Source of the DNA: Yuukianura sp. NJ FZ-2021
Lineage: Eukaryota
Direction of reading: 5' to 3'
DNA length: 64,000 nt
NCBI GenBank assembly: GCA_046563655.1
Contig: CM102288.1
Coordinates: forward strand, 1,054,001-1,118,000
The notes under the pieces are model-generated. The model saw nothing but the letters and a program-made list of their open reading frames with translations. It made no database searches and was not told the DNA's origin. This document shows, in pieces, positions 1 through 64,000 of the stretch (within the stretch, counting starts at the first letter, position 1; every line of letters starts with the position of its first letter). A program made the position numbers and the translations under genes.

Positions 1-31
1 AGAATTTTCTAAAAAGTGAAAGTGTTGTTAC

Positions 32-246
32 CCCTTCCAGCACGCCGAGTTGGACACCGGACAGCACCCACAGTTACCAAATCCCATTGGAGGGCAACAT
101 CCTGCAAAAACAAACAAAAGTTCAATGACCTTGGGTTACTTTTTTAGAAAAAGTGACAAAAACTTTCAGAAAAAGTGTAATTTTTGGACAAAAACTGTAC
201 CTGGAGGTGGGACGATGGGACAACAGCAAGCATCCTTGTCACACAT
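32..246 (-). CDS. 5' part of a small Cys/Pro-rich protein gene (continues off the left edge)
   Basis: ATG at 246. Exons 246-201 and 101-32 joined by a GT-AG intron give MCDKDACCCPIVPPP-GCCPPMGFGNCGCCPVSNSACWKG, followed by another GT donor. Confidence 0.55.
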
Positions 247-606
247 GATGGAAACTGTCTTTGGTTAAGTTCTGGAGGAACAAGAAATTTTAGATTTTGA
301 AAAACTGAAAATTTTGAAGTCGCAGCTCCGACACAAGCGACCGTTCTCGACGAGAGCTGAAACAAGACTGAGCAAATCGCTGCTGCTGTCCTTGGCTGCT
401 CAATTTTTGGAATTGTTTGGGAAAAGTAAACAACCGAAAGAATTTGGTGCCAAGGCAACTGAAAACGACAAATGAAAAGTTAAGGTCAATCACCTTGTGC
501 AAAAGAAAAGTCAATAGTGATTTTCTTTTAATTATTTTTAAATCTTTGGTTTCGTTTCAATATTGCTACATAAAATCATTCGACACTTGGAATTGTTTTC
601 TGCTGT

Positions 607-3600
607 TCAGTTATCGAAGATAGTTGCCAAATCTTCCATGTTCTTTGCTTGTGTTTCCGTTTTGCCTCTGTGCACAAAAACAACAACTTCATCCTGTCTG
701 GCATTCTTGATCTTGTCGGATACTGCAGGAATCAGTCGCTGGATTTCGGTCAAGTCTTTCTCCAAATCCAGCGACAAAATGATTGTTCCGAGAGGGAAAA
801 ATTTCGTTTTCAAAAATTTCAGCTGAGGACTCTGCTCAAGCTTTTTTCCCAAAAGCAGAATTGATCCATAACCTTCTTGATGTGACGCAAACGAGGCTGT
901 CATGAGTGGAAGACTGATCGGCACTTTTGTCATGCGATCTTCAAACTAAAATTCAAAAAAATACAGTGCACATTTCTAAAAATTTTCGAAGTTTTTATGT
1001 GAACTAATACTTACTTGGTGGAAGATTTTTTCAACTTTTGCTTCATAATCTCCGTGAAACAGTGAATTGAGACGCATGAGGTTTATGAGGCTGGTAGAAT
1101 TTGAAGAAGGTTCGGCCCCATCATCATCTGAGAAGTTTAATTTAAAAAACAAGTTTTTTTTTTAAAAAAAGAGTGATTTTTTCAACAAACAAAAATTTTT
1201 TTTTCTACAAAACTTACCATCTTTGAGTCGTAAAATGGCTGACTTGTCATTGGCTCGACTTACAAAGTATCCTCCGCCATTCTCGTCCCAAAACAATTCA
1301 TCTTGTTTGTGCTGGAGCTGAAATTGAAGAAAAATCATCAATTTTAGAATGTAGAAGAAGAATTAGAATTTTCAGAAAATCAAAAATGCCAACCTGCAAC
1401 GCTAGTTCCAGATACTTTCCTTTTCCAGTCGCTTGAAAAACGTCTAGTAATGCACCAATAACATTTGCAAAGTCATCGACACAACCAGGTATTGGTTTGG
1501 CCAAATTCACAATTTGTCCATCCTTGTTAGAGTAACAAGTTCGCAGCAAATCTCCATCCACCATAAAATTCTGTTCCATAAAGCCAATTGATTTCTCCGC
1601 AATTTCTATGTAACGTTCATTGGAAAACAGAAATCCCGCTTGGGCAAAACCGGACGTCATGAGTCCTAAAATGGTAAAAAGTTCCAAAAGTGGTAAAATG
1701 TATAAAATCTGACATTTTTTGCACTGAGATGAATGTAGATCGTACCGTTCCAAGATGCGATGAATTTGTTGTCAAGATGTGGTCTTGGGCGATTTGCATT
1801 TCTCCAGTTAAAGAGTTTACCTCGAATGTTTTCCAGTTCCGTTACAACTTCGTCGTTTGAAATTTCAAAGTCGGTTGCCAGTTGTGATACTTCCTTGTCC
1901 ACAAATAATACATTTTGATTCTTCAATTCATCATGTGGATCCTGGTAAGGATCCACGTTTCCATTCGGCTTGATTCCGAATCTGGCACAGGCAAGGTCAC
2001 TCAATTTCTTTCCGTTGGACAGTTTACTTCCTTCAAAAATTGTTTCAATTTCCTTGTGCTGGAAAACATAAAATGCTCCTTCTTTCTTCTCTGTTGAAGT
2101 TGCCGTAGGCAGTGAATCAGCGTCTTCCGCGCTGTAGAATCCTCCAGCCTAAAAACATTATAAAATGTTAAGGTGTTAAAAAATATGTTAATTTTTAAAA
2201 GTTTTACCTCAACAGTCATGTCTCTGTTGACATACGTCAAAATTTCGTGAGCAACTTCAGCAAATTTTTCGTCTTTGGATAAGAGGTAGGCATTCAAGTA
2301 GGCAGTCACAAGTTGCCCTTGATCGTAAAGCATTTTTTCAAAATGAGGTACATGCCATTTCTTGTCTGTTGAATAACGACAGAACCCGAGTCCAAGGTGA
2401 TCGTAAATTCCTCCTTTCCGCATCATTGTCAGAGTTCTTTCGACCATTTTGAATGTGTCTTTGTTTTTTCTGGAGTAATGCATCAAAAACTGGAGGTTCA
2501 CGGGTTGCGGAAACTTTGGTGATTCACTGAATCCGCCTAAATGATAAAATAAGAAAATTAAAATAAAATTGAAGTGCATTATTTCAAAAAATTAGCAGTT
2601 GGTAAAATTTTTACCAAATGCAGGTTCGTAGGATCGTGCCAATTGACTTCTGCATTTGTCTGGAGCTCCGTTGGGTAGCGTTTTGCTAACAGGTAAAACA
2701 GTAGATTTCACCAACACATCGATGATTTTCTCTCCCGAAGTCAAACATTTTGCTTGGTTTTCCTCCCACTGTAAAACAACAGAGCCATTCGTTCCAAAAA
2801 ATGTTAAAGATTACTTGCGTTTAAACCATAAACAGATTTATTGACATCTTACATGCTCAGAGATTGTAAGGAGAAGCGCTTTGAACCCAGGTCTGCCGTA
2901 GTATCTGTCCTCTGGCGGGAAATAAGTGCCGGCATAGAATGGGAGAAGATCCGGAGTCATCCAAACAGACATTGGCCATCCACCGGAACCAGAAATTGCT
3001 TGAACAACTTTCATGTAAATTCCATCGATGTTTGGACGTTCTATCAGATCAGAAATCAGAAATGTTGCAAAAGACTCAAGTAAGTTATTGAAAAGCTAAC
3101 CTTCTCTGTCCAATTTGATGCTTATGAACTTGGCATTCATAATGTCGGCGATCGCCTGATTTTCGAAACTTTCTCGCTCCATTACATGACACCAGTGACA
3201 AGTGGAATAACCTGTGACATCAAAGATCAAACATTCATGTTAAATAGCGAGACTAGACTCGTTACTCGTCACGTTCCATCAAAAAGTAGTTCCTTTCTTA
3301 CCGGACGATAGAAATATCGGCTTTCCCGATGCGCGAGCCAGTTCCAAAGTATCGTCATTCCACGGCAGCCTGAAAAATTAAACAAACAGATTATTAGTAT
3401 CTTCAAAATAAGTCCATCGCTTTGAAAATACTTACCAGTGTACTGGATTGTGCTGGTGCTGGAGAAGATAAGGTGAGAGTTCGTCTTTTAGTCTGTTCGT
3501 CATTGTACCCAAAACGCGACTACGATTGTGAAATCTTGACGTAATGAACCTCAGGAAGCCTGTACGACCCGAACCTACAAGTCCTGATTTCGAACCAAAT

Positions 3601-3611
3601 CCTACCAACAT
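607..3611 (-). CDS. SPATA20: Spermatogenesis-associated protein 20 (thioredoxin-like + six-hairpin glycosidase-like, YyaL family), multi-exon
   Basis: Spliced motifs [89 protein letters not shown]. An in-frame upstream ATG at 3611 adds an Arg/Ser-rich presequence-like leader to the ATG at 3503. Confidence 0.92.
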
Positions 3612-6600
3612 TCGAACTGGAGTTTTGAAGATTAAATTATTCGAAGTATAGTAACGTTACGTACCTAGTTACAAATGGGCTACTGCCGACTTTAACAGTT
3701 GAGGTCACGGTCACTGTCACACTGTCAGCTCTGTTATGCTACCGAAGGAACGTGGCAACGACGCAGTAAGACAATTACACCCGAGTTTCAAGTTACCAAA
3801 AATCAATGATTAATGTTGAAAACATTAATCAGTGAAAAAGAACTGATTAATTGCTTAATCGATACTCGGCACTGATTAAAACTCTTCCCTCTTCCTAGTC
3901 TGTAATTCAAATGCTCATAATAATAGAGAAACAGATGTTTACGTAAACATAAACACATAAATCAAGTGTAAACACAAAACATTGATCATGAATTTCAAAA
4001 ACTTGAATTTGCTTCCCGCTCTTTTTAAATTCAAGGTCTTCAAAAACCTTTGTCACAATAGGCCAATTTGAATTAACCCGGGTTTGACCAATCTTCACAG
4101 TTCCAAACCGGCCAATCAAATTCCAGCATTTCAAATGGACCAATCAAATGCAAATTTAATTGCGGGAAGCGACGGTTGAATTTGAATTTGCTTCACACGG
4201 CATTCCCACCACTTTAATTTAGATGCTAATATCAACACGTTTAGACAAATTCATGATAAAGAAGTTTCGAACGTTGCTTCTCTTCAAAATGGCTACCCAA
4301 ATTTTTAAAAAAAGCGGGAAACAGTTAAAAATTTGGCTCTACACTGCTAGTTTTTACAAAATAACGAAATGTTTGAGAAATAACACGTTTTAACAATAGT
4401 TGATTTAAATATTAGCGCACGTGCCGCTTGAAATTAAACATCAACCATTTTATGGCGGTGTTGGTGCTAATAAATAATCTGAAGTTAAATGTTTAATCGC
4501 TGTTTTATCTGGTACTAAATCTTAAAATCCAATTTAGCCACAGTACAAGATAGACACTTCAAAAACGCCACGGCTGCGCAGGTATGCTATGGGAAGTTCG
4601 CAGGTTTTTCCTTTCTTTTGTTTTGTTTTGTTTGAATCTTCGGTGGGTTTTGTAGGGTTTTTGAACCTAAAAGTATTTTTACCACGCAATATTCAGTTGA
4701 GTCTAGGCCTGTTGATTTGTGAAACATAAAAACCGATTGCAGTTTTTCTAGAACACTCCGTACTACTTAGAAGTTCGTTCGTACAGTTTTTCTCTATGCA
4801 ATAAGTTTCATGGAAAATCTTTACAAGGGCGAAGGTCATACAAGAAATAACAAATCGAGAATATTCTCATGTTCAAAAGTCCTGCTGTTTTCAAAGGAAG
4901 TAAGATCATAATACATGTTTCATTTACATTATACTGTTTAATTTACTATTATTTAACACCGTGTGAAACTTCTAGCGTGAAATCTGACCTTGAGGACCAA
5001 ATTTAAGTGCAAAACAAGCCCACACCCACCGTCCAGAGTTTACCAGTTACCACCATATACGATTACTACATGCACTTCATTCGAGATTTAACTGGAAACG
5101 ATTTTTACCTTCACAAAAGAGTTGACGATCAACTTTTAGCGTCATCATTTATGAAAAGCGTCTTCAGCTATCGTCAGTTTTGTTTTTATAAACAGCTTTT
5201 GGTAAGCATGATTTTTTGTTTTCAAGTCAAGATCATGTTTTTTTCATTTCGAAAATGAACAAGTTTCTCAGATGATTCGGGTATTTTCTACTACATGAAA
5301 ATTTGCAAGTTAGTGATTAACTATTGGAGCATTTTACTATGAAATGACTAGCAATTTTCGTAACAGCAACAAAGTCTTTATGTTTGCGCTAAAGTAACGC
5401 ATATTTTTAACCCATATTTTCTACATGCACTTATGAAATAGTGTCGCTCTTGCTTTGACTATAACCGACCGACATCATTTCATGTTTTGTGCTTTACTTT
5501 TGACTAAAATGGGCGTTTATGGCAATGGGTAATGGGTGTTAGTGTTGTACAACACGTAACACATGAATTGATAACTTTTAATTAGTACATTTAACCTTGA
5601 CTTACTTAGTTATAACTAACCCTTCACATCTTCTGATTTTTACACAAAGTATTTTTTGGTCCTACTCCAAACTTTAGTGCATAATTTTCACTTCTGTTTA
5701 ATCAAAATGATTAACGGAGGTGTTCAAAAACTAAGTCGTACGTAAAACTAAGCAAAAGTCTTGTACTTAATTGTACAATGCCTACTTAAAGAAGTCGTTA
5801 ATTACTTTGTTGCAAAATCAAAGTAACTGCAGCCTTTGGTATTAAATTCCTTGTATTGTATTTTAGCAGTATTGCCTTGTATGTAAAGGTAAAAGTTCGA
5901 CAACTTTGAGTACAATTTGACAATTTGAGTCTTTGAACTTTCTTTGTTTTACATTTAAAAGTCAATATCCTGCTTTTTTTTCTAAAGTTGTTTTTATCCT
6001 TGCATTAACATGCTTATATACTTAGCATTTTCAACGCGTAAGTGCTGGAATCTATTATTTGTGTTGTTGTGTTTTTGCTGGAGCTTTTAAACACTTCATC
6101 TTCGTGTGTTGTTATTTTTTTTTTGCACACGGAGATAGAAATGAGGTTTAGCCTTGATCCACCAAACTGTTTTTTCTGGATTATATTTGCATTTGTTTTT
6201 GCGTCTTTGCTATTATCCAAAGCTAAAACTGAGTTCACTCAATCAGGAGCTTCAAAAAAAAAGCTAAACAGTAAATTTTCGTTGCAATTTTTGAAATTCT
6301 CATTGAGAAAACTGGCTGGCTGAGGTCAAAAAAATATTTTAGACTTTATTTGGTTCACAGCGGGAAGCAATTTGAACAAAACGCCTAGTTTTTTTTTTCT
6401 ATTTTGCTGCTGAAAACATTAAGGTGGGAGAAGTCTTGAAGTTTTTACCACAAAATATTTTGTGCAAATTGAAGTATGTGAATGAAAAGCAACTCAAAGT
6501 GTGCTTGGGTGAGTCAGTCGATTGGAGTGGCGTCTCTCTGAAACTTTAAGTTGGAAGCGGATTGAATCTTGCCAATTCTTTGCCAATTATAAATTAGAAG

Positions 6601-6766
6601 CGCAAAAACTTAACCGCAACTTACACAATTCAGAATTGATTTCCAGCTCGAAATTAAACCTACTCCAGCACAGTTTCTAATGAAGTGATTTTGTTTTTAT
6701 GTTTTTAGATCTCTTGTTTGTGAATTGTGTTAAGAAGTGGTGTTTTTGAAGACGAAAATACTGAAA

Positions 6767-9700
6767 ATGTTTCGAAAATTGTCAAAGTTACATCAGCAGC
6801 GACCAGTCGCCTCAACGCAATACGAGAAAAATCAATGTGAAGATTGTGACCCCAATAACAAAAAGAAGTGCTCTGAATGCTCACATGCAGAATGTAAGTT
6901 AAAAAAATATGTTTTTGTCAATTTGCTTATTTCAGATTCATTGTAATTTTGTGGCACGTTTTGCCGAATTTCTTGACAAAATTGAACTTGCAGAAAACAA
7001 AAAAATGACAACAAGCGAGCCATAACGTGCAGAACCTTGTCAATTTACATTTTTTTTATTAAGGTTACTCAACACTTTTGTGCAATTTTATTTTTTACAT
7101 AAAAAGGAGATTCTCACGTTCACTTTTTATTGGATTGAATTCAACACGAACATTGTTTTATGTTCAGTTTTCATGTCACGGTTTTTGTCAATGTAAACGT
7201 TCGTTTAAAACTCAAAATTCTTGAAAACCGTAAATTTTGGAAGTTCAAACTCTTGAAATGTCGTAACGGTAAGCTGAACTTCGATTGACTTGCAGTTTCG
7301 AAAAAAATTACCTTGCTCAAAACCGGTCCTCATTAAGCAATCCAATTTAAGATTTTTTCTCAATCACATTTGAAAATCATGGTTACTCAATTAGGAAATT
7401 TGAAAGATTTTTTTTAAATTTTGAATTTTAAATTTTCTTGTTCCAGATTTTGAGTGGGAGTGGGATAACGATCCAGCAGAACCAAAAGCCGAATTCAGAG
7501 ATGGTGGAAAACATGTTTTCTTTAACCCAGGATTTTCAGTTGGTAAAATGAACATGAGATGAAATTTTTTTGCAACATTTCAAAATTTCAAGATTTACAA
7601 TAACACGTACAATTTTTTTTTCGTTTTTTAGGAACCGTGGCAGTACGCGGAACGACACCGCTTAGAAAAGGGGTTCACCATTTTTTTGAAATTGAAATGT
7701 CTACAGAAGTTTACGGAACTGACATGGTAAATAACCTTTAAAAACTAAAACAAACATTAAAGTGCTATGCTATGATCGTGTTTTGATGAGTAAGCTATGT
7801 GTTTGCAAGAAAATGTTCTCTGTAAGGTCAATACGGAAGACGATAGAGATAGAACTCTAATCGTGTTTACAATTCTAAAGTTAAAGTGATTTTTTTAAGT
7901 TGCAGCATTTTCAAAAAGAAATGTTGTTACAATTTTTTGCAGACGCGCCTCCTGTGCTAAAGTGAACGATAATGGGTTAAAGTGATATCACCGAGTTCAG
8001 TTCAATTCATTGAAGTTTTTGCACAAAGAAAACCATGTTTTAGCACACAAAGATACCATTTTTGTAAACTGCAAATTTTTTCTACACAAAAACTGGACAT
8101 AACAGTTTTACAGTTGCGGCAGTTCAAAAAATAAGGAAGGATTTTTGCTTTAAACTGAGAGCTACACACGCGGTTATCACAAATTGCATAATTTTTTGTC
8201 CTACTTTTCGTTAATCTGAAGCTTTTCAGTAAAATCAAAAGTTGATGCGCTAATTATGAGAGACTTTTTAATCATAACTTTAACTGGAACGCGGATGTTT
8301 TGATTTTTGTAAAATTTTAATTTTTAGTCTTAAAACTTAAAATGTTTGTTGAATTTTTAACGTTCAAATGCTTCTCCTTGAGACATAGACTATAAGCGTG
8401 AGCCGTGTGAAAATGCTCAATATTTTTCTCCCTCTAAATTGCAAAATTTGCAATTTCCTTTGTAGTTAACCTTACACAAAGATGGGAACTGCAAAGACTG
8501 CAATCGTCCTTCGACTTTTTAATGAAACTGAAACCAAAACTGGATTTACGAGCCAAGCCTTTAAACCGTGTTTAGCACTTTGCGCAGACTTAGAGTTTAT
8601 AGTCGCTCTATTACATAGTTAGAGTAAATATTATTCCAAAACTGGAGAAAAACAATGAAAAAAGTGAACCAGACGAGTGAATAAAATACAGACAATTTGG
8701 ATTGTTGTTGACATTGACCTTGCTTGGACTAGGGAGTTACCTTATGTGAAAATGCCTAAACACGATGAAGGTCACAAATAAAATTTCCATTGTTCTTTTT
8801 TGTGGTTTTTACTAGATGATCGGCATTGGAACGGAGAAAACTAACCTACGGAGATACAATCATAATTTTGTGAGCTTCCTTGGATATGATGAAGAGTCTT
8901 GGGGATTATCCTATAATGGAGATATTCAACATAATGGTCAGAAAGCTCATGAACTTAAGCAATTTTCAAAAAATAAGTTCGAAATTTGGAAAAAATGGTT
9001 TGGATTTTTGAATTTCAGGATTTACAAAGTCCTACACCACTGCCTTCTGTCAGGGCGATGTGATTGGGGTACATGTTGACCTTTGGGCTGGAACGCTCGA
9101 GTACTATTTGAATCGAAAGCCATTAGGTAAGATACCAAAAATTGCAATTGAAAATTTTGATTGCAAAAAAAGAACGCAATTTTAAAAAGCGATTTCAAAA
9201 TTTCAAAAGTAATTTTTAGTTCTGTTTGATGTGTGACAGGAATTGCCTTCAGAAATATCAAAAACCGAACTTTGTATCCAATGGTCAGCAGTACGGCAGG
9301 TGAGGAGTGCTTTCACTTTTCAATTTTTTTAAAAACTAACTTGAGACTTTTTTTTTTGAATTTTAGCACGGAGCGGCATGACCTTAACTTATGCCAGGTC
9401 ATTTGAACACACTCTGCAACTCCAGACTCTCCTCCACCTCGGCAGACAAACCTACTGGCATCAGAATACTTCTGTATTCAATTGCCATGAATTACCGCCA
9501 GGACTTACCCGATTTTTCAAAACTAACTTTTGGTGGGTAACTTGCCATAAGGAAGACAAGAAAGATGAAATTTGCCAGCATGACACGAAACAAGTCACTT
9601 CAAGACTTCGAAGAAAGAAGGCTCCATCTTCGTCCACTGACGAATCAGATTCAGATTTGGGTTCCAATTCAGAAACAACAGAAAACTTAAAGAAAGATGC

Positions 9701-9812
9701 TGGGGAAGTTGGAAGTAGTTCGCATCCAGCATCCGGATCGGTTCACTCTCGTACAAGACAAATTCCAGAAAGCAAGAGGTTGCGTCTGCGCTCCTTCAAT
9801 AGAGAAAACTGA
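6767..9812 (+). CDS. SPSB3: SPRY domain-containing SOCS box protein 3-like, about 7 coding exons
   Basis: Exons give FEWEWD..., GTVAVRG...HHFFEIEMSTEVYGTDM|MIGIGT...FVSFLGYDEESWGLSYNG, QGDVIGVHVDLWAGTLEYYLNRKPLGIAF, LYPMVSSTAARSGM and a SOCS-box-like TLQLQTL. GT-AG junctions are canonical. Confidence 0.85.
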
Positions 9813-10524
9813 CACAGAATTTGGACAAGGTTTTTGATTGCTGGCAGAATTTGTGGTGGATCAGGAATGGAAAATTGGAATTCCAATGGAATCGAGAGTG
9901 ACCTGGAAAGAAGCTAGAAATAAGACTTTTGATACAGAGTTCGACATTCGACATTCGAGATTATGTTTATAACGATTCGATTTTTTTCGAATCGGTGAAA
10001 CTTCAACTTGTACTTGTACGGAAATGTGATGTAGAAGAAATAACTTATTTATTTTTAAACTAACTTAATTCTGCCATTATCATTCTGGTTATGACAAGCA
10101 TTTGCTTAAAAGTAGGGCTGCTTAATAGTTGTAGGAGAAATTACAATTTGTTGTTAGGATTTTGTAATTTTTGGACAAACTGAAATTAATTGTGACTTAA
10201 ATTACAAAAATCTGTAAGGTGACAGGCTTCTTTAAGGTTAGTTTAGAATTTGTTGTGTGTATTTAAAATATTTACTATTTGTTAGTTAAATTAGGTTTAT
10301 GCCAATTAAATCTACAGCAAGATCGAACAGTTCGAGTTGTAAGACCTTGAATTTTTTTTTCATTCATAATTGAATTGCTATAGAAATGGAGAGTTTCATT
10401 TAAATATTTTTTAGATCTCTGTTTATCCCCTCTATAGGACTGCTCGTTTTTGCAAAACTTGTCATTATTTTCAAATTCGTTTCAACAAATTTTTTTGTCA
10501 TTCGCTTCAACATTTTCTTTTGTA

Positions 10525-11364
10525 ATGGCTACCGAACGCTGTCTGTTTGTCCAGTGGCTCCAGTACTTTGTCCAGGACGTGGTTCCAGGAGCTTTTGCCT
10601 TCGGAGGTGCCATTTGCTTCGTACAATTCATCTCCCAGAGCTACCAAAATACATTGGAATCCGGGTATCTTTCAATTTACATGTACTTTGGCATCGGCAT
10701 AGCCCTGCTCTACATCATCCCTACCGGGATTTCCATTTACGCGGGCTACAAAATCGGACCAATCACAATCGGCGACATTACGTTCCGCCCGTACTGGCAC
10801 TTGGCACTTCCTCATGAAGAACCGGTAGACATCTTTGGACCAACGCAAGTAACTGAATACCGACAACACCCGAACCCTACTCCGGAACAATCCGACTCCG
10901 AAACCGACGACGATCTGGATCGGTACTGCCAAGAGCGCCAGAACGTGTTGAACCAAGTGATGAACATCAACTTAATCTGTGAAAATTGTATTCAAATAAT
11001 GTTGCGGCAACTGAAGCAAGTCAGAATAGAAGTGAACCGGCAGCGATACATTTGCGAAGACGATGCTCGGCACGACGCTTTGAAGCGTTGTGTTCCTGTG
11101 AAGCTTACGCCAGCCGAAGACAAAATGCTTACAGACAGAAGTCAAACTGTGAATATCGGAAGATTTTTGGACCAGGCTTTACCGAATACAAAGCGGCAGA
11201 GACTCCATGAACCGAAAAAGCGATTTGCGGTCAACGAGGTCATCAAGTTCAAACCGGTACATTGTCCACCGCTTCCACAAATTTGTTGTGTTCCTCAAGC
11301 GGCGCAGGGTGACGATGGACCGAACCAATGGAAACGCTGGCAGCCTTACTTTTACATGGACTAA
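10525..11364 (+). CDS. Intronless hypothetical protein (279 aa) with two N-terminal hydrophobic, probably transmembrane, segments
   Basis: Long uninterrupted ORF that is more GC-rich than its flanks. Hydrophobic stretches VVPGAFAFGGAICFVQFI and YLSIYMYFGIGIALLYIIPTGISIYAGY. No family recognised. Confidence 0.6.
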   Translation: MATERCLFVQWLQYFVQDVVPGAFAFGGAICFVQFISQSYQNTLESGYLSIYMYFGIGIALLYIIPTGISIYAGYKIGPITIGDITFRPYWHLALPHEEPVDIFGPTQVTEYRQHPNPTPEQSDSETDDDLDRYCQERQNVLNQVMNINLICENCIQIMLRQLKQVRIEVNRQRYICEDDARHDALKRCVPVKLTPAEDKMLTDRSQTVNIGRFLDQALPNTKRQRLHEPKKRFAVNEVIKFKPVHCPPLPQICCVPQAAQGDDGPNQWKRWQPYFYMD

Positions 11365-12472
11365 CAACTTTATAACCAAAAAAGAATCCGAGAAATTGTA
11401 TAAAAATTGGATTGAGCATTGCAAAAATTTGACAAACCTTTGAACAAATTTGTGAAAATTTTGACTTTTTGTATCGATTCACTCCGTTTTCAATGGATTT
11501 TTTGAAGTCTTCAGTCCAATTTGTAGCGTTTATAATAGAAAGAACTGCACGTTTCTGGACAATCTTCTTAATTCCTTTGGTGAGCTGCTAACTTTTAGTG
11601 ATGGTTTTTGATTTCCGTCTTTTCGTTTATCCCGAAAATGCGTGAATCGCATCTCTCTCGTTGGTTTTTCGGTTAGAAGAGGCGAAGTAAGGGGAAGAAG
11701 CGAGTAATTTCATTAAATGTAACAAGCTTCCCACTACGCTGAAACCGCATCTGAGGCCCTTGGGACACATTCCAATAGTTACTTCCCCCACTTCCACCAT
11801 GCATTTCCAACATCACAAGAAAAAAAAATTCCCAAAAAGCACTAGGAAAAGGAAAAGTTTGTTCAGAAGATCAGTTCCAGAAAATTGCTAGTCCAGAGAG
11901 ACCAACTTCCAGTCGGAAAACTAACCAACCGAAAACAGTTCAAACTAACTGTTTATGTTCTACACGATTCAAACAGACTTCCAACCTTTCAACTCTGATT
12001 TTTATGCTAAAAATATCAATAGGAGTGGATTCAGCATTGAAACTTTTTCAAAAGAACACAAAAGTTGAAATTCCACAAAATTCAACCGACCGAAGAGAAA
12101 AATGGGAGCCAAATTTTCATTTTCTGAATTACTTGTTTCTTTGCACGAATAAGATTTTCGGAAAAATTGAAACCTGTGTTCTGGATTCTGAAATTTTGAA
12201 AAAAAAAATTTAGAAGCATTGTTTCCTTTAATAACCAAACGTTAAGTTCGAGTACGAATTTGGCATCCAAAAAGCGTGATCTCTGTGATATGTTAACACA
12301 GCAGAGGAATTAGAACAAAAAAAAACGGAATTTGCTAAAATTCTAAAAACTGGCGACAATTTGCTACCACTTAAATTGGTTTTAAGTTATTACGAATGAC
12401 TAAAGGCTAAACCGATGATTCACTAAAGTTAACTAACTTTTTAATTAGTTAAAATTGTAATTAATTGTAAGT

Positions 12473-15400
12473 TTAGTTGTAGTTGTCCTCGTCGTTCCCA
12501 ATGTCTTCATCTTCCTCCTCCTCATCTTCACACACATGAGATCGACGTTGGAGTGATTTGATCTTCTCTTGCCAGTCGTCTCGCCATTCAATCACCACTG
12601 ACTGCCGACCGGCCATCAGCCCAGGCTGGCCATCCTTGTGCTCGTTGCCCAGCAACAGATAAGTCCTAGGTCAAAGGTTAAAAAAATCACCTATTTTGCT
12701 AAAAATTTAAAATTTTGGGCTAAAAATTAAGAATTTTGAGTTCAAACGTACTTGTTGACTTTGACTTTAGGGCATTTGCAGATCAAATCATCAGTGCGAA
12801 CCCAGAGGAATGCAGATCCACGGCGTAGTCTCGACTCCCGCGACTTTTTGAACACGGCCATAATGGAAACTGTGAACCGAACCCACTCATCCACGGACTC
12901 ACGAGCCACCACGGTGGCAAGCACAGCTAGAACCAATTACCACAAACACAAAACTTCATTAAGTTATTACAAAATGTTTTTCCCAGTACAGGTGAAGCCC
13001 CCCTGAGGCTTCCAACGCTACTTTGGAACAGTAACAGCAAGTCACTTTTCCATTTTCTGCTTACTTCATTAACGAACAGACACAGAGTGAGCGTCATGCT
13101 AAGCAATTTTTAACAAATTTAAACCGAAAAAAAATACACATTTTTATACATGAAAAAAATATTTATAAATAGAAAAGAGAAAGTTTGGAGAAAATTGGCC
13201 CGCAAGGTGCCTATTTTCTTTGTTCTTTTTTCTCTCAGATAACAAAAACCCGGAAAAGTTTTCCTTCTTTTCCGGTTGATTTATGTGTCTTGACATTTAC
13301 AGATTTCCAAAATCCGGAAAAGAATAAAGCGAAGATGGTGGTGGAAGAGACACTTTGCGGGGAGAAAGTAAAAGTGTTCAGTAAATGCATCTGAAATATA
13401 CAGTGAATTAGAGTGAAAGTGCATTGGGAAATGTTCTTTTTGGACAAAGTGGTTCTTTTTTCCATTTGGTAGTTTTCACTTCGTATAAAAGTGACATGGA
13501 AGGTGCTACTTTATGCCTAAAACAAATGTCACGCTAATCCTTGTTCAAGGTGAAACAGAAAGTTTCCAAGTTTTTCCTAAGTTTTGTGGACCGTAGGCCT
13601 CTTGATGGTCTTTTGCCAAGAAAGACAAAAGTAAAATGGGGTTCCAAGCTCAAATTAATGACAAGCCCAAAGCTCTCCAAATGCTTGCGGTGCACAAAAC
13701 CACGGGAATCCAAACAAATGACTTTCATTTCACTGATTTGGAGTCTAAAAACTAAAATATATAGACAGTTTAGTTGCATTCTGCAGACTAAAAACTAACC
13801 TAACTAAAATTCTGTTTTGGGCATTCGAAATTCTAAAATTATTGAGAATTCTGAAAAATTGCACCAATTTTTCAATTTTTGCAAACAACAAAGGTTTCTT
13901 GATAACTAATGTTGAACTCCTAACTGAAATCAGTCTTGAAATTGCAATTTGGCTCCGATTTTTGTCTTTTTTTTTGCTACCGGATTTTTAGAGATGCGTA
14001 AATTTCGATTAGATTTGAATGCTACGACAGTCTAGCTTGTGTTGGAAGTGGGAGAAAGGTAAAAGGTTTAATGAATTTATTATTATAATGATTGTATTAA
14101 TAAATTTATAACGCGTTTTCCCTAATAGTATGGATACGCAAGCACTGTATACTTAACAATTTGTGGAGAGGAAATTAGCAAAGTTTTGGAAATGTTTAAT
14201 TACTTTGACTTTGCTTGGTTTTAGTCCGTACAGAGTGCGAACTCTGCTCTTCCCATTGAATGCAAGTGTGAATGAAGGAGACAGTTACCGCAAAGTAATT
14301 AATTACCTGGAACAATTACATACTTTCTAACTTTAGCTTTCCCTTTTCCAAATTGGAACTAGAAACTGGAAAATGCGTAGAAAGTTCCAGGAATTTGGGT
14401 TCAATTAATTAACGATTCGCCATCTATTAAATTATGCGGAACTAACAACTTAAAAAACGAAAAAGAAGTTTGCTTTCTCTTGCTTTTCTTAAAAACTGCA
14501 GTTTTTGAAAAAAAAGTGGTTTACCGTAGTCACGATTGCAATATCTTCTAAGGTTCAGCTTCTTTGTAGCGACTTTACAAGTTCCACAGTCTTCACCTGT
14601 TGTAAAAAAGCAAAAAAAAAAAAATGGCACGTTTATAATTTATTTTTGTTTCAGTTTACATTTCTCAAAAAAATTCTTGGTTTTCTAAAAATTTGTTACA
14701 TTTTTGAACCTTTACTGAAATTAAACTGGCAAAATGAATGGAGTGGTGAAAATTACAGGAAACTTTTGTTTCCGCAGTGAAAATCTGTTTCTCTAATTAT
14801 TACTTTTGGCCCATAAATTTTTGGTTTCCGTTTCAAAATCCATAATTTAGTGTGAAAGCCTTTTCTTGATCTACATACACTACAAAATAGATTCAGTGTA
14901 GGAGGACATAATGTTCTCAACAAGAAAACAAGGAAGACCTTACCCAAAATCCATAAAACACTAAAACTTTTTTTAAATTTCCTGTCTGTTCAAGTCATCA
15001 TCTTAGTCAGTGGTTAGGTTCAATGTAAAACCTACATTTTAGCTTCGTTTTTAGAAACTGAAGTTTAAAATGTTGAAACTTACTTGGGTCCTCAGTCTCT
15101 CCTCCACCATTTCTTCCGGTGACAGATTCAATTGCTTCTGGTTCTGGAATCTTAGGGATCTCTGTAAAACAAACAAACCTTGTTAGAAACATCGTAGTTC
15201 CTCCACCGGTGGGTTCAACTTCAAATGGATCTTGGAGAAAGACATAAGCTATGTATATGATGAGAAAAGCTGCTCAGGGTGAAAGCAAAACTTTGGATGA
15301 TGGAGGGAGTAACTATTTTCTCCCTCCACTGTGGCACAAAACTTATTTCAGCTCTAGAAACTTTTCCGTCCAGAAGCACAAACTCTCAGCAAAAATGTTT

Positions 15401-18400
15401 CTGGAAATTAAAAATTAATACGCAACTCACATCTTCAAAGACTTTTTTTGTCGAAATGAAAGTAACTACGCGCGTACTACTCTGGGCGCTTGGGGGCAGC
15501 GTACATGTCAAAATTGGCAGCGAACAGCACGACAAAGATGGAATACAAAATACGATCCATTTTTGAAAAAAAAAACTAAAAGCTAAGCATTTTCAGGATA
15601 TCAGAAAAAATTCGGGCTAAAACAGAAGACATTTTTATGAAAAAATTGCGAAATTCATAAAAATTTCTTTTTTTCATTTTGTTTTCAAAATTTAAAACAA
15701 GTCACTTACTAACACACGGTGCAATTGGAGAACGACTCTGCTGGTATCCTTTGGAGCATCTGTTGCAACTAAAGTTCATAAATTTAGAAAGTTGTTAATT
15801 ACTCCAACAAAGTTTTAATACTGAATGTTAGGCTATGAATTTTAAAAAGTGTCTAAAAGTGCTAACCTTTGACCTACAACTCCGTCTTTGCAAGGACATT
15901 GACCCGTCGTCTGATTACAAGTTCTTCCGGAAGCTCCAACTGGGTGACACTCACAGGCTATGAGGTTCACAAAGTAAACAGAAGAAAATTAACTTTTGAG
16001 CAAGAATGTTTCCGAAACTTTGTTCTTATTTTAACACAGAGGAGAAAGCCACCAAGGAGAAAGTCTTCTCTTGATTGGATTTGTTTCCAAAAAGCTATTC
16101 TAAGTTCTCAAAAAAAGTTTGTGAGTTTAACCTTTGCAAATTTTCCGATGAGAAATTGGTTTTGTAGAGTCCGTGTAGAAGCCTTCTTTGCAGTAGTGAC
16201 AGAATCGACCGGCCGTGTTGTGGCGACATCGGAGACAAACTCCACCAGAAACTCGACCAGACAACTTGAACAGTTCCATGTTGAACCGACATCTTCTCGA
16301 GTGCGAATGACATTGACAAGCTACCAAAAACAACAACAACAAACATTTTCTAAACAATTTTGATTTTCAAAAAAAAATTCTTTAAAAATTAATGAAACTT
16401 GAAAATTCTTCAAAATTGAAGTAAGGCTGAAATACACCATTGTTCCAAAATCGCAAAAAACAACAAAAAATTAAAAAACGGCTGATTTTGTTTTGTTTTT
16501 AAAATACCGCGGCGACCGTGTGGTCTCAATGCAGGTTCTGCTTTTTAGTTGAGTTGAAGGATTACCTAAGATGCTTTGAGTGTTCTCACCTCAAGTAGTG
16601 ACAAGCAACTAAGGTAGAAGGGAGCTTACGACAACATTTGTCCTTAAAAACGATTCAGTTTAATCCATTGTTTGTCTTTTTAAAAAACTGAAAAAGAAGC
16701 CTCCCAGTATCCACTTCCTCACGTCTCAGTAACTTGTCATGTCACTTCGTACACAATTTTTCAACCCCTTCAACTTATGTTGTTTTGAACCTTCAAGACC
16801 CTCAACAACTTTATTTTCATAATCAAAAGCTCTTTTTTTAGTTTTCAGAAAAACAAAACTGTACAACGCTACTTTTGGATTCAAAATGGTTTCATTATTT
16901 TGAAATTTTCTTTTTTGCTCTAAAAAGTTCAAAAATTGGGGACATAATAGTCAAATTCAGATTTGTGGGTACAATGGGGGTAGTTGTACTTTACTCCAAC
17001 TTTTCTTCCGTTTGGTTCAAAATTGAATTTTCTTTGACATTCAATTTCAATTTGGAAAAGAAATCATATTTTGTGGCCATTTGAGCTGAACTGGGAGAAA
17101 GTGATTTTGAAGGTAACTTTTTTGGTTGGAGAAGTAAATGTTATGGTGGTGCCCACTTTATCAGATTTGCCACTCCATTGACTTTGGATCAAATACTACT
17201 TTCTCTTTTCCGATTTTCCCTTCCCCTCCAAGTACAAATTACTTCAACTTAAAGTAACTTCTCTTGCTACTATTTCCAAAAAAAAGTCTCAAGTTTTTTT
17301 TCCTTTCCAGAAAAGAATGTGAAACTTTTTGACAGTTTAGGTTTCAAGCCTTAAGAAAATTGGGCTCAAGAGTTTCTCTTGGTAAATTTTGCATTGAGGA
17401 TCAGATAAACTGAAAAAACGAACAAAAAAGTCTTTCCCGCATTCCATATCAGCCAAACCCAGACAATTTTCAGGCTCCTCATCCGAAAAAAAGGCACATT
17501 ATTCAAACAGTCACGCTTTTGGTTCGGTTAAGAGATGAAAATAGACAATGTTTCGGAATTGTACTTTTTAGCTTCACTTTTTCAGTATTAAACTTTATAT
17601 GGTTCGGGATCTCCTAGCCTCTAAAAGCTACAATTCCATTTTTATATTCAGAAAAAGTGAAAGTGAAGTTCCAAAAAAGAGAAAGTAATGTAATCAGACA
17701 GGCCAAGCCAATTCAATTCTACTTTCGTTTTATAGACAGGAAGGATCTGCAGAATGGAAATTGGAAAAACTGAGAAAAACCAAATGGAGCAACGCATAGT
17801 CTCGTTTTCATTTTGTATTTCGAAATTTTGTATCCAACAAAAAAGAGAAAGTAAAAAACTATAGGAAACATTTATTTATACTTATGGAGAACACGTACTA
17901 GGCTTTCCCGCCATTCCTGCTTAAACTAAAAAAAAGTTTGAAGAAAGTGAAAGTTGGCGGGTGAAAGTGGTGGAGCGAGCGGCGGTTCCAAAATTTAAAC
18001 TGTGCCGAGATGAATTTTGAATTGAAATTGGATTTTGAGACGGAAAGGCAAAATATAAAACGCATTAGGGAAATAGGATTTCTGGAAATAAGCTTTCACT
18101 CGGCGATGCTTTCTCCGTTTTTCCCGCCAAAACTTTAAGTTTTTCGTCTCCCACTCAATCTAGCTCCAATTGAGCTCTTGCTCTGGATGACTAAGTCACT
18201 TAACCTCTTCGGTTTACCAACCAACCCACCCTCACTTGAATCAAAATGAACCACACTTTCTCTTTTTTGAAAAAAAAAACAGTTTGAAAAAAAACAACGT
18301 AAAAATTAACTGTTGTTAAAAATTCAAAGTCAAAAACATTTTCACAAATTTTCTTTTGAATTGTAAAGATAGAATTTTCCAGATTTCCCTACGACTAGAT

Positions 18401-21400
18401 GGCGATTACATTAGGTTATCGGGAAATTATATCTCAGGGTTCATTTTTTGAATTTTGAATTTGTTTTTCGAGAAATTTCTCAAATTTCAAAATTTCAGCA
18501 GATTTGGCGCTTGGAAAGAATGAGAGTTGTATAAACGTGTGTTGTGCTGAAGAGTTAATACGAATTTAATTTATAGTCTCTAAAACCCCTGTTTTTGTTT
18601 TGTATTAAATTTTAGTAGCCAGAAAAATGTTGACTCTAGACAACAACTTTGCTTTTTTGAAAAATGTCCAAAGGCAATTCAACTTTTTCTTTTTTTTCCT
18701 TTTTGAAATGTTATGTTCCAAAAATTCCAAATAAGAAACTGTGTGCTCTGCATCTAATGATACACCTCTCCTCATTATTTATGTTTTTGTAGCCAGAAGC
18801 TAGAATGAAAAGTAAAAAGTTAAAAATTGGGTTCGAATTAAATCCGAAAAAGTGTTGGTGGGGCAGAAGGCTTAACTCTTTTTAGTATGTTAGGTTAAAC
18901 TTGATTGACCTTAACACAAGAGAAAACAAAACAAAAGTGGAAGTGATTTTAGTCATTACGTGACCTTTGACTGTGGCTGAAGGCTGAGTCACACAAACTT
19001 GCAACTCACTTGACATGTTCAGTGTACTTACAAGTAAACAAGAAAAGAGTGGTCTTTTGGCCCAAAGTGGGCACTCATAAATTCAGATTAAAAGTTGACA
19101 CATTTGTCCATTCTCACTTTCAAAATGGTTTCAAAAATTCCCTTGAGCACAAATGGGAAAATCCAATCTGGAATTGTACAGCAGACGCCCTTCTCCTCAA
19201 CAGTTTTCGTAATTGCAACTTCTTTTGTACTCAAAATTCCAAAAAGATCAAGAAATTTATCAAGTTAATCAAAATAGGCTAATAATAATTTATACCATTC
19301 ACACATTTAACAAAAGAAAGTTGTCCATCAACTTAATTTCTGCCTTGTTCCATTCTCCCCAAAAATTTTACTTAAATTAATCGTCAATTTCCCAAATTTA
19401 GCAAAAATTGAACAAAAAATTTAACAAAAAGTTAACAATGCTTTCACTCTGATTCGTTCCAGGACCAAAAATTGAGAAAACGTATTTTGTGCTATTTCAA
19501 GCATTACCGCGCCTGTGCCATGAGTAATGCTTAGTGCGACTGACATTCAATATGATCTTCGGTTTCAGATTGCACGATGGATAAGATGATGCGATCATTT
19601 TTTGGATCGTGCCGTTGCATATTGTTGCATAAATTTGAAACTTAGCAGCTAGCATCAGTCCCCCACGTCAGAGAATTGGATATCTTAAGTACTTTGGCGG
19701 GCATACGAAGACGTGTCCAAATTTGGACATCAAGGGATATACACATCCCATCTTCTCCGTATTACAATTTAGTTCCTTCCAGTTTTCAAAATTGTATTGT
19801 GCTCCAAGGTGCGGCGGCGGATGGAGAAAAAGCAAGGCGGGTGAGAGGATTTTTGATCCCTTTGAAAAGAATAGGAATTCTTTTTAGACGCTCTCAGAAG
19901 ATGATCTTTGGAAAAAGCTGCTTTTTGGATCTCATCTCATATTTATCCTCATCCGTCATGCACAGAACCATTTACTATACAACTCCCGCCATCTCCAATT
20001 GAGCCTCCCTCTCGTCATGGATATTACTATTGACTATTTCGACCAAACTCCAAACTTAGGAATTCTCATAAGAGATCTTTGAGATATTGGACACTCACCT
20101 TAGTCTGACATGATTGAGCATCATTAGCCCCCTCCTCAACTCCCAAATTGAAAAAGACAAGAACACTTTTACAAATCTTCAAAAGCTAAAGATCAAATTT
20201 TAATTTGGAATTCGTTTTTGATTGTGCAGAAAAGCTAAAAAGTAAGCTCAACATCTTCCGAAGTGCTACCTGATGAATACGAAATGACTTTTTGGCGGAA
20301 ACGGAAGTGGATCAGGTTCGTGTCGAAAAAAAGTAAGTTGCCTGATATGAATTTTCTATAAAAAGAGCGGGATTTCTTGAAAGTGAAAGTAAAAACCTTG
20401 AAAGTGAAAGTAAAAGCGAAAGAGAAAGTGAGCGTCTGGATCTTTTGCGTCACTGTGGATCTTTTGAAGCTCCAAAAGTGCGTCCGTGTCTCTGTGAGTT
20501 GTTCTCCATATATCAAAGGGATTATGCTGTTGGGGGATCAGTTACAGATTTCCAAAATTCATGACAAAGTGATATTAGTCAAAGGGAGACCCCATATAGT
20601 AGTTATTGGATCCAATAGAACCGGGATCAGAGTATCGGTGAAGGCAAGGTTTATTTCACTGTCGTTCCCGCCGTTTCCAGCACCCTAACTTTTGAAAATT
20701 CTAGAAAGAGAGAGAAAGGCGCAGAAAGTGAAGCTAATGTTTCCTCCACTTTGGCTCTTGCTTATGCCTAAGCGTACGGAGGGGGAGAGAAAGCGCTTTG
20801 AAGGGAGCTTCCAGCGTCAGCATCAGTCTTTCATCCTAATCCCCTCAAAGACTTCCGCATCTTCCTTCCATAAGGTTAACCTAACAGTTAGGTTGAAACC
20901 ATATGTGGAAATGGTTAGGTTATAGCTAAGGGAGGCAATCAAAAAGAGTCCATTTAGGATTTCAAATTTTTCCGTAGCATTGGATCCAAATAACCAAAAA
21001 CCAAAAAATACAATCCCCCCGACGTAGTTACAAGTAATCCTGAAGGCATAGAACATTGGAAGGGGGATGGAAGATTGAGGGGGCAGAAGAGAATGAAGTT
21101 ATTGGACTCTATAAATCACCCTAAAGCATCCAATACTCCTCAAATATTTGTCAATTGAACTCGTTTTTGAAATTCTTTTTTGAAACTACAAAAACCTAAC
21201 CTTAATCCACCGAATGAACCTTGCTTTCCTACCAAATCCTTGGCAATTTCAAAAAGTTCAACAAAAATCATACATGAATCACGACTTTTTGTTCTGTGCA
21301 GCTCCAGACAACGCGTGGGTGACGATGTCTGCATTAATAAAAATTTCGAAACAAAATTTCATTTTCAAGCTTTCAAAAAAAATCAGCTTTTTGCAAAAAT

Positions 21401-24400
21401 TACTTTCTCCTGACACAATTTCGGAATTAACCAAACAAGGTATAAGTGTAAGGTGAAAATGGAAATTGAGAAATTTGAAAATTATGGGGGCGGAGTACTA
21501 AAAAAAAGTTTTCAAAACTGTCTCTTTCGTCAAACTTCTTGAAGGAAACGGCTAATCCAGGAGAATCATAAAACAAACTTTCTCCGGTTCTAAAAAAAAG
21601 TTTGGTTAGACAGGTTTTCTAAGACACTAATTTTGTGGAAAGCTAATTAAACTTTTGAAAGACAGAATCTAAAAAAGACATGTTCAAAATGTCATGTCAG
21701 TTGCTCGTTGAACTAGAATACTAAAAAAGTAGGCAATATCCATCATGTTTTGGGGAGGGATCAAGAGCATTGGGTGACAGATGGGATGAGGTTCTTGTTT
21801 GAACAGAATATTTGAAACTATTTGAACAAAACATTTGAAGTTGCAGAAAAAGTTTGACAGAAAGAGAAGGCTCACGTGCTGGAGCGTCGTGGTGAATACA
21901 AAACAAAAATGGCTCTTGAATTTCAAAAAATCACTTAAAAATATGAAATCAAAAGACGCGTTTCGATTGATAAAAAACAAAAAAGGTTTTTTTTTTATTT
22001 AAAAGAAAGGTCAAATTTATGTTCTCAAAAATTAAATTCTGGAACTTCATTAATTAACTGAAATTTAAGTTAATCAAGAACCAAAATTAACTTGAATTAT
22101 TTTGACCTTGTGAACTTCGTGATTCAAACTTGTTTTCACTCGAACTGTCCGTCACACCAAAAATCTTCAAAAACTTTATCTTACCAGTTTGTTCCAGTTG
22201 TGGCTTTAGATAATATTTATTTGTCACTGGTCAAAAACAATTAAAATTTTAATTTTTTTTTTCCAAATTTTGAAAAAATTATGCTCATTGAAATTCGAAA
22301 TATATCAAAATATTTTTAAACACTGCTTGATCGCCATCCCACTTTGTTAAGAAATTTAAAAAAACTAACTTGAAATAACAAAAAGTGCGACAGTTTGCTT
22401 TTTGTGTGATTTTGGAGCCTGAAAATTTTGGAGTAAAGAACCAAAAAGCAATATTTTTTTTTCAAATTTTTACTGGAACTTGTTTGTCCACAATTTGTAA
22501 AATTCAAAGCATTTAAGACTTAACTTTCCACTTTGACTCCCGAGGGACCCTGATGACATTTCCTACTAAATTAGTTTTCCTGTTCCTTGTTTTATAAAGC
22601 AACAAAGTACGCTTAGATTCTAAACACGCACAGTTTAAAGTTTCTACTGTTCAAATAGAAAAAAATCAACCTTGTCATCACCGTAAAATTGTTCCAAGCC
22701 AAAAAAGATTTTCTTTTCTGACAGTCCCCTCTTGTGCTTTTCCTCTCAAATGTTGCATCTTCTTTTAAAAAAAGTTTCAAAAAAACCGAATGTTTTGCAT
22801 ATAAGACAGGTTTGGTTTTAGACTTAACGTCTCCAGTGTCTTTCTATTTTTCAAGAACTTCAAAAAAATGTTTATGCTCAAGTCAGTCTATGGGAATTGT
22901 GGAGTTCCGAAGCTAAGCCTTTCTTTGAAAATAGAAAAGTGAATCTTCATGAACTGCCGAAAGAGTTTGTTTTAAAAAGGAAAAAATGGAACATTTCTTT
23001 TAGTGAAATTTTTATGGGAAATGGATGAACATTAAGTTGTGAAGATGACAGGTGGAAAAGCACAAGGTTGACCTGAGAAGACATCCTAAGAGTAACTTAA
23101 AATATTCACAAACTTCCAGAAAAAAAGAATCTTGGAAAAAAAATTCTTAGACTTTTAGTTTTCTAAAAACTGCTTTTTAAATTTTGAAAAGTGGAGAGAT
23201 AAAGAGAAATTTAAGGTTGAAGCAGAACATACCTTTGCATTCAGATGCATCTCGAGATGTGGCTCTTCCCCATGGTCTGTCCAAGTAAAATGGTTTGCAT
23301 CTCTCGCAGTCCTAAAAAAGAAATCAGCCGATGAAAATTTTTTTGACGAAATTCACAAATTCTGGTCTAATTTCAGTAGTTTTTCAGTTGTTGCGCAGTC
23401 ATGATCATTTATCATTTCTGACTTGGAAATACTAAAAAAAAAGAAAAAAAAAACAGAAAAGAACTTCTTTTTGACAAAAACTAAAATTTGAAATGCTGAC
23501 AAAAAAATTATGGAATTGCAGGTCACTTGTTTGCACTAATTTGCAATGTGTTTTGGATTCAAAATATTCAGAAAACTGGTTTTAAAAGCTAAACAAAAAG
23601 CTGAACTTTGTTGGTTTTGTTGCTCAAACTTTGAAAAATTTGTCTTCTTCAGACTAATTTTTTGTTTCTAAATTTTAAATCTGAGAGAATAATGATTTCT
23701 GATTAGTCTCCTGCTGTTGAGGTCAACCAGAAAAATTTCTTAGGTCACAGAACAATGTTAGCTGAAAAATGAATCTACCCAGGCAGGACAAGATCAAGTT
23801 CACAGTTTAACAAACTGTGAGGCAAAAACTGTATTCTACCTAGACATTGCATGAGCAAATAAAAGTTATGGCACCGTAGTTTCAGAAATGTTGCTTACCC
23901 TGCCAGCCGTGTTGTGTCGACAGTCACAGACGATGTCACCCTCCCTGTCACGACATAAGGAAAGAGTTTAATTAACCAAATGCCAAATGCTTTAGGTTAT
24001 GGGGGACAATACACCGATCAATCACTCCCGAGTGCCCTCCCTCATCTTCCGTTGAGTCAACACTGTACAGGACTACGGATGATGTCCCCAGTCCAAAAAC
24101 ATAAATCAAAGAAACAGTGGTCACCGAGTCTCTTGTGTACTCAACGGATGTATGCACACTTTTCATGTTCTTGTTCTGTTTGAACAACATCAAAAAACTG
24201 TTACTTACTTGTCAGAGATGCATCTAGAAGCATGGCCATTGCACTTGCAGCGACCACCCACTGCAAAGTCAGCGACAGAGTAGAACGTTTGAAGGTGCGG
24301 AGACGAGAAGCGATGAAGCGGAGGAGCAGCGTTGAGGCCAATGATGGTCCCAGGAACTGTCATTCCGAGTCCATTCAGTTCCTCATCTTCAGATGCCTAG

Positions 24401-27400
24401 AAAACCATAAAAAATCATGAAAAAGAATCAAAAGTTTCTGTTTTTTAAACTTTTCATTCTCATTTTTCCAAAATTTTAAATACATCCCTCTAAACCCCAT
24501 TACTTTCTCTTATGAAAGTTTGTTAAGAGGATAATAATCATTTGTTTAAAAAAAGAGAGAAGAAAAAGCGCTTTTGTGAGCGCTTTGATTTTTTTAAAAA
24601 CAGAAACAGGCTTGTGTAGGATTTGGTATTTTAAAACAAAAATGAGCTTCAAGTACCGCATGTTCCAAAACTTCTTTTAAATTTTTTCAACTTGAATAGA
24701 AATTTTTAGGATTAAGAATCCGTTGAAGAGTATTTCAGTTGAACATGTTGAGGACTAATGAATACGAGAAAGCAGGAGAAAGGGCTTGAAGCGTGGTTGA
24801 CGCTAAGACTGTTTTTTTTGTTCTAAAAATAATTAATTACGTACACACTTCAATTCTTGAAGTTTTTGGCAGTTTTTGAAAAGAGCAAATAAAAAATAAT
24901 CGAGAGCTAGTCAACACGCTCTCAATTTTTTCTATTTTTTGAATTTGTGCCAAAGTGGCTGTTCAAAGAGGCAGAAAACTGTCAAGTTTCTAACAATTTA
25001 TTTTCATATTCTATACTTTCACTCTTGAGATCAACTCTTTAAGTGATCACATTTTTTTTTAAATCGAGTACAACTCTTAAAATGAAAAATAGCACAAATG
25101 CACACTTCACTTGAGTATTACAGATTTGGTATTTTGAATTTTAAAAATACTTTTCATTTTTCAAAATTCTTGTCTAAACGACATTTTCCTAGAAATTCTT
25201 CGAAATTCGCCACAAATCTTTAGAGAAATGTCAATTCTTACCTGATAGGCGTTTCTATACTGCGAAGTCTCCACTAATCCATCTTGGGAAGTCATCATAA
25301 CAGAGTTGTTTGTGGTTTCATTTTGAGTCAAGTGACTTGACCCCGGGGGGAGCAAAAGTTGACCTTGACCTTGACCTTGACTTGAGGTCAAAACAGCCAC
25401 TTCTTGAGCCAAACTTGCAATGTCCGTTTCCGGCTTGAGAAGTCGATTGAAAATTATTCGAACATCGGTGGCTGTCACCCAGTCCTGAAATTTCAGATTA
25501 GTAATAAGTAATTCAACACTAATTAGCACATTTGCCAAAAATATTTACTTCCTATTCCTGTATACAGGATTATAATATTAACAAAACCAATAATTCAGGT
25601 CTTTTTGTTGCTAAATATCTATGTATTTGCCTATGCCCTTAACGTTAAAGCAAGTAAATATTTGGGCCATTTTTAACAAACACGTTTTTTATCAATATTT
25701 CGTTTATCTTTTAGTACATATTTTTGACAGCCCTGCTAATTAGTAACTAGTAACTTTTGTGTTTTGAGTTGACCCCTGACCTAGGCTAATGCTTTTAAGC
25801 CGGAAGTGGGCGTGGCTTACCTGGAGAATAGGGCTATTGTCAAAGTCAATGGCACTGGGCCGTCCTTCAAGCGTGCTAAAAGCGATTCGGTTTCCCATTC
25901 CAGATTCAGCTCCGAGATGAGCATCAGTGCACAGTGCCTCTTGTTCGTTGGCTCTCGTTATGGAGGCTCTGGAAAACAATACAAAAACAACAGGAAAACA
26001 ATGTCATTGTTTAGATAAACATCTTTACAAGCTCATGCTAACTCAAAGCATCATTTTCAAAAAACGAAATCAAAATTAGTAGGTTGTGCTACTATTAAAC
26101 AAGGATTTTGTGGTTTTCAAAATCAAGATAACATAGAATTCCAAACTGAATCCAGTTCAGGATCCATTTTTCAAAGTTAAAAAGTCAAATTTCGGTTTTC
26201 CTCAGCACTTTTGTAGCGTGAAATGCTTAATTTGTGTCTTTCATTACCTTATTTAAACCTACAATTACAGAATAGTACACGTAGGTGTCAATTAGATTTC
26301 AACTTTTTTCGTAATTACACTCTAACTTCATTTTTTATTTAAAAAAAATGAGAAGGTGCAGGATTCTGTTGATGTAGTTTTGAAAAATATTTCCCGAGGT
26401 ACACAAGTATCGAGCGTCAAATTGAAAAGTCAAATTTTGAAAATTTTGAAAATGTTTTCTTTCAGAATGTCTTAACTGGAGAAACAGCAGGCAGAAAACG
26501 AAGTCCATTGTATTCTAATTCTTATAATTGATTCCAGGAGCAGTGTTGGACATTTGAACAAATCATGTTCATACGGATCAGCACTGCCCATTGTCATGCA
26601 AAGGAAGTCTTCAGATCTAAATGTTCATTTTTGAAAAGTTCTTATCCTGCTGCCATGTACTTAAAGGAAGGAATGGTTCATCTGATGACTTTCAAAATGG
26701 CATGCAAAAACTATTTAGAAAAAGTACACCGTTTGTGAAATGCCCTGCCAGGAGCGATTGACGCTTTACTTTCAACTTCAAGTTGAACGTGAGGTTTCAA
26801 TAGAAAGTGTCGGACTTTGAGCGTGATAAGAACATTAATTTCCGTTTTGAGCTTAAAACTCTCCGTGCAAACTGCCGACAATTTCAAACCCAACTTTCAC
26901 TTCCATCCGTCCATTTCAAATTCCCGGTTTTCGGGGAATCCTATCTGGATTAACGTGGAATTCAAGTTTTTGGAAAAAAAATGGTCAAAAATTTGAATTT
27001 TTGTCGAATCCAACTTGTTTTCAAATTTCTATTTATGAAAATACCGAAAAACCAAACCATTATTGCTGCTAAAAAGAAAAACGCGAAATAATTTGACTTT
27101 GCATTTAAAACTGGAAACATTTCATAGAAACTAGCCAAAATTGACTGATAATTTTTCAAGCTAAAAACTGTATTTTAGTCTGGCAAAAAGCAGTAAAAGC
27201 ACAACCATGCATAGTGAAGAAAGAAATTTCCATTTTCAGTAAACTTTTTAAAATTCAAAAAAGTTTTTTTTCAAAAACAAATTTTTGTAACTTTTTCATG
27301 TTTTCCCTCACCTGTTAGGTTTCCCATAGACTTTCTTGCACTGTGAAGAGTAAAACTGAAAAGGTTGCCAGGATCTTCCAAAATCCATAGACTTCCAAAT

Positions 27401-28408
27401 AGACAGCGAGTCTGGCTTGATTCCACCGCAAAATTGTAAACTAACGTACGTCAATTCATACTTCTTCCCAAGCGATAGCGTTAGAGTGACATTGTCTGCG
27501 TCAAGTGCAAAGGGATTGGACTGCCAACAAGTAAGATTATTCGGATTATTCAGATCTGTCATGAACGAAGGCGGATGAGCCTTCTTTGGATTAGTCGCAT
27601 CACAAATGTGACAAGTCGGCAGTAATTTACTGCGTCCAGAAGACATGCCTAAACCATCACTGCTGATGCTGCGTTGAAACCGTGGATTCTGACGCACTTT
27701 TGACTTGCGTCGATTCTGACGTTTGGGATTGGCTGATTTTGGAGGAGGCGGAGTCGTCGTGGAAGTTGTCGTGGATGGGGGTGACGCAGGACTGTCTTCT
27801 TGATCTTGATCTGCAGATTCTTGATCTTCTTGATCTGCAGTAGAAGATGAGGCTGATGATGGCAACTCTTCTTCATCTTCCTCCTCTTGACTAAAATCTG
27901 CTTCACTAAATAATTTAATTGGATCTGAAATTGGAGAAAAAGTTTTTGGAAAGTCGGAAGAGTCTCCTGGATTTGAATTTGTACTGGAAGTACTTGGGAA
28001 TTTGTCAAGTGGTTGGCCACCATTATTGCTCGAAATGCTTGTTCTTTCACCCAATTGACTCTGGAGATTCGGAGTGTGCTGGAGAACTGCTGGAGAAACT
28101 GGAGACTGTAGAATTCCTACTCCAATTCCATCCGATAGAAAGCACATCTTTGCTGGAAGTTTGGTTCCACATGTATGACTGGCTGTAATTTCTTTTCCAA
28201 ATGCAGCATTCACAAAGTCTGGAATACATTTTCGAGGACGCAGTTGACTTGAAGTGGTAGAAACTTCTTCGTAACAAGGATCCGAGTAGGGACTGGTCCC
28301 TTGAAGTCCAAAAATTTTAAAATAGTTATTTGAACATGACACGGAAGTGACCATGATCAAAACAAAACAGAAATGAACCCATGTCCTCACGGTTTTCAAA
28401 TTCTTCAT
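12473..28408 (-). CDS. Net: Netrin (signal peptide, laminin N-terminal domain VI, three laminin-EGF repeats, NTR/C345C domain), about 13 coding exons
   Basis: DPCY...[30 protein letters not shown] [136 protein letters not shown]. Confidence 0.95.
25527..25735. mobile_element. Degenerate hAT-type MITE in a netrin intron
   Basis: 8-bp direct repeat CTAATTAG on both sides (25519-25526, 25736-25743). The right end reads CAGGGCTGTCAAAAATAT inward and the left end is decayed (CACATTTGCCAAAAATAT). Same terminal motif as the element at 62792. Confidence 0.7.
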
Positions 28409-29988
28409 CCTTACTTTCACTTTTTTCCCAAGATTTTCACATTTTGAAAAAAAATTAGCCGTTCCCGTTTGACCTCCTCGAGAAACACCAAATTTCCAAA
28501 ATTTCAACTTTCACCCTCCGTTTCATTTCGGGTACAACTGTTCTAAAATTTTGAAAACACAACTTTTTAGTCCAAAATGACGTCTGTTCCTTCCGAATTC
28601 CAAAGTGAGACTAACTTGCTCTGTGCTAAGGTTGCAGCACGAGTTGGTTTTCGTTCTGGAGCTGAAGGGAGAGATGCTGCTGAGGTAGATGCTTGAAACT
28701 GAAGTGATCTGAGAGGTTCCTTGGTTCATTTGAAAATGAAGCAAGCGCTTGGTTTCGGAAGAATGTTTTTCCGCTTCTGTCCAAGTGGAGGGCGATGGTA
28801 TGCATCCCTTGCTCTGCAAAGCAAAAGAAGTTCTTAAGGGTTAAGTAATTTCAGTTTTTATGATCTGTGGCCCACCTTCCAAAACAAGATACTAACCTCC
28901 ACTTTACGCCCTCTCACACCTTCCTTAAGTCTCTCTTCCAGAATATCTTGACTCCTTTTAATTAACAGATTATCTCCATACATAGTTACTGCACTAGTAA
29001 ACCTAAAGAAACTACGTGTGCAGTGTACTGGAAGAATTATTTAGACATGTTTCCGAATTTGATCAACTCAACAACGTCGTTTGGCGCAATTTTTCCTGCG
29101 AAACACTTCAACTTTGTATAAAAAAAAATTATAAAGTGTTTAGAAAACACGAAAGAATTTGATTAGGTTGATTATCATTGCGAAATGTCATTTTGAAATA
29201 TAAAATCAGCATTTTGAAACTTTAATTGAGACTTTCGTTTTACGAAAAAATTGTTGGCGATTTAAAAACAACGGAAAAAGTAAATTTTCATACTGAAAAA
29301 TTGGATTATGATAAAAGTTGTTTTCATGTTTTCGAATTTTGAATTTTGAAAAATGGGATTTTTTTTTGAAAATGCAAGTGAATGAAGAATGCCGACCAAA
29401 AGTTGGCCCGAAGGAGGGTGGAATTCCATTGAAAATTTAAGTAATTTTACGCCAGGTGAAGAACACAATGGAATTGGGAAGTGTTGTGTAAGATACAAAA
29501 TTTTGGAGAGATGCAGAATGGAATTTTGGTCAAAAACGGATATTTTGAAAGAGATTTTGAGGTTTAGTTTCCCTATTTGATTCTCAGGAAAATTGAAAAC
29601 ACGAAGTAACTTTGTGAGATGTAAAGGAAATGTGGGGGATTGAAAACCTTGTTCGATAGACTTTGTTTGGAATGTTATTTTCCATTGTAACGTTGGAGGT
29701 AAAGTGAAGAAAGTTTGGTGATGACAATAAGTTTTAAGGTTGAGGAAACCAAACAATGACACAGTTTAAGGTCAACTTCCGTTGTTATACGACAGTTTTA
29801 CGGCGCAGGGTTTACTACTTGTTCAAACTGAAAGTTTTCAATGAAGCAAACTACAGCATGAAATGAAAACATAACTACAAAATCTAGAATAAAAAAGAAT
29901 TAATCTATACTTTTTAAATCTGGCACTTCCTGGACTTACCAAACTTGAACATTTTCAAACTTTTTTTTTGAAAAGTTAAAAATTTTGG

Positions 29989-32194
29989 TCAATCTCTTGG
30001 AATAAACCGAATTCGGAGCGGATGTTTCGGAAAAAGAAGTGTCGAATACTTTTGTTCCATTTGCGCATTCGGATCGACCAGTTCCAGACGAAAAGATTGC
30101 AGCATTCGGACCAATGCTGTCCACAGATCCTGTTCTGCAAAGCGTCTTCCAGCGCACATGCGCGTCCCGTGTCCAAATGGAGTCAATACAAATGGATGTG
30201 GAGTGGGTTGACCTTGAACTGACGATCCGGAAGACGCCGATCCGGCAGAAGCCGATCCGGCAGATGCCGAACCATCCCGAAGCCATCTCTCTGGACTAAA
30301 TTTTTCTGGATCTGAAAAGTGCGTTGGAGATTTAAACTGAACGAATTGATTCAAATCCACATGCGTCTGAAAAACAAGTTTTTAATTACAACTTGCATTT
30401 TTCAATAAAAAGTGTAACTTTTTTTTCTCTTTTTAAAATGCTCACCCCTGCAGGTACTTTGTAATTGCTCAAAACCAAATCAACTGGAATGATGCGTGAA
30501 ACTTCTGTACTGATAGTCAAAACCCTAACAAAAACACATTCCTCACAGATTTTAAAATTCTTCTAAACTTCAAAAAAACAAACTCAAAATTCCAAAAATT
30601 GAAAACACGAACGAACCTAAATGTTTCCTTCACAGTTGCTTTTAAGTAAGACAGACGATTCAACACGTCAACACTCATGACTTCGTCAGATGAACTCATG
30701 TTTTGACAAATTTCTTTGTAAACTTTGTCTTGGATATCCGGATACTTGGCCAGATTGTACAGATTGTACATCATAGTTGGAGCTGTCTAAAAACCAAAAC
30801 CAGTTTTTCAATTACTAAACTTCTTAAAAATTTCAATTTTTACAGTTGTTAGTCCATCAGCAAATAGCGACATTGTAATAATCCGGACATCTTCATGACT
30901 CAATTCCTTCCGAGACATCAAATACGACACGAAATTGAATTGTCCATCTTTTAACTGCCCAGTTTCAACAAGTTCTTTGATTTTTGTCACAGTTCTCTCC
31001 AGATATTTAAAAGCTTGTCTAGAAAAATGACAAACATTTTGCAAATTATGACTTTTCAAAACTAAATTTAAAAATTTACCCCACGAAGAAATCTTCGGCG
31101 GCTTCAAATCTTTTCCACTTCGGTGTTGGAATGTGGTTGTGCAGACCCATGCTAAATTTGAGCTCGGCGCTTAATTTAAAAATTTGATTGTTTGCTTCGA
31201 TCATTTTTTCAGCAAGTTTTTCCTGTCCATCCAAACATCCAAGGCTAGTTTCAAAACAAACCAATCCCGAAGCTATTTCAACAAAAAGTATCAAACTTTA
31301 AAAATGAGTTTTTTTTTCGTAGCAGGTGAAATGGGCAAATTTGGTCAAAACGTGAAAAGGTCAAAAAATGAAAATGTCAACCACTACAAATAAGATTATA
31401 TTAATAAGCTTTCTAATGTTTTGATCTTTTTTTTTTGACCAAATTGTTTTTGACCAAATTACATGGAGCCTTTTCTTTTTAGAAAAAACTGGTAAGCTTA
31501 CATTCTAGAATCCATTTGCTAACAAGCATTTGTAAATTTTGAATTTCCTTGTCCTCCTTCAGCAGTGCTTTGATTTTGTTCACAAATGTTTTAGCTGCAG
31601 TGTCAATAAGCGGTAAATAATGTTGTACTTCCTTCGGTCGCATCATCATTTGTTGAACAGCACTGCGCAGACGATACCACTCCTCTCCATTCCTTGAAAA
31701 CAAACACCTAATTGTTACTAAGCGGTATCGATTAACCGAATTACTTAAGTTAACTAATTATTGATCTTTACATATTTCCTAATCCGGGCGTTAAATTCCT
31801 CTTTTGACGATACTGTCGAGCTGCTGGTTGTAACGGCGGCACTTCCGGAGTCTTTCCACCAACTCCAAATACTGTTTTGGCATCTTCAGGTTCAAAGACG
31901 TGCACAACCGTGTAAGATCCAATTTGTTGTCGCACAATCGGTCCATACTTTTTATACAATCTCTCCAGTACCAAATGGTACTCGTCCAATTTATAATAAC
32001 CTTGAAAAAAGTCAAATTTTCAAGAATTTTCACCTTCGAATTCTAAAAAAATGATAACAATTGTTACCTAATTTGTAAAGAGGCAGATTTCCAAACACTG
32101 GAAATCTAAATGGTCCAGGAATTTCAGAAAATGGTTTGACAGCAGTTGATGATGACGCTACGCTGGAGAACAATTTAGCACTTGACCTCTGCAT
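29989..32194 (-). CDS. Mitochondrial-clan cytochrome P450 (CYP44-like)
   Basis: Ser/Arg-rich leader followed by KPFSEIPGP; GEEWYRLRS; I-helix LFADGLTT; K-helix YLKATVKETFR; PERW; heme motif PFGHGTRMCAGRRFAEQDL. Introns are canonical. Confidence 0.9.
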
Positions 32195-32357
32195 TTTCTT
32201 TTAATCTTACTCGCTTTTTAACAATATGCATTCAATTTTCGATTAACTTTTTAATGAAATCTTACAGTGAAAGATGAGCTGGACTTGTGGAGATGAATGT
32301 GTATCTACCGCAACTTGAGTAAGGATAGCCTCTATAGATGTTGAATGTGACTTTACA

Positions 32358-32370
32358 AGGTCAAAGGTCA
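32358..32370. promoter_or_regulatory. Perfect nuclear-receptor DR1 element AGGTCAAAGGTCA upstream of the P450 start
   Basis: Exact AGGTCA-n-AGGTCA about 165 bp upstream of the ATG at 32194. Confidence 0.4.
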
Positions 32371-32694
32371 ACCCCAATCTTCGTATTACTCATGCCTCCA
32401 CTTACTCCCTTCACAGTGTACACACTTGCATGTAGAGACAAAAAAAAGTAGAAGGGAAAATGGTCAAAGTAATTTGATCAAAAAGTGAAAAGGTTGAGAT
32501 GCACGAATTTTTCAGTTTTTCCGACATTTCAAAAATACAACTCTCCAGATTTTTTTTCCCAAGAGGTTAGAACACAACAAACGAAAATCTATCACATTAT
32601 TTTTCATCTAAATAAAATTTTATTTGAATTATGGCATACAATTTTAGAGAGCAACTAATCTAACCTCTACTTGTACGAATCTAAGTTCAGTTGA

Positions 32695-35419
32695 TTAAAA
32701 AGAACAAGGTTCATTTTCGAATTTTAAATGCTTAAATGCATCGTCCAAGTCTCCGTCTACTTGCTCTTGTTCAACACTGTCGTTCTCGTCTTCTGGTTGC
32801 GCAAATGCTTCGTCCAAGTTGTCACCAGGATTCACAAATTCTAGCTTTAGCAATTCGTAGCTGAATGCTGTCCGTCGAAGTGCTGGAACATCGCAGGCTA
32901 AAAAGATGTATGGCCTTCCGTGGTCCATGTCATACTGAAGATTGGTCACGACCAACCAAGGATTTGGCAAGATATCGACCAGACTAATCTTGCGAATAAC
33001 TTCAAATTCAATCTGCCCTCGAGCACATACCGTTGGCAAACGGTTATTGAAGATCTGTGTAGGTTGAATGTAGTTCAGCTGGCAAATGTAGATGTTCAGA
33101 TTGGTAGCGAAGGCGAAGAACAGTTCTGTTTGCGGTACAACATGAACTAAAGTTTCTGCAGAAGACCCCGAAAACAGCGTCGTAGTCAGATTTTGGTAAA
33201 TCCAGACATGTCCAGGCCCAGAGTAAAGAACAGCCAGCCAGGATTCGTTCCAAAACACAACCATGTTCTGTTCAGCCAAACTTCCAGTGAATCTTCCCAG
33301 GCGAAGCGACAACGAAACGTTGTGAATCGGAGTCATTTTGGGGTCGAACGTTTCGACCTTGGCAATAGTATCTCCTTCAGCATTCGTTTCTCCAAAACGA
33401 ACTTCATACGATGTGTTGATGGGTGAAATTAGGCAGAATACAGGCACATCCGAGGGCGATGTTACGTAGGGGTTCCGAAATTTTAGGCGGAGTGCTGGCA
33501 AGTACGCTTTGGAATCGACATCGCTGATGGTCCAAGCGTTGTACAACTCTTGGTTCAGCACGACCCTCTTGAGTACTCGTGTTTTCACGTCGCCGGTTAC
33601 CGGGTCAAGACGAACGTCAAAAATTACGATAGTGTCTGGGTCTAGCCAGACTCCAAGCTTATTTCTGAAAACACAAAATTAAAACCAGTAATCAAACATG
33701 AATTAACATTTTCGACTAATAAATGGATGTTTCGATGGTTTACCCCCAAATGGCATAACGATTTTCACTTGCTAGTGCTGGAAATAAACGGTACATTCGG
33801 GGTAGCTGAAGTGGTACCCTTGTAAGGGTACCCTGATGTAAGGGTGCCAAGGCGATGTGGTGTGTGGTAGTGATGATCAAAAGTACTGAAGGCTTCGGAG
33901 GAACTGCGTCAGGGTAGTCAGATGGACACAAAGGAATTGGTAGATTCACAGCTCTAACAGTCCGAACTTTTTCATGGCCACCCAAAACTTGTAGTCCACG
34001 ACGATAGGTCCTCATGTTTTCAAAAATGTAGAGATGTTCCTGGTCACCGAGACTTGTACAGGGCGACCGAAGATGGAAAAGAGTTGAGCCAGTGGTTGAG
34101 GTCATCTTGATTGGATAAGAAGCCTTAGCAACCTTCTCTTTGAAAGCCATCGTGACTTCATTTTTGAGCAGATTCTGAACTTCAATCAATCGAGTTACTT
34201 TTAGTACGCCAAGACATCTATCACGCAACTGGCAGACGGAACAGTAAACATGTCGCCATTTCTCGTCCAACATTGTCTTGCTAGGATCCTTGCAAGTCTT
34301 GTATTCCTTGGTGTATCTCAAATACTCTTCAACGGTAGATGCATAGCTTGCAAGGGACCTGATTACTTGAGAACGAGGAATTTCAGCGAAACATTTTCTC
34401 AGCCAATACTTCCGTCCCTAATAAAATCACATCAAGTTAGTATGATATACGAACTAAATCAAGAGGAATTGTCTAGCAGTTAAGGACGTGTGTTATGCGT
34501 CTAATAAACAATAATCGTTAAATTTAGTAACCACGATAACGGAGCTTGTGCAGTTAGTAAAACATGCAGACATCGACAAAAAGAAACACCCTTAAGTGAG
34601 TGGTGAAAAAGGATCAGTGGAAAGATGATCAAAAAAAGTATGCACTTTGAAACAAACAAACTACTGACACAAGTTCGGTTGCCGTCGTCTGGGTTTTAAA
34701 ATAACTTTTCCGAGACAGTGACATTGAAATTGAAAAATGGCGTGGCTCAGCGTAGGAAGGTCGTACAATGACCCACAATATATCAAACTTTAGGAAAAGA
34801 CTTGATCTAGTACCCTGTCGGAGAAAATTACACAATTTTAGTTCTAACTGTGAAAAAAATTGACTCAAACATTCCACCCCCATATTTACATAGATAGAAC
34901 TAAAATTTTGTAATTTTCTCCGACAGGGTACTAGATCAAGTCTTTTCCTAAAGTTTGATATATTGTTGGTCGACCTTCCTACGCTGATCCAGACCATTTT
35001 CCATTTGATGAGTTACAGCCGCATTTTGACCCCCCGTTTCCAGGGTGTTCGCACACCTTAACAACTTACAATTTTTCCAACCAAAACCTCGTCCACAAAG
35101 GCTTCCATCCGAGGTGACATTCCTCGCAAGGTAAGTACGCTTGGTCCATCCAAGTATGAAAATATGTGTTCTAGTACACCGACAGGGAGTGTCGTGAGTT
35201 CAAACAATTGATGTACCGGAGGGACTTGGAATGTAACCGTTTTCTTCTTTTCGATGGCCCCGCTCGCAACAGTGTCGTCAGGGTCAGGTAGAGTTTTCAT
35301 TGTGTCATTATTCCAATAAGCATCAGCGGACGTGCTTCTCCTTGAGTTCTAAAATTATAAACATTTGATATCTAATTTATTTTATATACATTTATTAATG
35401 TTGTCTAAGACATTACCAT
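32695..35419 (-). CDS. F-box domain protein (host), 4 coding exons
   Basis: Exons 35419-35417, 35348-35070, 34417-33744 and 33664-32695 splice in frame. N-terminal F-box LTTLPVGVLEHIFSYLDGPSVLTLRGMS...YWLRKC, then a beta-rich C-terminus. Confidence 0.75.
34747..34987. mobile_element. Foldback/palindromic MITE-like element in an F-box gene intron
   Basis: Near-perfect inverted arms of about 95-100 bp (34747-34846 and 34895-34987) around a 48-bp spacer. Degenerate pairing extends to about 34727/35006. No TSD identified. Confidence 0.7.
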
Positions 35420-36173
35420 TTTAAGGGAAGAATATCAGTTGAAACGGAAATCAGTTACAGAGTGGTGTAAGTGTTGTTAAATAAAAGAAAGTTACAGAGG
35501 AATAAATTAGTGACACCCGAACAGTTCAATCGAATGGCGACGTTTCGCTTTTCAGTGTTCCTCAAACACGTTTCATAAATGAATTGAATGATTGAACTCG
35601 ACAAACGAATGAATGACGATAAGAAAAAAATGACAACAAAAGAAAACATGAGAAAATAGTACGCCTGTGCGGATAAAAAAAAACACACGCATGCGCGCCC
35701 ATCATTTGTACTCCCGCTTTTTTGTAATTCGTAATGAGCGCCTATTCGTTATGATTTTCGTTTTTTTTAAATTGCTTTGCAGTTCTTTTTTTGCAAAAAT
35801 ATTTGAATTAAACTACAATTAGGTTAATTATTAAACTGAGACTTTCCTTGTAAATTTAAGCGAAAGTGAAAATTATCATTGACCGCGTAGCTCCAAAAAA
35901 ATTCAGTTGAAAAGTTAAACTTTCACTGGTTTCAAACATCTGTTTTTGTTTACAAAAGCACCAGTTTGACGTCACCACCAGTTAAACTCCCGTTCAAGCA
36001 AAACTTGAAATTTTTGGTACAGGTGATGCGATCGGTACCTGTACTTAAATAATCGTGTTAATTAAATTAATGTTTAGAGAAATTAAACTTTTTTAAAATG
36101 ACGATGACTAATAAAAAAAAGTGTTGGGTAGCATGTGGTTCTACTCAAGTAAATTCTAGCAGTTACATGTCTT

Positions 36174-36267
36174 GCTCTAGTAGCATAATCGGTTAGTGCA
36201 CTGTACTTATAATCAGTACAAGTTGTAAGCTATGCAGGTTATGTGGGTTCGAATCCCACCTAGAGCA
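36174..36267 (+). tRNA. tRNA-Ile (anticodon TAT) with an intron of about 20 nt
   Basis: Acceptor stem GCTCTAG/CTAGAGC, D arm GCAT/GTGC, anticodon arm CTGTA-CTTATA^A-TGCAG, T arm GTGGG-TTCGAAT-CCCAC, downstream T run. Confidence 0.85.
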
Positions 36268-37022
36268 TTAATTTTTGCCACATGATCAAATTTTTTGCTT
36301 CTTAAATGGAGGATAGGGTAAAGAAATGCCTAGTGTGACATTTAGTTTCAGTTGACATCAGTTATGAGAGGCGTCAAAATTTAGCAATGTTTATTGTTAC
36401 GTGTATTTTCATGGGGGGAGAAAACTCAGCAAAATAGGACCATCGCAAAACACTCACTTTCCATTTCAGAGTGGTTCAAACGTCGGCCCTACAAATCCCA
36501 CCCGCCCGGTCTTACAACAGTTCAAATGGTTTTAAATTAGTAAGTTTCATTCGATTTTTACTGTGATTAATCACAATTAAAATCGGATGAAATAAGTTAA
36601 AAAATGCAATAGTAAAACTTACTTTCAATTTGTGTTGGACTTGTACTAACATTTCTTTGAATTAGGAACATCGAAAAATTATTCCGTTTTTTTATTTTGT
36701 TTATTTTGTTTTGTTTTTTCCTTTGTACTACTGTGAATTTGACGATTGGAATATGCCGATACATGGGTATAGTCCGAGTTCGGCGGGTGTTTGAATTTTT
36801 TTTGATGCTTGAGTTGACTGACACTTGATAAGTCATGAAAATACAAAATTCCTAAAATCAGATGATTTGGAACATGGAATTCGAAAGCAATTAATTCAGC
36901 GTTTTCACCGAGGCTGAGCCAGACGAGACCGTGTGTGTGGAAGTCGGATCAGTACTACTTTGTCTACATTCTGTACATTCTGCGTGAATCGACGTAAGTA
37001 ATTGAATTTACTGTAATTAGTA

Positions 37023-40000
37023 ATGAGTTGGTTCCAGTCTTCTTCCAGTTTTGCAAGTCTTGCTAAGAATGCACTGAAAGAAGCACAGAAAACGATTGAT
37101 AAAGCTTTGGACATCAAAGATGATAATGTCGGTGTCGGTGGTGACGGCAAGGGCATTAATGCAGCTGTATCTTCGGTAGCAGGTAGGGTAATACTTGCAT
37201 AATTTTTATTATCCTCCCATCTAAATATTTTTTACTTGTTTATGTTAATCCAATTCTTTTTCAGATGCAGCGACAGAATTCTTTTCGTCGTGGAGCACTT
37301 TTTCCGGAACAAGTACAACCTCAGATTCTAGTAATGCAGACGACAGCGATACGACATTAGTTTCTTCAGGTTCAGAGAAGATATCAGCCCCATTGCTGGC
37401 TATTACCACAGTTCCACCTAAAGGAACTTCCGGAACTGCCTTACTATCCCTTACCCCAGTCGCAGTAAAATCAATCGTCGAAAGTACGACAGCGGACGAC
37501 GGCGATTTAGTACCAATTCAACCTAAACGTGTGGAGGAAGTTGGTGATGGCACACGGATTGTTGTAACTACTGCCGAAGATGGAACTCAACCAGCTAAGA
37601 AATCCTCAAGCGATGAACTCCAAACTCAACCGCATGTTCTGGATGCATCGGATTCCTTTGAAAGCTCCGTTGATACTTCATCTACCAGTACCACCGTAGA
37701 AGTTGTAGAAGACTCGCATGCTACTAAATCCACCAAATCAGTCGTTGACGAGTCCAGTTTATCCGAACCTGTCTTAGAAAATACCTCAGAGGAAAGTACT
37801 TGCTCAATTGTGAATAACGATGAGCCGTTGCTGATCGTTAGTCAATCGTCACCACAGACAAACGAAGTACATCCTGCTGAAGATGAAGAACCAGCATTGC
37901 CTTTAAATTCAGACACGGTGCCAGATCCAGATGAAGGTCAAGGTCAGGATGATGATTCATCTTCTACGCTAGTAGTAGTTGAGGGATTAAATTCTACTAT
38001 GTTGCTATCAGAACCGGAAGTGTCTCATCCGGTACAAGCAGAGCTAGAGTCGGAGAAAGGCGAATCCATCACAGTTTCTCCGTCGTTACCAGAACCACTG
38101 GATTTTCCGTCAACTGAAACGCTAGAGTTTGAATCCGAAGCGGAACCGAGCTCCTCAAAATTGTCAGTATCTAGTCGAGCTACAAGCTCAATTTCAGTAA
38201 TAAGCGAAGAAAAGGATACAACATCTTCTTCACCTCAAATCTCTCCAGCATCTCAAGATAACTTGAGTTCATCATCAGTGGAGTCACCTTCATTTGAAAT
38301 AGTTTCTATGCATCAAGTTCATCAGATTCCACACATGAGTACACTGGAATTTCTTACTTCATCTCACCACCATCCGTCCTCAATTGTCCACTCGCTCCAA
38401 TCAACTCCAGATCGTGGAACTCCTCTTACCCATTCAAGATCAAATTCCAATACTTCATCAAGTTTCGATCGAGTTGAAGATCCAAATACCAGACCTTCGA
38501 AATATACTGGACACAATTTCATTTCTTCAACTTCCTCTTCAGACATTGAAGTCATTCCACTTCCACTTCATTCTAATGAAAACCTTCATCTTCTTTATCC
38601 AAAACGAAAAAGTGTAATAGACATAGAGACGCAGACAACCGATACTTGGACGGACATGGCCGAAGTAAAAGAAAAAGTAGTTGAAATGATTCCAGCCAAA
38701 ACTTCGGCACTACTGGCCGAAAAAGACTTTGAAATCACACAGCTGAGAGAAGAAGGCGAAAAATTGTCCAAGAAACAATTTGAATTGAGTACAGCTATCA
38801 AAAAGCTACGCCAAAAAGAAAAAGATACAGATACGACTGTAAAGTCATTGAAGAGTGACCTTGTGACGAAAAACGTTGAAATTGAAAGAATCACGAAAAC
38901 GTTACTGGCAAGGGAGAGTCAGGAGTTGGTCCACAATGAAACAATCAGTAAGCTCAATTCAGAAAATAGGAAACTCTTGAATACAATCAATCAGCTGCGA
39001 TCGGATTTAGAGGATTCGACACATCACGCTAGTTCCATGAAGGCATCGCTCGAAGAAGCTTCATTGTAAGTCTTAGTTTACGCAAAGTTGTAATGATATT
39101 TTGGTAACTTTTGCCTTTTTGTTTTACTTTTAGAGAAATCCTCCAGCTCCAGAACGCAGTTTCATCTGTACAGCGTGACACAGCCGAAGTGGACCAACTT
39201 ACTAAACTTCACGGAGAATCTAAGAATCGTGCCGAATCTCTACAGAAAGAAGTTGAGTTACTGCGGGAATCTATAAATTCCATTCAAACTAGAAATACTT
39301 CGCGTGAGAATGAACTGAAAACGCAAATTCATAGTTTAACTCAACATGTTCATCGGTTGGAAAATCAACTAGCTGACAATTCTTCTGAAGTTGCTGATGC
39401 CACTATGCCCCTGTCTCTTGAAATTGAGAAATTGCAACAAGAACTACGGACTTCCACGCAGTCATTTTCCAGAAGGGAGTCCACTTTCCTAACTAAACTT
39501 TCAGAACTTGAAGACAAACTTTCTGTGCAGCTGGAAATTGAAAAAGAGCTGAAATCTAATGAAACGAAACTCCAGAAATCCATAGCAAGTCTCCAAGAAC
39601 AGAATAATCGACTGCAAGAAGAAAACGTTTTACTATCGTCTCGGATAGCTACTGAAAATACTCTGCAGTCGAAGTATGCAAAACTAGAGTCAGAGTCGTC
39701 GTCACTTCAACAAGAACTCAACTTGCTGACCACTGAAATGTCAACCCTAAAAAGTCAAAATGAGAATCTAAGTACTGAATTAGCGACTCTCCGGAGTAAC
39801 TTACAAGCCGAAACGAAACGGAATCAGCAACTTAGCGAGCAATTAGTCCGAAGTAATCAGAATAATCCTTACGTCGATAGAACGTCAATCTCTTCAGCAC
39901 AGCAAGATAGAGGGTCAAGCAATAACAGTCCACGTTCTGTGACCTCTGAAGCATTAGGTTTAGACGATGTCATTCTGGATTCAGGGTGGCAAAATCCAAG

Positions 40001-40679
40001 CTTAACTCCAAAGTCATACTTTGACTCGTTCCCTTCCGTCAATTACATCGAAAATCTCCAGGGGCATCTAAAACAAAAGGAACTGGAGCTTCTGCAACTG
40101 CAACATGAAGTCAGTCAAACTGAAAAAATTAGAAAGTCACTCAACGACGAAATTGCTCAGTTGACTGTGACTAATCAAGAGCTTGTACAAAGGCTGGAGA
40201 AGCAGGAACAACTTGAGCAACGGTTAGAAGAACTGGATCAAAACTATAACGCTATTCTTCAGGTAAGTTAATCGATTACTTAAAATAGTGTGAAGTATAG
40301 TCCTATGATTAGAAACTGAGATTTGGACGGCGACTTGGAAGTGACGACGTTTTGGAAACGATTCGTTGACCTTTCTAAGCTGTATGATATTAAGCGATTC
40401 ACCTTGATCTCTGAGGAAAATTAATGTTTTCAATTGATAATTAAGATGTTTTGCACAAACAGCGCTGTAAAATTGTATTGTTTTTTTTTAGATGTACGGA
40501 GAGAAGGTGGAAGAGACTGAAGAACTTCGGATGGACCTGGACGATGTGAAGGAAATGTATAAAGTTCAGGTGATTTCAATTACTTAATTGTTATTGTGAT
40601 GTTTAATTAAAATGTGGGTTACTGTTAACTTTTTTTTTCTTGGTTTTAGATCGAACAACTTTTGAAAAAGGCTTCTTGA
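37023..40679 (+). CDS. TMF1: TATA element modulatory factor (golgin TMF1), 5 coding exons
   Basis: N-terminal MSWF...ASLAKNALKEAQKTIDKALDI; LAEKDFEITQLREEGEKLSKKQ...IKKLRQKEK; long coiled coil; C-terminal YNAILQMYGEKVEETEELRMDLDDVKEMYKVQIEQLL. Confidence 0.92.
40301..40417 (+). ncRNA. Candidate intronic box C/D sno/scaRNA, putative guide for U2 snRNA 2'-O-methylation
   Basis: C-like box ATGATTA (40305), C'-like ATGATAT (40384), D box CTGA (40411), short terminal stem TCC/GGA and a long G-U-rich internal hairpin. The D box lies about 75 nt upstream of the 3' splice site, in an enlarged 229-bp intron. Confidence 0.6.
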
Positions 40680-41100
40680 ACAGATTTTCTGTTTTTAAAA
40701 ACAACGCTATTCTGGATAACTGATGCACGATAATCGACACTAATTCGGTGTGAAATAAAACGATGTCCTCGTCATCACTCGCAGGCGAGAGCGTATTCTT
40801 CCCGTGATAAGTTATCACTGATAACTGCTAACTTATTATTGCATAATTGACGTAAGAAATAATAAAATGATCAACATAAGCTGTTAGCTGGATGTTCCGT
40901 CACTGGAAAACATCAAGTCCATACCTTGCAGTTTCTAAAATAATATGTATAATTTACAAATATACATTAAATTAATTAAGATTATTCCGATTTTAATTCA
41001 ACTCATACAAAAGAGATAAGGAGGATGAAAGTGGTTCTTCAAAACGTGTGAAACTGTCACTTTGGTCTTAAACACTTTTGGGATGTGTGTCACCAACAAA

Positions 41101-41120
41101 GCCTCCGTGGCGCAATTGGC

Positions 41121-41157
<37 letters not shown>

Positions 41158-41174
41158 GAGCCCACCTGGGGGCG
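41101..41174 (+). tRNA. tRNA-Asn (anticodon GTT)
   Basis: Canonical cloverleaf GCCTCCG...TTCGG-CTGTTAA-CCGAA...GGTGG-TTCGAGC-CCACC-TGGGGGCG followed by a T-run terminator. Confidence 0.97.
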
Positions 41175-41564
41175 TAATTTTTTTGAACAAAGTGTCCGAA
41201 TAAAGGACACAACATCATGCAACGATTTTTTTAATTTTTAGAGATTTTCAACGTTAAGTGGTTAAGTACCCCTAGGTTGAATTCAAAAATTACCAATACC
41301 TAATACCATAATTTTGCAAGTGGGATCAGCCGATGACGCCTCATGATGACTTTTTAAATTTCTGAGTAAATAGTGATACTTTTTGCAAATTTTAATTATC
41401 AGCGCACAGAGGTCAAAGGTCAGTTTTGTCAAAGAGGGCTCTGAACGCTGCCTCTGTTGTAAAATATTCGTATTAGAGTATAAGATGGCTAGAAAAAAAC
41501 TAGTAATTGAATTGAGCGAAAACCGTAGTCGAGGTCAATCCAAATTCATCCGAGAATCGTTAGT

Positions 41565-42090
41565 TTACATGATGTGTTTGACAAACTTGGAGACTGTGTC
41601 TTCATCTTGAACTCCTGTAAATTGTTCGACGATCTTTCCATTTTTGAAACTGACTACAGTTGGCACAACTTCAACGCCATATTCCATTGCAATTTCGGAC
41701 AGATTGTCAATGTCAACTTTTCCCAAATCAACAGCTCCATTCGTAGCAGCCACAGCAGCCTCCAGTCTTGGCATCAGTATTTTGCAAGGTCCGCACCACC
41801 TGAAACAGTCAATCGCTTCATGAGAACCTTGACCTTTGACCCTAATTTATAACGACTGGAGACTCACGTTGCGTGGAAGTCCACAATCACCGGCCTCTTC
41901 GAATCTATGACCTAACGAAAACAAAAACTAAACCGATTAATTCACCAGAAAGCCAAGCTTCGGCGGAGAAATTTACCTTGGATTTGAAGTCAGGTTCATC
42001 TTGAACGTTGAAAACGTCTGCAAGGGATTTGGTGCTGGAAAAAGCCCGCCGCTGGAGACGCACAATCGATCGTAAGCCTATAGAATTCAT
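41565..42090 (-). CDS. TXN2: Mitochondrial thioredoxin (thioredoxin-2), 3 coding exons
   Basis: Arg-rich presequence MNSIGLRSIVRLQRRAFSS, then VIVDFHAT|WCGPCKILMPRLE and KVDID...YGVEVVPTVVSFKNG. Confidence 0.92.
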
Positions 42091-42761
42091 TGTCCTTTTG
42101 GAATATCCTCTTTGATCGGAAGTCTATAAGCCTGAAAAATTAATTAACAAGCTCAATTAACGATTAGATAATTCTCACTCAGGTGTCACGTGCCGGTCAC
42201 GTTGTTTCGCAATTTTCAGAATTGGATGTGTCCTCTCTCATCGCAGCTTTTTCTGGGTAAGAAATACTTACACGTTGTGCGAAATTGTGTTTGATGTTTT
42301 GTTTGTCGTTTTTGTTGGCAAATTAGTTAATCTGATCTTAATTTATGGAGTAGACGCTGAGTAACGGTACTTTAAAAACAGTAGACAAACATTGAACAGA
42401 TGATTGATAATCCCGGGTTAAGTGCGACAGAGCTTGTCGGCTTTAAGGCGCCACAACATACCCTCTCGTTTGGATTCAATGCTTTGCATTTGCAAGAGCC
42501 AAATACCAAACGGCAACAGTAAACAGAAAGCGCGCGCAAGCAAGTTACCCGTCAGCAGTTTTCGGAAAATTAGCTACTTAATTGGAAAGTTGAATTAATT
42601 CGTCGTTACTATTTATCAACCGGTGACCGTAAGATATTGTTTTGGGTAAGTCACGCTTCATGCATAAGTACTAAATGTAGGTACTTTTTGCCATTTCTTA
42701 AAATTTCGATCTGTTGACTTCTCAGGAAAGGCGAACTGACCAATTCGCAGTTAACATTGAG

Positions 42762-44947
42762 ATGCCGAGGGAAGAACTTAGTCGTCGTTGTAAGCGGAGC
42801 AGGCCAATGATGGAGTCTGATAATATTGACACTCGGACGAGGCGAGCTACAGACTGCTCCAGTAGTATTCCTGTTATCGAAATTGGTGACGAGGACGATC
42901 CTATTTGCGAGGACATCAATTCAAACATGACATTCCAGCCACGTCGCCGTTCAAAGACGGAGCCCGTGAAACCGGAAACAAAACCAAAACTTGCTCCAAT
43001 ATTTCTGCCAAGAGTCCGGCAAAAAGAACGAGAGGAAGCGTTTGTGCCACCGAAGCCAAAGGCCCCAAAAATCAGCGAAGCCACAAGACAGTTTCTTTAC
43101 TCAGGAGTACCAGAAGCCATTGCCAAAAACCAGCAAATGATTAAGAAGAAGAAAATCGAAAGCGATTTGATGGATACGCATGAAATATTCCCGGTTTTAA
43201 CCCATGTCAACGCTGACACTTCGCGGCCTCCGAATCCCACTCAATCAAAACATCACTTCGGAATTATTTCTGGACAAGATGAAAACCCGGTAGAACACAA
43301 ACCAAGATTAGCAACTAATCTTGAACGAATCGAACCAGAAAATTCTTACTCTGGAGAGATTTGTTGCGGTATCAACAAGCACCAACGCTCCAAGAAGTTA
43401 CTGGATATCATGAAACGGGCATCAAGTCGAGAGTATGTCGAACCTGTTCCTTGGGTTATACAATACCAGGCGACTCGTCGTGAATATCTTGTCATGAAAC
43501 CAGAAGCACATAATGCCTTCAAAGACTGGTTGAAGCAGTGGACTCGGGACATTCGAGAAGACGGAGGTGCCAGTCGTAAGATCATGAAAAAGAGAAGGAA
43601 GGGCTCAGAAGACGACTTTATTGACGACGATGACGACGAAGATGGTTCACAGAAGCACAAGAGTGTTCTTTTGATTGGACCCACCGGTTCAGCCAAATCA
43701 ACTATGGTGAACGTTTTAGCAAAACGTTGTGGATTCAAGGTCAGTCATTGGTCAAAATTATTTGTCGAAAGATGATCTCATTGAATCTGATCTAACATTT
43801 TTCTGTGTAGGTGCTCGAAGTCAATTTCTCTAGTCGGCGTTCTGGTCAAGAAGTTCTTCGTCGAGTTGAAGAAGCAACACTGTCCCGTCGTATTGCCACA
43901 GCGTCCACCGTGGATAACAAACACTGTTTACTTCTGTTTCGGGACATTGATCAGTTATACTTGGAAGAAGACGAAGGATTTCATTCAGCCGTGGCCCAAC
44001 TTATCACGACCTCTCTTCGTCCAATTGTCATGACCGTGACATCAGATCCACATCGTCCTTATCCCACAATCGACTCCAAAATAGAAAGAAAAGAGCCTCT
44101 TTTGATTCATGTTGGAACTCCACCAGTTGACCTCATCATTTCCAACGTGCTGCTGCCAATTATCAAAAGAGAAATATACTATTTAGACGACTCTTCAGAC
44201 TATGACCTTGACCAACAACCAGAAGATCTCAACTACTTCAAAACAATACTGCAATCAATTGTTCGTCACTGCAAGTGTGATATCAAACGCAGTATTAATC
44301 AGGCACAACTTCTTTGGTCCACTTCACAATTCACTTTGGATGCCGTCCATACCACATTGTGTCCAACATTTGATCCAGATTTTACAACTGGATTAGATTC
44401 TGCAATATCAGAGTTTTCATCAAAATTAACAACACAACAAGAAATGGATGAAATTGCAAACAAGTTTAAGTTTGTAACAGATCTGGATAGACTCAGTTCA
44501 TCTTCAGTTTCTGATCCAGAATACGATGGTTTACCACATTCGCTCAACAGTTACTTCAATTCCAACTTTTGCTCAGTTTTCAGTACACATCCAAACGACT
44601 CATCAATTCAGACTCGTCAATTACTGTTGTTTCGAAATCTTACTCTACAAACGGATTCAGAAACTGCCCAGCAGGAAAAAGACTATAAGCTGTACGACGA
44701 CATCGTGACTAACCACATAGACCAAGATGGCAGTCGAGATTACTATGATGAAGTGGCATACTTTAGAACAATGTTGAAAAACACGGTCATCAATTCCATT
44801 GGACACAAGAGAAGACACGGAAGGCTCAAATGTCATTTTTCAAACTTGGGACGAGATGTCATCGACTCTTTTTGTGCCAATTTTGATTTTCCCCGGAGAG
44901 TCCAAGATGCTCATCAAACATCTGAAATTGTACTGGACGATTTATGA
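42762..44947 (+). CDS. ATAD5: ATAD5/Elg1-like RFC1 paralog (PCNA unloader), compact; intron 43740-43810
   Basis: PWVIQYQA...LKQW, P-loop GPTGSAKST, GFKVLEVNFSSRRSG, LLLFRDID...DEGFHSAV...TTSLRPIVMT, CDIKRSINQAQ. Confidence 0.75.
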
Positions 44948-45480
44948 AAACTTTTTAAAATTGTAAAGGTTCCTGTACTAACTGTGTAAAAGGTAAATTG
45001 AAACCAGCAGGATTTAAATTTTGGGGTTTTGGGTTTTAAGTTTAACGCCACTTTAAGATTGAGTGCAATTTGCACTGGGCAAACGCAGTTACTGTAAATC
45101 CAGGTTTTTGGCAACTAAAAAATCTACAGAAATAAATTTGTTGGGGCTAAACTTTAAAATTTTCCAATTTTTTAAAAATTGATATTGATTTTGAAAATGA
45201 ATTTGATTTGAAAAATGGAAATTGGAAATCGTTTAGGAAGTGTCATCAATCATTGCTGCTCGGCCAGAAACGTGTCAAGGTAAGACGCTTCCTGAATTGG
45301 AAATTTTTATATTCTTCGGAATTAGAAAACGCTAAGCTTGTCATTTTTTAAAAGTGTGGCCATATTGAATTTTTGTTTTTTCTTTCAGAAAGACACCGAC
45401 TTGACAAGTCCAAGTTTATTCAATAGAAGTAGAGCGTGACATCCGAAAGGAGAAAGGATAAGCCTTCCAGAAGTTCCAGA

Positions 45481-45571
45481 AGTAGATAGCTGGGTAGGAC
45501 AACGGGCTCATTTATTTTTAGAACAGCCACGGGGGTTAGTCGGCCGCAATATTGGGGAGGGAAAAAACTCA
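45481..45571 (+). repeat. Left terminal inverted repeat (91 bp)
   Basis: AGTAGATAGCTGGGTAGGAC...GGGAGGGAAAAAACTCA is the exact reverse complement of 62117-62207. Confidence 0.97.
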
Positions 45572-45691
45572 AAAGTCCTTGTTTGAACTTGAGAATTCCT
45601 AGAATTTTCCAACACCCGAGGCCTAACAAATTCCAAGAACTTTTAAACGAAAGTTCTTGTTTGAACTTGTCAATTCCTTGAATTCTCCAAC
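45572..45691. repeat. Left subterminal imperfect direct repeat (two copies of about 42 bp, 78 bp apart)
   Basis: AAAGTCCTTGTTTGAACTTGAGAATTCCTAGAATTTTCCAAC and AAAGTTCTTGTTTGAACTTGTCAATTCCTTGAATTCTCCAAC. Confidence 0.8.
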
Positions 45692-45838
45692 GCGCGGAGC
45701 AAAAAACAAATACTTTTTAATTTTTTGTCTATTACAAAGTTTAAGAGTTGCTCATTTTCAGCTTCTCTCTTGCCGCGTCAACAACTGAAAAAAACTTTTT
45801 AAAAACAGTAATTGCAAAGTAAATTTGTTATTGTCGAA

Positions 45839-46612
45839 ATGGCATATAAATTCGATTTCGAGCAGCTCCCATACCTGTGCCAATTAGAAATATATTCAAA
45901 TTTGGACAGGTGTAGCGCTTTGCGACTGGCTAAAGTATTTCCAGATTCCTTAGCCATACTCAAGCCAATGCTTGACAAGATGACTGCCAAAGTTGCAGAG
46001 TACACCCCATTTATGATAAGTGTTGGTGAGACACATATCGTCCATCTTGATTTCAACAAGAAACAAATGTTTAGAGTTGTGCTGGCAGCTCTAAAAAGTT
46101 TTCCGATTGGACGCGTCCTTACGGCGAAAAACTTTGTGACAGCGATTGCACCACACAGGACGTCAGTCGAAATCTCGCTATTCAAAAATTGTTCCGTCGA
46201 AGAGTTACTACCCCTCACCGAAAAATTCGACTTTGAGCGCGGGATTTTTCGGGACGACACTGTAATCAACATCACGCCTCATCGCTACAGCTGCAGATAC
46301 GAGACGTACGGCTGCAGATACGAAACGTATCAAGCCCTTGGAAGTATTGAAGACGCAAGACATCGTGGAGAGAGAAATCAGGAACTCCGGCGGCTACTTC
46401 TGGAGTCATCCATTGAATTTGACAAAGAGTTGGAAGAATGTCAGCGAAAATACCAATTAAAAATGCGTGAAGAAAAATTGCAACGTTTGCGCAAAGAAAA
46501 GTTCCAACGATGGATTCGTCGTCGGAAGGAATTGAAACAATCTTCTGCTTTTTTTAAGCTAAACATATATCGCCGTCGCTTAGCTCTTCAGCGTTTGAGC
46601 AAACGTAACTAA
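45839..46612 (+). CDS. Polinton accessory protein (257 aa) with N-terminal F-box-like motif and basic coiled-coil tail
   Basis: FEQLPYLCQLEIYSNLDRCSALRLAKVF fits the F-box LP-x-E/L-x3-I-x3-L pattern. AATAAA overlaps the stop codon. Confidence 0.6.
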   Translation: MAYKFDFEQLPYLCQLEIYSNLDRCSALRLAKVFPDSLAILKPMLDKMTAKVAEYTPFMISVGETHIVHLDFNKKQMFRVVLAALKSFPIGRVLTAKNFVTAIAPHRTSVEISLFKNCSVEELLPLTEKFDFERGIFRDDTVINITPHRYSCRYETYGCRYETYQALGSIEDARHRGERNQELRRLLLESSIEFDKELEECQRKYQLKMREEKLQRLRKEKFQRWIRRRKELKQSSAFFKLNIYRRRLALQRLSKRN

Positions 46613-46893
46613 ATAAAACGACAATAAATTCTTGAAATAATTAAATTATTTATAATGTTGTAATAAATGTTAAAAGTAAAAAATTTAGAAAAGTTTTAAA
46701 TATAAAGTAAATTGTATTCTTTATAATAAATTAAGAAGTTATAAAGTTAAAAAGTTTAATAAAATAGTAAAAATTTAAAAATATAAAGTAAATTGTATTA
46801 TTTAAAAAACAAAATTTATAAGTTATAAAGTTAAAAAAAGTTGAATAAAAAAAAGCAAAACAAAACAAAATAATTTTAAGACTGATTAACGTT

Positions 46894-47963
46894 TTACTTG
46901 TCACCCTTACAAATGCGGGCGTTCCTAGCATACTTGATAATAAGGTTGTATGTCCGCCGCATTCCAGCAAGGTCGATGTTGTTGTGAACATCAGCATTTC
47001 CATGTTCAACAACCATTCGGGCAGCATGACAAGCAATTCTGCCGCAGTTGTTGGCCGGTCCCAATGATGAGTAGAATATGTTGCGATTAAAGTTGGCGTA
47101 GTCCCATCGAATGGAATAAGGCATGTTGAATTTGTGGCGGAGAACTCTGTCCAGTTGAATTCTCACATTGAAGAGCCTTGCTGGTGCAAATGAGTCATAA
47201 AAGTAGCCACACCTAAAAAATAAAATAACAGTATTAAGCACATGCTAACCCACAATAAAGTAACATAATAAATGAAAACTTACCAATTTTTAACATCAAT
47301 AACCACCAGTAAGATATGGCCTGGAATTTTGACGCTAACCAGCAGGATCTCAGTGTCCGATGGCATGGCCAAAAAGGGCACATCAATAATGCCCAACACG
47401 TCCATTGTCGGGCTCATAAACGATGTCGCTCTGAGGTCGTAGTAAGGACAACCCAAAGCCGGCTGGATATCTTCCGAAACGTTCCACTTCACACAACGCC
47501 ATGCTTGCTCCGTCGGGATGTAGTGAATTTTTTTCCCTGAAGCTCTGACATCTTCCATGAGTTTCTACACAAAAACAGAACAAATTTATGATTAGTACTT
47601 AAAATTTAAAAAATATAAAAAAGTATAATTGTAAAATAAAACTAAACTTACCGTCATGAACGCGATAAAAACAGTAGGGAAGGTTCCACTTGCAGGGTTT
47701 TTCCGAAGCTCGTCCACGTGAGATTTCGCCACCTTAACGACGCCGTGATCGTAGTACTTCTCTTTGCACTTGAGCGGGAATTCCCTTGCCCAGTACAAAT
47801 CTGCAGCGGGGATTTCCGTTTTAATCTGTGCAGTGTCCGGAAGTGGTTTGTAGTTGGCTGAATCCGTCCAGTCTGCACGATGTTCCGGAAGGATATTCTT
47901 GAGCATGAAGTACGAATGTACTTCCTGGAGTCCGCGCTGTGTACGAACAATTCCGTTGACCAT
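46894..47963 (-). CDS. Spliced Polinton accessory gene: Ulp1/SENP-like (clan CE, C48-like) cysteine protease
   Basis: Exons ending at 47652, 47564-47284 and 47212-46894 join in frame through GTAAGT/AG introns. The product contains GHILLVVIDVKNWCGYFYDS and NNCGRIAC (His-Asp-Cys order). The start is uncertain: Met at 47963, or an upstream exon via the acceptor at 47998. Confidence 0.65.
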
Positions 47964-48519
47964 ATTGATGAGCTCGTCGCGAGCAGTGGTCGTGTTTCTG
48001 AAATTTTGAAATAAAGTTAACAAATTGGCGTGTTTAAACTGTTTTTAAAATTTAAAATAACTGTTTTTAAAATTTAAATTAACTGTTTTGTTTAAAAAAA
48101 TTTTCAGTTTTTTTCCATTTTGTCACTAATCAGTGCTTAAAGTACTGATTTCAACACACATTTGCCTGGCGAATCCGCTGGTGCAATTTGTTTTCACATA
48201 AACTTAATGTCTTAAAAGTTACAGCCACTTAAAGTCAGGCTTAATTTTAACCCTAATTTGAAGGTTTTTAGCATGTGGCTTATGCTTTTCAAAATTTAAA
48301 GAGTCATAAAGGTTACTCCCCAACACAGAATTTGATGGGGAATCGAGCGCTGGTTTTAGTTTTCATTTAACGCTTCACTGAAAAAAGTTACAACAGAAAA
48401 ACCGATTTTTCAGTGACTTTTCAAAATGGATGTTGGAAACATAAATAAATTATAAGAACAACCGACCTATAAAACGGCTTCTTAACATTTCATTGACACT
48501 TTTTTAACTATTATTAACA

Positions 48520-48782
48520 ATGATTTCATTTTTTAGTGATTTTTCAGTGATTTTTCAGTGCTTTTTCAGAGGAAATTTTTAATAAAATTCGATTTCACAT
48601 TTTGGAGCTTGTTTATTCTGATTATTTGATTATTTATTAACTAACATTAACTATGATCCCATTTTTTAGTGATTTTTCAGTGATTTTGCAGAGGAAATTT
48701 TTAATAAAATTCGATTTCACATTTTGGAGCTTGTTTATTCCGATTATTTGATTATTTATAGCTAAATAACTAACATTAACTA
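48520..48782. repeat. Tandem duplication (units of about 130 bp) upstream of pPolB
   Basis: TTTTTTAGTGATTTTTCAGTG...GAGGAAATTTTTAATAAAATTCGATTTCACATTTTGGAGCTTGTTTATTC...CTAACATTAACTA occurs twice. Confidence 0.85.
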
Positions 48783-48841
48783 AATAACATTAATTTTGAA
48801 ATTCACAAATTCATTTTACATAAATTCACAGCTTTCAAAAC

Positions 48842-51800
48842 ATGGCGAAAAGATCTGCATCTCCCGCTCCGGGTCCATCATCTAAGCGCGGGTGCCATAC
48901 ATGCGAAATCTGCAACGAGAAGTTCCCATGCGCAAATCAGCTGCTCATCCACATCCACATTCAGCATGAGGAGGAGGACGAGACTGTGAGCGAAGCAACA
49001 AAACAACTTCCACAGATGCCCACAGATGGCCCTGGCGTTCTTTCCATGTACCGTGAAATGAAATGCCCACCATGCAATCTGACATTTCCGTGTCGCGATG
49101 AAATGCAAAAACATTTTTACGAAGTTCATCCGGATTTTTTCTCTGATCTGGCGCAAGATGGAGGTCAACTTTCAACAACTTTGGAGCCAATTACCGTAGA
49201 ACCACTTTTCACATCGCTAAACACAGTGACACAATACAGGGCGGTATTTGAAGACTTTAAATGTGAAAATGGTGTCGATGAACGCGATTTTCTAAAGTGT
49301 GTCTATGATTCATCTGCAACATGGATCAAGCAAGACAGAAAAAAATGGAAGAACGTTAAAGTATTCTTCTCGATGGTATGTAATTTCAAAAAGTCTTATA
49401 TTAACGGTACAGTCGAGACAAACCGCGGCTGTTTCACGTCTTTTCGTCACCTTGTTTACACTGATGAAAGTATTCCAAAGGTGTGGAATATTATGGGTCA
49501 TCAGATGTCAAGCCAAATTGAAAATTTTACGAATGAGGGAAGTGGGTGGGACTTGGCCTATATTTCCGAGTTTAAATTCGTCACCGCCAAATACCAATTT
49601 ACTAAAATTGGAACTTTTATTGAAACACCATTTCCGCTTTCCGAACACAACAAAACATTGTTAAACATTGACAATAGTGAAGTGACACCGTCAAACTCTC
49701 ACAATCAGTGCTTCCTTTGGGCTGTTCTCGCTCATGACAGACTTGTCGGAGCAACTCTTGGAAGAAATCGTTCCAGAGTGGACAAAAAGGTCAAAACTTA
49801 CGCCCCCCATGTATCAAAGGTAAACACTCAAGGTTTGCAGTGGCCATTGACACTACAGCAGCTGCCACGTTTCGAGCAACTCAATCCAAACATCTCACTA
49901 ACAGTTCTCGGATATGACATGGATGCTCCAGCCCCCCCACCGCGAAAAAACGAGACTACTCGTCAAAGGTCAAAGGCCGCCCAAAAGGAAGACCTCGACT
50001 TGTTCAAATGTATGCAGGAGAATATTTCAATCCTCTACAACTCGAAAGAATCCAAACAAATTCACGTGGACTTGATGTGTCTGATGCGTGGCAACAACGC
50101 TCACTTTCTTCTAATTCGAAATCTTGAAGCACTAATGAAGCCTCCGAATGTTCACACTACATTGCACATTTGTCGCAATTGCCTTTCGAACTTTAGACTT
50201 CCAAGAACACTAAAAGAACATACTCCCTACTGTGCTGCGCTTGGACTCCAGAAAGTCAAATACCCGGAGGGGGATAAGTGCAACTTGAAATTTGACAAAT
50301 GGGCTCGCACTCAGCCAATTCCATTCCGCTTTTACGCAGACTTTGAAGCGTTCCTCAACAAGTTTGACTCTACATGCGAACACGAAGTCTGCCGCCAACG
50401 GCACAAAGCACAAATGACGGAATCAAAAGAAAAAGAAGTCAAGGAAAACACCCGTCGTGTTAATATCCACAAGCCGTGTGGATGGTCATGGGTCTGCGTT
50501 GACTTTAACGGTAACCGTCGCTATGGAGAGTGCTATCACATGACAGACGATAATGAAGACGTAGCTGCTCGCTTTGTTGAGAGCATTCTCAGATACTCCA
50601 AGATTCTTCAAAAAGAAGTTGACGAATATGAGAAGATTGCTCCGAGAATGCTGGATCAAAACATGACCCGAGAACAGCGTGAAGCTTCAGAACGTGAAAC
50701 AAAATGCTGTTTTTGTGAAAAAGCATTTTGTTTCGGCGAAACAAGAGTGCGACACCATACACACCTTCCACCTTTCAATTACATCGGTATGGCACATCAA
50801 TTCTGCAATCTTGAAGCCCAGATCAAAAAGGAATTTCCAGTATTCCTGCACAACTTATCCTCCTACGACGTGCACTTCCTGGTACAATCAATGGGGAAGC
50901 TCACAGAAGACAAAATCATCAAAAATGTTGAAGTCATTCCAAAAAGCAGTGAGAAATTCTTGTGCATGACCGTTACTCCAGAGTATTCCGGAGAAGCAGA
51001 AGAAGAAGAAGAAGACGACGAAGACATTGTCGGGAATGTTAGAAGACGTGAAAAGTACAAACTACGATTTACCGACAGTCTCGGCTTCACACTCAAATCC
51101 CTAGACGGCCTGGTTAAGGTAATGCGTCAAGACCCAAATGCCACCTTTCCAGTCACCCGACAAGAATTCCAACAGGAAGTCGACAGTGGCGCCAACATCG
51201 ATCTTCTCTTCCAGAAAGGCGCTTATCCATACTCACTTATGAAATCCTGTGAAGACTTTGAAATGACAAGTTTACCTCCAAAAGAAGCGTTCTTCAATGA
51301 CATGACCGAGGCGCCAATTCAAGATACAGTTTACGAGCATGCCCAGAAGGTTTGGGAAAGCTTTAAAATCAAAAACATGGGAGAGTGGCATGACCTTTAC
51401 GTGCGTCTGGACGTTTCACTTCTGGCTGACGTGATGGAGGGTGTTCGAAAACTTATGATGGACAGCTACGGTTTGGAACTGGGCCACTACTATTCTCTTC
51501 CAATGATGGCCATTGATTGTGCTCTAAAAAAGTCTGGAGTTGTTCTGGAGTTAATCAGCGACCCTACGATGCATTGTTTCTTAGAGCATGCGATCAGAGG
51601 TAAGAAATTATAAAGAAATTATATTGAAAATAATTGAAATTGTTGAAAATTAACCACTTCTTTTTAATTTAGGCGGCTTCGTGTGTGTGGGATCTCGACG
51701 TTCTGCAACTGCAAACCATCCTTACATGGGCGACGAGTATAATCCGGAGGAACCCATCTATTATATCATTTACATTGACGCGAATAATTTATACGTTAGT

Positions 51801-53306
51801 AATTTATATGTTCATAATTTATTTCATTTAATGAAAATATGTCAGAAATTAATTTTATTATATTTTTTTTTTTTTTTTTAGGGAAAAGCAATGAGTTTAG
51901 CGCTTCCCGTCGGAGATTTTCGTTGGCTGACTCAGGCTCAAATGGATAAAATTTTGGGAGATATTGACGGTTTCATTGCGGAAACAGACAGATTGAAGGA
52001 TACTGGGTATTTACTAGAGGTTGACCTGGAAATTGACCCAGAACTCCATGATCAGCTTAATGATTATCCTCCAGCTCCTACTGCAAGAACTGTTACACTG
52101 GATGAGCTCTCTGCACATCAGCAGCAACTCATGGAAGACCTCAACTCTGGGCCCGGTTTGTTCAAAGTGAAAAAACTTGTCGCAGATTTGAACAACAAAA
52201 AAAGCTACATCCTTCATCATGCCATTCTCAAGGAATACTTGGCAATGGGAGTTAAAGTCTCCAAAATTCACAAAGGTATCTCCTTCACACAGCACGCTTG
52301 GATGAAGGACTTTATTGACTTCAATACGGAAATGAGAAAAAAGGCCACCAGTGACTTTGCCAAGGACTTTTGGAAGTTGCTGAACAACTCCGCATTCGGA
52401 AAGACAATCGAGCAAGTCCGTAATCGTCAGAATGTCCGCATTGTCACAACGGTTGAGAAGGCGCTTTACTACAATAAGAAACCTACAGTTCAGAACGTGA
52501 TTCCAATAAATGAAACGACTTGTGTCTTTATGATGAAGAAGCTCCAGGTCACACTCAATAAACCAATCTTCACAGGAGTCACGGTACTTGAGCTAGCCAA
52601 GAGCATCATGTATCATCATCACAGGGTTGGCATGCAGGCAAAATATGGAGACAAGTGCCGCTTGATATACACCGATACTGGTAAGTATAAACTACTTTTA
52701 GTTTTTGTCAAAATTTTTTACACTAAATGTAAAAACAATTTTTTCCTTGCAGATTCATTCATTTATCACATTCAAACCGAGGATGTGTACCAGGACATGT
52801 TCGAAAACAAGGAATTGTATGATATGAGCGAGTATCCAGCCGATCATCCACAATTCGGAAAGTTTCACGACCCTGTCAACAAAAAAGTTCTGGGAAAATT
52901 CAAGGATGAGGCTGCTGGTGCCGTTATCACGCATGTGTACTGTCCAAGACCGAAGATGTACACCATTAGAAGTCTCAAAATCCAGACCGCCAAGTGTGAC
53001 CTCTCCGGAAGAACTATTTATCAAAAGAAGTCGGACGGTTCATGGCTGTTAAAGGATGAGTATACCAAGAAGGCAAAGGGAATTACAAAAACAGCGGTTA
53101 ACGGTCAGGTCAAGTATGAAGACTATGAGCGAGTCCTCAAGGAGAATGTGCAGACTATGGTTACCATGCGTGGTTTCAGAAGCGTCGAACACCGAATTTT
53201 CACAGAAGTAACCATAAAGAAGGCTCTCAACGGATTGGACACGAAGAGATATGCTGTAGATAGTGTTAATACTTTAGCTTTTGGTCATAAAGATATTCCA
53301 AAATAA
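48842..53306 (+). CDS. pPolB: Protein-primed family B DNA polymerase (pPolB), 4 exons, 1410 aa
   Basis: Exons 48842-51599, 51673-51794, 51882-52680 and 52753-53306 total 4233 nt in frame. Motifs: two C2H2 fingers, GSGW, CFLWAVLA, exonuclease YADFE / HNLSSYD / YVRLD, IRGG, DANNLYG, KLLNNSAFGK, YTDTDS, LGKFKDE, PKMY, KKAKG. Confidence 0.96.
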
Positions 53307-53426
53307 TACTTTTAATTAAATCTTTACACTATTATATTTTTATATTTTGTGTTATAAGATTATTAATTGTATATTAAACCAGTAAATTTCTGAAATTGAG
53401 TTTAGTCGTCATTAGTTCTTTGAACC

Positions 53427-54305
53427 ATGCAGGTCTCCTCTCGCTGTGGTAAATTATTTTCGCGTTCAGACGTGTCAAAGCGTCACGAGAAGACATGTTT
53501 CAAATGTTTCTCCATCTCTCCCACCACCGCCGCCGCCACATCCTGGGTGGTTCCAGCCATCGGTGGAGCAGGCTCCACCGTTGGAGGGAGTTCCACTGCC
53601 GCCGCCACCCCCGCCGCCGCCCTTACCGCCGCCGCCACTCTACTTCAGCATCCACGGTCGGGAGACGATATTGACTTGCAACTTGTGGCACCGTTTACAA
53701 TGTGTGTGAGCGGAATGACAAACACAGGCAAAAGCACGCTTGTCAAAGAAATTTTGATTCGAAGAAACGAAGTTGTAAAAACTTCAACTGGAATTGCAAA
53801 TGTAACTTATTGTTACACAGAGTGGCAGTCTGGGCTATTTGGAGAACTAAAAGCAAAAATTCCTGGCATTCAGTTTGTTCATGGACTGCCAGAGAAATGG
53901 CATGATGGTACTGACAGACCGTCAATTATGGTTCTGGATGATTTAATGCATGAAGCTGGGAAGAAGGGAGAGGTTGGAGCAGCCTTCACGAGAACTTCTC
54001 ATCACAGAAATGTGTCTCTGATTATTTTGGTTCAGAATTTTTTTCATAAGAATTTGAGAGAAATTACACTCAACTGTCAGTATTTGGTTCTCATGAAGAA
54101 TCCTCGAGACTCTGCGTTTGTTTCATGCCTTGGACGACAAATGAATGGAGGAAAAAAGAACGCTACAATGGATCTGGCTTACAAGGAGAGCATGGCAAAG
54201 CCCTACGGCTATCTTTTAATTGATCTGACTCAATCACAAAAGGACGACTATCGAATTAGGAGTAGCATTTTTCCCGAAAATTGTTATGTTTATGTCAATG
54301 AATAA
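53427..54305 (+). CDS. Genome-packaging ATPase (FtsK/HerA, A32-like)
   Basis: Walker A GMTNTGKS, Walker B IMVLDDLM, SHHRNVSLIILVQNFF, KNPRD, PYGYLLIDL. Low-complexity Ala-rich N-terminal extension. Confidence 0.93.
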   Translation: MQVSSRCGKLFSRSDVSKRHEKTCFKCFSISPTTAAATSWVVPAIGGAGSTVGGSSTAAATPAAALTAAATLLQHPRSGDDIDLQLVAPFTMCVSGMTNTGKSTLVKEILIRRNEVVKTSTGIANVTYCYTEWQSGLFGELKAKIPGIQFVHGLPEKWHDGTDRPSIMVLDDLMHEAGKKGEVGAAFTRTSHHRNVSLIILVQNFFHKNLREITLNCQYLVLMKNPRDSAFVSCLGRQMNGGKKNATMDLAYKESMAKPYGYLLIDLTQSQKDDYRIRSSIFPENCYVYVNE

Positions 54306-54380
54306 ATAAAATTCAAAAACAAAATTTTGTGTATTTCGAGTTGATTTATTCAAACATTTTTTTTTAAAATATAGTGTATT

Positions 54381-54557
54381 TTACAATTCAGTAACTAAAA
54401 TAGTTTTAGTATGTTGTTTGTTGGTTGATCCTCGTCTTGCAGTGGTTGAACAGCACATGCAGCTGATCTTGTTTTCGTCACAGACGGAGATGGCGGGATC
54501 TTCTTTGCCTGCAAACATCTTGGTCAAAAAGTATTCACAAACTTTAAAAAAGCACAT
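54381..54557 (-). CDS. Small Cys-rich ORF (58 aa), below the ORF-track cutoff
   Basis: MCFFKVCEYFLTKMFAGKEDPAISVCDENKISCMCCSTTARRGSTNKQHTKTILVTEL*. Fills the gap between the integrase and ATPase genes. Confidence 0.4.
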   Translation of the reverse strand: MCFFKVCEYFLTKMFAGKEDPAISVCDENKISCMCCSTTARRGSTNKQHTKTILVTEL

Positions 54558-54581
54558 GTTTACTTGTCTCTCTCTGAATCG

Positions 54582-55593
54582 CTACTGATCCAATTTCAAC
54601 AGCTGCTTGTCGTAAAAACTACCCAAAATAGGGGTACCCTCAAGGTCTTCTAACTTGTAAACGTATGGATTAGTTGCTATAACTCTCACAATTCGATAAA
54701 CTTCGTCAATATAGTTTGTCGAGTAGCCCTTTTCAAACGTTTTTTTAATTCTGGCGACAAGGACGAGGTCGTTTACGTTGAGTTTAGGCTTTTTATAGTC
54801 CACTGCAACTTCCGGGTACAAGTTGCGCCGTACTTCATCCTCATTCCTTTCAGTAACTTTGCACGGCGCCATTTTAATACTTCGATGATATGCATGATTG
54901 TACAGATTTTCAAAATCTGTCAATTTATCAACAAACTTTTTGGTTCTGTTATGTGTCAAGTAGCGCTGAATTTTCATGAATAGTGTGCGGATGAAACGTT
55001 CCACAATCACACATTTTAATGGAGAATGTGTCCAAAATAGTTTGATGTCTTCATGCTTCAGATACGTTTTCATGTGTTGATTAAGAAATTCAGAACCTTT
55101 GTCAACTTGCACTCTCTTTGGCTTTCCACCACTGCGCTCTAAATTTTTTTTAAATGCTGAAAGAACTACTGGTCCTGTCTTGTTTGGAGTTGCTTCGATC
55201 CAGCCTTGTTTTGAAAAAGCGTCAATAACCACCAACAAATACCTAGAAAACAAATTCGAGTTTTTTTTTTTTTTTTTTTTAAAAACCCTAACCTAACCTA
55301 ACCCAACCTAACCTAACCTAACCTTACCTTTTTTTGTTATTGGCTCCCGACATGTTTTGAATGTCCTTCAAGTCTGCACAATACTGTTCATGCATGCCTC
55401 CAACATAAACTCTCCGACGTGGAAACCGATATCGAACTGGACGATGGAGTTAATAACTTGGAATTTGCTTCAAAATTTTCTTGACGCGGTGTGGAGACGC
55501 CTTAGTGTTTGAATCTTTTTGAAACCCAAATGCTCCAGAAAAACTTCCAGGTAGTAAAGTGTTTAACCATCGTTGTTTCAGATCGGTGTCCAT
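54582..55593 (-). pseudogene. Retroviral-like (RVE/DDE) integrase, 2 exons, with an in-frame TAA at codon 48
   Basis: Exons 55593-55328 and 55242-54582. PGSFSG...SY*LHRPVRYRFPRR...QYCADL...RYLLVVIDAFSK...QVDKGSEF...VERFIRT...TFEKGY. The stop is at 55452-55450. Confidence 0.88.
55287..55321. repeat. (CCTAA/TTAGG)7 tract inside the integrase intron
   Basis: CCTAA x3, CCCAA, CCTAA x3, abutting the splice donor. A T20 run is adjacent (55261-55280). Confidence 0.9.
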
Positions 55594-55658
55594 GGTGGAA
55601 ATGAAATAAAAGGACGCTGCACAGTTCAATTTGTATCATTCAGTCTCTAGCAATCAAA

Positions 55659-55994
55659 ATGGCTGGAAGCAAAATCAACAAACATCTTAATTTTCTCAAA
55701 AACTTGAATTCTCGCTCTGAAAAGAAACGATCTTTGCATTTAAATAGTGCGAGTCCAGAACAAATTCGAGCTATTTGCGAATGTGCACACAACGTGTACA
55801 ATGGACGTTTAGTGATCCCACCAAAAGCTATAAAACGACTCATTCCTCACAAAGATCACATCAGACGTCTGATTGCACGCAGAGGAAAAGCAGATCATAA
55901 GCGCCGTCTTCTTGTCCAACAGGGTGGATTTCTACCATTGCTACTTGGTGCAGCAATTCCAGTATTAGGAGAACTTTTAGGTAAACTTTTATAA
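55659..55994 (+). CDS. Conserved small basic Polinton virion protein with a QxGG site and C-terminal amphipathic peptide
   Basis: ICECAHNVYNG...HKDHIRRL...LLVQQGG|FLPLLLGAAIPVLGELLGKLL. The pattern is typical of Maverick core proteins and resembles the adenovirus pX C-terminus. Confidence 0.8.
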   Translation: MAGSKINKHLNFLKNLNSRSEKKRSLHLNSASPEQIRAICECAHNVYNGRLVIPPKAIKRLIPHKDHIRRLIARRGKADHKRRLLVQQGGFLPLLLGAAIPVLGELLGKLL

Positions 55995-55996
55995 CC

Positions 55997-56653
55997 ATGC
56001 CCACGAAATACAAAGTCATTAGTGATGAAGACTTTGAGCGCCTAATGACTCAAACTTCTAAACCAACTGAAATCGGCAGACTCGAGAGTGAAAAAAATCA
56101 GTTGCTCAATATTAAAGATTCGGAAGAAATTCAAAACAAGTTACTTCAAGACGTTTTACGACGATTGGCAGACAAGAAGAAACGCGAAAAAACAGAAAGT
56201 ATTGTTAAATCCGTGCCTGAGCCGTCCGTGTCATCAGTGGACATCCCGCCCAGTCCATCGCCAGTTGAGAAATTTGACTTTGGTGGTCGTACAAGGCTTG
56301 GAGTTCATCTTTTGCAGTTTTTTATTGACAATGGAACCACACTAGCCTCAGGAATTGTAAACTTTGACGGTGGATCACTACCAATTTCTACATTTGATTC
56401 AATACTTAAAAAACTGTCAAATGGAAGATGCAAAATTTCAAAGGATGAACTCGAACCAATAAAAAACTTTTTAACCTCAAAAAGATTTCCATTGTCTATC
56501 CTACCCAAAGCACACCTCCATCTCTTTACGGGAGAAGACTCTGACGTGGCTACTCCTGGAAAAAATCGAAAAAGCATGCACAAATCTCGGAAACGAGCTC
56601 GAGTGGATGACAGCTTTCTGGACGAATGGAAGACCCCACCGAATTGGAAATAA
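55997..56653 (+). CDS. Polinton hypothetical protein (218 aa)
   Basis: Intact ORF starting 2 nt after the upstream stop. Basic C-terminus ending in W-x5-WK; AATAAA at the stop. Confidence 0.7.
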   Translation: MPTKYKVISDEDFERLMTQTSKPTEIGRLESEKNQLLNIKDSEEIQNKLLQDVLRRLADKKKREKTESIVKSVPEPSVSSVDIPPSPSPVEKFDFGGRTRLGVHLLQFFIDNGTTLASGIVNFDGGSLPISTFDSILKKLSNGRCKISKDELEPIKNFLTSKRFPLSILPKAHLHLFTGEDSDVATPGKNRKSMHKSRKRARVDDSFLDEWKTPPNWK

Positions 56654-56675
56654 ATTTAAATACAACAACAAAAAT

Positions 56676-57200
56676 TTACAATTTTATACAACATTGATTT
56701 ATTATTTTGTGTTTAAATTTACAATTTGAATTCAATAAAGGATTTTTTAATATTACAAATTTGCGTACTTTTTTATCATTTAATTGTTTATTGGGAGAAA
56801 AGTGACAGTAAGTAGATAGAATACAACAGCCATGCATCATTTTATACAAAAAGTAGATTGCATATTGCCCACAAACATTAGAGTCAAGGGCTTGCAATGG
56901 TCTAGTATTTTCCAAAATTTTACAAGAAAACTTATTTACAAAATTTCTAAAGTCAATAGGGTAAAAATCCAGTCCAAGTCCATAAGAGCAAAAGAAGATG
57001 ATTGGTCCAGTTCTGCCTCCAATGTAGATTGCCACCCAATGTTCTCCAGGATGATCAGAAGGCTTGTTATTTACAACCAAGTAGGCTGGAAAGTGAGCAA
57101 TTGTTAGCTTTCCAAGTAGGTCGCATGGTATTACATTGAAATATGCTCTTGTTCCGCGAGTCATATTTGACAAAAACTTGTAAATTTGTGTGGTGTCCAT
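56676..57200 (-). CDS. Adenain-like (C5) maturation cysteine protease
   Basis: VVNNKPSDHPGEHWVAIY...FFCSYG...LQALDSNVCGQYAIYFLY...NDKKV. Confidence 0.9.
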   Translation of the reverse strand: MDTTQIYKFLSNMTRGTRAYFNVIPCDLLGKLTIAHFPAYLVVNNKPSDHPGEHWVAIYIGGRTGPIIFFCSYGLGLDFYPIDFRNFVNKFSCKILENTRPLQALDSNVCGQYAIYFLYKMMHGCCILSTYCHFSPNKQLNDKKVRKFVILKNPLLNSNCKFKHKIINQCCIKL

Positions 57201-58501
57201 TAGTGTGAATAGTCTTTGAAAAACACGTTCTTTCCTTCGTCAATATACAGAGTAGATTGAAAGTCAGCGTGACAGACAACGTTCCAAGCCTCAGTGGTAG
57301 GTTTTGCAAACTGAACGACGATTTTTATACTTCCGTGTCTTGGGGGACAGTAGCCTTGATTCATGTTTCTGAGGTTAAAAATGAAAAACGCCTTTCCATT
57401 TGTAAACTCGGAAAGGCTAATAGCAGGTCCTTCATTGCTAGCACACAGTCCAAGACCGCTAAACATTCCATAGTATGCTTCAGAAACTCGAACATCGCCA
57501 TCACTGTTGTACTGGTAAACCTGATGATAAAGTTGTTCTCCGTTTGCTGTGACGGAAATTTGTCTCAATTCTGGAGGATTAAAGTCAAATGGATTTGTAG
57601 TCAGAGTTCCGTTCATTTTTTCACTTTGAACTAGGCAAAGTATAATTCTGTCAGGAAGTAGTCCATTAATCAAGTTTTCATTCACATTTGACACAGTGCC
57701 AAGGGGCAAGCTGTACGTTTTCATCTCGATCCGTCTCATTGGGTAGCATGCCGGCTGACCATTAGCCCACATTTTCAAATGACAATTCAAAATATTCGGT
57801 AACAGAGTATGTTTTTTAACTAAAAGTCTGGCTTCAGTAATATTGATTTTGTAGCGATTTGTATTGTCTGCCTGAGAGTGGAGTGCAAATTCTTCGGTGG
57901 AGCGGTTGAAAGTAACTCTAATGTCGATTCCAGGAAGCAAGTAGCGAGTTTGGGCAAAGATGTCAGCAAACGGTCGTCCAATCATGTCCAAGCCCTTGGC
58001 TGCTAATTCTTGTCTCTTTTTGTGGGAAGTGTCAGTGTCACTCAAATTCTCTTCCTCTCTCAAGTAAAGAGCAGTAACTGCTTGTGTATCCTTGTAGTCT
58101 CCTCCATATGCAAGCACAGTCTCAATATAGGCCCGATACGGATAGAGTGACATGGTTGGAGTAATTTGTGTTTCATTTAGAAACACAGAGCACTGCTGAA
58201 ACAAGGAATGTAAAAAGTTGTTGACTGGAGCGATTCGCATGGTGGCTCTCTCGTCCATTTTATCACTATTTGCTTTTGAAATCTTGCAGCCAACATATAG
58301 CAAAGTTTCACTTAAATCAACATAGTGAACGTCATTTCCTTTGATTTGAAAAGAAATTGGACCTCCATTTTCATTTAATGCTGACAATGGATGGTACTCA
58401 AACATTCCACTACTTTGAAGACTAACGTCCATTTCTGGTTCACTAAATATATCGGTTTCACTTCTAACTACTTCTGGGTGAGGAGCGTGTTTGGAACTCA
58501 T
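57200..58501 (-). CDS. Major capsid protein (double jelly-roll; Polinton PY)
   Basis: EYHPLS...PISFQI...YVDLSETLLY, PVNNFLHSLFQQCSVFLN...YPYRAYIETVLAY, DIFAQTRYLLPGIDIRV, LPDRII, NPFDF. 433 aa. Confidence 0.92.
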   Translation of the reverse strand: MSSKHAPHPEVVRSETDIFSEPEMDVSLQSSGMFEYHPLSALNENGGPISFQIKGNDVHYVDLSETLLYVGCKISKANSDKMDERATMRIAPVNNFLHSLFQQCSVFLNETQITPTMSLYPYRAYIETVLAYGGDYKDTQAVTALYLREEENLSDTDTSHKKRQELAAKGLDMIGRPFADIFAQTRYLLPGIDIRVTFNRSTEEFALHSQADNTNRYKINITEARLLVKKHTLLPNILNCHLKMWANGQPACYPMRRIEMKTYSLPLGTVSNVNENLINGLLPDRIILCLVQSEKMNGTLTTNPFDFNPPELRQISVTANGEQLYHQVYQYNSDGDVRVSEAYYGMFSGLGLCASNEGPAISLSEFTNGKAFFIFNLRNMNQGYCPPRHGSIKIVVQFAKPTTEAWNVVCHADFQSTLYIDEGKNVFFKDYSH

Positions 58502-58924
58502 TGTTCTTCAAATATATTTCTTGGCCTTTTTTCTTGAGAGCGTTTTTTGGTTTTCGTTTTTGCTTCCTCTTCCTTGAACGTCCAGATCCTGACTGAGTAG
58601 AAAGAATACCGTCTGCAACGCCTTTAAGTACTCCCTTCCAAGCGGTCGAACCGTGTTCAGAAATAGCTTCCTTGACGGATTTTTTCCACCAATCACGTCA
58701 GAAGCTATACCAGCAACAGCAGTTTTAGCATGAGGCATTAAATATTTTGTCACATATGGCAAAACTTTTCGAAAAATTGAGCCAAAAATTCCACCAATTC
58801 CGTGACCACGCTGACGAAATTGATTGGCTTTGAAGAATACAGCTCCGTCTGATCCAACAGCTCCTCCACGCTGGGGATTATAAATTCTAAAGAAATCGTC
58901 CTCGCTCAAGTTGCATTTGTACAT
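58498..58924 (-). CDS. Conserved Polinton virion protein (QRGxG-GIG-amphipathic helix family), apparently frameshifted
   Basis: YNPQRGG...FRQRGHGIGGIFGSIFRKVLPY...ASDVIGG. The expected continuation (KSVKEA...QSGSGRSRKRK) lies in the -1 frame after the A6 run at 58685-58680. Confidence 0.75.
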
Positions 58925-58989
58925 CTTGACAGTTTGACGTTTGAAAAGTTAATGATTGATAATTTTTGAGAGCGCTGTTTTTATACCCC

Positions 58990-59691
58990 TCAGTATCGCT
59001 TCCGTCGAAAGTGTAGAGTGGCAGAGAAAGTTCCAACCGTGAATAATGGTGGATCGCCAGATTCCGTCATGATGTACATCCAAATATGATCAATATCGTC
59101 AAATACAACGTCCACGTATTGAAGATGTTGAAATGATCGGGTCACGACCTTCTTGTGTTCGCCCGTATTTGAAATTTTTCTCAATAGTGGGGCAAGGTCA
59201 CCGCCGACGCGTTGGTTTTCAATTATACTACAGTAAATGAAAAGTTGTGTGTGTCCACTCGGCTCAAAAACCTCGTACTCAAAGCTCTGTTTTCCCTCAT
59301 CAAATCCGAGAATTCTAGCTGCCTCCTCATTAAGCTTGACAACTGTGTTTGCAGGTTTCTTTTTAAAACTAGCTTTCGAGTTTTTAATTTCAACTTCCAC
59401 AAGATTGTCAGATATACGTTCTGCAAGTTCCTCTGCAGTACGAATCAAGGTAACGTCACCAGAGTTTATTGTGCCCAAATCAAAATAAGAATTATCAACT
59501 TGTCTAAGCCATCCTTCTTTATGTAGCAAATATTCATGATGAACATATGTACACTCCACGAGCGCCACCTCGTATTTAACACCCTCTAATCGAATTGTCT
59601 CTGCAAAATGATTTCTAAAATTTGTAATTGTGTTCTCTGGATAGTGATTTGAAGAAGAATCACTCTGCAGAGTTACGTAAAAGTCTCCCAT
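58990..59691 (-). CDS. Minor capsid protein (penton; Polinton PX)
   Basis: FYVTLQSDSS...YPENTITNFR...YEVALVE, LFIYCSIIENQRVGGDLAPLLR, QYVDV, TLHFRR. An alternative ATG is at 59715. Confidence 0.9.
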   Translation of the reverse strand: MGDFYVTLQSDSSSNHYPENTITNFRNHFAETIRLEGVKYEVALVECTYVHHEYLLHKEGWLRQVDNSYFDLGTINSGDVTLIRTAEELAERISDNLVEVEIKNSKASFKKKPANTVVKLNEEAARILGFDEGKQSFEYEVFEPSGHTQLFIYCSIIENQRVGGDLAPLLRKISNTGEHKKVVTRSFQHLQYVDVVFDDIDHIWMYIMTESGDPPLFTVGTFSATLHFRRKRY

Positions 59692-59824
59692 GGCTGCTAG
59701 TTTTAGACTAAACATTTAAAATGAAGAACGAGCGTTTAAATACCTTTTTGGTGGAAGTCAAAAATTTATTTTTAGAATTCTTAAAACTAACAATTTTTAC
59801 AAAACAGAAATGTTAAAAAATTGT

Positions 59825-60241
59825 TTAAAATTTAGTGTCTTCGGCGATCCAGTATTTTCCCTCGACTTCGTCAGAGTCTTCTTCAGGAATTGTATTCAAG
59901 CGGGGCTTGAGAGATTTACGGTTCCAGACAGCTTTGCTCATCGCTTCAGCTACAATGTCCATTTTCGGCTTCTTTGCTTGTTGACCCTTATCAGCGTAGC
60001 GCTCCTTACATTCCAACAGCAATAGTTCAAAGTTAGGCAGCTCGCTTATTGGATTTCCCGTCGAAAGAAAGAAGAGAATCAGCTTTGAAACCAGAAATGG
60101 AATTTCCTTCATTTCGATTGTAGTGTAGTAGCGATCCTTCTTGATAAAGACTTTGTATTCTCCATCTTCCACCTTCCACCAGCATTTGACACGATCTTCA
60201 AGGGTCTTGCTCACGAATCCTGCAGCGTATGCTTCAACCAT
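59825..60241 (-). CDS. Polinton hypothetical protein (138 aa)
   Basis: Intact ORF with its own TATA-like/TCAGT upstream. Shares a motif with the 60731-61582 ORF. Confidence 0.65.
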   Translation of the reverse strand: MVEAYAAGFVSKTLEDRVKCWWKVEDGEYKVFIKKDRYYTTIEMKEIPFLVSKLILFFLSTGNPISELPNFELLLLECKERYADKGQQAKKPKMDIVAEAMSKAVWNRKSLKPRLNTIPEEDSDEVEGKYWIAEDTKF

Positions 60242-60356
60242 TGTAGTACTTGAGGAGTAGTTTTTGAGGAGAAGTTTCAACTGAAGCTGAAATGAGACTG
60301 ATGGTTTGTTGAGCAGACGAGCAGCCTTTTTATCCCAAATTTTCAGGTAGAAGTTT

Positions 60357-60541
60357 GACCCTTTTTTTCTATTTTTAGCAATTCCAACAACTTAAATTTC
60401 TTGGAAAAAGGATTAAACGAACAACTCGAAACGTTTTTCAACAGAAACGACCCTTTTTTCTATATTTAGCAAATCCAACAACTTAAATTTCTTGGAAAAA
60501 GGATTAAACGAACAACTCGAAACGTTTTTCAACAGAAACGA
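60357..60541. repeat. Tandem duplication, 92-bp period
   Basis: GACCCTTTTTT...CCAACAACTTAAATTTCTTGGAAAAAGGATTAAACGAACAACTCGAAACGTTTTTCAACAGAAAC occurs twice. Confidence 0.9.
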
Positions 60542-60730
60542 GTCTTTTCCTAATTCTAGGAAAAATAAACGTTTTTTTTCGACATTGTCTAAAAATAGAA
60601 AGGACTAAAAGTTCAACGACTCTCAAACGACATTCTCAAAATAAAATAACCCAAACAACAGAAAATTTGAAAATGTACAAGTTTGAATTTATTCAAATAC
60701 AAAAACTGCTACTAAAGTAGATTATACAAT

Positions 60731-61582
60731 TTAACAAAAAATGTCAAAAGCTGAAATTTGCTTAACACCATAAAAAATAATGTTGAGAACTGTATCATCA
60801 GAGTATGACGCTTGACGATACATGTTAAGATGGACCAGTCTAAAGTGCTCGTTAAAGTCATGGTTTGGAGTACGTCTTTGGTTGTTAATTTGAATTTGTT
60901 GATGTTTGGTAACGTCCAGAACATGCTTCGAGTAGGCTGGATTTAAAATGAAAGACTCTGGCGATAAATAGCAGGCAAATCGGTGAAACACGTTTGGTTT
61001 TTTGTATGGATGAACTTTCTTGTTCGTCTTTAAACCGGCAGCCTTGCCAATTGTTTCTTTAATTCTGTTGGCACGAGTGTTGAGAATTTTATCGCGTAGC
61101 TTTCTCATGTATTCACGTTTGGACTCATGAATGAGCTCATCCAGATACTTTTCTGTATATGAGGTCGGAAAGCAGCCACACTTTAGAAGTGATTCCACCA
61201 GAAGAGGAATGTCCATGATTTCGATGGGAAGTGGACGACCGCTACGTATGAGAAACACTCGATTCACATTGCCTGTGATGCAGTGGATAGGAAGAAGCGG
61301 TCGCTCTAGCTTTTCTTTGAGTGTTTGAAACTCTGCGGGTGACTGCTGACGAAATAACTTTAGGAATCCATTCTTGCGGTTAGTTGCCATGATTGTTTCA
61401 AAGTGTGGTAAATCCTTCATCATTTCTCCTGCGGCTATGTATGCTTTTACTAGCTTTTCCACCACGGTTGGCAGTTCCTCTGCTGTCAGAAGAATCGAAT
61501 GTCCAGAAATCTTGACTGCGATGACATCTTCCATGTCAATAAACGGTTCCGAAACCTCCATGTATGATCTGAATCCCCGCAT
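60731..61582 (-). CDS. Polinton hypothetical protein (283 aa)
   Basis: Intact ORF with upstream TACTTAAA...TCAGT and an internal repeated beta-beta-helix-like motif. Confidence 0.7.
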   Translation of the reverse strand: MRGFRSYMEVSEPFIDMEDVIAVKISGHSILLTAEELPTVVEKLVKAYIAAGEMMKDLPHFETIMATNRKNGFLKLFRQQSPAEFQTLKEKLERPLLPIHCITGNVNRVFLIRSGRPLPIEIMDIPLLVESLLKCGCFPTSYTEKYLDELIHESKREYMRKLRDKILNTRANRIKETIGKAAGLKTNKKVHPYKKPNVFHRFACYLSPESFILNPAYSKHVLDVTKHQQIQINNQRRTPNHDFNEHFRLVHLNMYRQASYSDDTVLNIIFYGVKQISAFDIFC

Positions 61583-61796
61583 GCTTATAGTTTGTGACTG
61601 GTTTCTGAACTGATGATTGCTAGTCTCAAAACTCGCTGTTTAAGTACTACTTGGACAACGTTTGAAATGCTATTTTGAAATTTTTTCAAAAACGTTTTTT
61701 CTAAAGAAATGTTATTTTGAGAACTTTTCAAGAAAAAACGTTTTTCTTGAGAAAAGATATTTTTCCAAGAACTCAAGCCTTAACTAAAAATAAATA

Positions 61797-61937
61797 AAAA
61801 AATAATAACATTGACCCCAGTCTTGTATCTAAGTACTTGTAACTTCTTAACCACAAGCGTTGACCCGTGTGGTATTCGAACCAGCGGTCGTAGAGAAGTA
61901 GTTACAAACACTTAGACACTAGGCTAGAGTCAATGTT
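61797..61937 (-). ncRNA. Putative Pol III-transcribed hairpin RNA (VA-RNA-like) of the Polinton
   Basis: A-box-like TAGCCTAGTGT (61926-61916), B-box-like GGTTCGAATACC (61882-61871), 42-bp imperfect stem 61937-61896 / 61848-61807, and T runs immediately downstream. Confidence 0.55.
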
Positions 61938-61964
61938 CGAATTTTATATACAAAAATTTCACTA

Positions 61965-62116
61965 CTTGTTTTTTGTTGTCGACTTTTTTGTTATCGACAT
62001 TTTTTGTCGACATTTTTGTTTTCGATCTTTTTTTGTCAACATTTTTGTTGTCGGCTTTTTTGTTGACGACATTTTTTGTTGACGACATTTTTTGTTGACG
62101 ACATTTTTTGTTGTTG
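61965..62116. repeat. Right subterminal short tandem repeats (about 12-16 bp, TTTTTTGTTGACGACA-like)
   Basis: About ten degenerate T5-6-GT(T)GTCGAC/GACGAC units abut the right TIR. Confidence 0.85.
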
Positions 62117-62207
62117 TGAGTTTTTTCCCTCCCCAATATTGCGGCCGACTAACCCCCGTGGCTGTTCTAAAAATAAATGAGCCCGTTGTCCTACCCAGCT
62201 ATCTACT
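62117..62207 (-). repeat. Right terminal inverted repeat (91 bp)
   Basis: Exact reverse complement of 45481-45571. Confidence 0.97.
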
Positions 62208-62791
62208 CCAGAGCACTTGAATTTAAGTGGCAGAAGAAGTGGACGTGTTAAATTGACTGAAGACATTTTGAATGGAGGAGTCGCCTAACGCGTTTCCTAA
62301 AATTTTGGAAAAGTTGTCTTTTCCGAAAATGTTTATTTCTGGAGAAAGCGTAGGAAGGAAGGCTTACAGTAATCCGGAGGACTTATTTTCCCATTCGCTA
62401 AAATATGATGATGTCAAAGACGGAATATGATTGGCATTGGCACGTACAGTTCCAGAAAAAGAGAGCACGTAAGCTTTTTTTGAAACCATTTTCTTCAATT
62501 TTCTCTACTTTTTCAAAAATTTTCTCTTTCTTTTGAAAAGAATAGGACTTTGATTGTCTTTTATTCTCCCGAGTCATGTCCATGTCCTCTCTGTCACAGA
62601 ATCTAAAGTGAATAATGGAATTGCCTTGTGTGTCTTTAGGAATGACAAAAGGAGAATAGGTTTCCTAGAAATCTAGAGACTAAAGACTTCGTGTTTTCTA
62701 GTTTCTCTCTTTATGTTCCCGCGTCTTTCGGATCGCTGAATCGCTGAATCACTTTTCCAAATTGTTTAAACCTTATCCTTTTACTTATTAG

Positions 62792-63118
62792 CAGGGATGT
62801 CAAAAATATTTAGTCTCCATGCTCGTAATCTTAATAAAAAATAATATTTCCGGATTTTTTATTTGCCCATGCCTTCAGTGTTAAATTATTCAATATTTGC
62901 GCGATTAAAAAAAATATCTTTTTAATTAGTAAATTATTTAAAAGGACTCTACGAAATCTACATGCTTTATTAAATAATGCTATATTTGTTAGATATCGCA
63001 ACCTGCCAATGCCAGGTGAAAGTTGTGCAAATACTAAATATGAATACATTTTTTCTTAAATCTGAATATTTTGTAATTAATATTTTTGGAATTTTGTCTT
63101 ATATGTTTGACATCCCTG
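62792..63118. mobile_element. hAT-superfamily MITE (327 bp)
   Basis: TIRs CAGGGATGTCAAA(A/C)ATAT and a perfect 8-bp TSD CTTATTAG (62784-62791, 63119-63126). The interior is AT-rich and non-coding. Confidence 0.9.
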
Positions 63119-63327
63119 CTTATTAGGAAAGAGGCAAGTTGAGTGGAGCTTTAAAACGGAGCACTCTTCCGTTTTAATTTAAACAGAGACAATGAGCCGG
63201 GGTGGTGTGTACTGAAGTGATTTGCGGGAAACTGGGGGAGGTGTGGGGGCGGGGGGTAATGAATCATCCAATTCATAGAATGTTGGCTCATGCTCCCTGG
63301 CTGACTGAAGTTACCCGGGTTTTGTTA

Positions 63328-63631
63328 CCTTTCTTCTTTTGTTCGGTGGAGGCTGCTGGGTGGATTGGATTGTGTGGAGGATGGAGTGAAAGCACTTTCT
63401 TTTTCATTTCTTGTTAGGAACTGGGACGGATCAGAATCGGTTGTGTGTGCTGGAGCAGCATCCACTACTGGAGTAGTGGAAATAGTGCTGGACTGGAGTT
63501 GGGTGATTCTCAGCTGGAGTCCCCCTGGAAGTCCATATGCTTCCGTTTGGTTTACCTCTGTCGGCTTGTGGAGAAAGTTCGGAGCCGAAGCTTGTTGCTT
63601 TTCTACTTTCTCCACAAACTCTGCTGACAAC
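63328..63631 (-). CDS. Possible internal exon of a Ser/Thr/Pro-rich host gene extending beyond the window
   Basis: Open frame bounded by a TGCAG acceptor and a GTAAC donor, with coding-like composition. No domain recognised. Confidence 0.3.
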
Positions 63632-64000
63632 CTGCACAAAGTTGGAGTGTTGTTGACCCTGAACAGTTTTCAACTTTTGAGGATTTCCTCAATTTTCTAC
63701 TGCAATCAAGTCCTCAAAATTTCTCGCGGTAAGAAAAAATTTTTTGAAACATTTGATGATTTGGTAAAATTTCGAAATCCCGCATAACATAAAATCATCG
63801 TCCTCGTCCTGGCATACGTTTTTTGCTAAGGTTTTAGGAGTTTCATTGATTTTTGGAGAAGAGTTCATAGAATTTTTTTCAAATTTTGTCAGTAGTTAGT
63901 TACCATCATGATGATGAAGATGAACACAAGGAATTACAATGTTAAAAAGATGTTTTTAGTCTTTTTGAAATTGATTGATGACTTGGCAGAAACATTTTTT

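Follow-up and report, generated by a model that had tools for sequence, protein, structure and literature searches.

The element and its polymerase

The window (the whole 64-kb stretch of DNA that was analysed) contains a 16.7-kb Polinton/Maverick element with inverted ends, and the gene for a protein-primed DNA polymerase of family B (pPolB) lies within it, along with genes for an rve integrase and a putative ATPase (Table 1). The two terminal inverted repeat (TIR) arms, of 94 nt each, are 99% complementary and have AG...CT termini; the target-site duplication that flanks them is of 5 bp, the sixth base being mismatched. The integrase scored 38-40 bits against the Pfam rve family (PF00665; cut-off, 32.6), and the putative packaging ATPase 17 bits against Pox_A32, which is below the cut-off of 22.8. 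The protease-like ORF, recognized by motifs read by eye, had no match in Pfam; capsid-size ORFs are present, and no capsid family was matched by Pfam in the element. A heuristic scan alone placed two candidate introns in an unnamed gene of the left arm.

Table 1. Features of the element and of its genes. Positions are those of the window; a slash marks a splice junction
Feature	Position	Strand	Description
Left target-site duplication	45476..45480		CCAGA; same 5 nt at the right end
Left TIR	45481..45574	+	94-nt arm; begins AGTAGATAG
Candidate intron, unnamed left-arm gene	47213..47283	-	71 nt, GTAAGT..TTTTTTAG; heuristic scan only
Candidate intron, same left-arm gene	47565..47651	-	87 nt, GTAAGT..TGTAG; heuristic scan only
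pPolB exon 1	48842..51599	+	two N-terminal C2H2-like fingers, then exonuclease half; end ...HAIR + G
pPolB intron 1	51600..51672	+	73 nt, phase 1, GC 0.16, gag/GTAAGA...TTTAG/gcg
pPolB exon 2	51673..51794	+	GFVCVG...YIDANNLY, motif A
pPolB intron 2	51795..51881	+	87 nt, phase 0, GC 0.11, tac/GTTAGT...T(16)AG/gga
pPolB exon 3	51882..52680	+	motif B KLLNNSAFGK; end LIYTDT + G
pPolB intron 3	52681..52752	+	72 nt, phase 1, GC 0.22, ctg/GTAAGT...CCTTGCAG/att
pPolB exon 4	52753..53306	+	..DSFIYH... up to the TAA stop
Putative packaging ATPase ORF	53424..54305	+	Walker A GMTNTGKST
Integrase exon 2	54582..55242	-	rve core from profile position 25 on
Integrase intron	55243..55327	-	85 nt: GTAAGG, TTAGG-type units, T5, A20, ...TTTTCTAG
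Integrase exon 1	55328..55593	-	in-frame TAA at 55450-55452
ORF resembling adenain-type cysteine protease	56676..57239	-	HWVA...CGQY motifs, by eye
Right TIR	62114..62207	-	94-nt arm
Right target-site duplication	62208..62212		CCAGA; matches the left

Family assignments of pPolB from sequence were weak: the exon-1 piece matched DNA_pol_B_2 in Pfam (E 2.4e-5, 23.9 bits) below the curated cut-off of 25.8, the other exon pieces matched no Pfam family, and PDB sequence searches returned nothing relevant. The family was settled by a fold search instead. An AF2 model of exon 3, the read-through of intron 3 and exon 4 had a mean pLDDT of 90.1, and all nine matches at E<=0.001 were to the phi29 DNA polymerase (E 1.5e-8 for the fold of exons 3-4). 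Several of the 133 polymerase homologues carry a precomputed PF03175 assignment, and the motifs RGG, D.N.LY, K...NS..G and Y.DTDS were read by eye in pPolB. The identification of the gene as a Polinton protein-primed family-B polymerase is thus supported. It differs from the phi29-type and adenovirus-type enzymes in its low identity (13-15%), in having C2H2-like fingers on a long extension at the N-terminus and in being interrupted.

Anatomy of the interrupted gene

Three AT-rich GT..AG segments interrupt pPolB. A preliminary description, made from the sequence, had placed three GT-AG introns in the gene and claimed that their removal restores a frame of 1410 amino acids; the coordinates and boundaries proved exact, and the four exons total 4233 nt, that is, 1410 codons and the stop, with no stop within any exon piece. 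Intron 1 falls within a Gly codon of IR-G-G, intron 2 follows DANNLY and intron 3 interrupts the codon for the second Asp in YTDT-D-S. The further claim, that each intron splits a conserved motif, held for sites 2 (motif A, DANNLY/G) and 3 (motif C, YTDT/DS), the junction windows of which rank, for conservation over 1401 positions, at percentiles 99.6 and 97.3, but was weaker for site 1, which falls in the short conserved RGG motif and yet reaches, in its 8-residue window, only the 65th percentile of those positions.

The introns have a much lower GC content than the exons (Table 1; 0.42-0.45 in the latter) and a pyrimidine run precedes the terminal AG in all three. In intron 2, about the first 28 nt form, with the end of the exon, a 15-nt tandem repeat. 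In size, composition and splice signals the pPolB introns resemble host introns, such as an intron of TMF1 within the same window (about 67 nt, GTAAGT...TTTTAG). Every reading frame of introns 1 and 2 contains stops. Intron 3, as had been noted before, is in frame and free of stops, and reading through it adds 24 residues between the motif-C aspartates, D265 and D291 of P0003, both invariant in alignment A2. In the AF2 model the read-through forms a loop, residues 267-290 being the sole segment with a pLDDT below 50, and the rest of the fold is left intact.

Homologues are continuous across the junctions

For each junction, among 267 homologues with any match, we counted those in which both flanking pieces were aligned to their very ends. 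The exon 2 and exon 3 pieces were directly adjacent in all 159 homologues, and those of exons 3 and 4 were one residue apart, which corresponds to the split codon, in 204 out of 205. The sole exception, P0135, has an 87-residue gap at site 3, which was considered as a further in-frame intron and rejected, the gap being an internal tandem duplication. Between exons 1 and 2 the spacing deviated by at most one residue from expectation in 101/101 homologues (offset of 1 in 78, of 2 in 23). None of the 49 homologues in alignment A2 has a residue opposite the read-through (267-290), and all 49 have residues on both sides; similarly, most of the best 150 stretches listed run no further than query residue 266-267, and in the two that lie beyond the read-through the first residue is 291. 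The match of the junctions to the homologues, together with the contrast in GC content, places the introns beyond chance; in all the tests that sequence allows, the behaviour of the three segments is that of spliceosomal introns. Many database proteins begin or end exactly at the pPolB junctions, and these ends look like artefacts of gene calling.

Two other origins were considered. A search of Rfam (E<=1) over positions 45400-62300 for self-splicing or other known RNA families gave three matches, all below the gathering score and none on an intron. For an origin from introners or MITEs, the three introns were compared with the 64-kb window by blastn-short, the sole matches being low-complexity fragments no longer than 19 nt.

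An intron in the integrase gene

The integrase gene is also divided in two by a short segment (Table 1). In 12 homologues the alignment reached the final residue of the upstream piece and took in the downstream piece from its start; 11 of these leave a single residue between the two pieces, and the twelfth (P0341) is one residue off. At the place of the in-frame TAA in exon 1 the homologues carry a residue; because of this stop, the present copy of the element may no longer be autonomous.

Distribution of the introns among relatives and copies

The positions of the introns were mapped, as had been proposed in the preliminary description, on 110 listed related loci of 28-56% identity, and were not found to be widespread. 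Among the loci listed that could be assessed, site 3 was contiguous in 103/103 and site 2 in 90/90, so that no intron was seen at either, and the interval from exon 1 to exon 3 was contiguous in 85/88. In one locus, L060 (51% identical), a GT..AG intron of 65 nt lies a codon downstream of site 1, and the locus has a second intron of its own; L060 itself, L001 and L033 (48-56% identical) have no intron at site 3. A scan of IMG/VR returned distant relatives only (at most 42% identical), and the contigs of P0004, P0005, P0286, P0124 and P0132 were absent among the best 80 of 598 stretches kept from a metagenome scan. In the closest relatives (P0004, P0005, P0132, P0142 and P0125-type proteins) shared sites were judged from protein ends only. 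P0005 reads into an intron at site 3 and P0286, a member of the same 90% cluster, reads straight through. The pPolB introns are lineage-specific, being absent from the distant relatives assessed and in part common to close ones, and are probably derived gains within this Polinton lineage.

DNA runs of two organisms contain hundreds of contig pieces that match across the element with a likeness of 80-100%. In diverged copies a joint from 52686 to 52750 was found, with 91 other letters replacing 63 and with sides of 112 and 154 letters; such joints were taken at a likeness threshold of 80, a level at which they can come from other sequences. The site-3 intron of these copies is about 100 nt long, is not a multiple of three, and has a different sequence at exactly the same site. 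At least one copy is without the intron at site 1, although its loose end extends only 4 nt past the junction and a shifted intron like that of L060 may be present. Among the listed exonic differences between copies, 15 of the 21 with the best support are synonymous; a listed variant at 50484, taken alone, would make a stop in many contigs.

Interpretation and alternatives

With the anatomy of the gene, the continuity of the homologues, the fold and the lineage distribution in hand, we regard the segments, with a probability of about 0.85, as ordinary U2-type (GT-AG) spliceosomal introns, spliced by the host, that are derived gains in the pPolB gene of a 16.7-kb Polinton/Maverick in an animal genome, probably that of a collembolan. 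Nuclear transcription of the gene would give a pre-mRNA, from which all three introns would have to be removed to yield the polymerase of 1410 amino acids, since stops lie in introns 1 and 2 and intron 3 parts the two motif-C aspartates. The introns would have been gained within this Polinton lineage, with turnover of the intron sequence at a fixed site 3 in the diverged copies. We infer that they are spliced, and constitutively so, from which it would soundly follow that the element depends on host nuclear splicing.

The activity of the P-element, a DNA transposon, depends on host splicing of the third intron in its catalytic gene, and tissue-specific retention of that intron is documented. 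The preliminary description had proposed a tissue or germline switch of this kind. In such a switch, regulated retention of intron 3 would give a full-length but dead polymerase, or a repressor, and replication would be confined, for example, to the germline. A length of 72 nt without a stop, a position between two invariant aspartates and a retained insert that forms a loop on an otherwise intact fold would all suit such a switch, but a stop-free frame arises in 15% of composition-preserving shuffles (3033/20000), before the one-in-three chance of a suitable length is considered, and this suggestive property is not conserved: the intron of about 100 nt in the diverged copies of two organisms is not a multiple of three, so that a retention product is not kept intact by selection across copies, and site 3 is uninterrupted in L001, L033, L060 and, by its reading straight through, P0286. 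Moreover, retention of introns 1 and 2 would truncate the protein anyway, and no regulatory sequence for the retention of intron 3 was identified. We consider the switch improbable; the intron findings leave it unsupported.

Even less probable, in our view, is that the three segments are small AT-rich insertions rather than introns and have inactivated a decaying polymerase gene. The in-frame stop in the integrase of the present copy and the AT-rich slippage visible where intron 2 begins agree with decay, whereas all three segments have GT and AG ends with a run of pyrimidines before the AG, their removal brings back the frame and a homology exact to the residue, the 1410 codons contain no stop, most of the differences listed among copies (15/21) are synonymous and a different intron occupies the same site in diverged copies. 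We give equally little credit to the idea that the polymerase is a host-domesticated gene with host-style introns which no longer forms part of a mobile element: its introns and N-terminal C2H2 fingers do look host-like, and arthropod genome annotations list its named homologues as ordinary proteins, but the gene is flanked by TIRs that are 99% identical and by a target-site duplication and adjoins an integrase and a putative ATPase, and the hundreds of contig pieces in two organisms are as expected for a multi-copy family. Ordinary spliceosomal introns, gained within the lineage, remain the reading that we prefer.

Relation to known systems and implications

Inteins and group I introns are also found inserted in the most conserved motifs of family-B polymerases, and are large and self-splicing. 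The segments described here differ from both in being of 72-87 nt, in having GT-AG ends and in being overlapped by no Rfam family. Like vertebrate and nematode Polintons, the element has TIRs, a length in the range of 15-20 kb, a short target-site duplication, a protein-primed PolB, an rve integrase, a putative ATPase, and protease-like and capsid-size ORFs. Polinton genes had been said in the preliminary description to be intron-poor, and the matching passages of the literature agree: the core genes are called intronless in vertebrate Mavericks, which have a target-site duplication of 6 bp (PMC8097293), and in nematode Mavericks, where only cargo genes have introns (bioRxiv 10.1101/2022.07.12.499685). 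Compared with what those passages describe, the present element is unlike its vertebrate and nematode counterparts in having three introns in the polymerase gene and one in the integrase gene, and unlike the vertebrate ones in its duplication of 5 bp. Dinoflagellate polinton-like proviruses, according to matching text, bear introners, introns belonging to repeated families of transposons (bioRxiv 10.1101/2025.03.18.643946). They share with our element the presence of spliceosomal-type introns in full-length polinton-like elements, which in the dinoflagellates keep their replication and capsid genes, but, as far as that text describes them, their introners are unlike the three introns found here, of which the 64-kb window contains no further copy and which show no terminal repeats, and the host here is an animal and not a protist. 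Among the matching passages returned by our literature searches, we found no paper that describes introns of the spliceosomal type in the Polinton polymerase of an animal.

Pipelines for finding Polintons that use prokaryote-style gene callers rely on intronless core genes (PMC10120064); in a lineage where two core genes carry four introns supported by homologues, they will break up or overlook these genes. Elements of this kind would be expressed via the splicing machinery of the host nucleus, and intron gain can be traced in a multi-copy, fast-evolving family in which intron-bearing and intron-free copies coexist. A more far-reaching proposal, which we hold to be doubtful although less so than the alternatives weighed above, is that, in this springtail Polinton family, the gain (or loss) of spliceosomal introns in core genes is a recent process; it is suggested by the differences in intron presence at sites 1 and 3 among copies and near-identical relatives, by the telomere-type TTAGG repeats and poly(A) that make up the integrase intron, and by the location of two of the three polymerase introns in catalytic motifs. 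If true, the family would be a natural system in which to catch the de novo creation of introns, and the introns themselves might be under selection, either as a splicing-dependent lock or as a shield of an otherwise intronless invader from silencing by the host.

Three introns in the pPolB gene of a Polinton

The element is delimited by 94-nt inverted repeats (99%) at 45481-45574 and 62114-62207, measures 16,727 bp with termini AG...CT, and is flanked on both sides by a duplicated CCAGA. Along with the polymerase gene, pPolB, it contains an rve integrase, which scores above the Pfam cut-off, an ATPase-like ORF and a protease-like ORF. A subterminal tandem array (61969-62114; 9.7 copies of a 15-16-nt unit) adjoins the right inverted repeat, and a 122-nt tandem repeat (48539-48759; 1.8 copies, 95%) immediately precedes the start of the polymerase. 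Two zinc-finger motifs of C2H2-like type (zf-met, below cut-off at E 0.006) are present at the polymerase N-terminus (48842-49150); relatives have C2H2, Endonuclease_7 or Rho_N domains in their place. The TMF1 piece of the host is nearest to a collembolan protein (Orchesella, 53%), far ahead of insects and spiders, and among named homologues of the polymerase the nearest belongs to Folsomia candida.

Introns and host genes in the window (coordinates are window positions)
Feature	Position	Strand	Remarks
Laminin N-terminal domain gene	27311-28510	-	host gene upstream of element
TMF1	37249-40271		host gene upstream of element; two exons and ~67-nt intron
Rad17-like P-loop ORF	42702-43775		host gene upstream of element
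Candidate GT-AG intron	47213-47283	-	unnamed left-arm gene; heuristic scan only
Candidate GT-AG intron	47565-47651	-	same left-arm gene; heuristic scan only
pPolB intron 1	51600-51672	+	gag^GTAAGA...TTTAG^gcg; phase 1; GC 0.16
pPolB intron 2	51795-51881	+	tac^GTTAGT...T16AG^gga; phase 0; GC 0.11
pPolB intron 3	52681-52752	+	ctg^GTAAGT...CCTTGCAG^att; phase 1; GC 0.22
Integrase intron	55243-55327	-	85 nt, GT..AG; pieces abut in homologues

Inspection of the sequence between 51000 and 53400 revealed three AT-rich segments with canonical ends, of GC 0.11-0.22 as against 0.42-0.45 in the pPolB exons. As the preliminary description had stated, their removal restores a 1410-codon frame: the four exons together comprise 4233 nt (1410 codons and the stop), and translation reads ...LEHAIR(G)^GFVCVG over the junction of intron 1 (site 1), ...YIDANNLY^GKAMS over site 2 and ...LIYTDT(D)^SFIYH over site 3. 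In introns 1 and 2 every frame is closed by stops; intron 3, again as described, is in frame and stop-free, encoding 24 residues. The TMF1 intron (GTAAGT...TTTTAG) is of the same style as the three pPolB introns. The boundary between exon 2 and intron 2 is straddled by a 15-nt tandem repeat (51783-51822; 2.7 copies, TRF score 59). Intron 2 begins with ~28 nt that resemble extra copies of the motif-A coding end, and a second GT follows in frame, 15 nt downstream.

Homologues lack the read-through residues of intron 3

The introns were tested by comparison. With the exonuclease half as query, a word-indexed search yielded 133 homologues. An exhaustive search with exon 3, the 24 read-through residues (query residues 267-290) and exon 4, at a threshold of E<=0.001, yielded 11,436 cluster representatives; among the 150 best stretches listed for these, most stop at query residue 266-267 and two begin past the read-through, both from residue 291. 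The exon pieces were then compared one by one with the 267 proteins giving any hit, and a junction was counted only where the alignment reached the extreme ends of the pieces on either side. The pieces of exons 1 and 2 lie within a residue of the expected spacing in 101/101 homologues, those of exons 2 and 3 are adjacent in 159/159, and those of exons 3 and 4 are exactly one residue apart in 204/205; the sole exception, P0135, has an internal duplication. None of the 49 homologues in a 50-sequence alignment has residues opposite the read-through. Modelled unaltered with AlphaFold2, the read-through protein reaches a mean pLDDT of 90.1, falls below 50 in one segment only (267-290), and has nine fold matches at E<=0.001, all to phi29 DNA polymerase. 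No Rfam family overlaps the three segments. The observation of three introns in pPolB is correct.

Each intron had been said to split a conserved motif. Scored as the share of homologues with the identical residue, in 8-residue windows at 1401 positions, this holds for site 2 (99.6th percentile) and site 3 (97.3rd), and more weakly for site 1 (65th), though the R-G-G cut there is itself conserved. That two of three introns would fall in the top 4% by chance is unlikely, though the comparison is post hoc.

Intron sites in related loci and diverged copies

Mapping of the sites covered 110 listed related loci (80 metagenomic, 30 IMG/VR; 28-56% identity). Among these, all assessable loci are contiguous at site 3 (103/103) and at site 2 (90/90), and the interval from exon 1 to exon 3 is contiguous in 85/88. 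In two of the remaining three loci the interval falls short of the expected length. In the last, the metagenomic locus L060 (51% identical), a 65-nt GT..AG intron lies one codon 3' of site 1, and the region equivalent to exon 3 contains a second GT..AG intron, of 89 nt (3551-3639), at a separate site. For the closest relatives, protein ends hint at shared sites: P0005 ends in ...LLYTDT^GKSILFSEF, and P0286, of the same 90% cluster, reads through site 3 (YTDTDSLIYH); P0004 ends 22 unrelated residues past DANNL; P0132 starts with MFLG^GYVSVG; and P0142 and seven other representatives start at or just before the Met following site 2.

Contigs of four DNA runs (three of one sample, organism A; one from another study, organism B) were aligned to 48800-60300 at 80% likeness, and 158 to 1497 contig pieces per run were placed, all identity classes included. 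In both organisms 91 other letters replace 63 at the joint 52686->52750, which would represent a different intron, of ~100 nt, at site 3, and 447 letters replace 529 at the joint 51604->52134. In organism A, a loose end passes from ...ATCAGAG directly into GCGG and would be a copy lacking an intron at exactly site 1, judged from the 4 nt visible past the junction. Among the best-supported exonic differences listed, 15/21 are synonymous. Two further features were seen in the contigs. In the organism B run (X4), one joint goes back 1956, linking 51303 to 49348, with a stated word depth of ~1100-1650 against ~7-400 over the rest of the element, depth not being copy number; a polymerase fragment may exist there in tandem or circular form. 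Many contigs carry a G>A difference at 50484, accompanied by a change at 50486; taken alone, the former would turn a Trp codon into a stop, and numerous copies of the family may be defective.

Proposed splicing switch at intron 3

The open frame of intron 3 had led to the proposal of a tissue or germline switch by regulated retention, as in P-element intron 3. A stop-free read-through arises in 3033/20000 composition-preserving shuffles, before the 1/3 odds that the length is a multiple of 3; the in-frame, stop-free property is not kept at site 3 in the diverged copies; and no intron is present there in L001, L033 and L060 (48-56% identical), while the protein P0286 is uninterrupted at this place. 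Together these argue for constitutive splicing of the pPolB introns as the default. Regulated retention is a minority reading and unsupported.

Introns outside pPolB

The integrase gene also has an intron, and the downstream exon begins at rve profile position 25. Of the 12 homologues whose alignments reach the junction from both sides, 11 have a single residue between the upstream and downstream pieces, and in P0341 the spacing differs by one residue. The intron consists of GTAAGG, ~8 TTAGG-type units, T5 and A20, a make-up that suggests an origin by insertion of telomeric-repeat/poly(A) sequence. The first TTAGG-type unit reads GTAAG, the 5' splice site. Exon 1 has an in-frame TAA (55450-55452, minus strand) where homologues have a residue; the integrase of the present copy is broken, so that this copy is probably not autonomous. 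In the left arm, the two candidate introns join three ORFs.

Comparison with known elements

Polinton genes had been described as generally intron-poor, in agreement with two reports in which vertebrate and nematode Maverick core genes are intronless (PMC8097293; bioRxiv 10.1101/2022.07.12.499685). None of the matching passages in the full-text literature reports an animal Polinton polymerase with spliceosomal introns. The nearest precedent comes from dinoflagellates, whose polinton-like proviruses contain introners (bioRxiv 10.1101/2025.03.18.643946); those are repeated, transposon-derived introns in protists. Gene calling in PMC10120064 rests on the premise that endogenous viruses are without introns. 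The pPolB introns have practical consequences for annotation, and are a possible window on intron gain.

Follow-up and report, generated by a model that had tools for sequence, protein, structure and literature searches.

Adenoviruses, which are relatives of Polintons, use VA RNAs, abundant Pol III transcripts of ~160 nt in infected cells. Polintons are virus-like elements found widely in animals and protists, and to our knowledge there is hardly any work on how they are expressed or how they conflict with host silencing. Hairpin RNAs made by Pol III have also been described for other viruses, namely the BLV miRNA cluster, the simian foamy virus pri-miRNAs and the MHV68 TMERs (PMC12498455, PMC3993851, PMC8223928, PMC4337559). 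The literature that we searched, at the level of abstracts, holds no Pol III gene or structured RNA gene in a Polinton, Maverick or adintovirus, in agreement with an earlier note on this DNA whose author knew of no such RNA for Polintons. That note drew attention to a hairpin in the stretch shown above and called it VA-RNA-like. Here we report a computational analysis of the hairpin and of the window, by which we mean the whole 64,000-nucleotide stretch of DNA. The hairpin is real and lineage-specific, and probably tRNA-derived. Its likeness to a VA RNA holds in part: the two box-like motifs, the T run and the hairpin itself are all present, but no VA RNA model or other Rfam family matches at threshold.

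The hairpin is enclosed by a complete Polinton of about 16.7 kb (Table 1). The tips of the TIRs read AG…CT, and CCAGA lies flush outside both of them, giving a TSD of 5 bp, or of 6 bp if one ambiguous base is counted. Some relatives of the capsid protein are named major capsid protein or F54H12.2-like, with springtail, scale insect and scallop among their sources, and going by these named relatives the host of the Polinton is probably an invertebrate. The domain DNA_pol_B_2 is found on 15-36% of members in the Atlas clusters nearest to the polymerase, and sequence searches of the PDB with both polymerase ORFs gave no match. ORFs of 241, 138 and 174 aa that flank the capsid gene are syntenic with those of L009, a related element from a metagenome; a protease was not identified among the Polinton ORFs. 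With its TIRs, TSD, capsid, polymerase, integrase and ATPase genes, the carrier is a Polinton, as the earlier note had held. The TIRs are 99% alike, and the Polinton family is therefore young, so that a relic carried within it would not have decayed yet. In IMG/VR the capsid protein had no relatives, and neither a 23-nt core of the hairpin nor a 31-nt core of the TIR had an exact match.

Table 1. Features of the Polinton and of its hairpin, in coordinates of the window.
Feature	Coordinates	Strand	Basis or remark
Left Polinton TIR	45481-45574	.	inverted-repeat comparison
Protein-primed polymerase (pPolB)	48842-51613 and 51891-53306		two ORFs; tblastn with the 1134-aa ORF of L009
Packaging ATPase	53427-54305		43% identity to L009 homologue; weak Pox_A32 match
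rve integrase	55587-54591	-	two pieces; Pfam rve, E 1e-9, 39 bits (cut-off 32.6)
Capsid gene (MCP)	57200-58501	-	318 relatives
ORF151	59825-60280		weak paralogy to ORF283, E 6e-5
ORF283, lineage-specific	60731-61582	-	downstream of hairpin, same strand
ORF283 promoter-like region	61660-61790	-	inverted AAAACGTTTTT pair, 61690-61697 and 61736-61743; 15/15 complementary
T7 run, Pol III-terminator-like	61802-61796	-	4 nt past 3' arm
Imperfect hairpin	61797-61950	-	MFE and pair table; candidate ~140-nt RNA from about 61940 down to about 61797
3' arm of hairpin	61807-61848	-	pair table
B-box-like GGTTCGAATAC	61882-61872	-	in 47-nt loop; one mismatch, position 10
5' arm of hairpin	61896-61937	-	pair table
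A-box-like TAGCCTAGTGT	61926-61916	-	one mismatch (last base) to either consensus
TATATAAAA motif, TATA-like	61942-61950	-	5 nt upstream of stem
Seven to eight tandem 15-16-nt repeats, TTTTTGTTGACGACA type	61970-62126	.	between hairpin and right TIR
Right Polinton TIR	62114-62207	.	94 nt, 99% complementary to 45481-45574

Read along the minus strand, the right end of the Polinton runs from the TIR through the tandem repeats and TATATAAAA into the hairpin (61945-61797) and a T-rich stretch, and from there through a promoter-like region, ORF283, a second promoter-like region and ORF151 to the conserved structural genes. Tandem repeats of the TTTTTGTTGACGACA type are absent from the left end, and at the right end their number differs between copies of the element, with contig joints that skip 144 and 32 nt. 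Neither ORF283 nor ORF151 has a counterpart in the metagenomic elements L009 and L014 or in a large protein collection, therefore the hairpin sits in a lineage-specific cargo arm. For ORF283 there were likewise no relatives of near length and no Atlas lead.

The promoter-like regions are marked by a palindromic motif, AAACGTTT, which occurs seven times in the window, six of them in the Polinton. Five of the six are gathered in two intergenic clusters, one upstream of ORF283 (61690 and 61736) and one upstream of ORF151 (60429, 60520 and 60567). In L009 the motif is clustered ahead of the gene that opens the structural arm (7617-7984), further clusters occur in L018, and a single AAACGTTT stands right before the first ORF in L014. 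The two intergenic regions of the window also have TTTTTCCAAGAA and an AAAATAG element in common. The remark that the next ORF has a promoter-like motif of its own is thus borne out, by motifs that the region shares with the second intergenic region and with related Polintons. These motifs support a putative promoter of ORF283 downstream of the hairpin, and since ORF283 has this promoter-like region to itself, the hairpin would be a separate unit. A hairpin of -63 kcal/mol would make a poor leader for a scanned mRNA.

A recount of the inverted repeat agrees exactly with the 42-bp arms and eight differences given before. The arms pair in the register i + j = 123744, with 34 Watson-Crick pairs, and the eight differences comprise six that form G-U pairs, five of them on the minus strand and one on the plus strand (again the split first reported for the transitions), and two transversion mismatches. 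The loop between the arms has 47 nt (61849-61895) and the palindrome extends into it, such that the MFE stem of the minus strand has 59 pairs. Ten of these are G-U pairs, against two positions that are G-U on the plus strand. In a two-sided binomial test this strand bias has p ~0.04 for the whole stem (10:2) and p ~0.22 for the arms alone (5:1). The bias toward the minus strand is real but modest; of the earlier proposal that selection acts on a minus-strand duplex, the strand asymmetry therefore stands, but at this modest strength.

Folding of both strands, a check that the earlier note had proposed, gives the minus strand as RNA an MFE of -62.9 kcal/mol (z -8.96), which is equalled by 0 of 200 shuffles, and the plus strand an MFE of -46.4 kcal/mol (z -6.09). 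When folded as DNA the two strands are equal (-27.8 vs -26.9), therefore the asymmetry is specific to RNA energetics. The 5' 81 nt of the predicted RNA alone fold no better than shuffles (z -1.28). In a sliding 150-nt fold of positions 45001-62400 (1151 windows, 17.4 kb), two places fall below -58, and the hairpin is one of them. The other, a strong minus-strand fold at 53.46-53.70 kb, was rejected as a GC-rich low-complexity coding stretch, and a fold at 47.8 kb was rejected with a z of just -2.6. The host DNA of the window contains another long foldback, at 34728-35006.

The minus strand also carries motifs of the Pol III type, each of them where it had first been seen: the A-box-like motif begins 11 nt from the start of the stem at 61937, the B-box-like motif lies in the loop, and the T run, a T7, follows the 3' arm. 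The gap from the A box to the B box is 33-34 nt, as in the tRNA-Asn gene of the window. The first TTTT comes 69 nt beyond the B box, there is none from the A box to the T7 run, and the two tRNA genes of the window end in T runs that resemble that of the hairpin. Both boxes were said to be one position off consensus. This is so for each, but the deviation of the B box falls at a nearly invariant position: C stands at position 10 in 90.4% of 70 B-box motifs (PMC12498455), and the hairpin has A there. This A is a real weakness of the Pol III reading.

How unusual the pair of boxes is depends on the consensus that is used. With a strict tRNA-type consensus (TRGCNNAGTGG / GGTTCGANNCC, at most one mismatch each and a gap of 24-70), the minus strand of the hairpin is the sole A+B unit in the 128 kb of the window's two strands, and 100 shuffles contained 0 such units. 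With a loose consensus (TRGYNNARNNG / GGTTCRANYCY, at most one mismatch each), taken from PMC12498455, the window contains 12 A+B units against a mean of 6.1 in 60 shuffles, and the box pair is not significant. Both real tRNA genes of the window match the loose consensus with 0 mismatches. The A box carries little information under this consensus.

The layout of the minus-strand unit is tRNA-like. It has an acceptor-like 7-nt strand, TTGACTC, after which the A box and the B box stand at positions 8 and 52, and a GGGTCAA that is able to pair with all 7 nt of TTGACTC, so that the unit closes at 74 nt. What remains of the predicted RNA is antisense to its leading ~50 nt and has a second GGGTCAA at its end. 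We read the hairpin as a degenerate tRNA-like sequence joined to an inverted partial copy of itself. ARAGORN reports no tRNA at the hairpin at its default and 90% thresholds; a hit at 80% was discounted, as shuffled windows yield ~26 hits at that setting. A cloverleaf for the hairpin is not supported. Rfam was searched with 2 kb around the hairpin and with 186 nt under lax filters, and neither search gave a family at its gathering threshold, a match to the VA RNA model up to an E of 10 or a match to the tRNA model. The best scores below threshold were those of MIR821 (35.9 vs 249 bits), MIR2630 (34.3 vs 144) and MIR7807 (29.6 vs 90). The best model other than a miRNA was Plasmodium RUF6 (RF01581), with 34.2 vs 70 bits and E 1.8e-5 in the 186-nt search.

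Further copies of the hairpin were sought in contigs of DNA runs from two organisms, aligned to the window at a likeness of at least 80%. The summed depth of contigs, which is not a copy number, was ~517 over ORF283 in run X1, 1481-2058 over the promoter region, 1495-1593 in the hairpin bins, 3321 over the TIR and 45-80 in the host flank. The pattern is the same in runs X2, X4 and X5, and with the same reservation the depths hint at a large number of copies of the right end. The hairpin has about half the depth of the TIR and, as far as a summed depth can tell, behaves like a sequence with one copy per element end and with no dispersal of its own. At least six distinct contigs, from both organisms, link the edges of the hairpin to Polinton flanks on both sides, with a likeness of 83-99%. 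One hairpin contig (record 12) has 1 difference in 133 nt. No joint skips the hairpin among the joints listed, and of the 24 loose ends listed, from a total of 118, none lies at the edges of the hairpin and none has the hairpin in a non-Polinton context. Unlike SINEs and MITEs, the hairpin appears, from depth and from the contig bridges listed, to be tied to the Polinton and not to dispersed host sites. The dispersed host MITE, which the earlier note had named as the outcome that would speak against its proposal, is therefore not supported; the depth of the hairpin is like that of the adjacent non-coding DNA and contigs among those listed join it to Polinton flanks.

The same contigs show how the copies vary. 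Among the 40 of 122 copy differences listed, three out of three stem substitutions keep the pairing of the minus strand, by exchange between Watson-Crick and G-U pairs, and give an A-C mismatch on the plus strand. One site is 61813, with G>A in organism B; at the other two, 61888 and 61908, the window has T and A where every other contig has C and G, respectively. None of these 40 differences falls in the A box or the B box. The ORF has 6 differences in 686 nt and the hairpin contigs have 9-32 in 117-191 nt; among copies, the conservation of the hairpin region does not exceed that of the ORF. A contig of run X4 that matches the host flank diverges exactly at 62207 and continues unlike the Polinton, which fits the boundary of the element and a site that is empty in organism B.

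More distant Polintons were represented by 27 metagenome loci, whose capsid genes are related to that of the Polinton at 35-74% identity. None of the 27 has sequence similarity to the right end, and just four of them (L009, L014, L018 and L027) extend as far on the upstream side of the capsid gene as the hairpin does; the contigs of the two closest loci (L001 and L002, 73-74% capsid identity) end short of the hairpin region. L009, a complete 15-kb element with TIRs, has no long hairpin. L018 has a palindrome with 36-nt arms, built from AAACGTTT itself. None of the 27 loci has a tRNA gene according to ARAGORN. An A+B unit in L021 was set aside as unrelated; it lies in DNA past a truncated capsid gene and forms no hairpin. 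The expectation that sister Polintons share the element holds for the Polinton family in two organisms, with which the hairpin travels, but not for more distant Polintons, where, among the loci that extend far enough, it is missing.

Because of the strength of the hairpin, its preference for the minus strand as RNA, the boxes and their spacing, the T7 run, the position as a separate unit and the carriage by the Polinton family, we tentatively read the locus as a tRNA-derived Pol III type 2 unit for a ~140-nt minus-strand hairpin RNA that may engage the dsRNA or small-RNA machinery of the host. We hold this, the leading reading, to be possible rather than probable. TFIIIC would bind the internal B-box-like and A-box-like motifs of the minus strand, and Pol III would start near the base of the stem, at about 61938-61945, and stop in the T7 run at 61802-61796. 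The predicted product is an RNA of ~140 nt whose ends would pair into an imperfect duplex of ~59 bp with 10 G-U pairs. Such an RNA could be a substrate or a competitor for the Dicer/Argonaute machinery of the host, and its role might be that of a small-RNA precursor, or that of a decoy which blunts RNA silencing of the Polinton. What the sequences show directly is the structure with its strand bias, the motifs and how they are spaced, the place in the Polinton and the presence in copies from two organisms; the transcription, the polymerase, the ends of the RNA and its function are what we infer from them. The earlier note had also proposed a decoy for PKR. This is unlikely, because PKR is known as a vertebrate protein and the named relatives point to an invertebrate host; a role related to RNAi is a more plausible form of the decoy idea.

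The hairpin could instead be a relic without function, a reading that we regard as somewhat doubtful. It would then be a tRNA-derived repeat (a SINE head or a MITE-like foldback), or a local inverted duplication, that originated in the non-coding right end of the ancestor of the Polinton family and has been passively copied with the element since. Like tRNA-derived SINEs the hairpin has a tRNA-like head with boxes at positions 8 and 52, and like MITE foldbacks it is a palindromic unit of ~140 nt, which is the size of a MITE. A relic would be in keeping with the other long foldback in the host DNA of the window, with the absence of the hairpin from more distant Polintons, with the imperfection of both boxes and with a conservation among copies no better than that of the ORF; in a family with TIRs as alike as these, decay is not yet expected. 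Unlike SINEs and MITEs, however, the palindrome has no target-site duplication at its flanks (…AATAAT / CGAATT…), the box-bearing strand has no A-rich or simple-repeat 3' tail but a T run in its place, and there is no second copy within the 64-kb window. A MITE or foldback transposon was rejected for want of a TSD, and a tRNA-derived SINE, despite the head-like part, for its T-run 3' end and its lack of an A-rich tail and of a TSD. The depth of the hairpin also does not exceed that of the neighbouring non-coding DNA of the Polinton, and no contig among those listed (with 24 of 118 loose ends) has the hairpin in a non-Polinton context. Under neutral decay, moreover, neither the 10:2 bias in G-U pairs nor the three out of three substitutions that keep pairing (among 40 of 122 differences listed) would be expected.

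An unlikely reading is that the hairpin acts at the level of DNA, as a cis element. It might be a tDNA-like barrier, bound by TFIIIC, that shields the first promoter of the Polinton from the flanking host chromatin, or a cruciform or other secondary structure that signals replication or packaging. The position of the hairpin, between the one-sided subterminal repeats and the first promoter-like region, would suit such an element, and the B-box-like motif would suit the barrier; tDNAs and B boxes can serve as chromatin barriers. The locus L014 bears on this reading as well. It has an unrelated hairpin with 76-nt arms (146-364) at the matching place, directly upstream of AAACGTTT and a cargo ORF. 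That hairpin has T4 runs on both strands and no boxes, therefore no full-length Pol III product is to be expected there. Its place may be due to chance, or it may hint at a structured element that recurs there and is independent of Pol III. The complete relative L009, however, has no such hairpin. A barrier requires neither a hairpin nor a terminator, and perfect arms would suit a cruciform better than those found here. The DNA folds are equal and moderate, yet the mismatches favour one strand as RNA.

The least of the alternatives, and a decidedly improbable one, is a Pol II product started from TATATAAAA or further upstream, either an hpRNA or pri-miRNA-like transcript that is processed by the small-RNA machinery of the host or an ORF283 mRNA leader that regulates translation: a canonical TATA-like motif does lie just upstream of the stem on the same strand, the best Rfam models below threshold are long plant-type miRNA precursors (MIR821 and MIR2630) and in L014, too, the hairpin has its better fold on the strand of the downstream genes (-125.9 vs -112.6, with stem G-U pairs at 4:1), but a start ~30 nt past the TATA would lie inside the 5' arm and preclude the full hairpin, a leader hairpin of this strength would stop scanning ribosomes, the promoter-like region of ORF283 lies downstream of the hairpin, and the Rfam scores are far under their gathering thresholds. 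TATATAAAA would also be too near the stem to be the -30 TATA of a start at the stem base.

The Pol III hairpin reading would have wider consequences. In its general form, which we consider rather doubtful, it states that some animal Polintons captured a tRNA-like sequence and made of it a Pol III gene for a ~140-nt hairpin RNA that hinders or feeds the small-RNA defence of the host. If true, no non-coding RNA gene would have been known for Polintons before it, and it would be a testable handle on their dealings with RNA interference. It would be a further case of viruses borrowing tRNA-type promoters for structured RNAs, and an independent invention of the strategy that the adenovirus relatives run with VA RNAs. 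In that case the hairpin of L014 would point to a clade in which structured RNA repeatedly precedes the first cargo or late promoter. If the hairpin is a relic or a DNA signal, it still marks an architecture of the right end, in which the TIR is followed by one-sided repeats, a hairpin and a promoter with the conserved AAACGTTT.

Among described RNAs, Plasmodium RUF6 is like the Polinton hairpin in that its model aligns a long hairpin whose apex has a B-box-like motif and whose 3' end is rich in T. Its score is under the gathering threshold, its hosts and composition are unrelated, and the resemblance is one of shape and not of homology. The comparison with the viral hairpins goes further. In BLV, simian foamy virus and MHV68, as proposed here, an integrated or latent element makes Dicer substrates by way of Pol III, from a type 2 promoter with an A box and a B box in or beside the hairpin, followed by a T run. 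With the MHV68 TMERs the Polinton hairpin also shares the order of a tRNA-like part and then a paired part. The stem of ~59 bp, by contrast, greatly exceeds the ~22 bp of a pre-miRNA stem. The tRNA-like part is one arm of the Polinton hairpin and not a separate cloverleaf, and the Polinton has a single unit and no cluster.

The comparison that gave rise to this work is that with VA RNA I and II. The RNA proposed here would resemble them as a highly paired RNA of ~140-160 nt whose 5' end pairs with its 3' end in a terminal stem. The internal box-like motifs would be placed in the same way, one for the A box on the 5' side of the stem and one for the B box at the apex, and the T run would serve as the terminator. 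The carriers are also alike, since both are linear dsDNA elements that encode a protein-primed polymerase and a capsid protein of the double jelly-roll type. Unlike VA RNA, the Polinton hairpin is simple, has no recognisable central domain and lies near a terminus. It also differs in that it is known from sequence alone, in that the Rfam VA model gives no match to it at E up to 10, and in that PKR is not a likely target in a probable invertebrate host. The Polinton hairpin probably arose from a tRNA-like sequence by an acquisition of its own rather than by inheritance.

Between the genes of the Polinton, and of relatives whose capsid proteins are 35-44% identical to its own, the palindromic motif AAACGTTT occurs in clusters that lie upstream of genes. 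The copies are frequently arranged as inverted pairs, with a spacing of about 45 nt. In this clade of Polintons, AAACGTTT is a candidate for a conserved motif that serves as a promoter or binds a factor. Upstream of ORF151, one of two lineage-specific reading frames of the element, the intergenic DNA consists largely of a direct repeat of about 90 nt, and the motifs AAAACGTTT and TTTTTCCAAGAA are present in both of its copies. The coordinates of these and other features are collected in the table.

Coordinates of repeats, motifs, hairpins and host genes in the window and in the related metagenome loci L009 (a complete element), L014 and L018
Feature	Sequence	Position	Strand	Details
AAACGTTT clusters	window	60429-60574 and 61690-61743
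AAACGTTT cluster	L009	7617-7984
AAACGTTT clusters	L018	576-607 and 2413-2765
AAACGTTT site	L014	374-381
Direct repeat, ~90 nt, two copies	window	60350-60560		upstream of ORF151
Tandem repeats, 15-16 nt, TTTTTGTTGACGACA type, 7-8 copies	window	61970-62126		immediately inside right TIR
Hairpin	L014	146-364		arms 76 nt, 88% complementary
Foldback, host side	window	34728-35006		arms 87 nt, 94% complementary; extended by outer arms of 41 nt
tRNA gene, 96 nt	window	36173-36268	plus	apparently intron-bearing; ARAGORN without anticodon assignment
tRNA-Asn(GTT) gene	window	41101-41174	plus	host
TMF1-like host gene, split	window	37999-40271

A hairpin is also found in the relative L014, immediately upstream of a AAACGTTT motif and of a cargo ORF whose 739-aa product contains DUF3472 and DUF5077 domains. 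Its sequence is unrelated to that of the window Polinton hairpin, and its gene strand has a folding energy of -125.9 kcal/mol. The foldback in the host DNA is MITE-like and likewise has no sequence relation to the Polinton hairpin. In both host tRNA genes the A and B boxes are free of mismatches, and the terminators are T5-T7 runs.

The two lineage-specific reading frames, ORF151 (59825-60280) and ORF283 (60731-61582, minus strand), have a domain of about 50 residues in common (pairwise E 6e-5), which is present twice in ORF283. Relatives of either were not found in a large protein collection or in the related loci L009 and L014. The polymerase reading frame is broken between ORFs of 923 and 471 aa (51601-51672), and homology to the L009 polymerase runs on at both sides of the interruption, which may be either a short intron or a break.

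Contigs from DNA runs of two organisms, A and B, were compared with the window. For organism A, contigs of two runs (X1 and X5) join window position 62199 to 61890 via four other letters; the TIR side of this joint is 8 nt short of the tip, and the other side falls in the apical part of the hairpin. Such a joint resembles the end of a second element lying within the hairpin of another copy, by nested insertion or rearrangement. A contig of organism B (run X4) differs from the host flank (62207-62400) at 3 of 194 nt, its match ending exactly at the TIR tip, 62207; the match of an X2 contig begins at 62211 and is preceded by 411 unlike letters. Both edges are consistent with an insertion site that is empty or polymorphic.

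The TTTTTGTTGACGACA-type tandem repeats vary in copy number between genomic copies, with contig joints that skip 144 and 32 nt. They are confined to the right TIR side; the left end of the Polinton carries different repeats, a pair of direct repeats of about 60 nt each. The packaging repeats of adenoviruses are also one-sided and adjacent to a terminus, and by analogy the placement of the TTTTTGTTGACGACA-type repeats may be likened to theirs.
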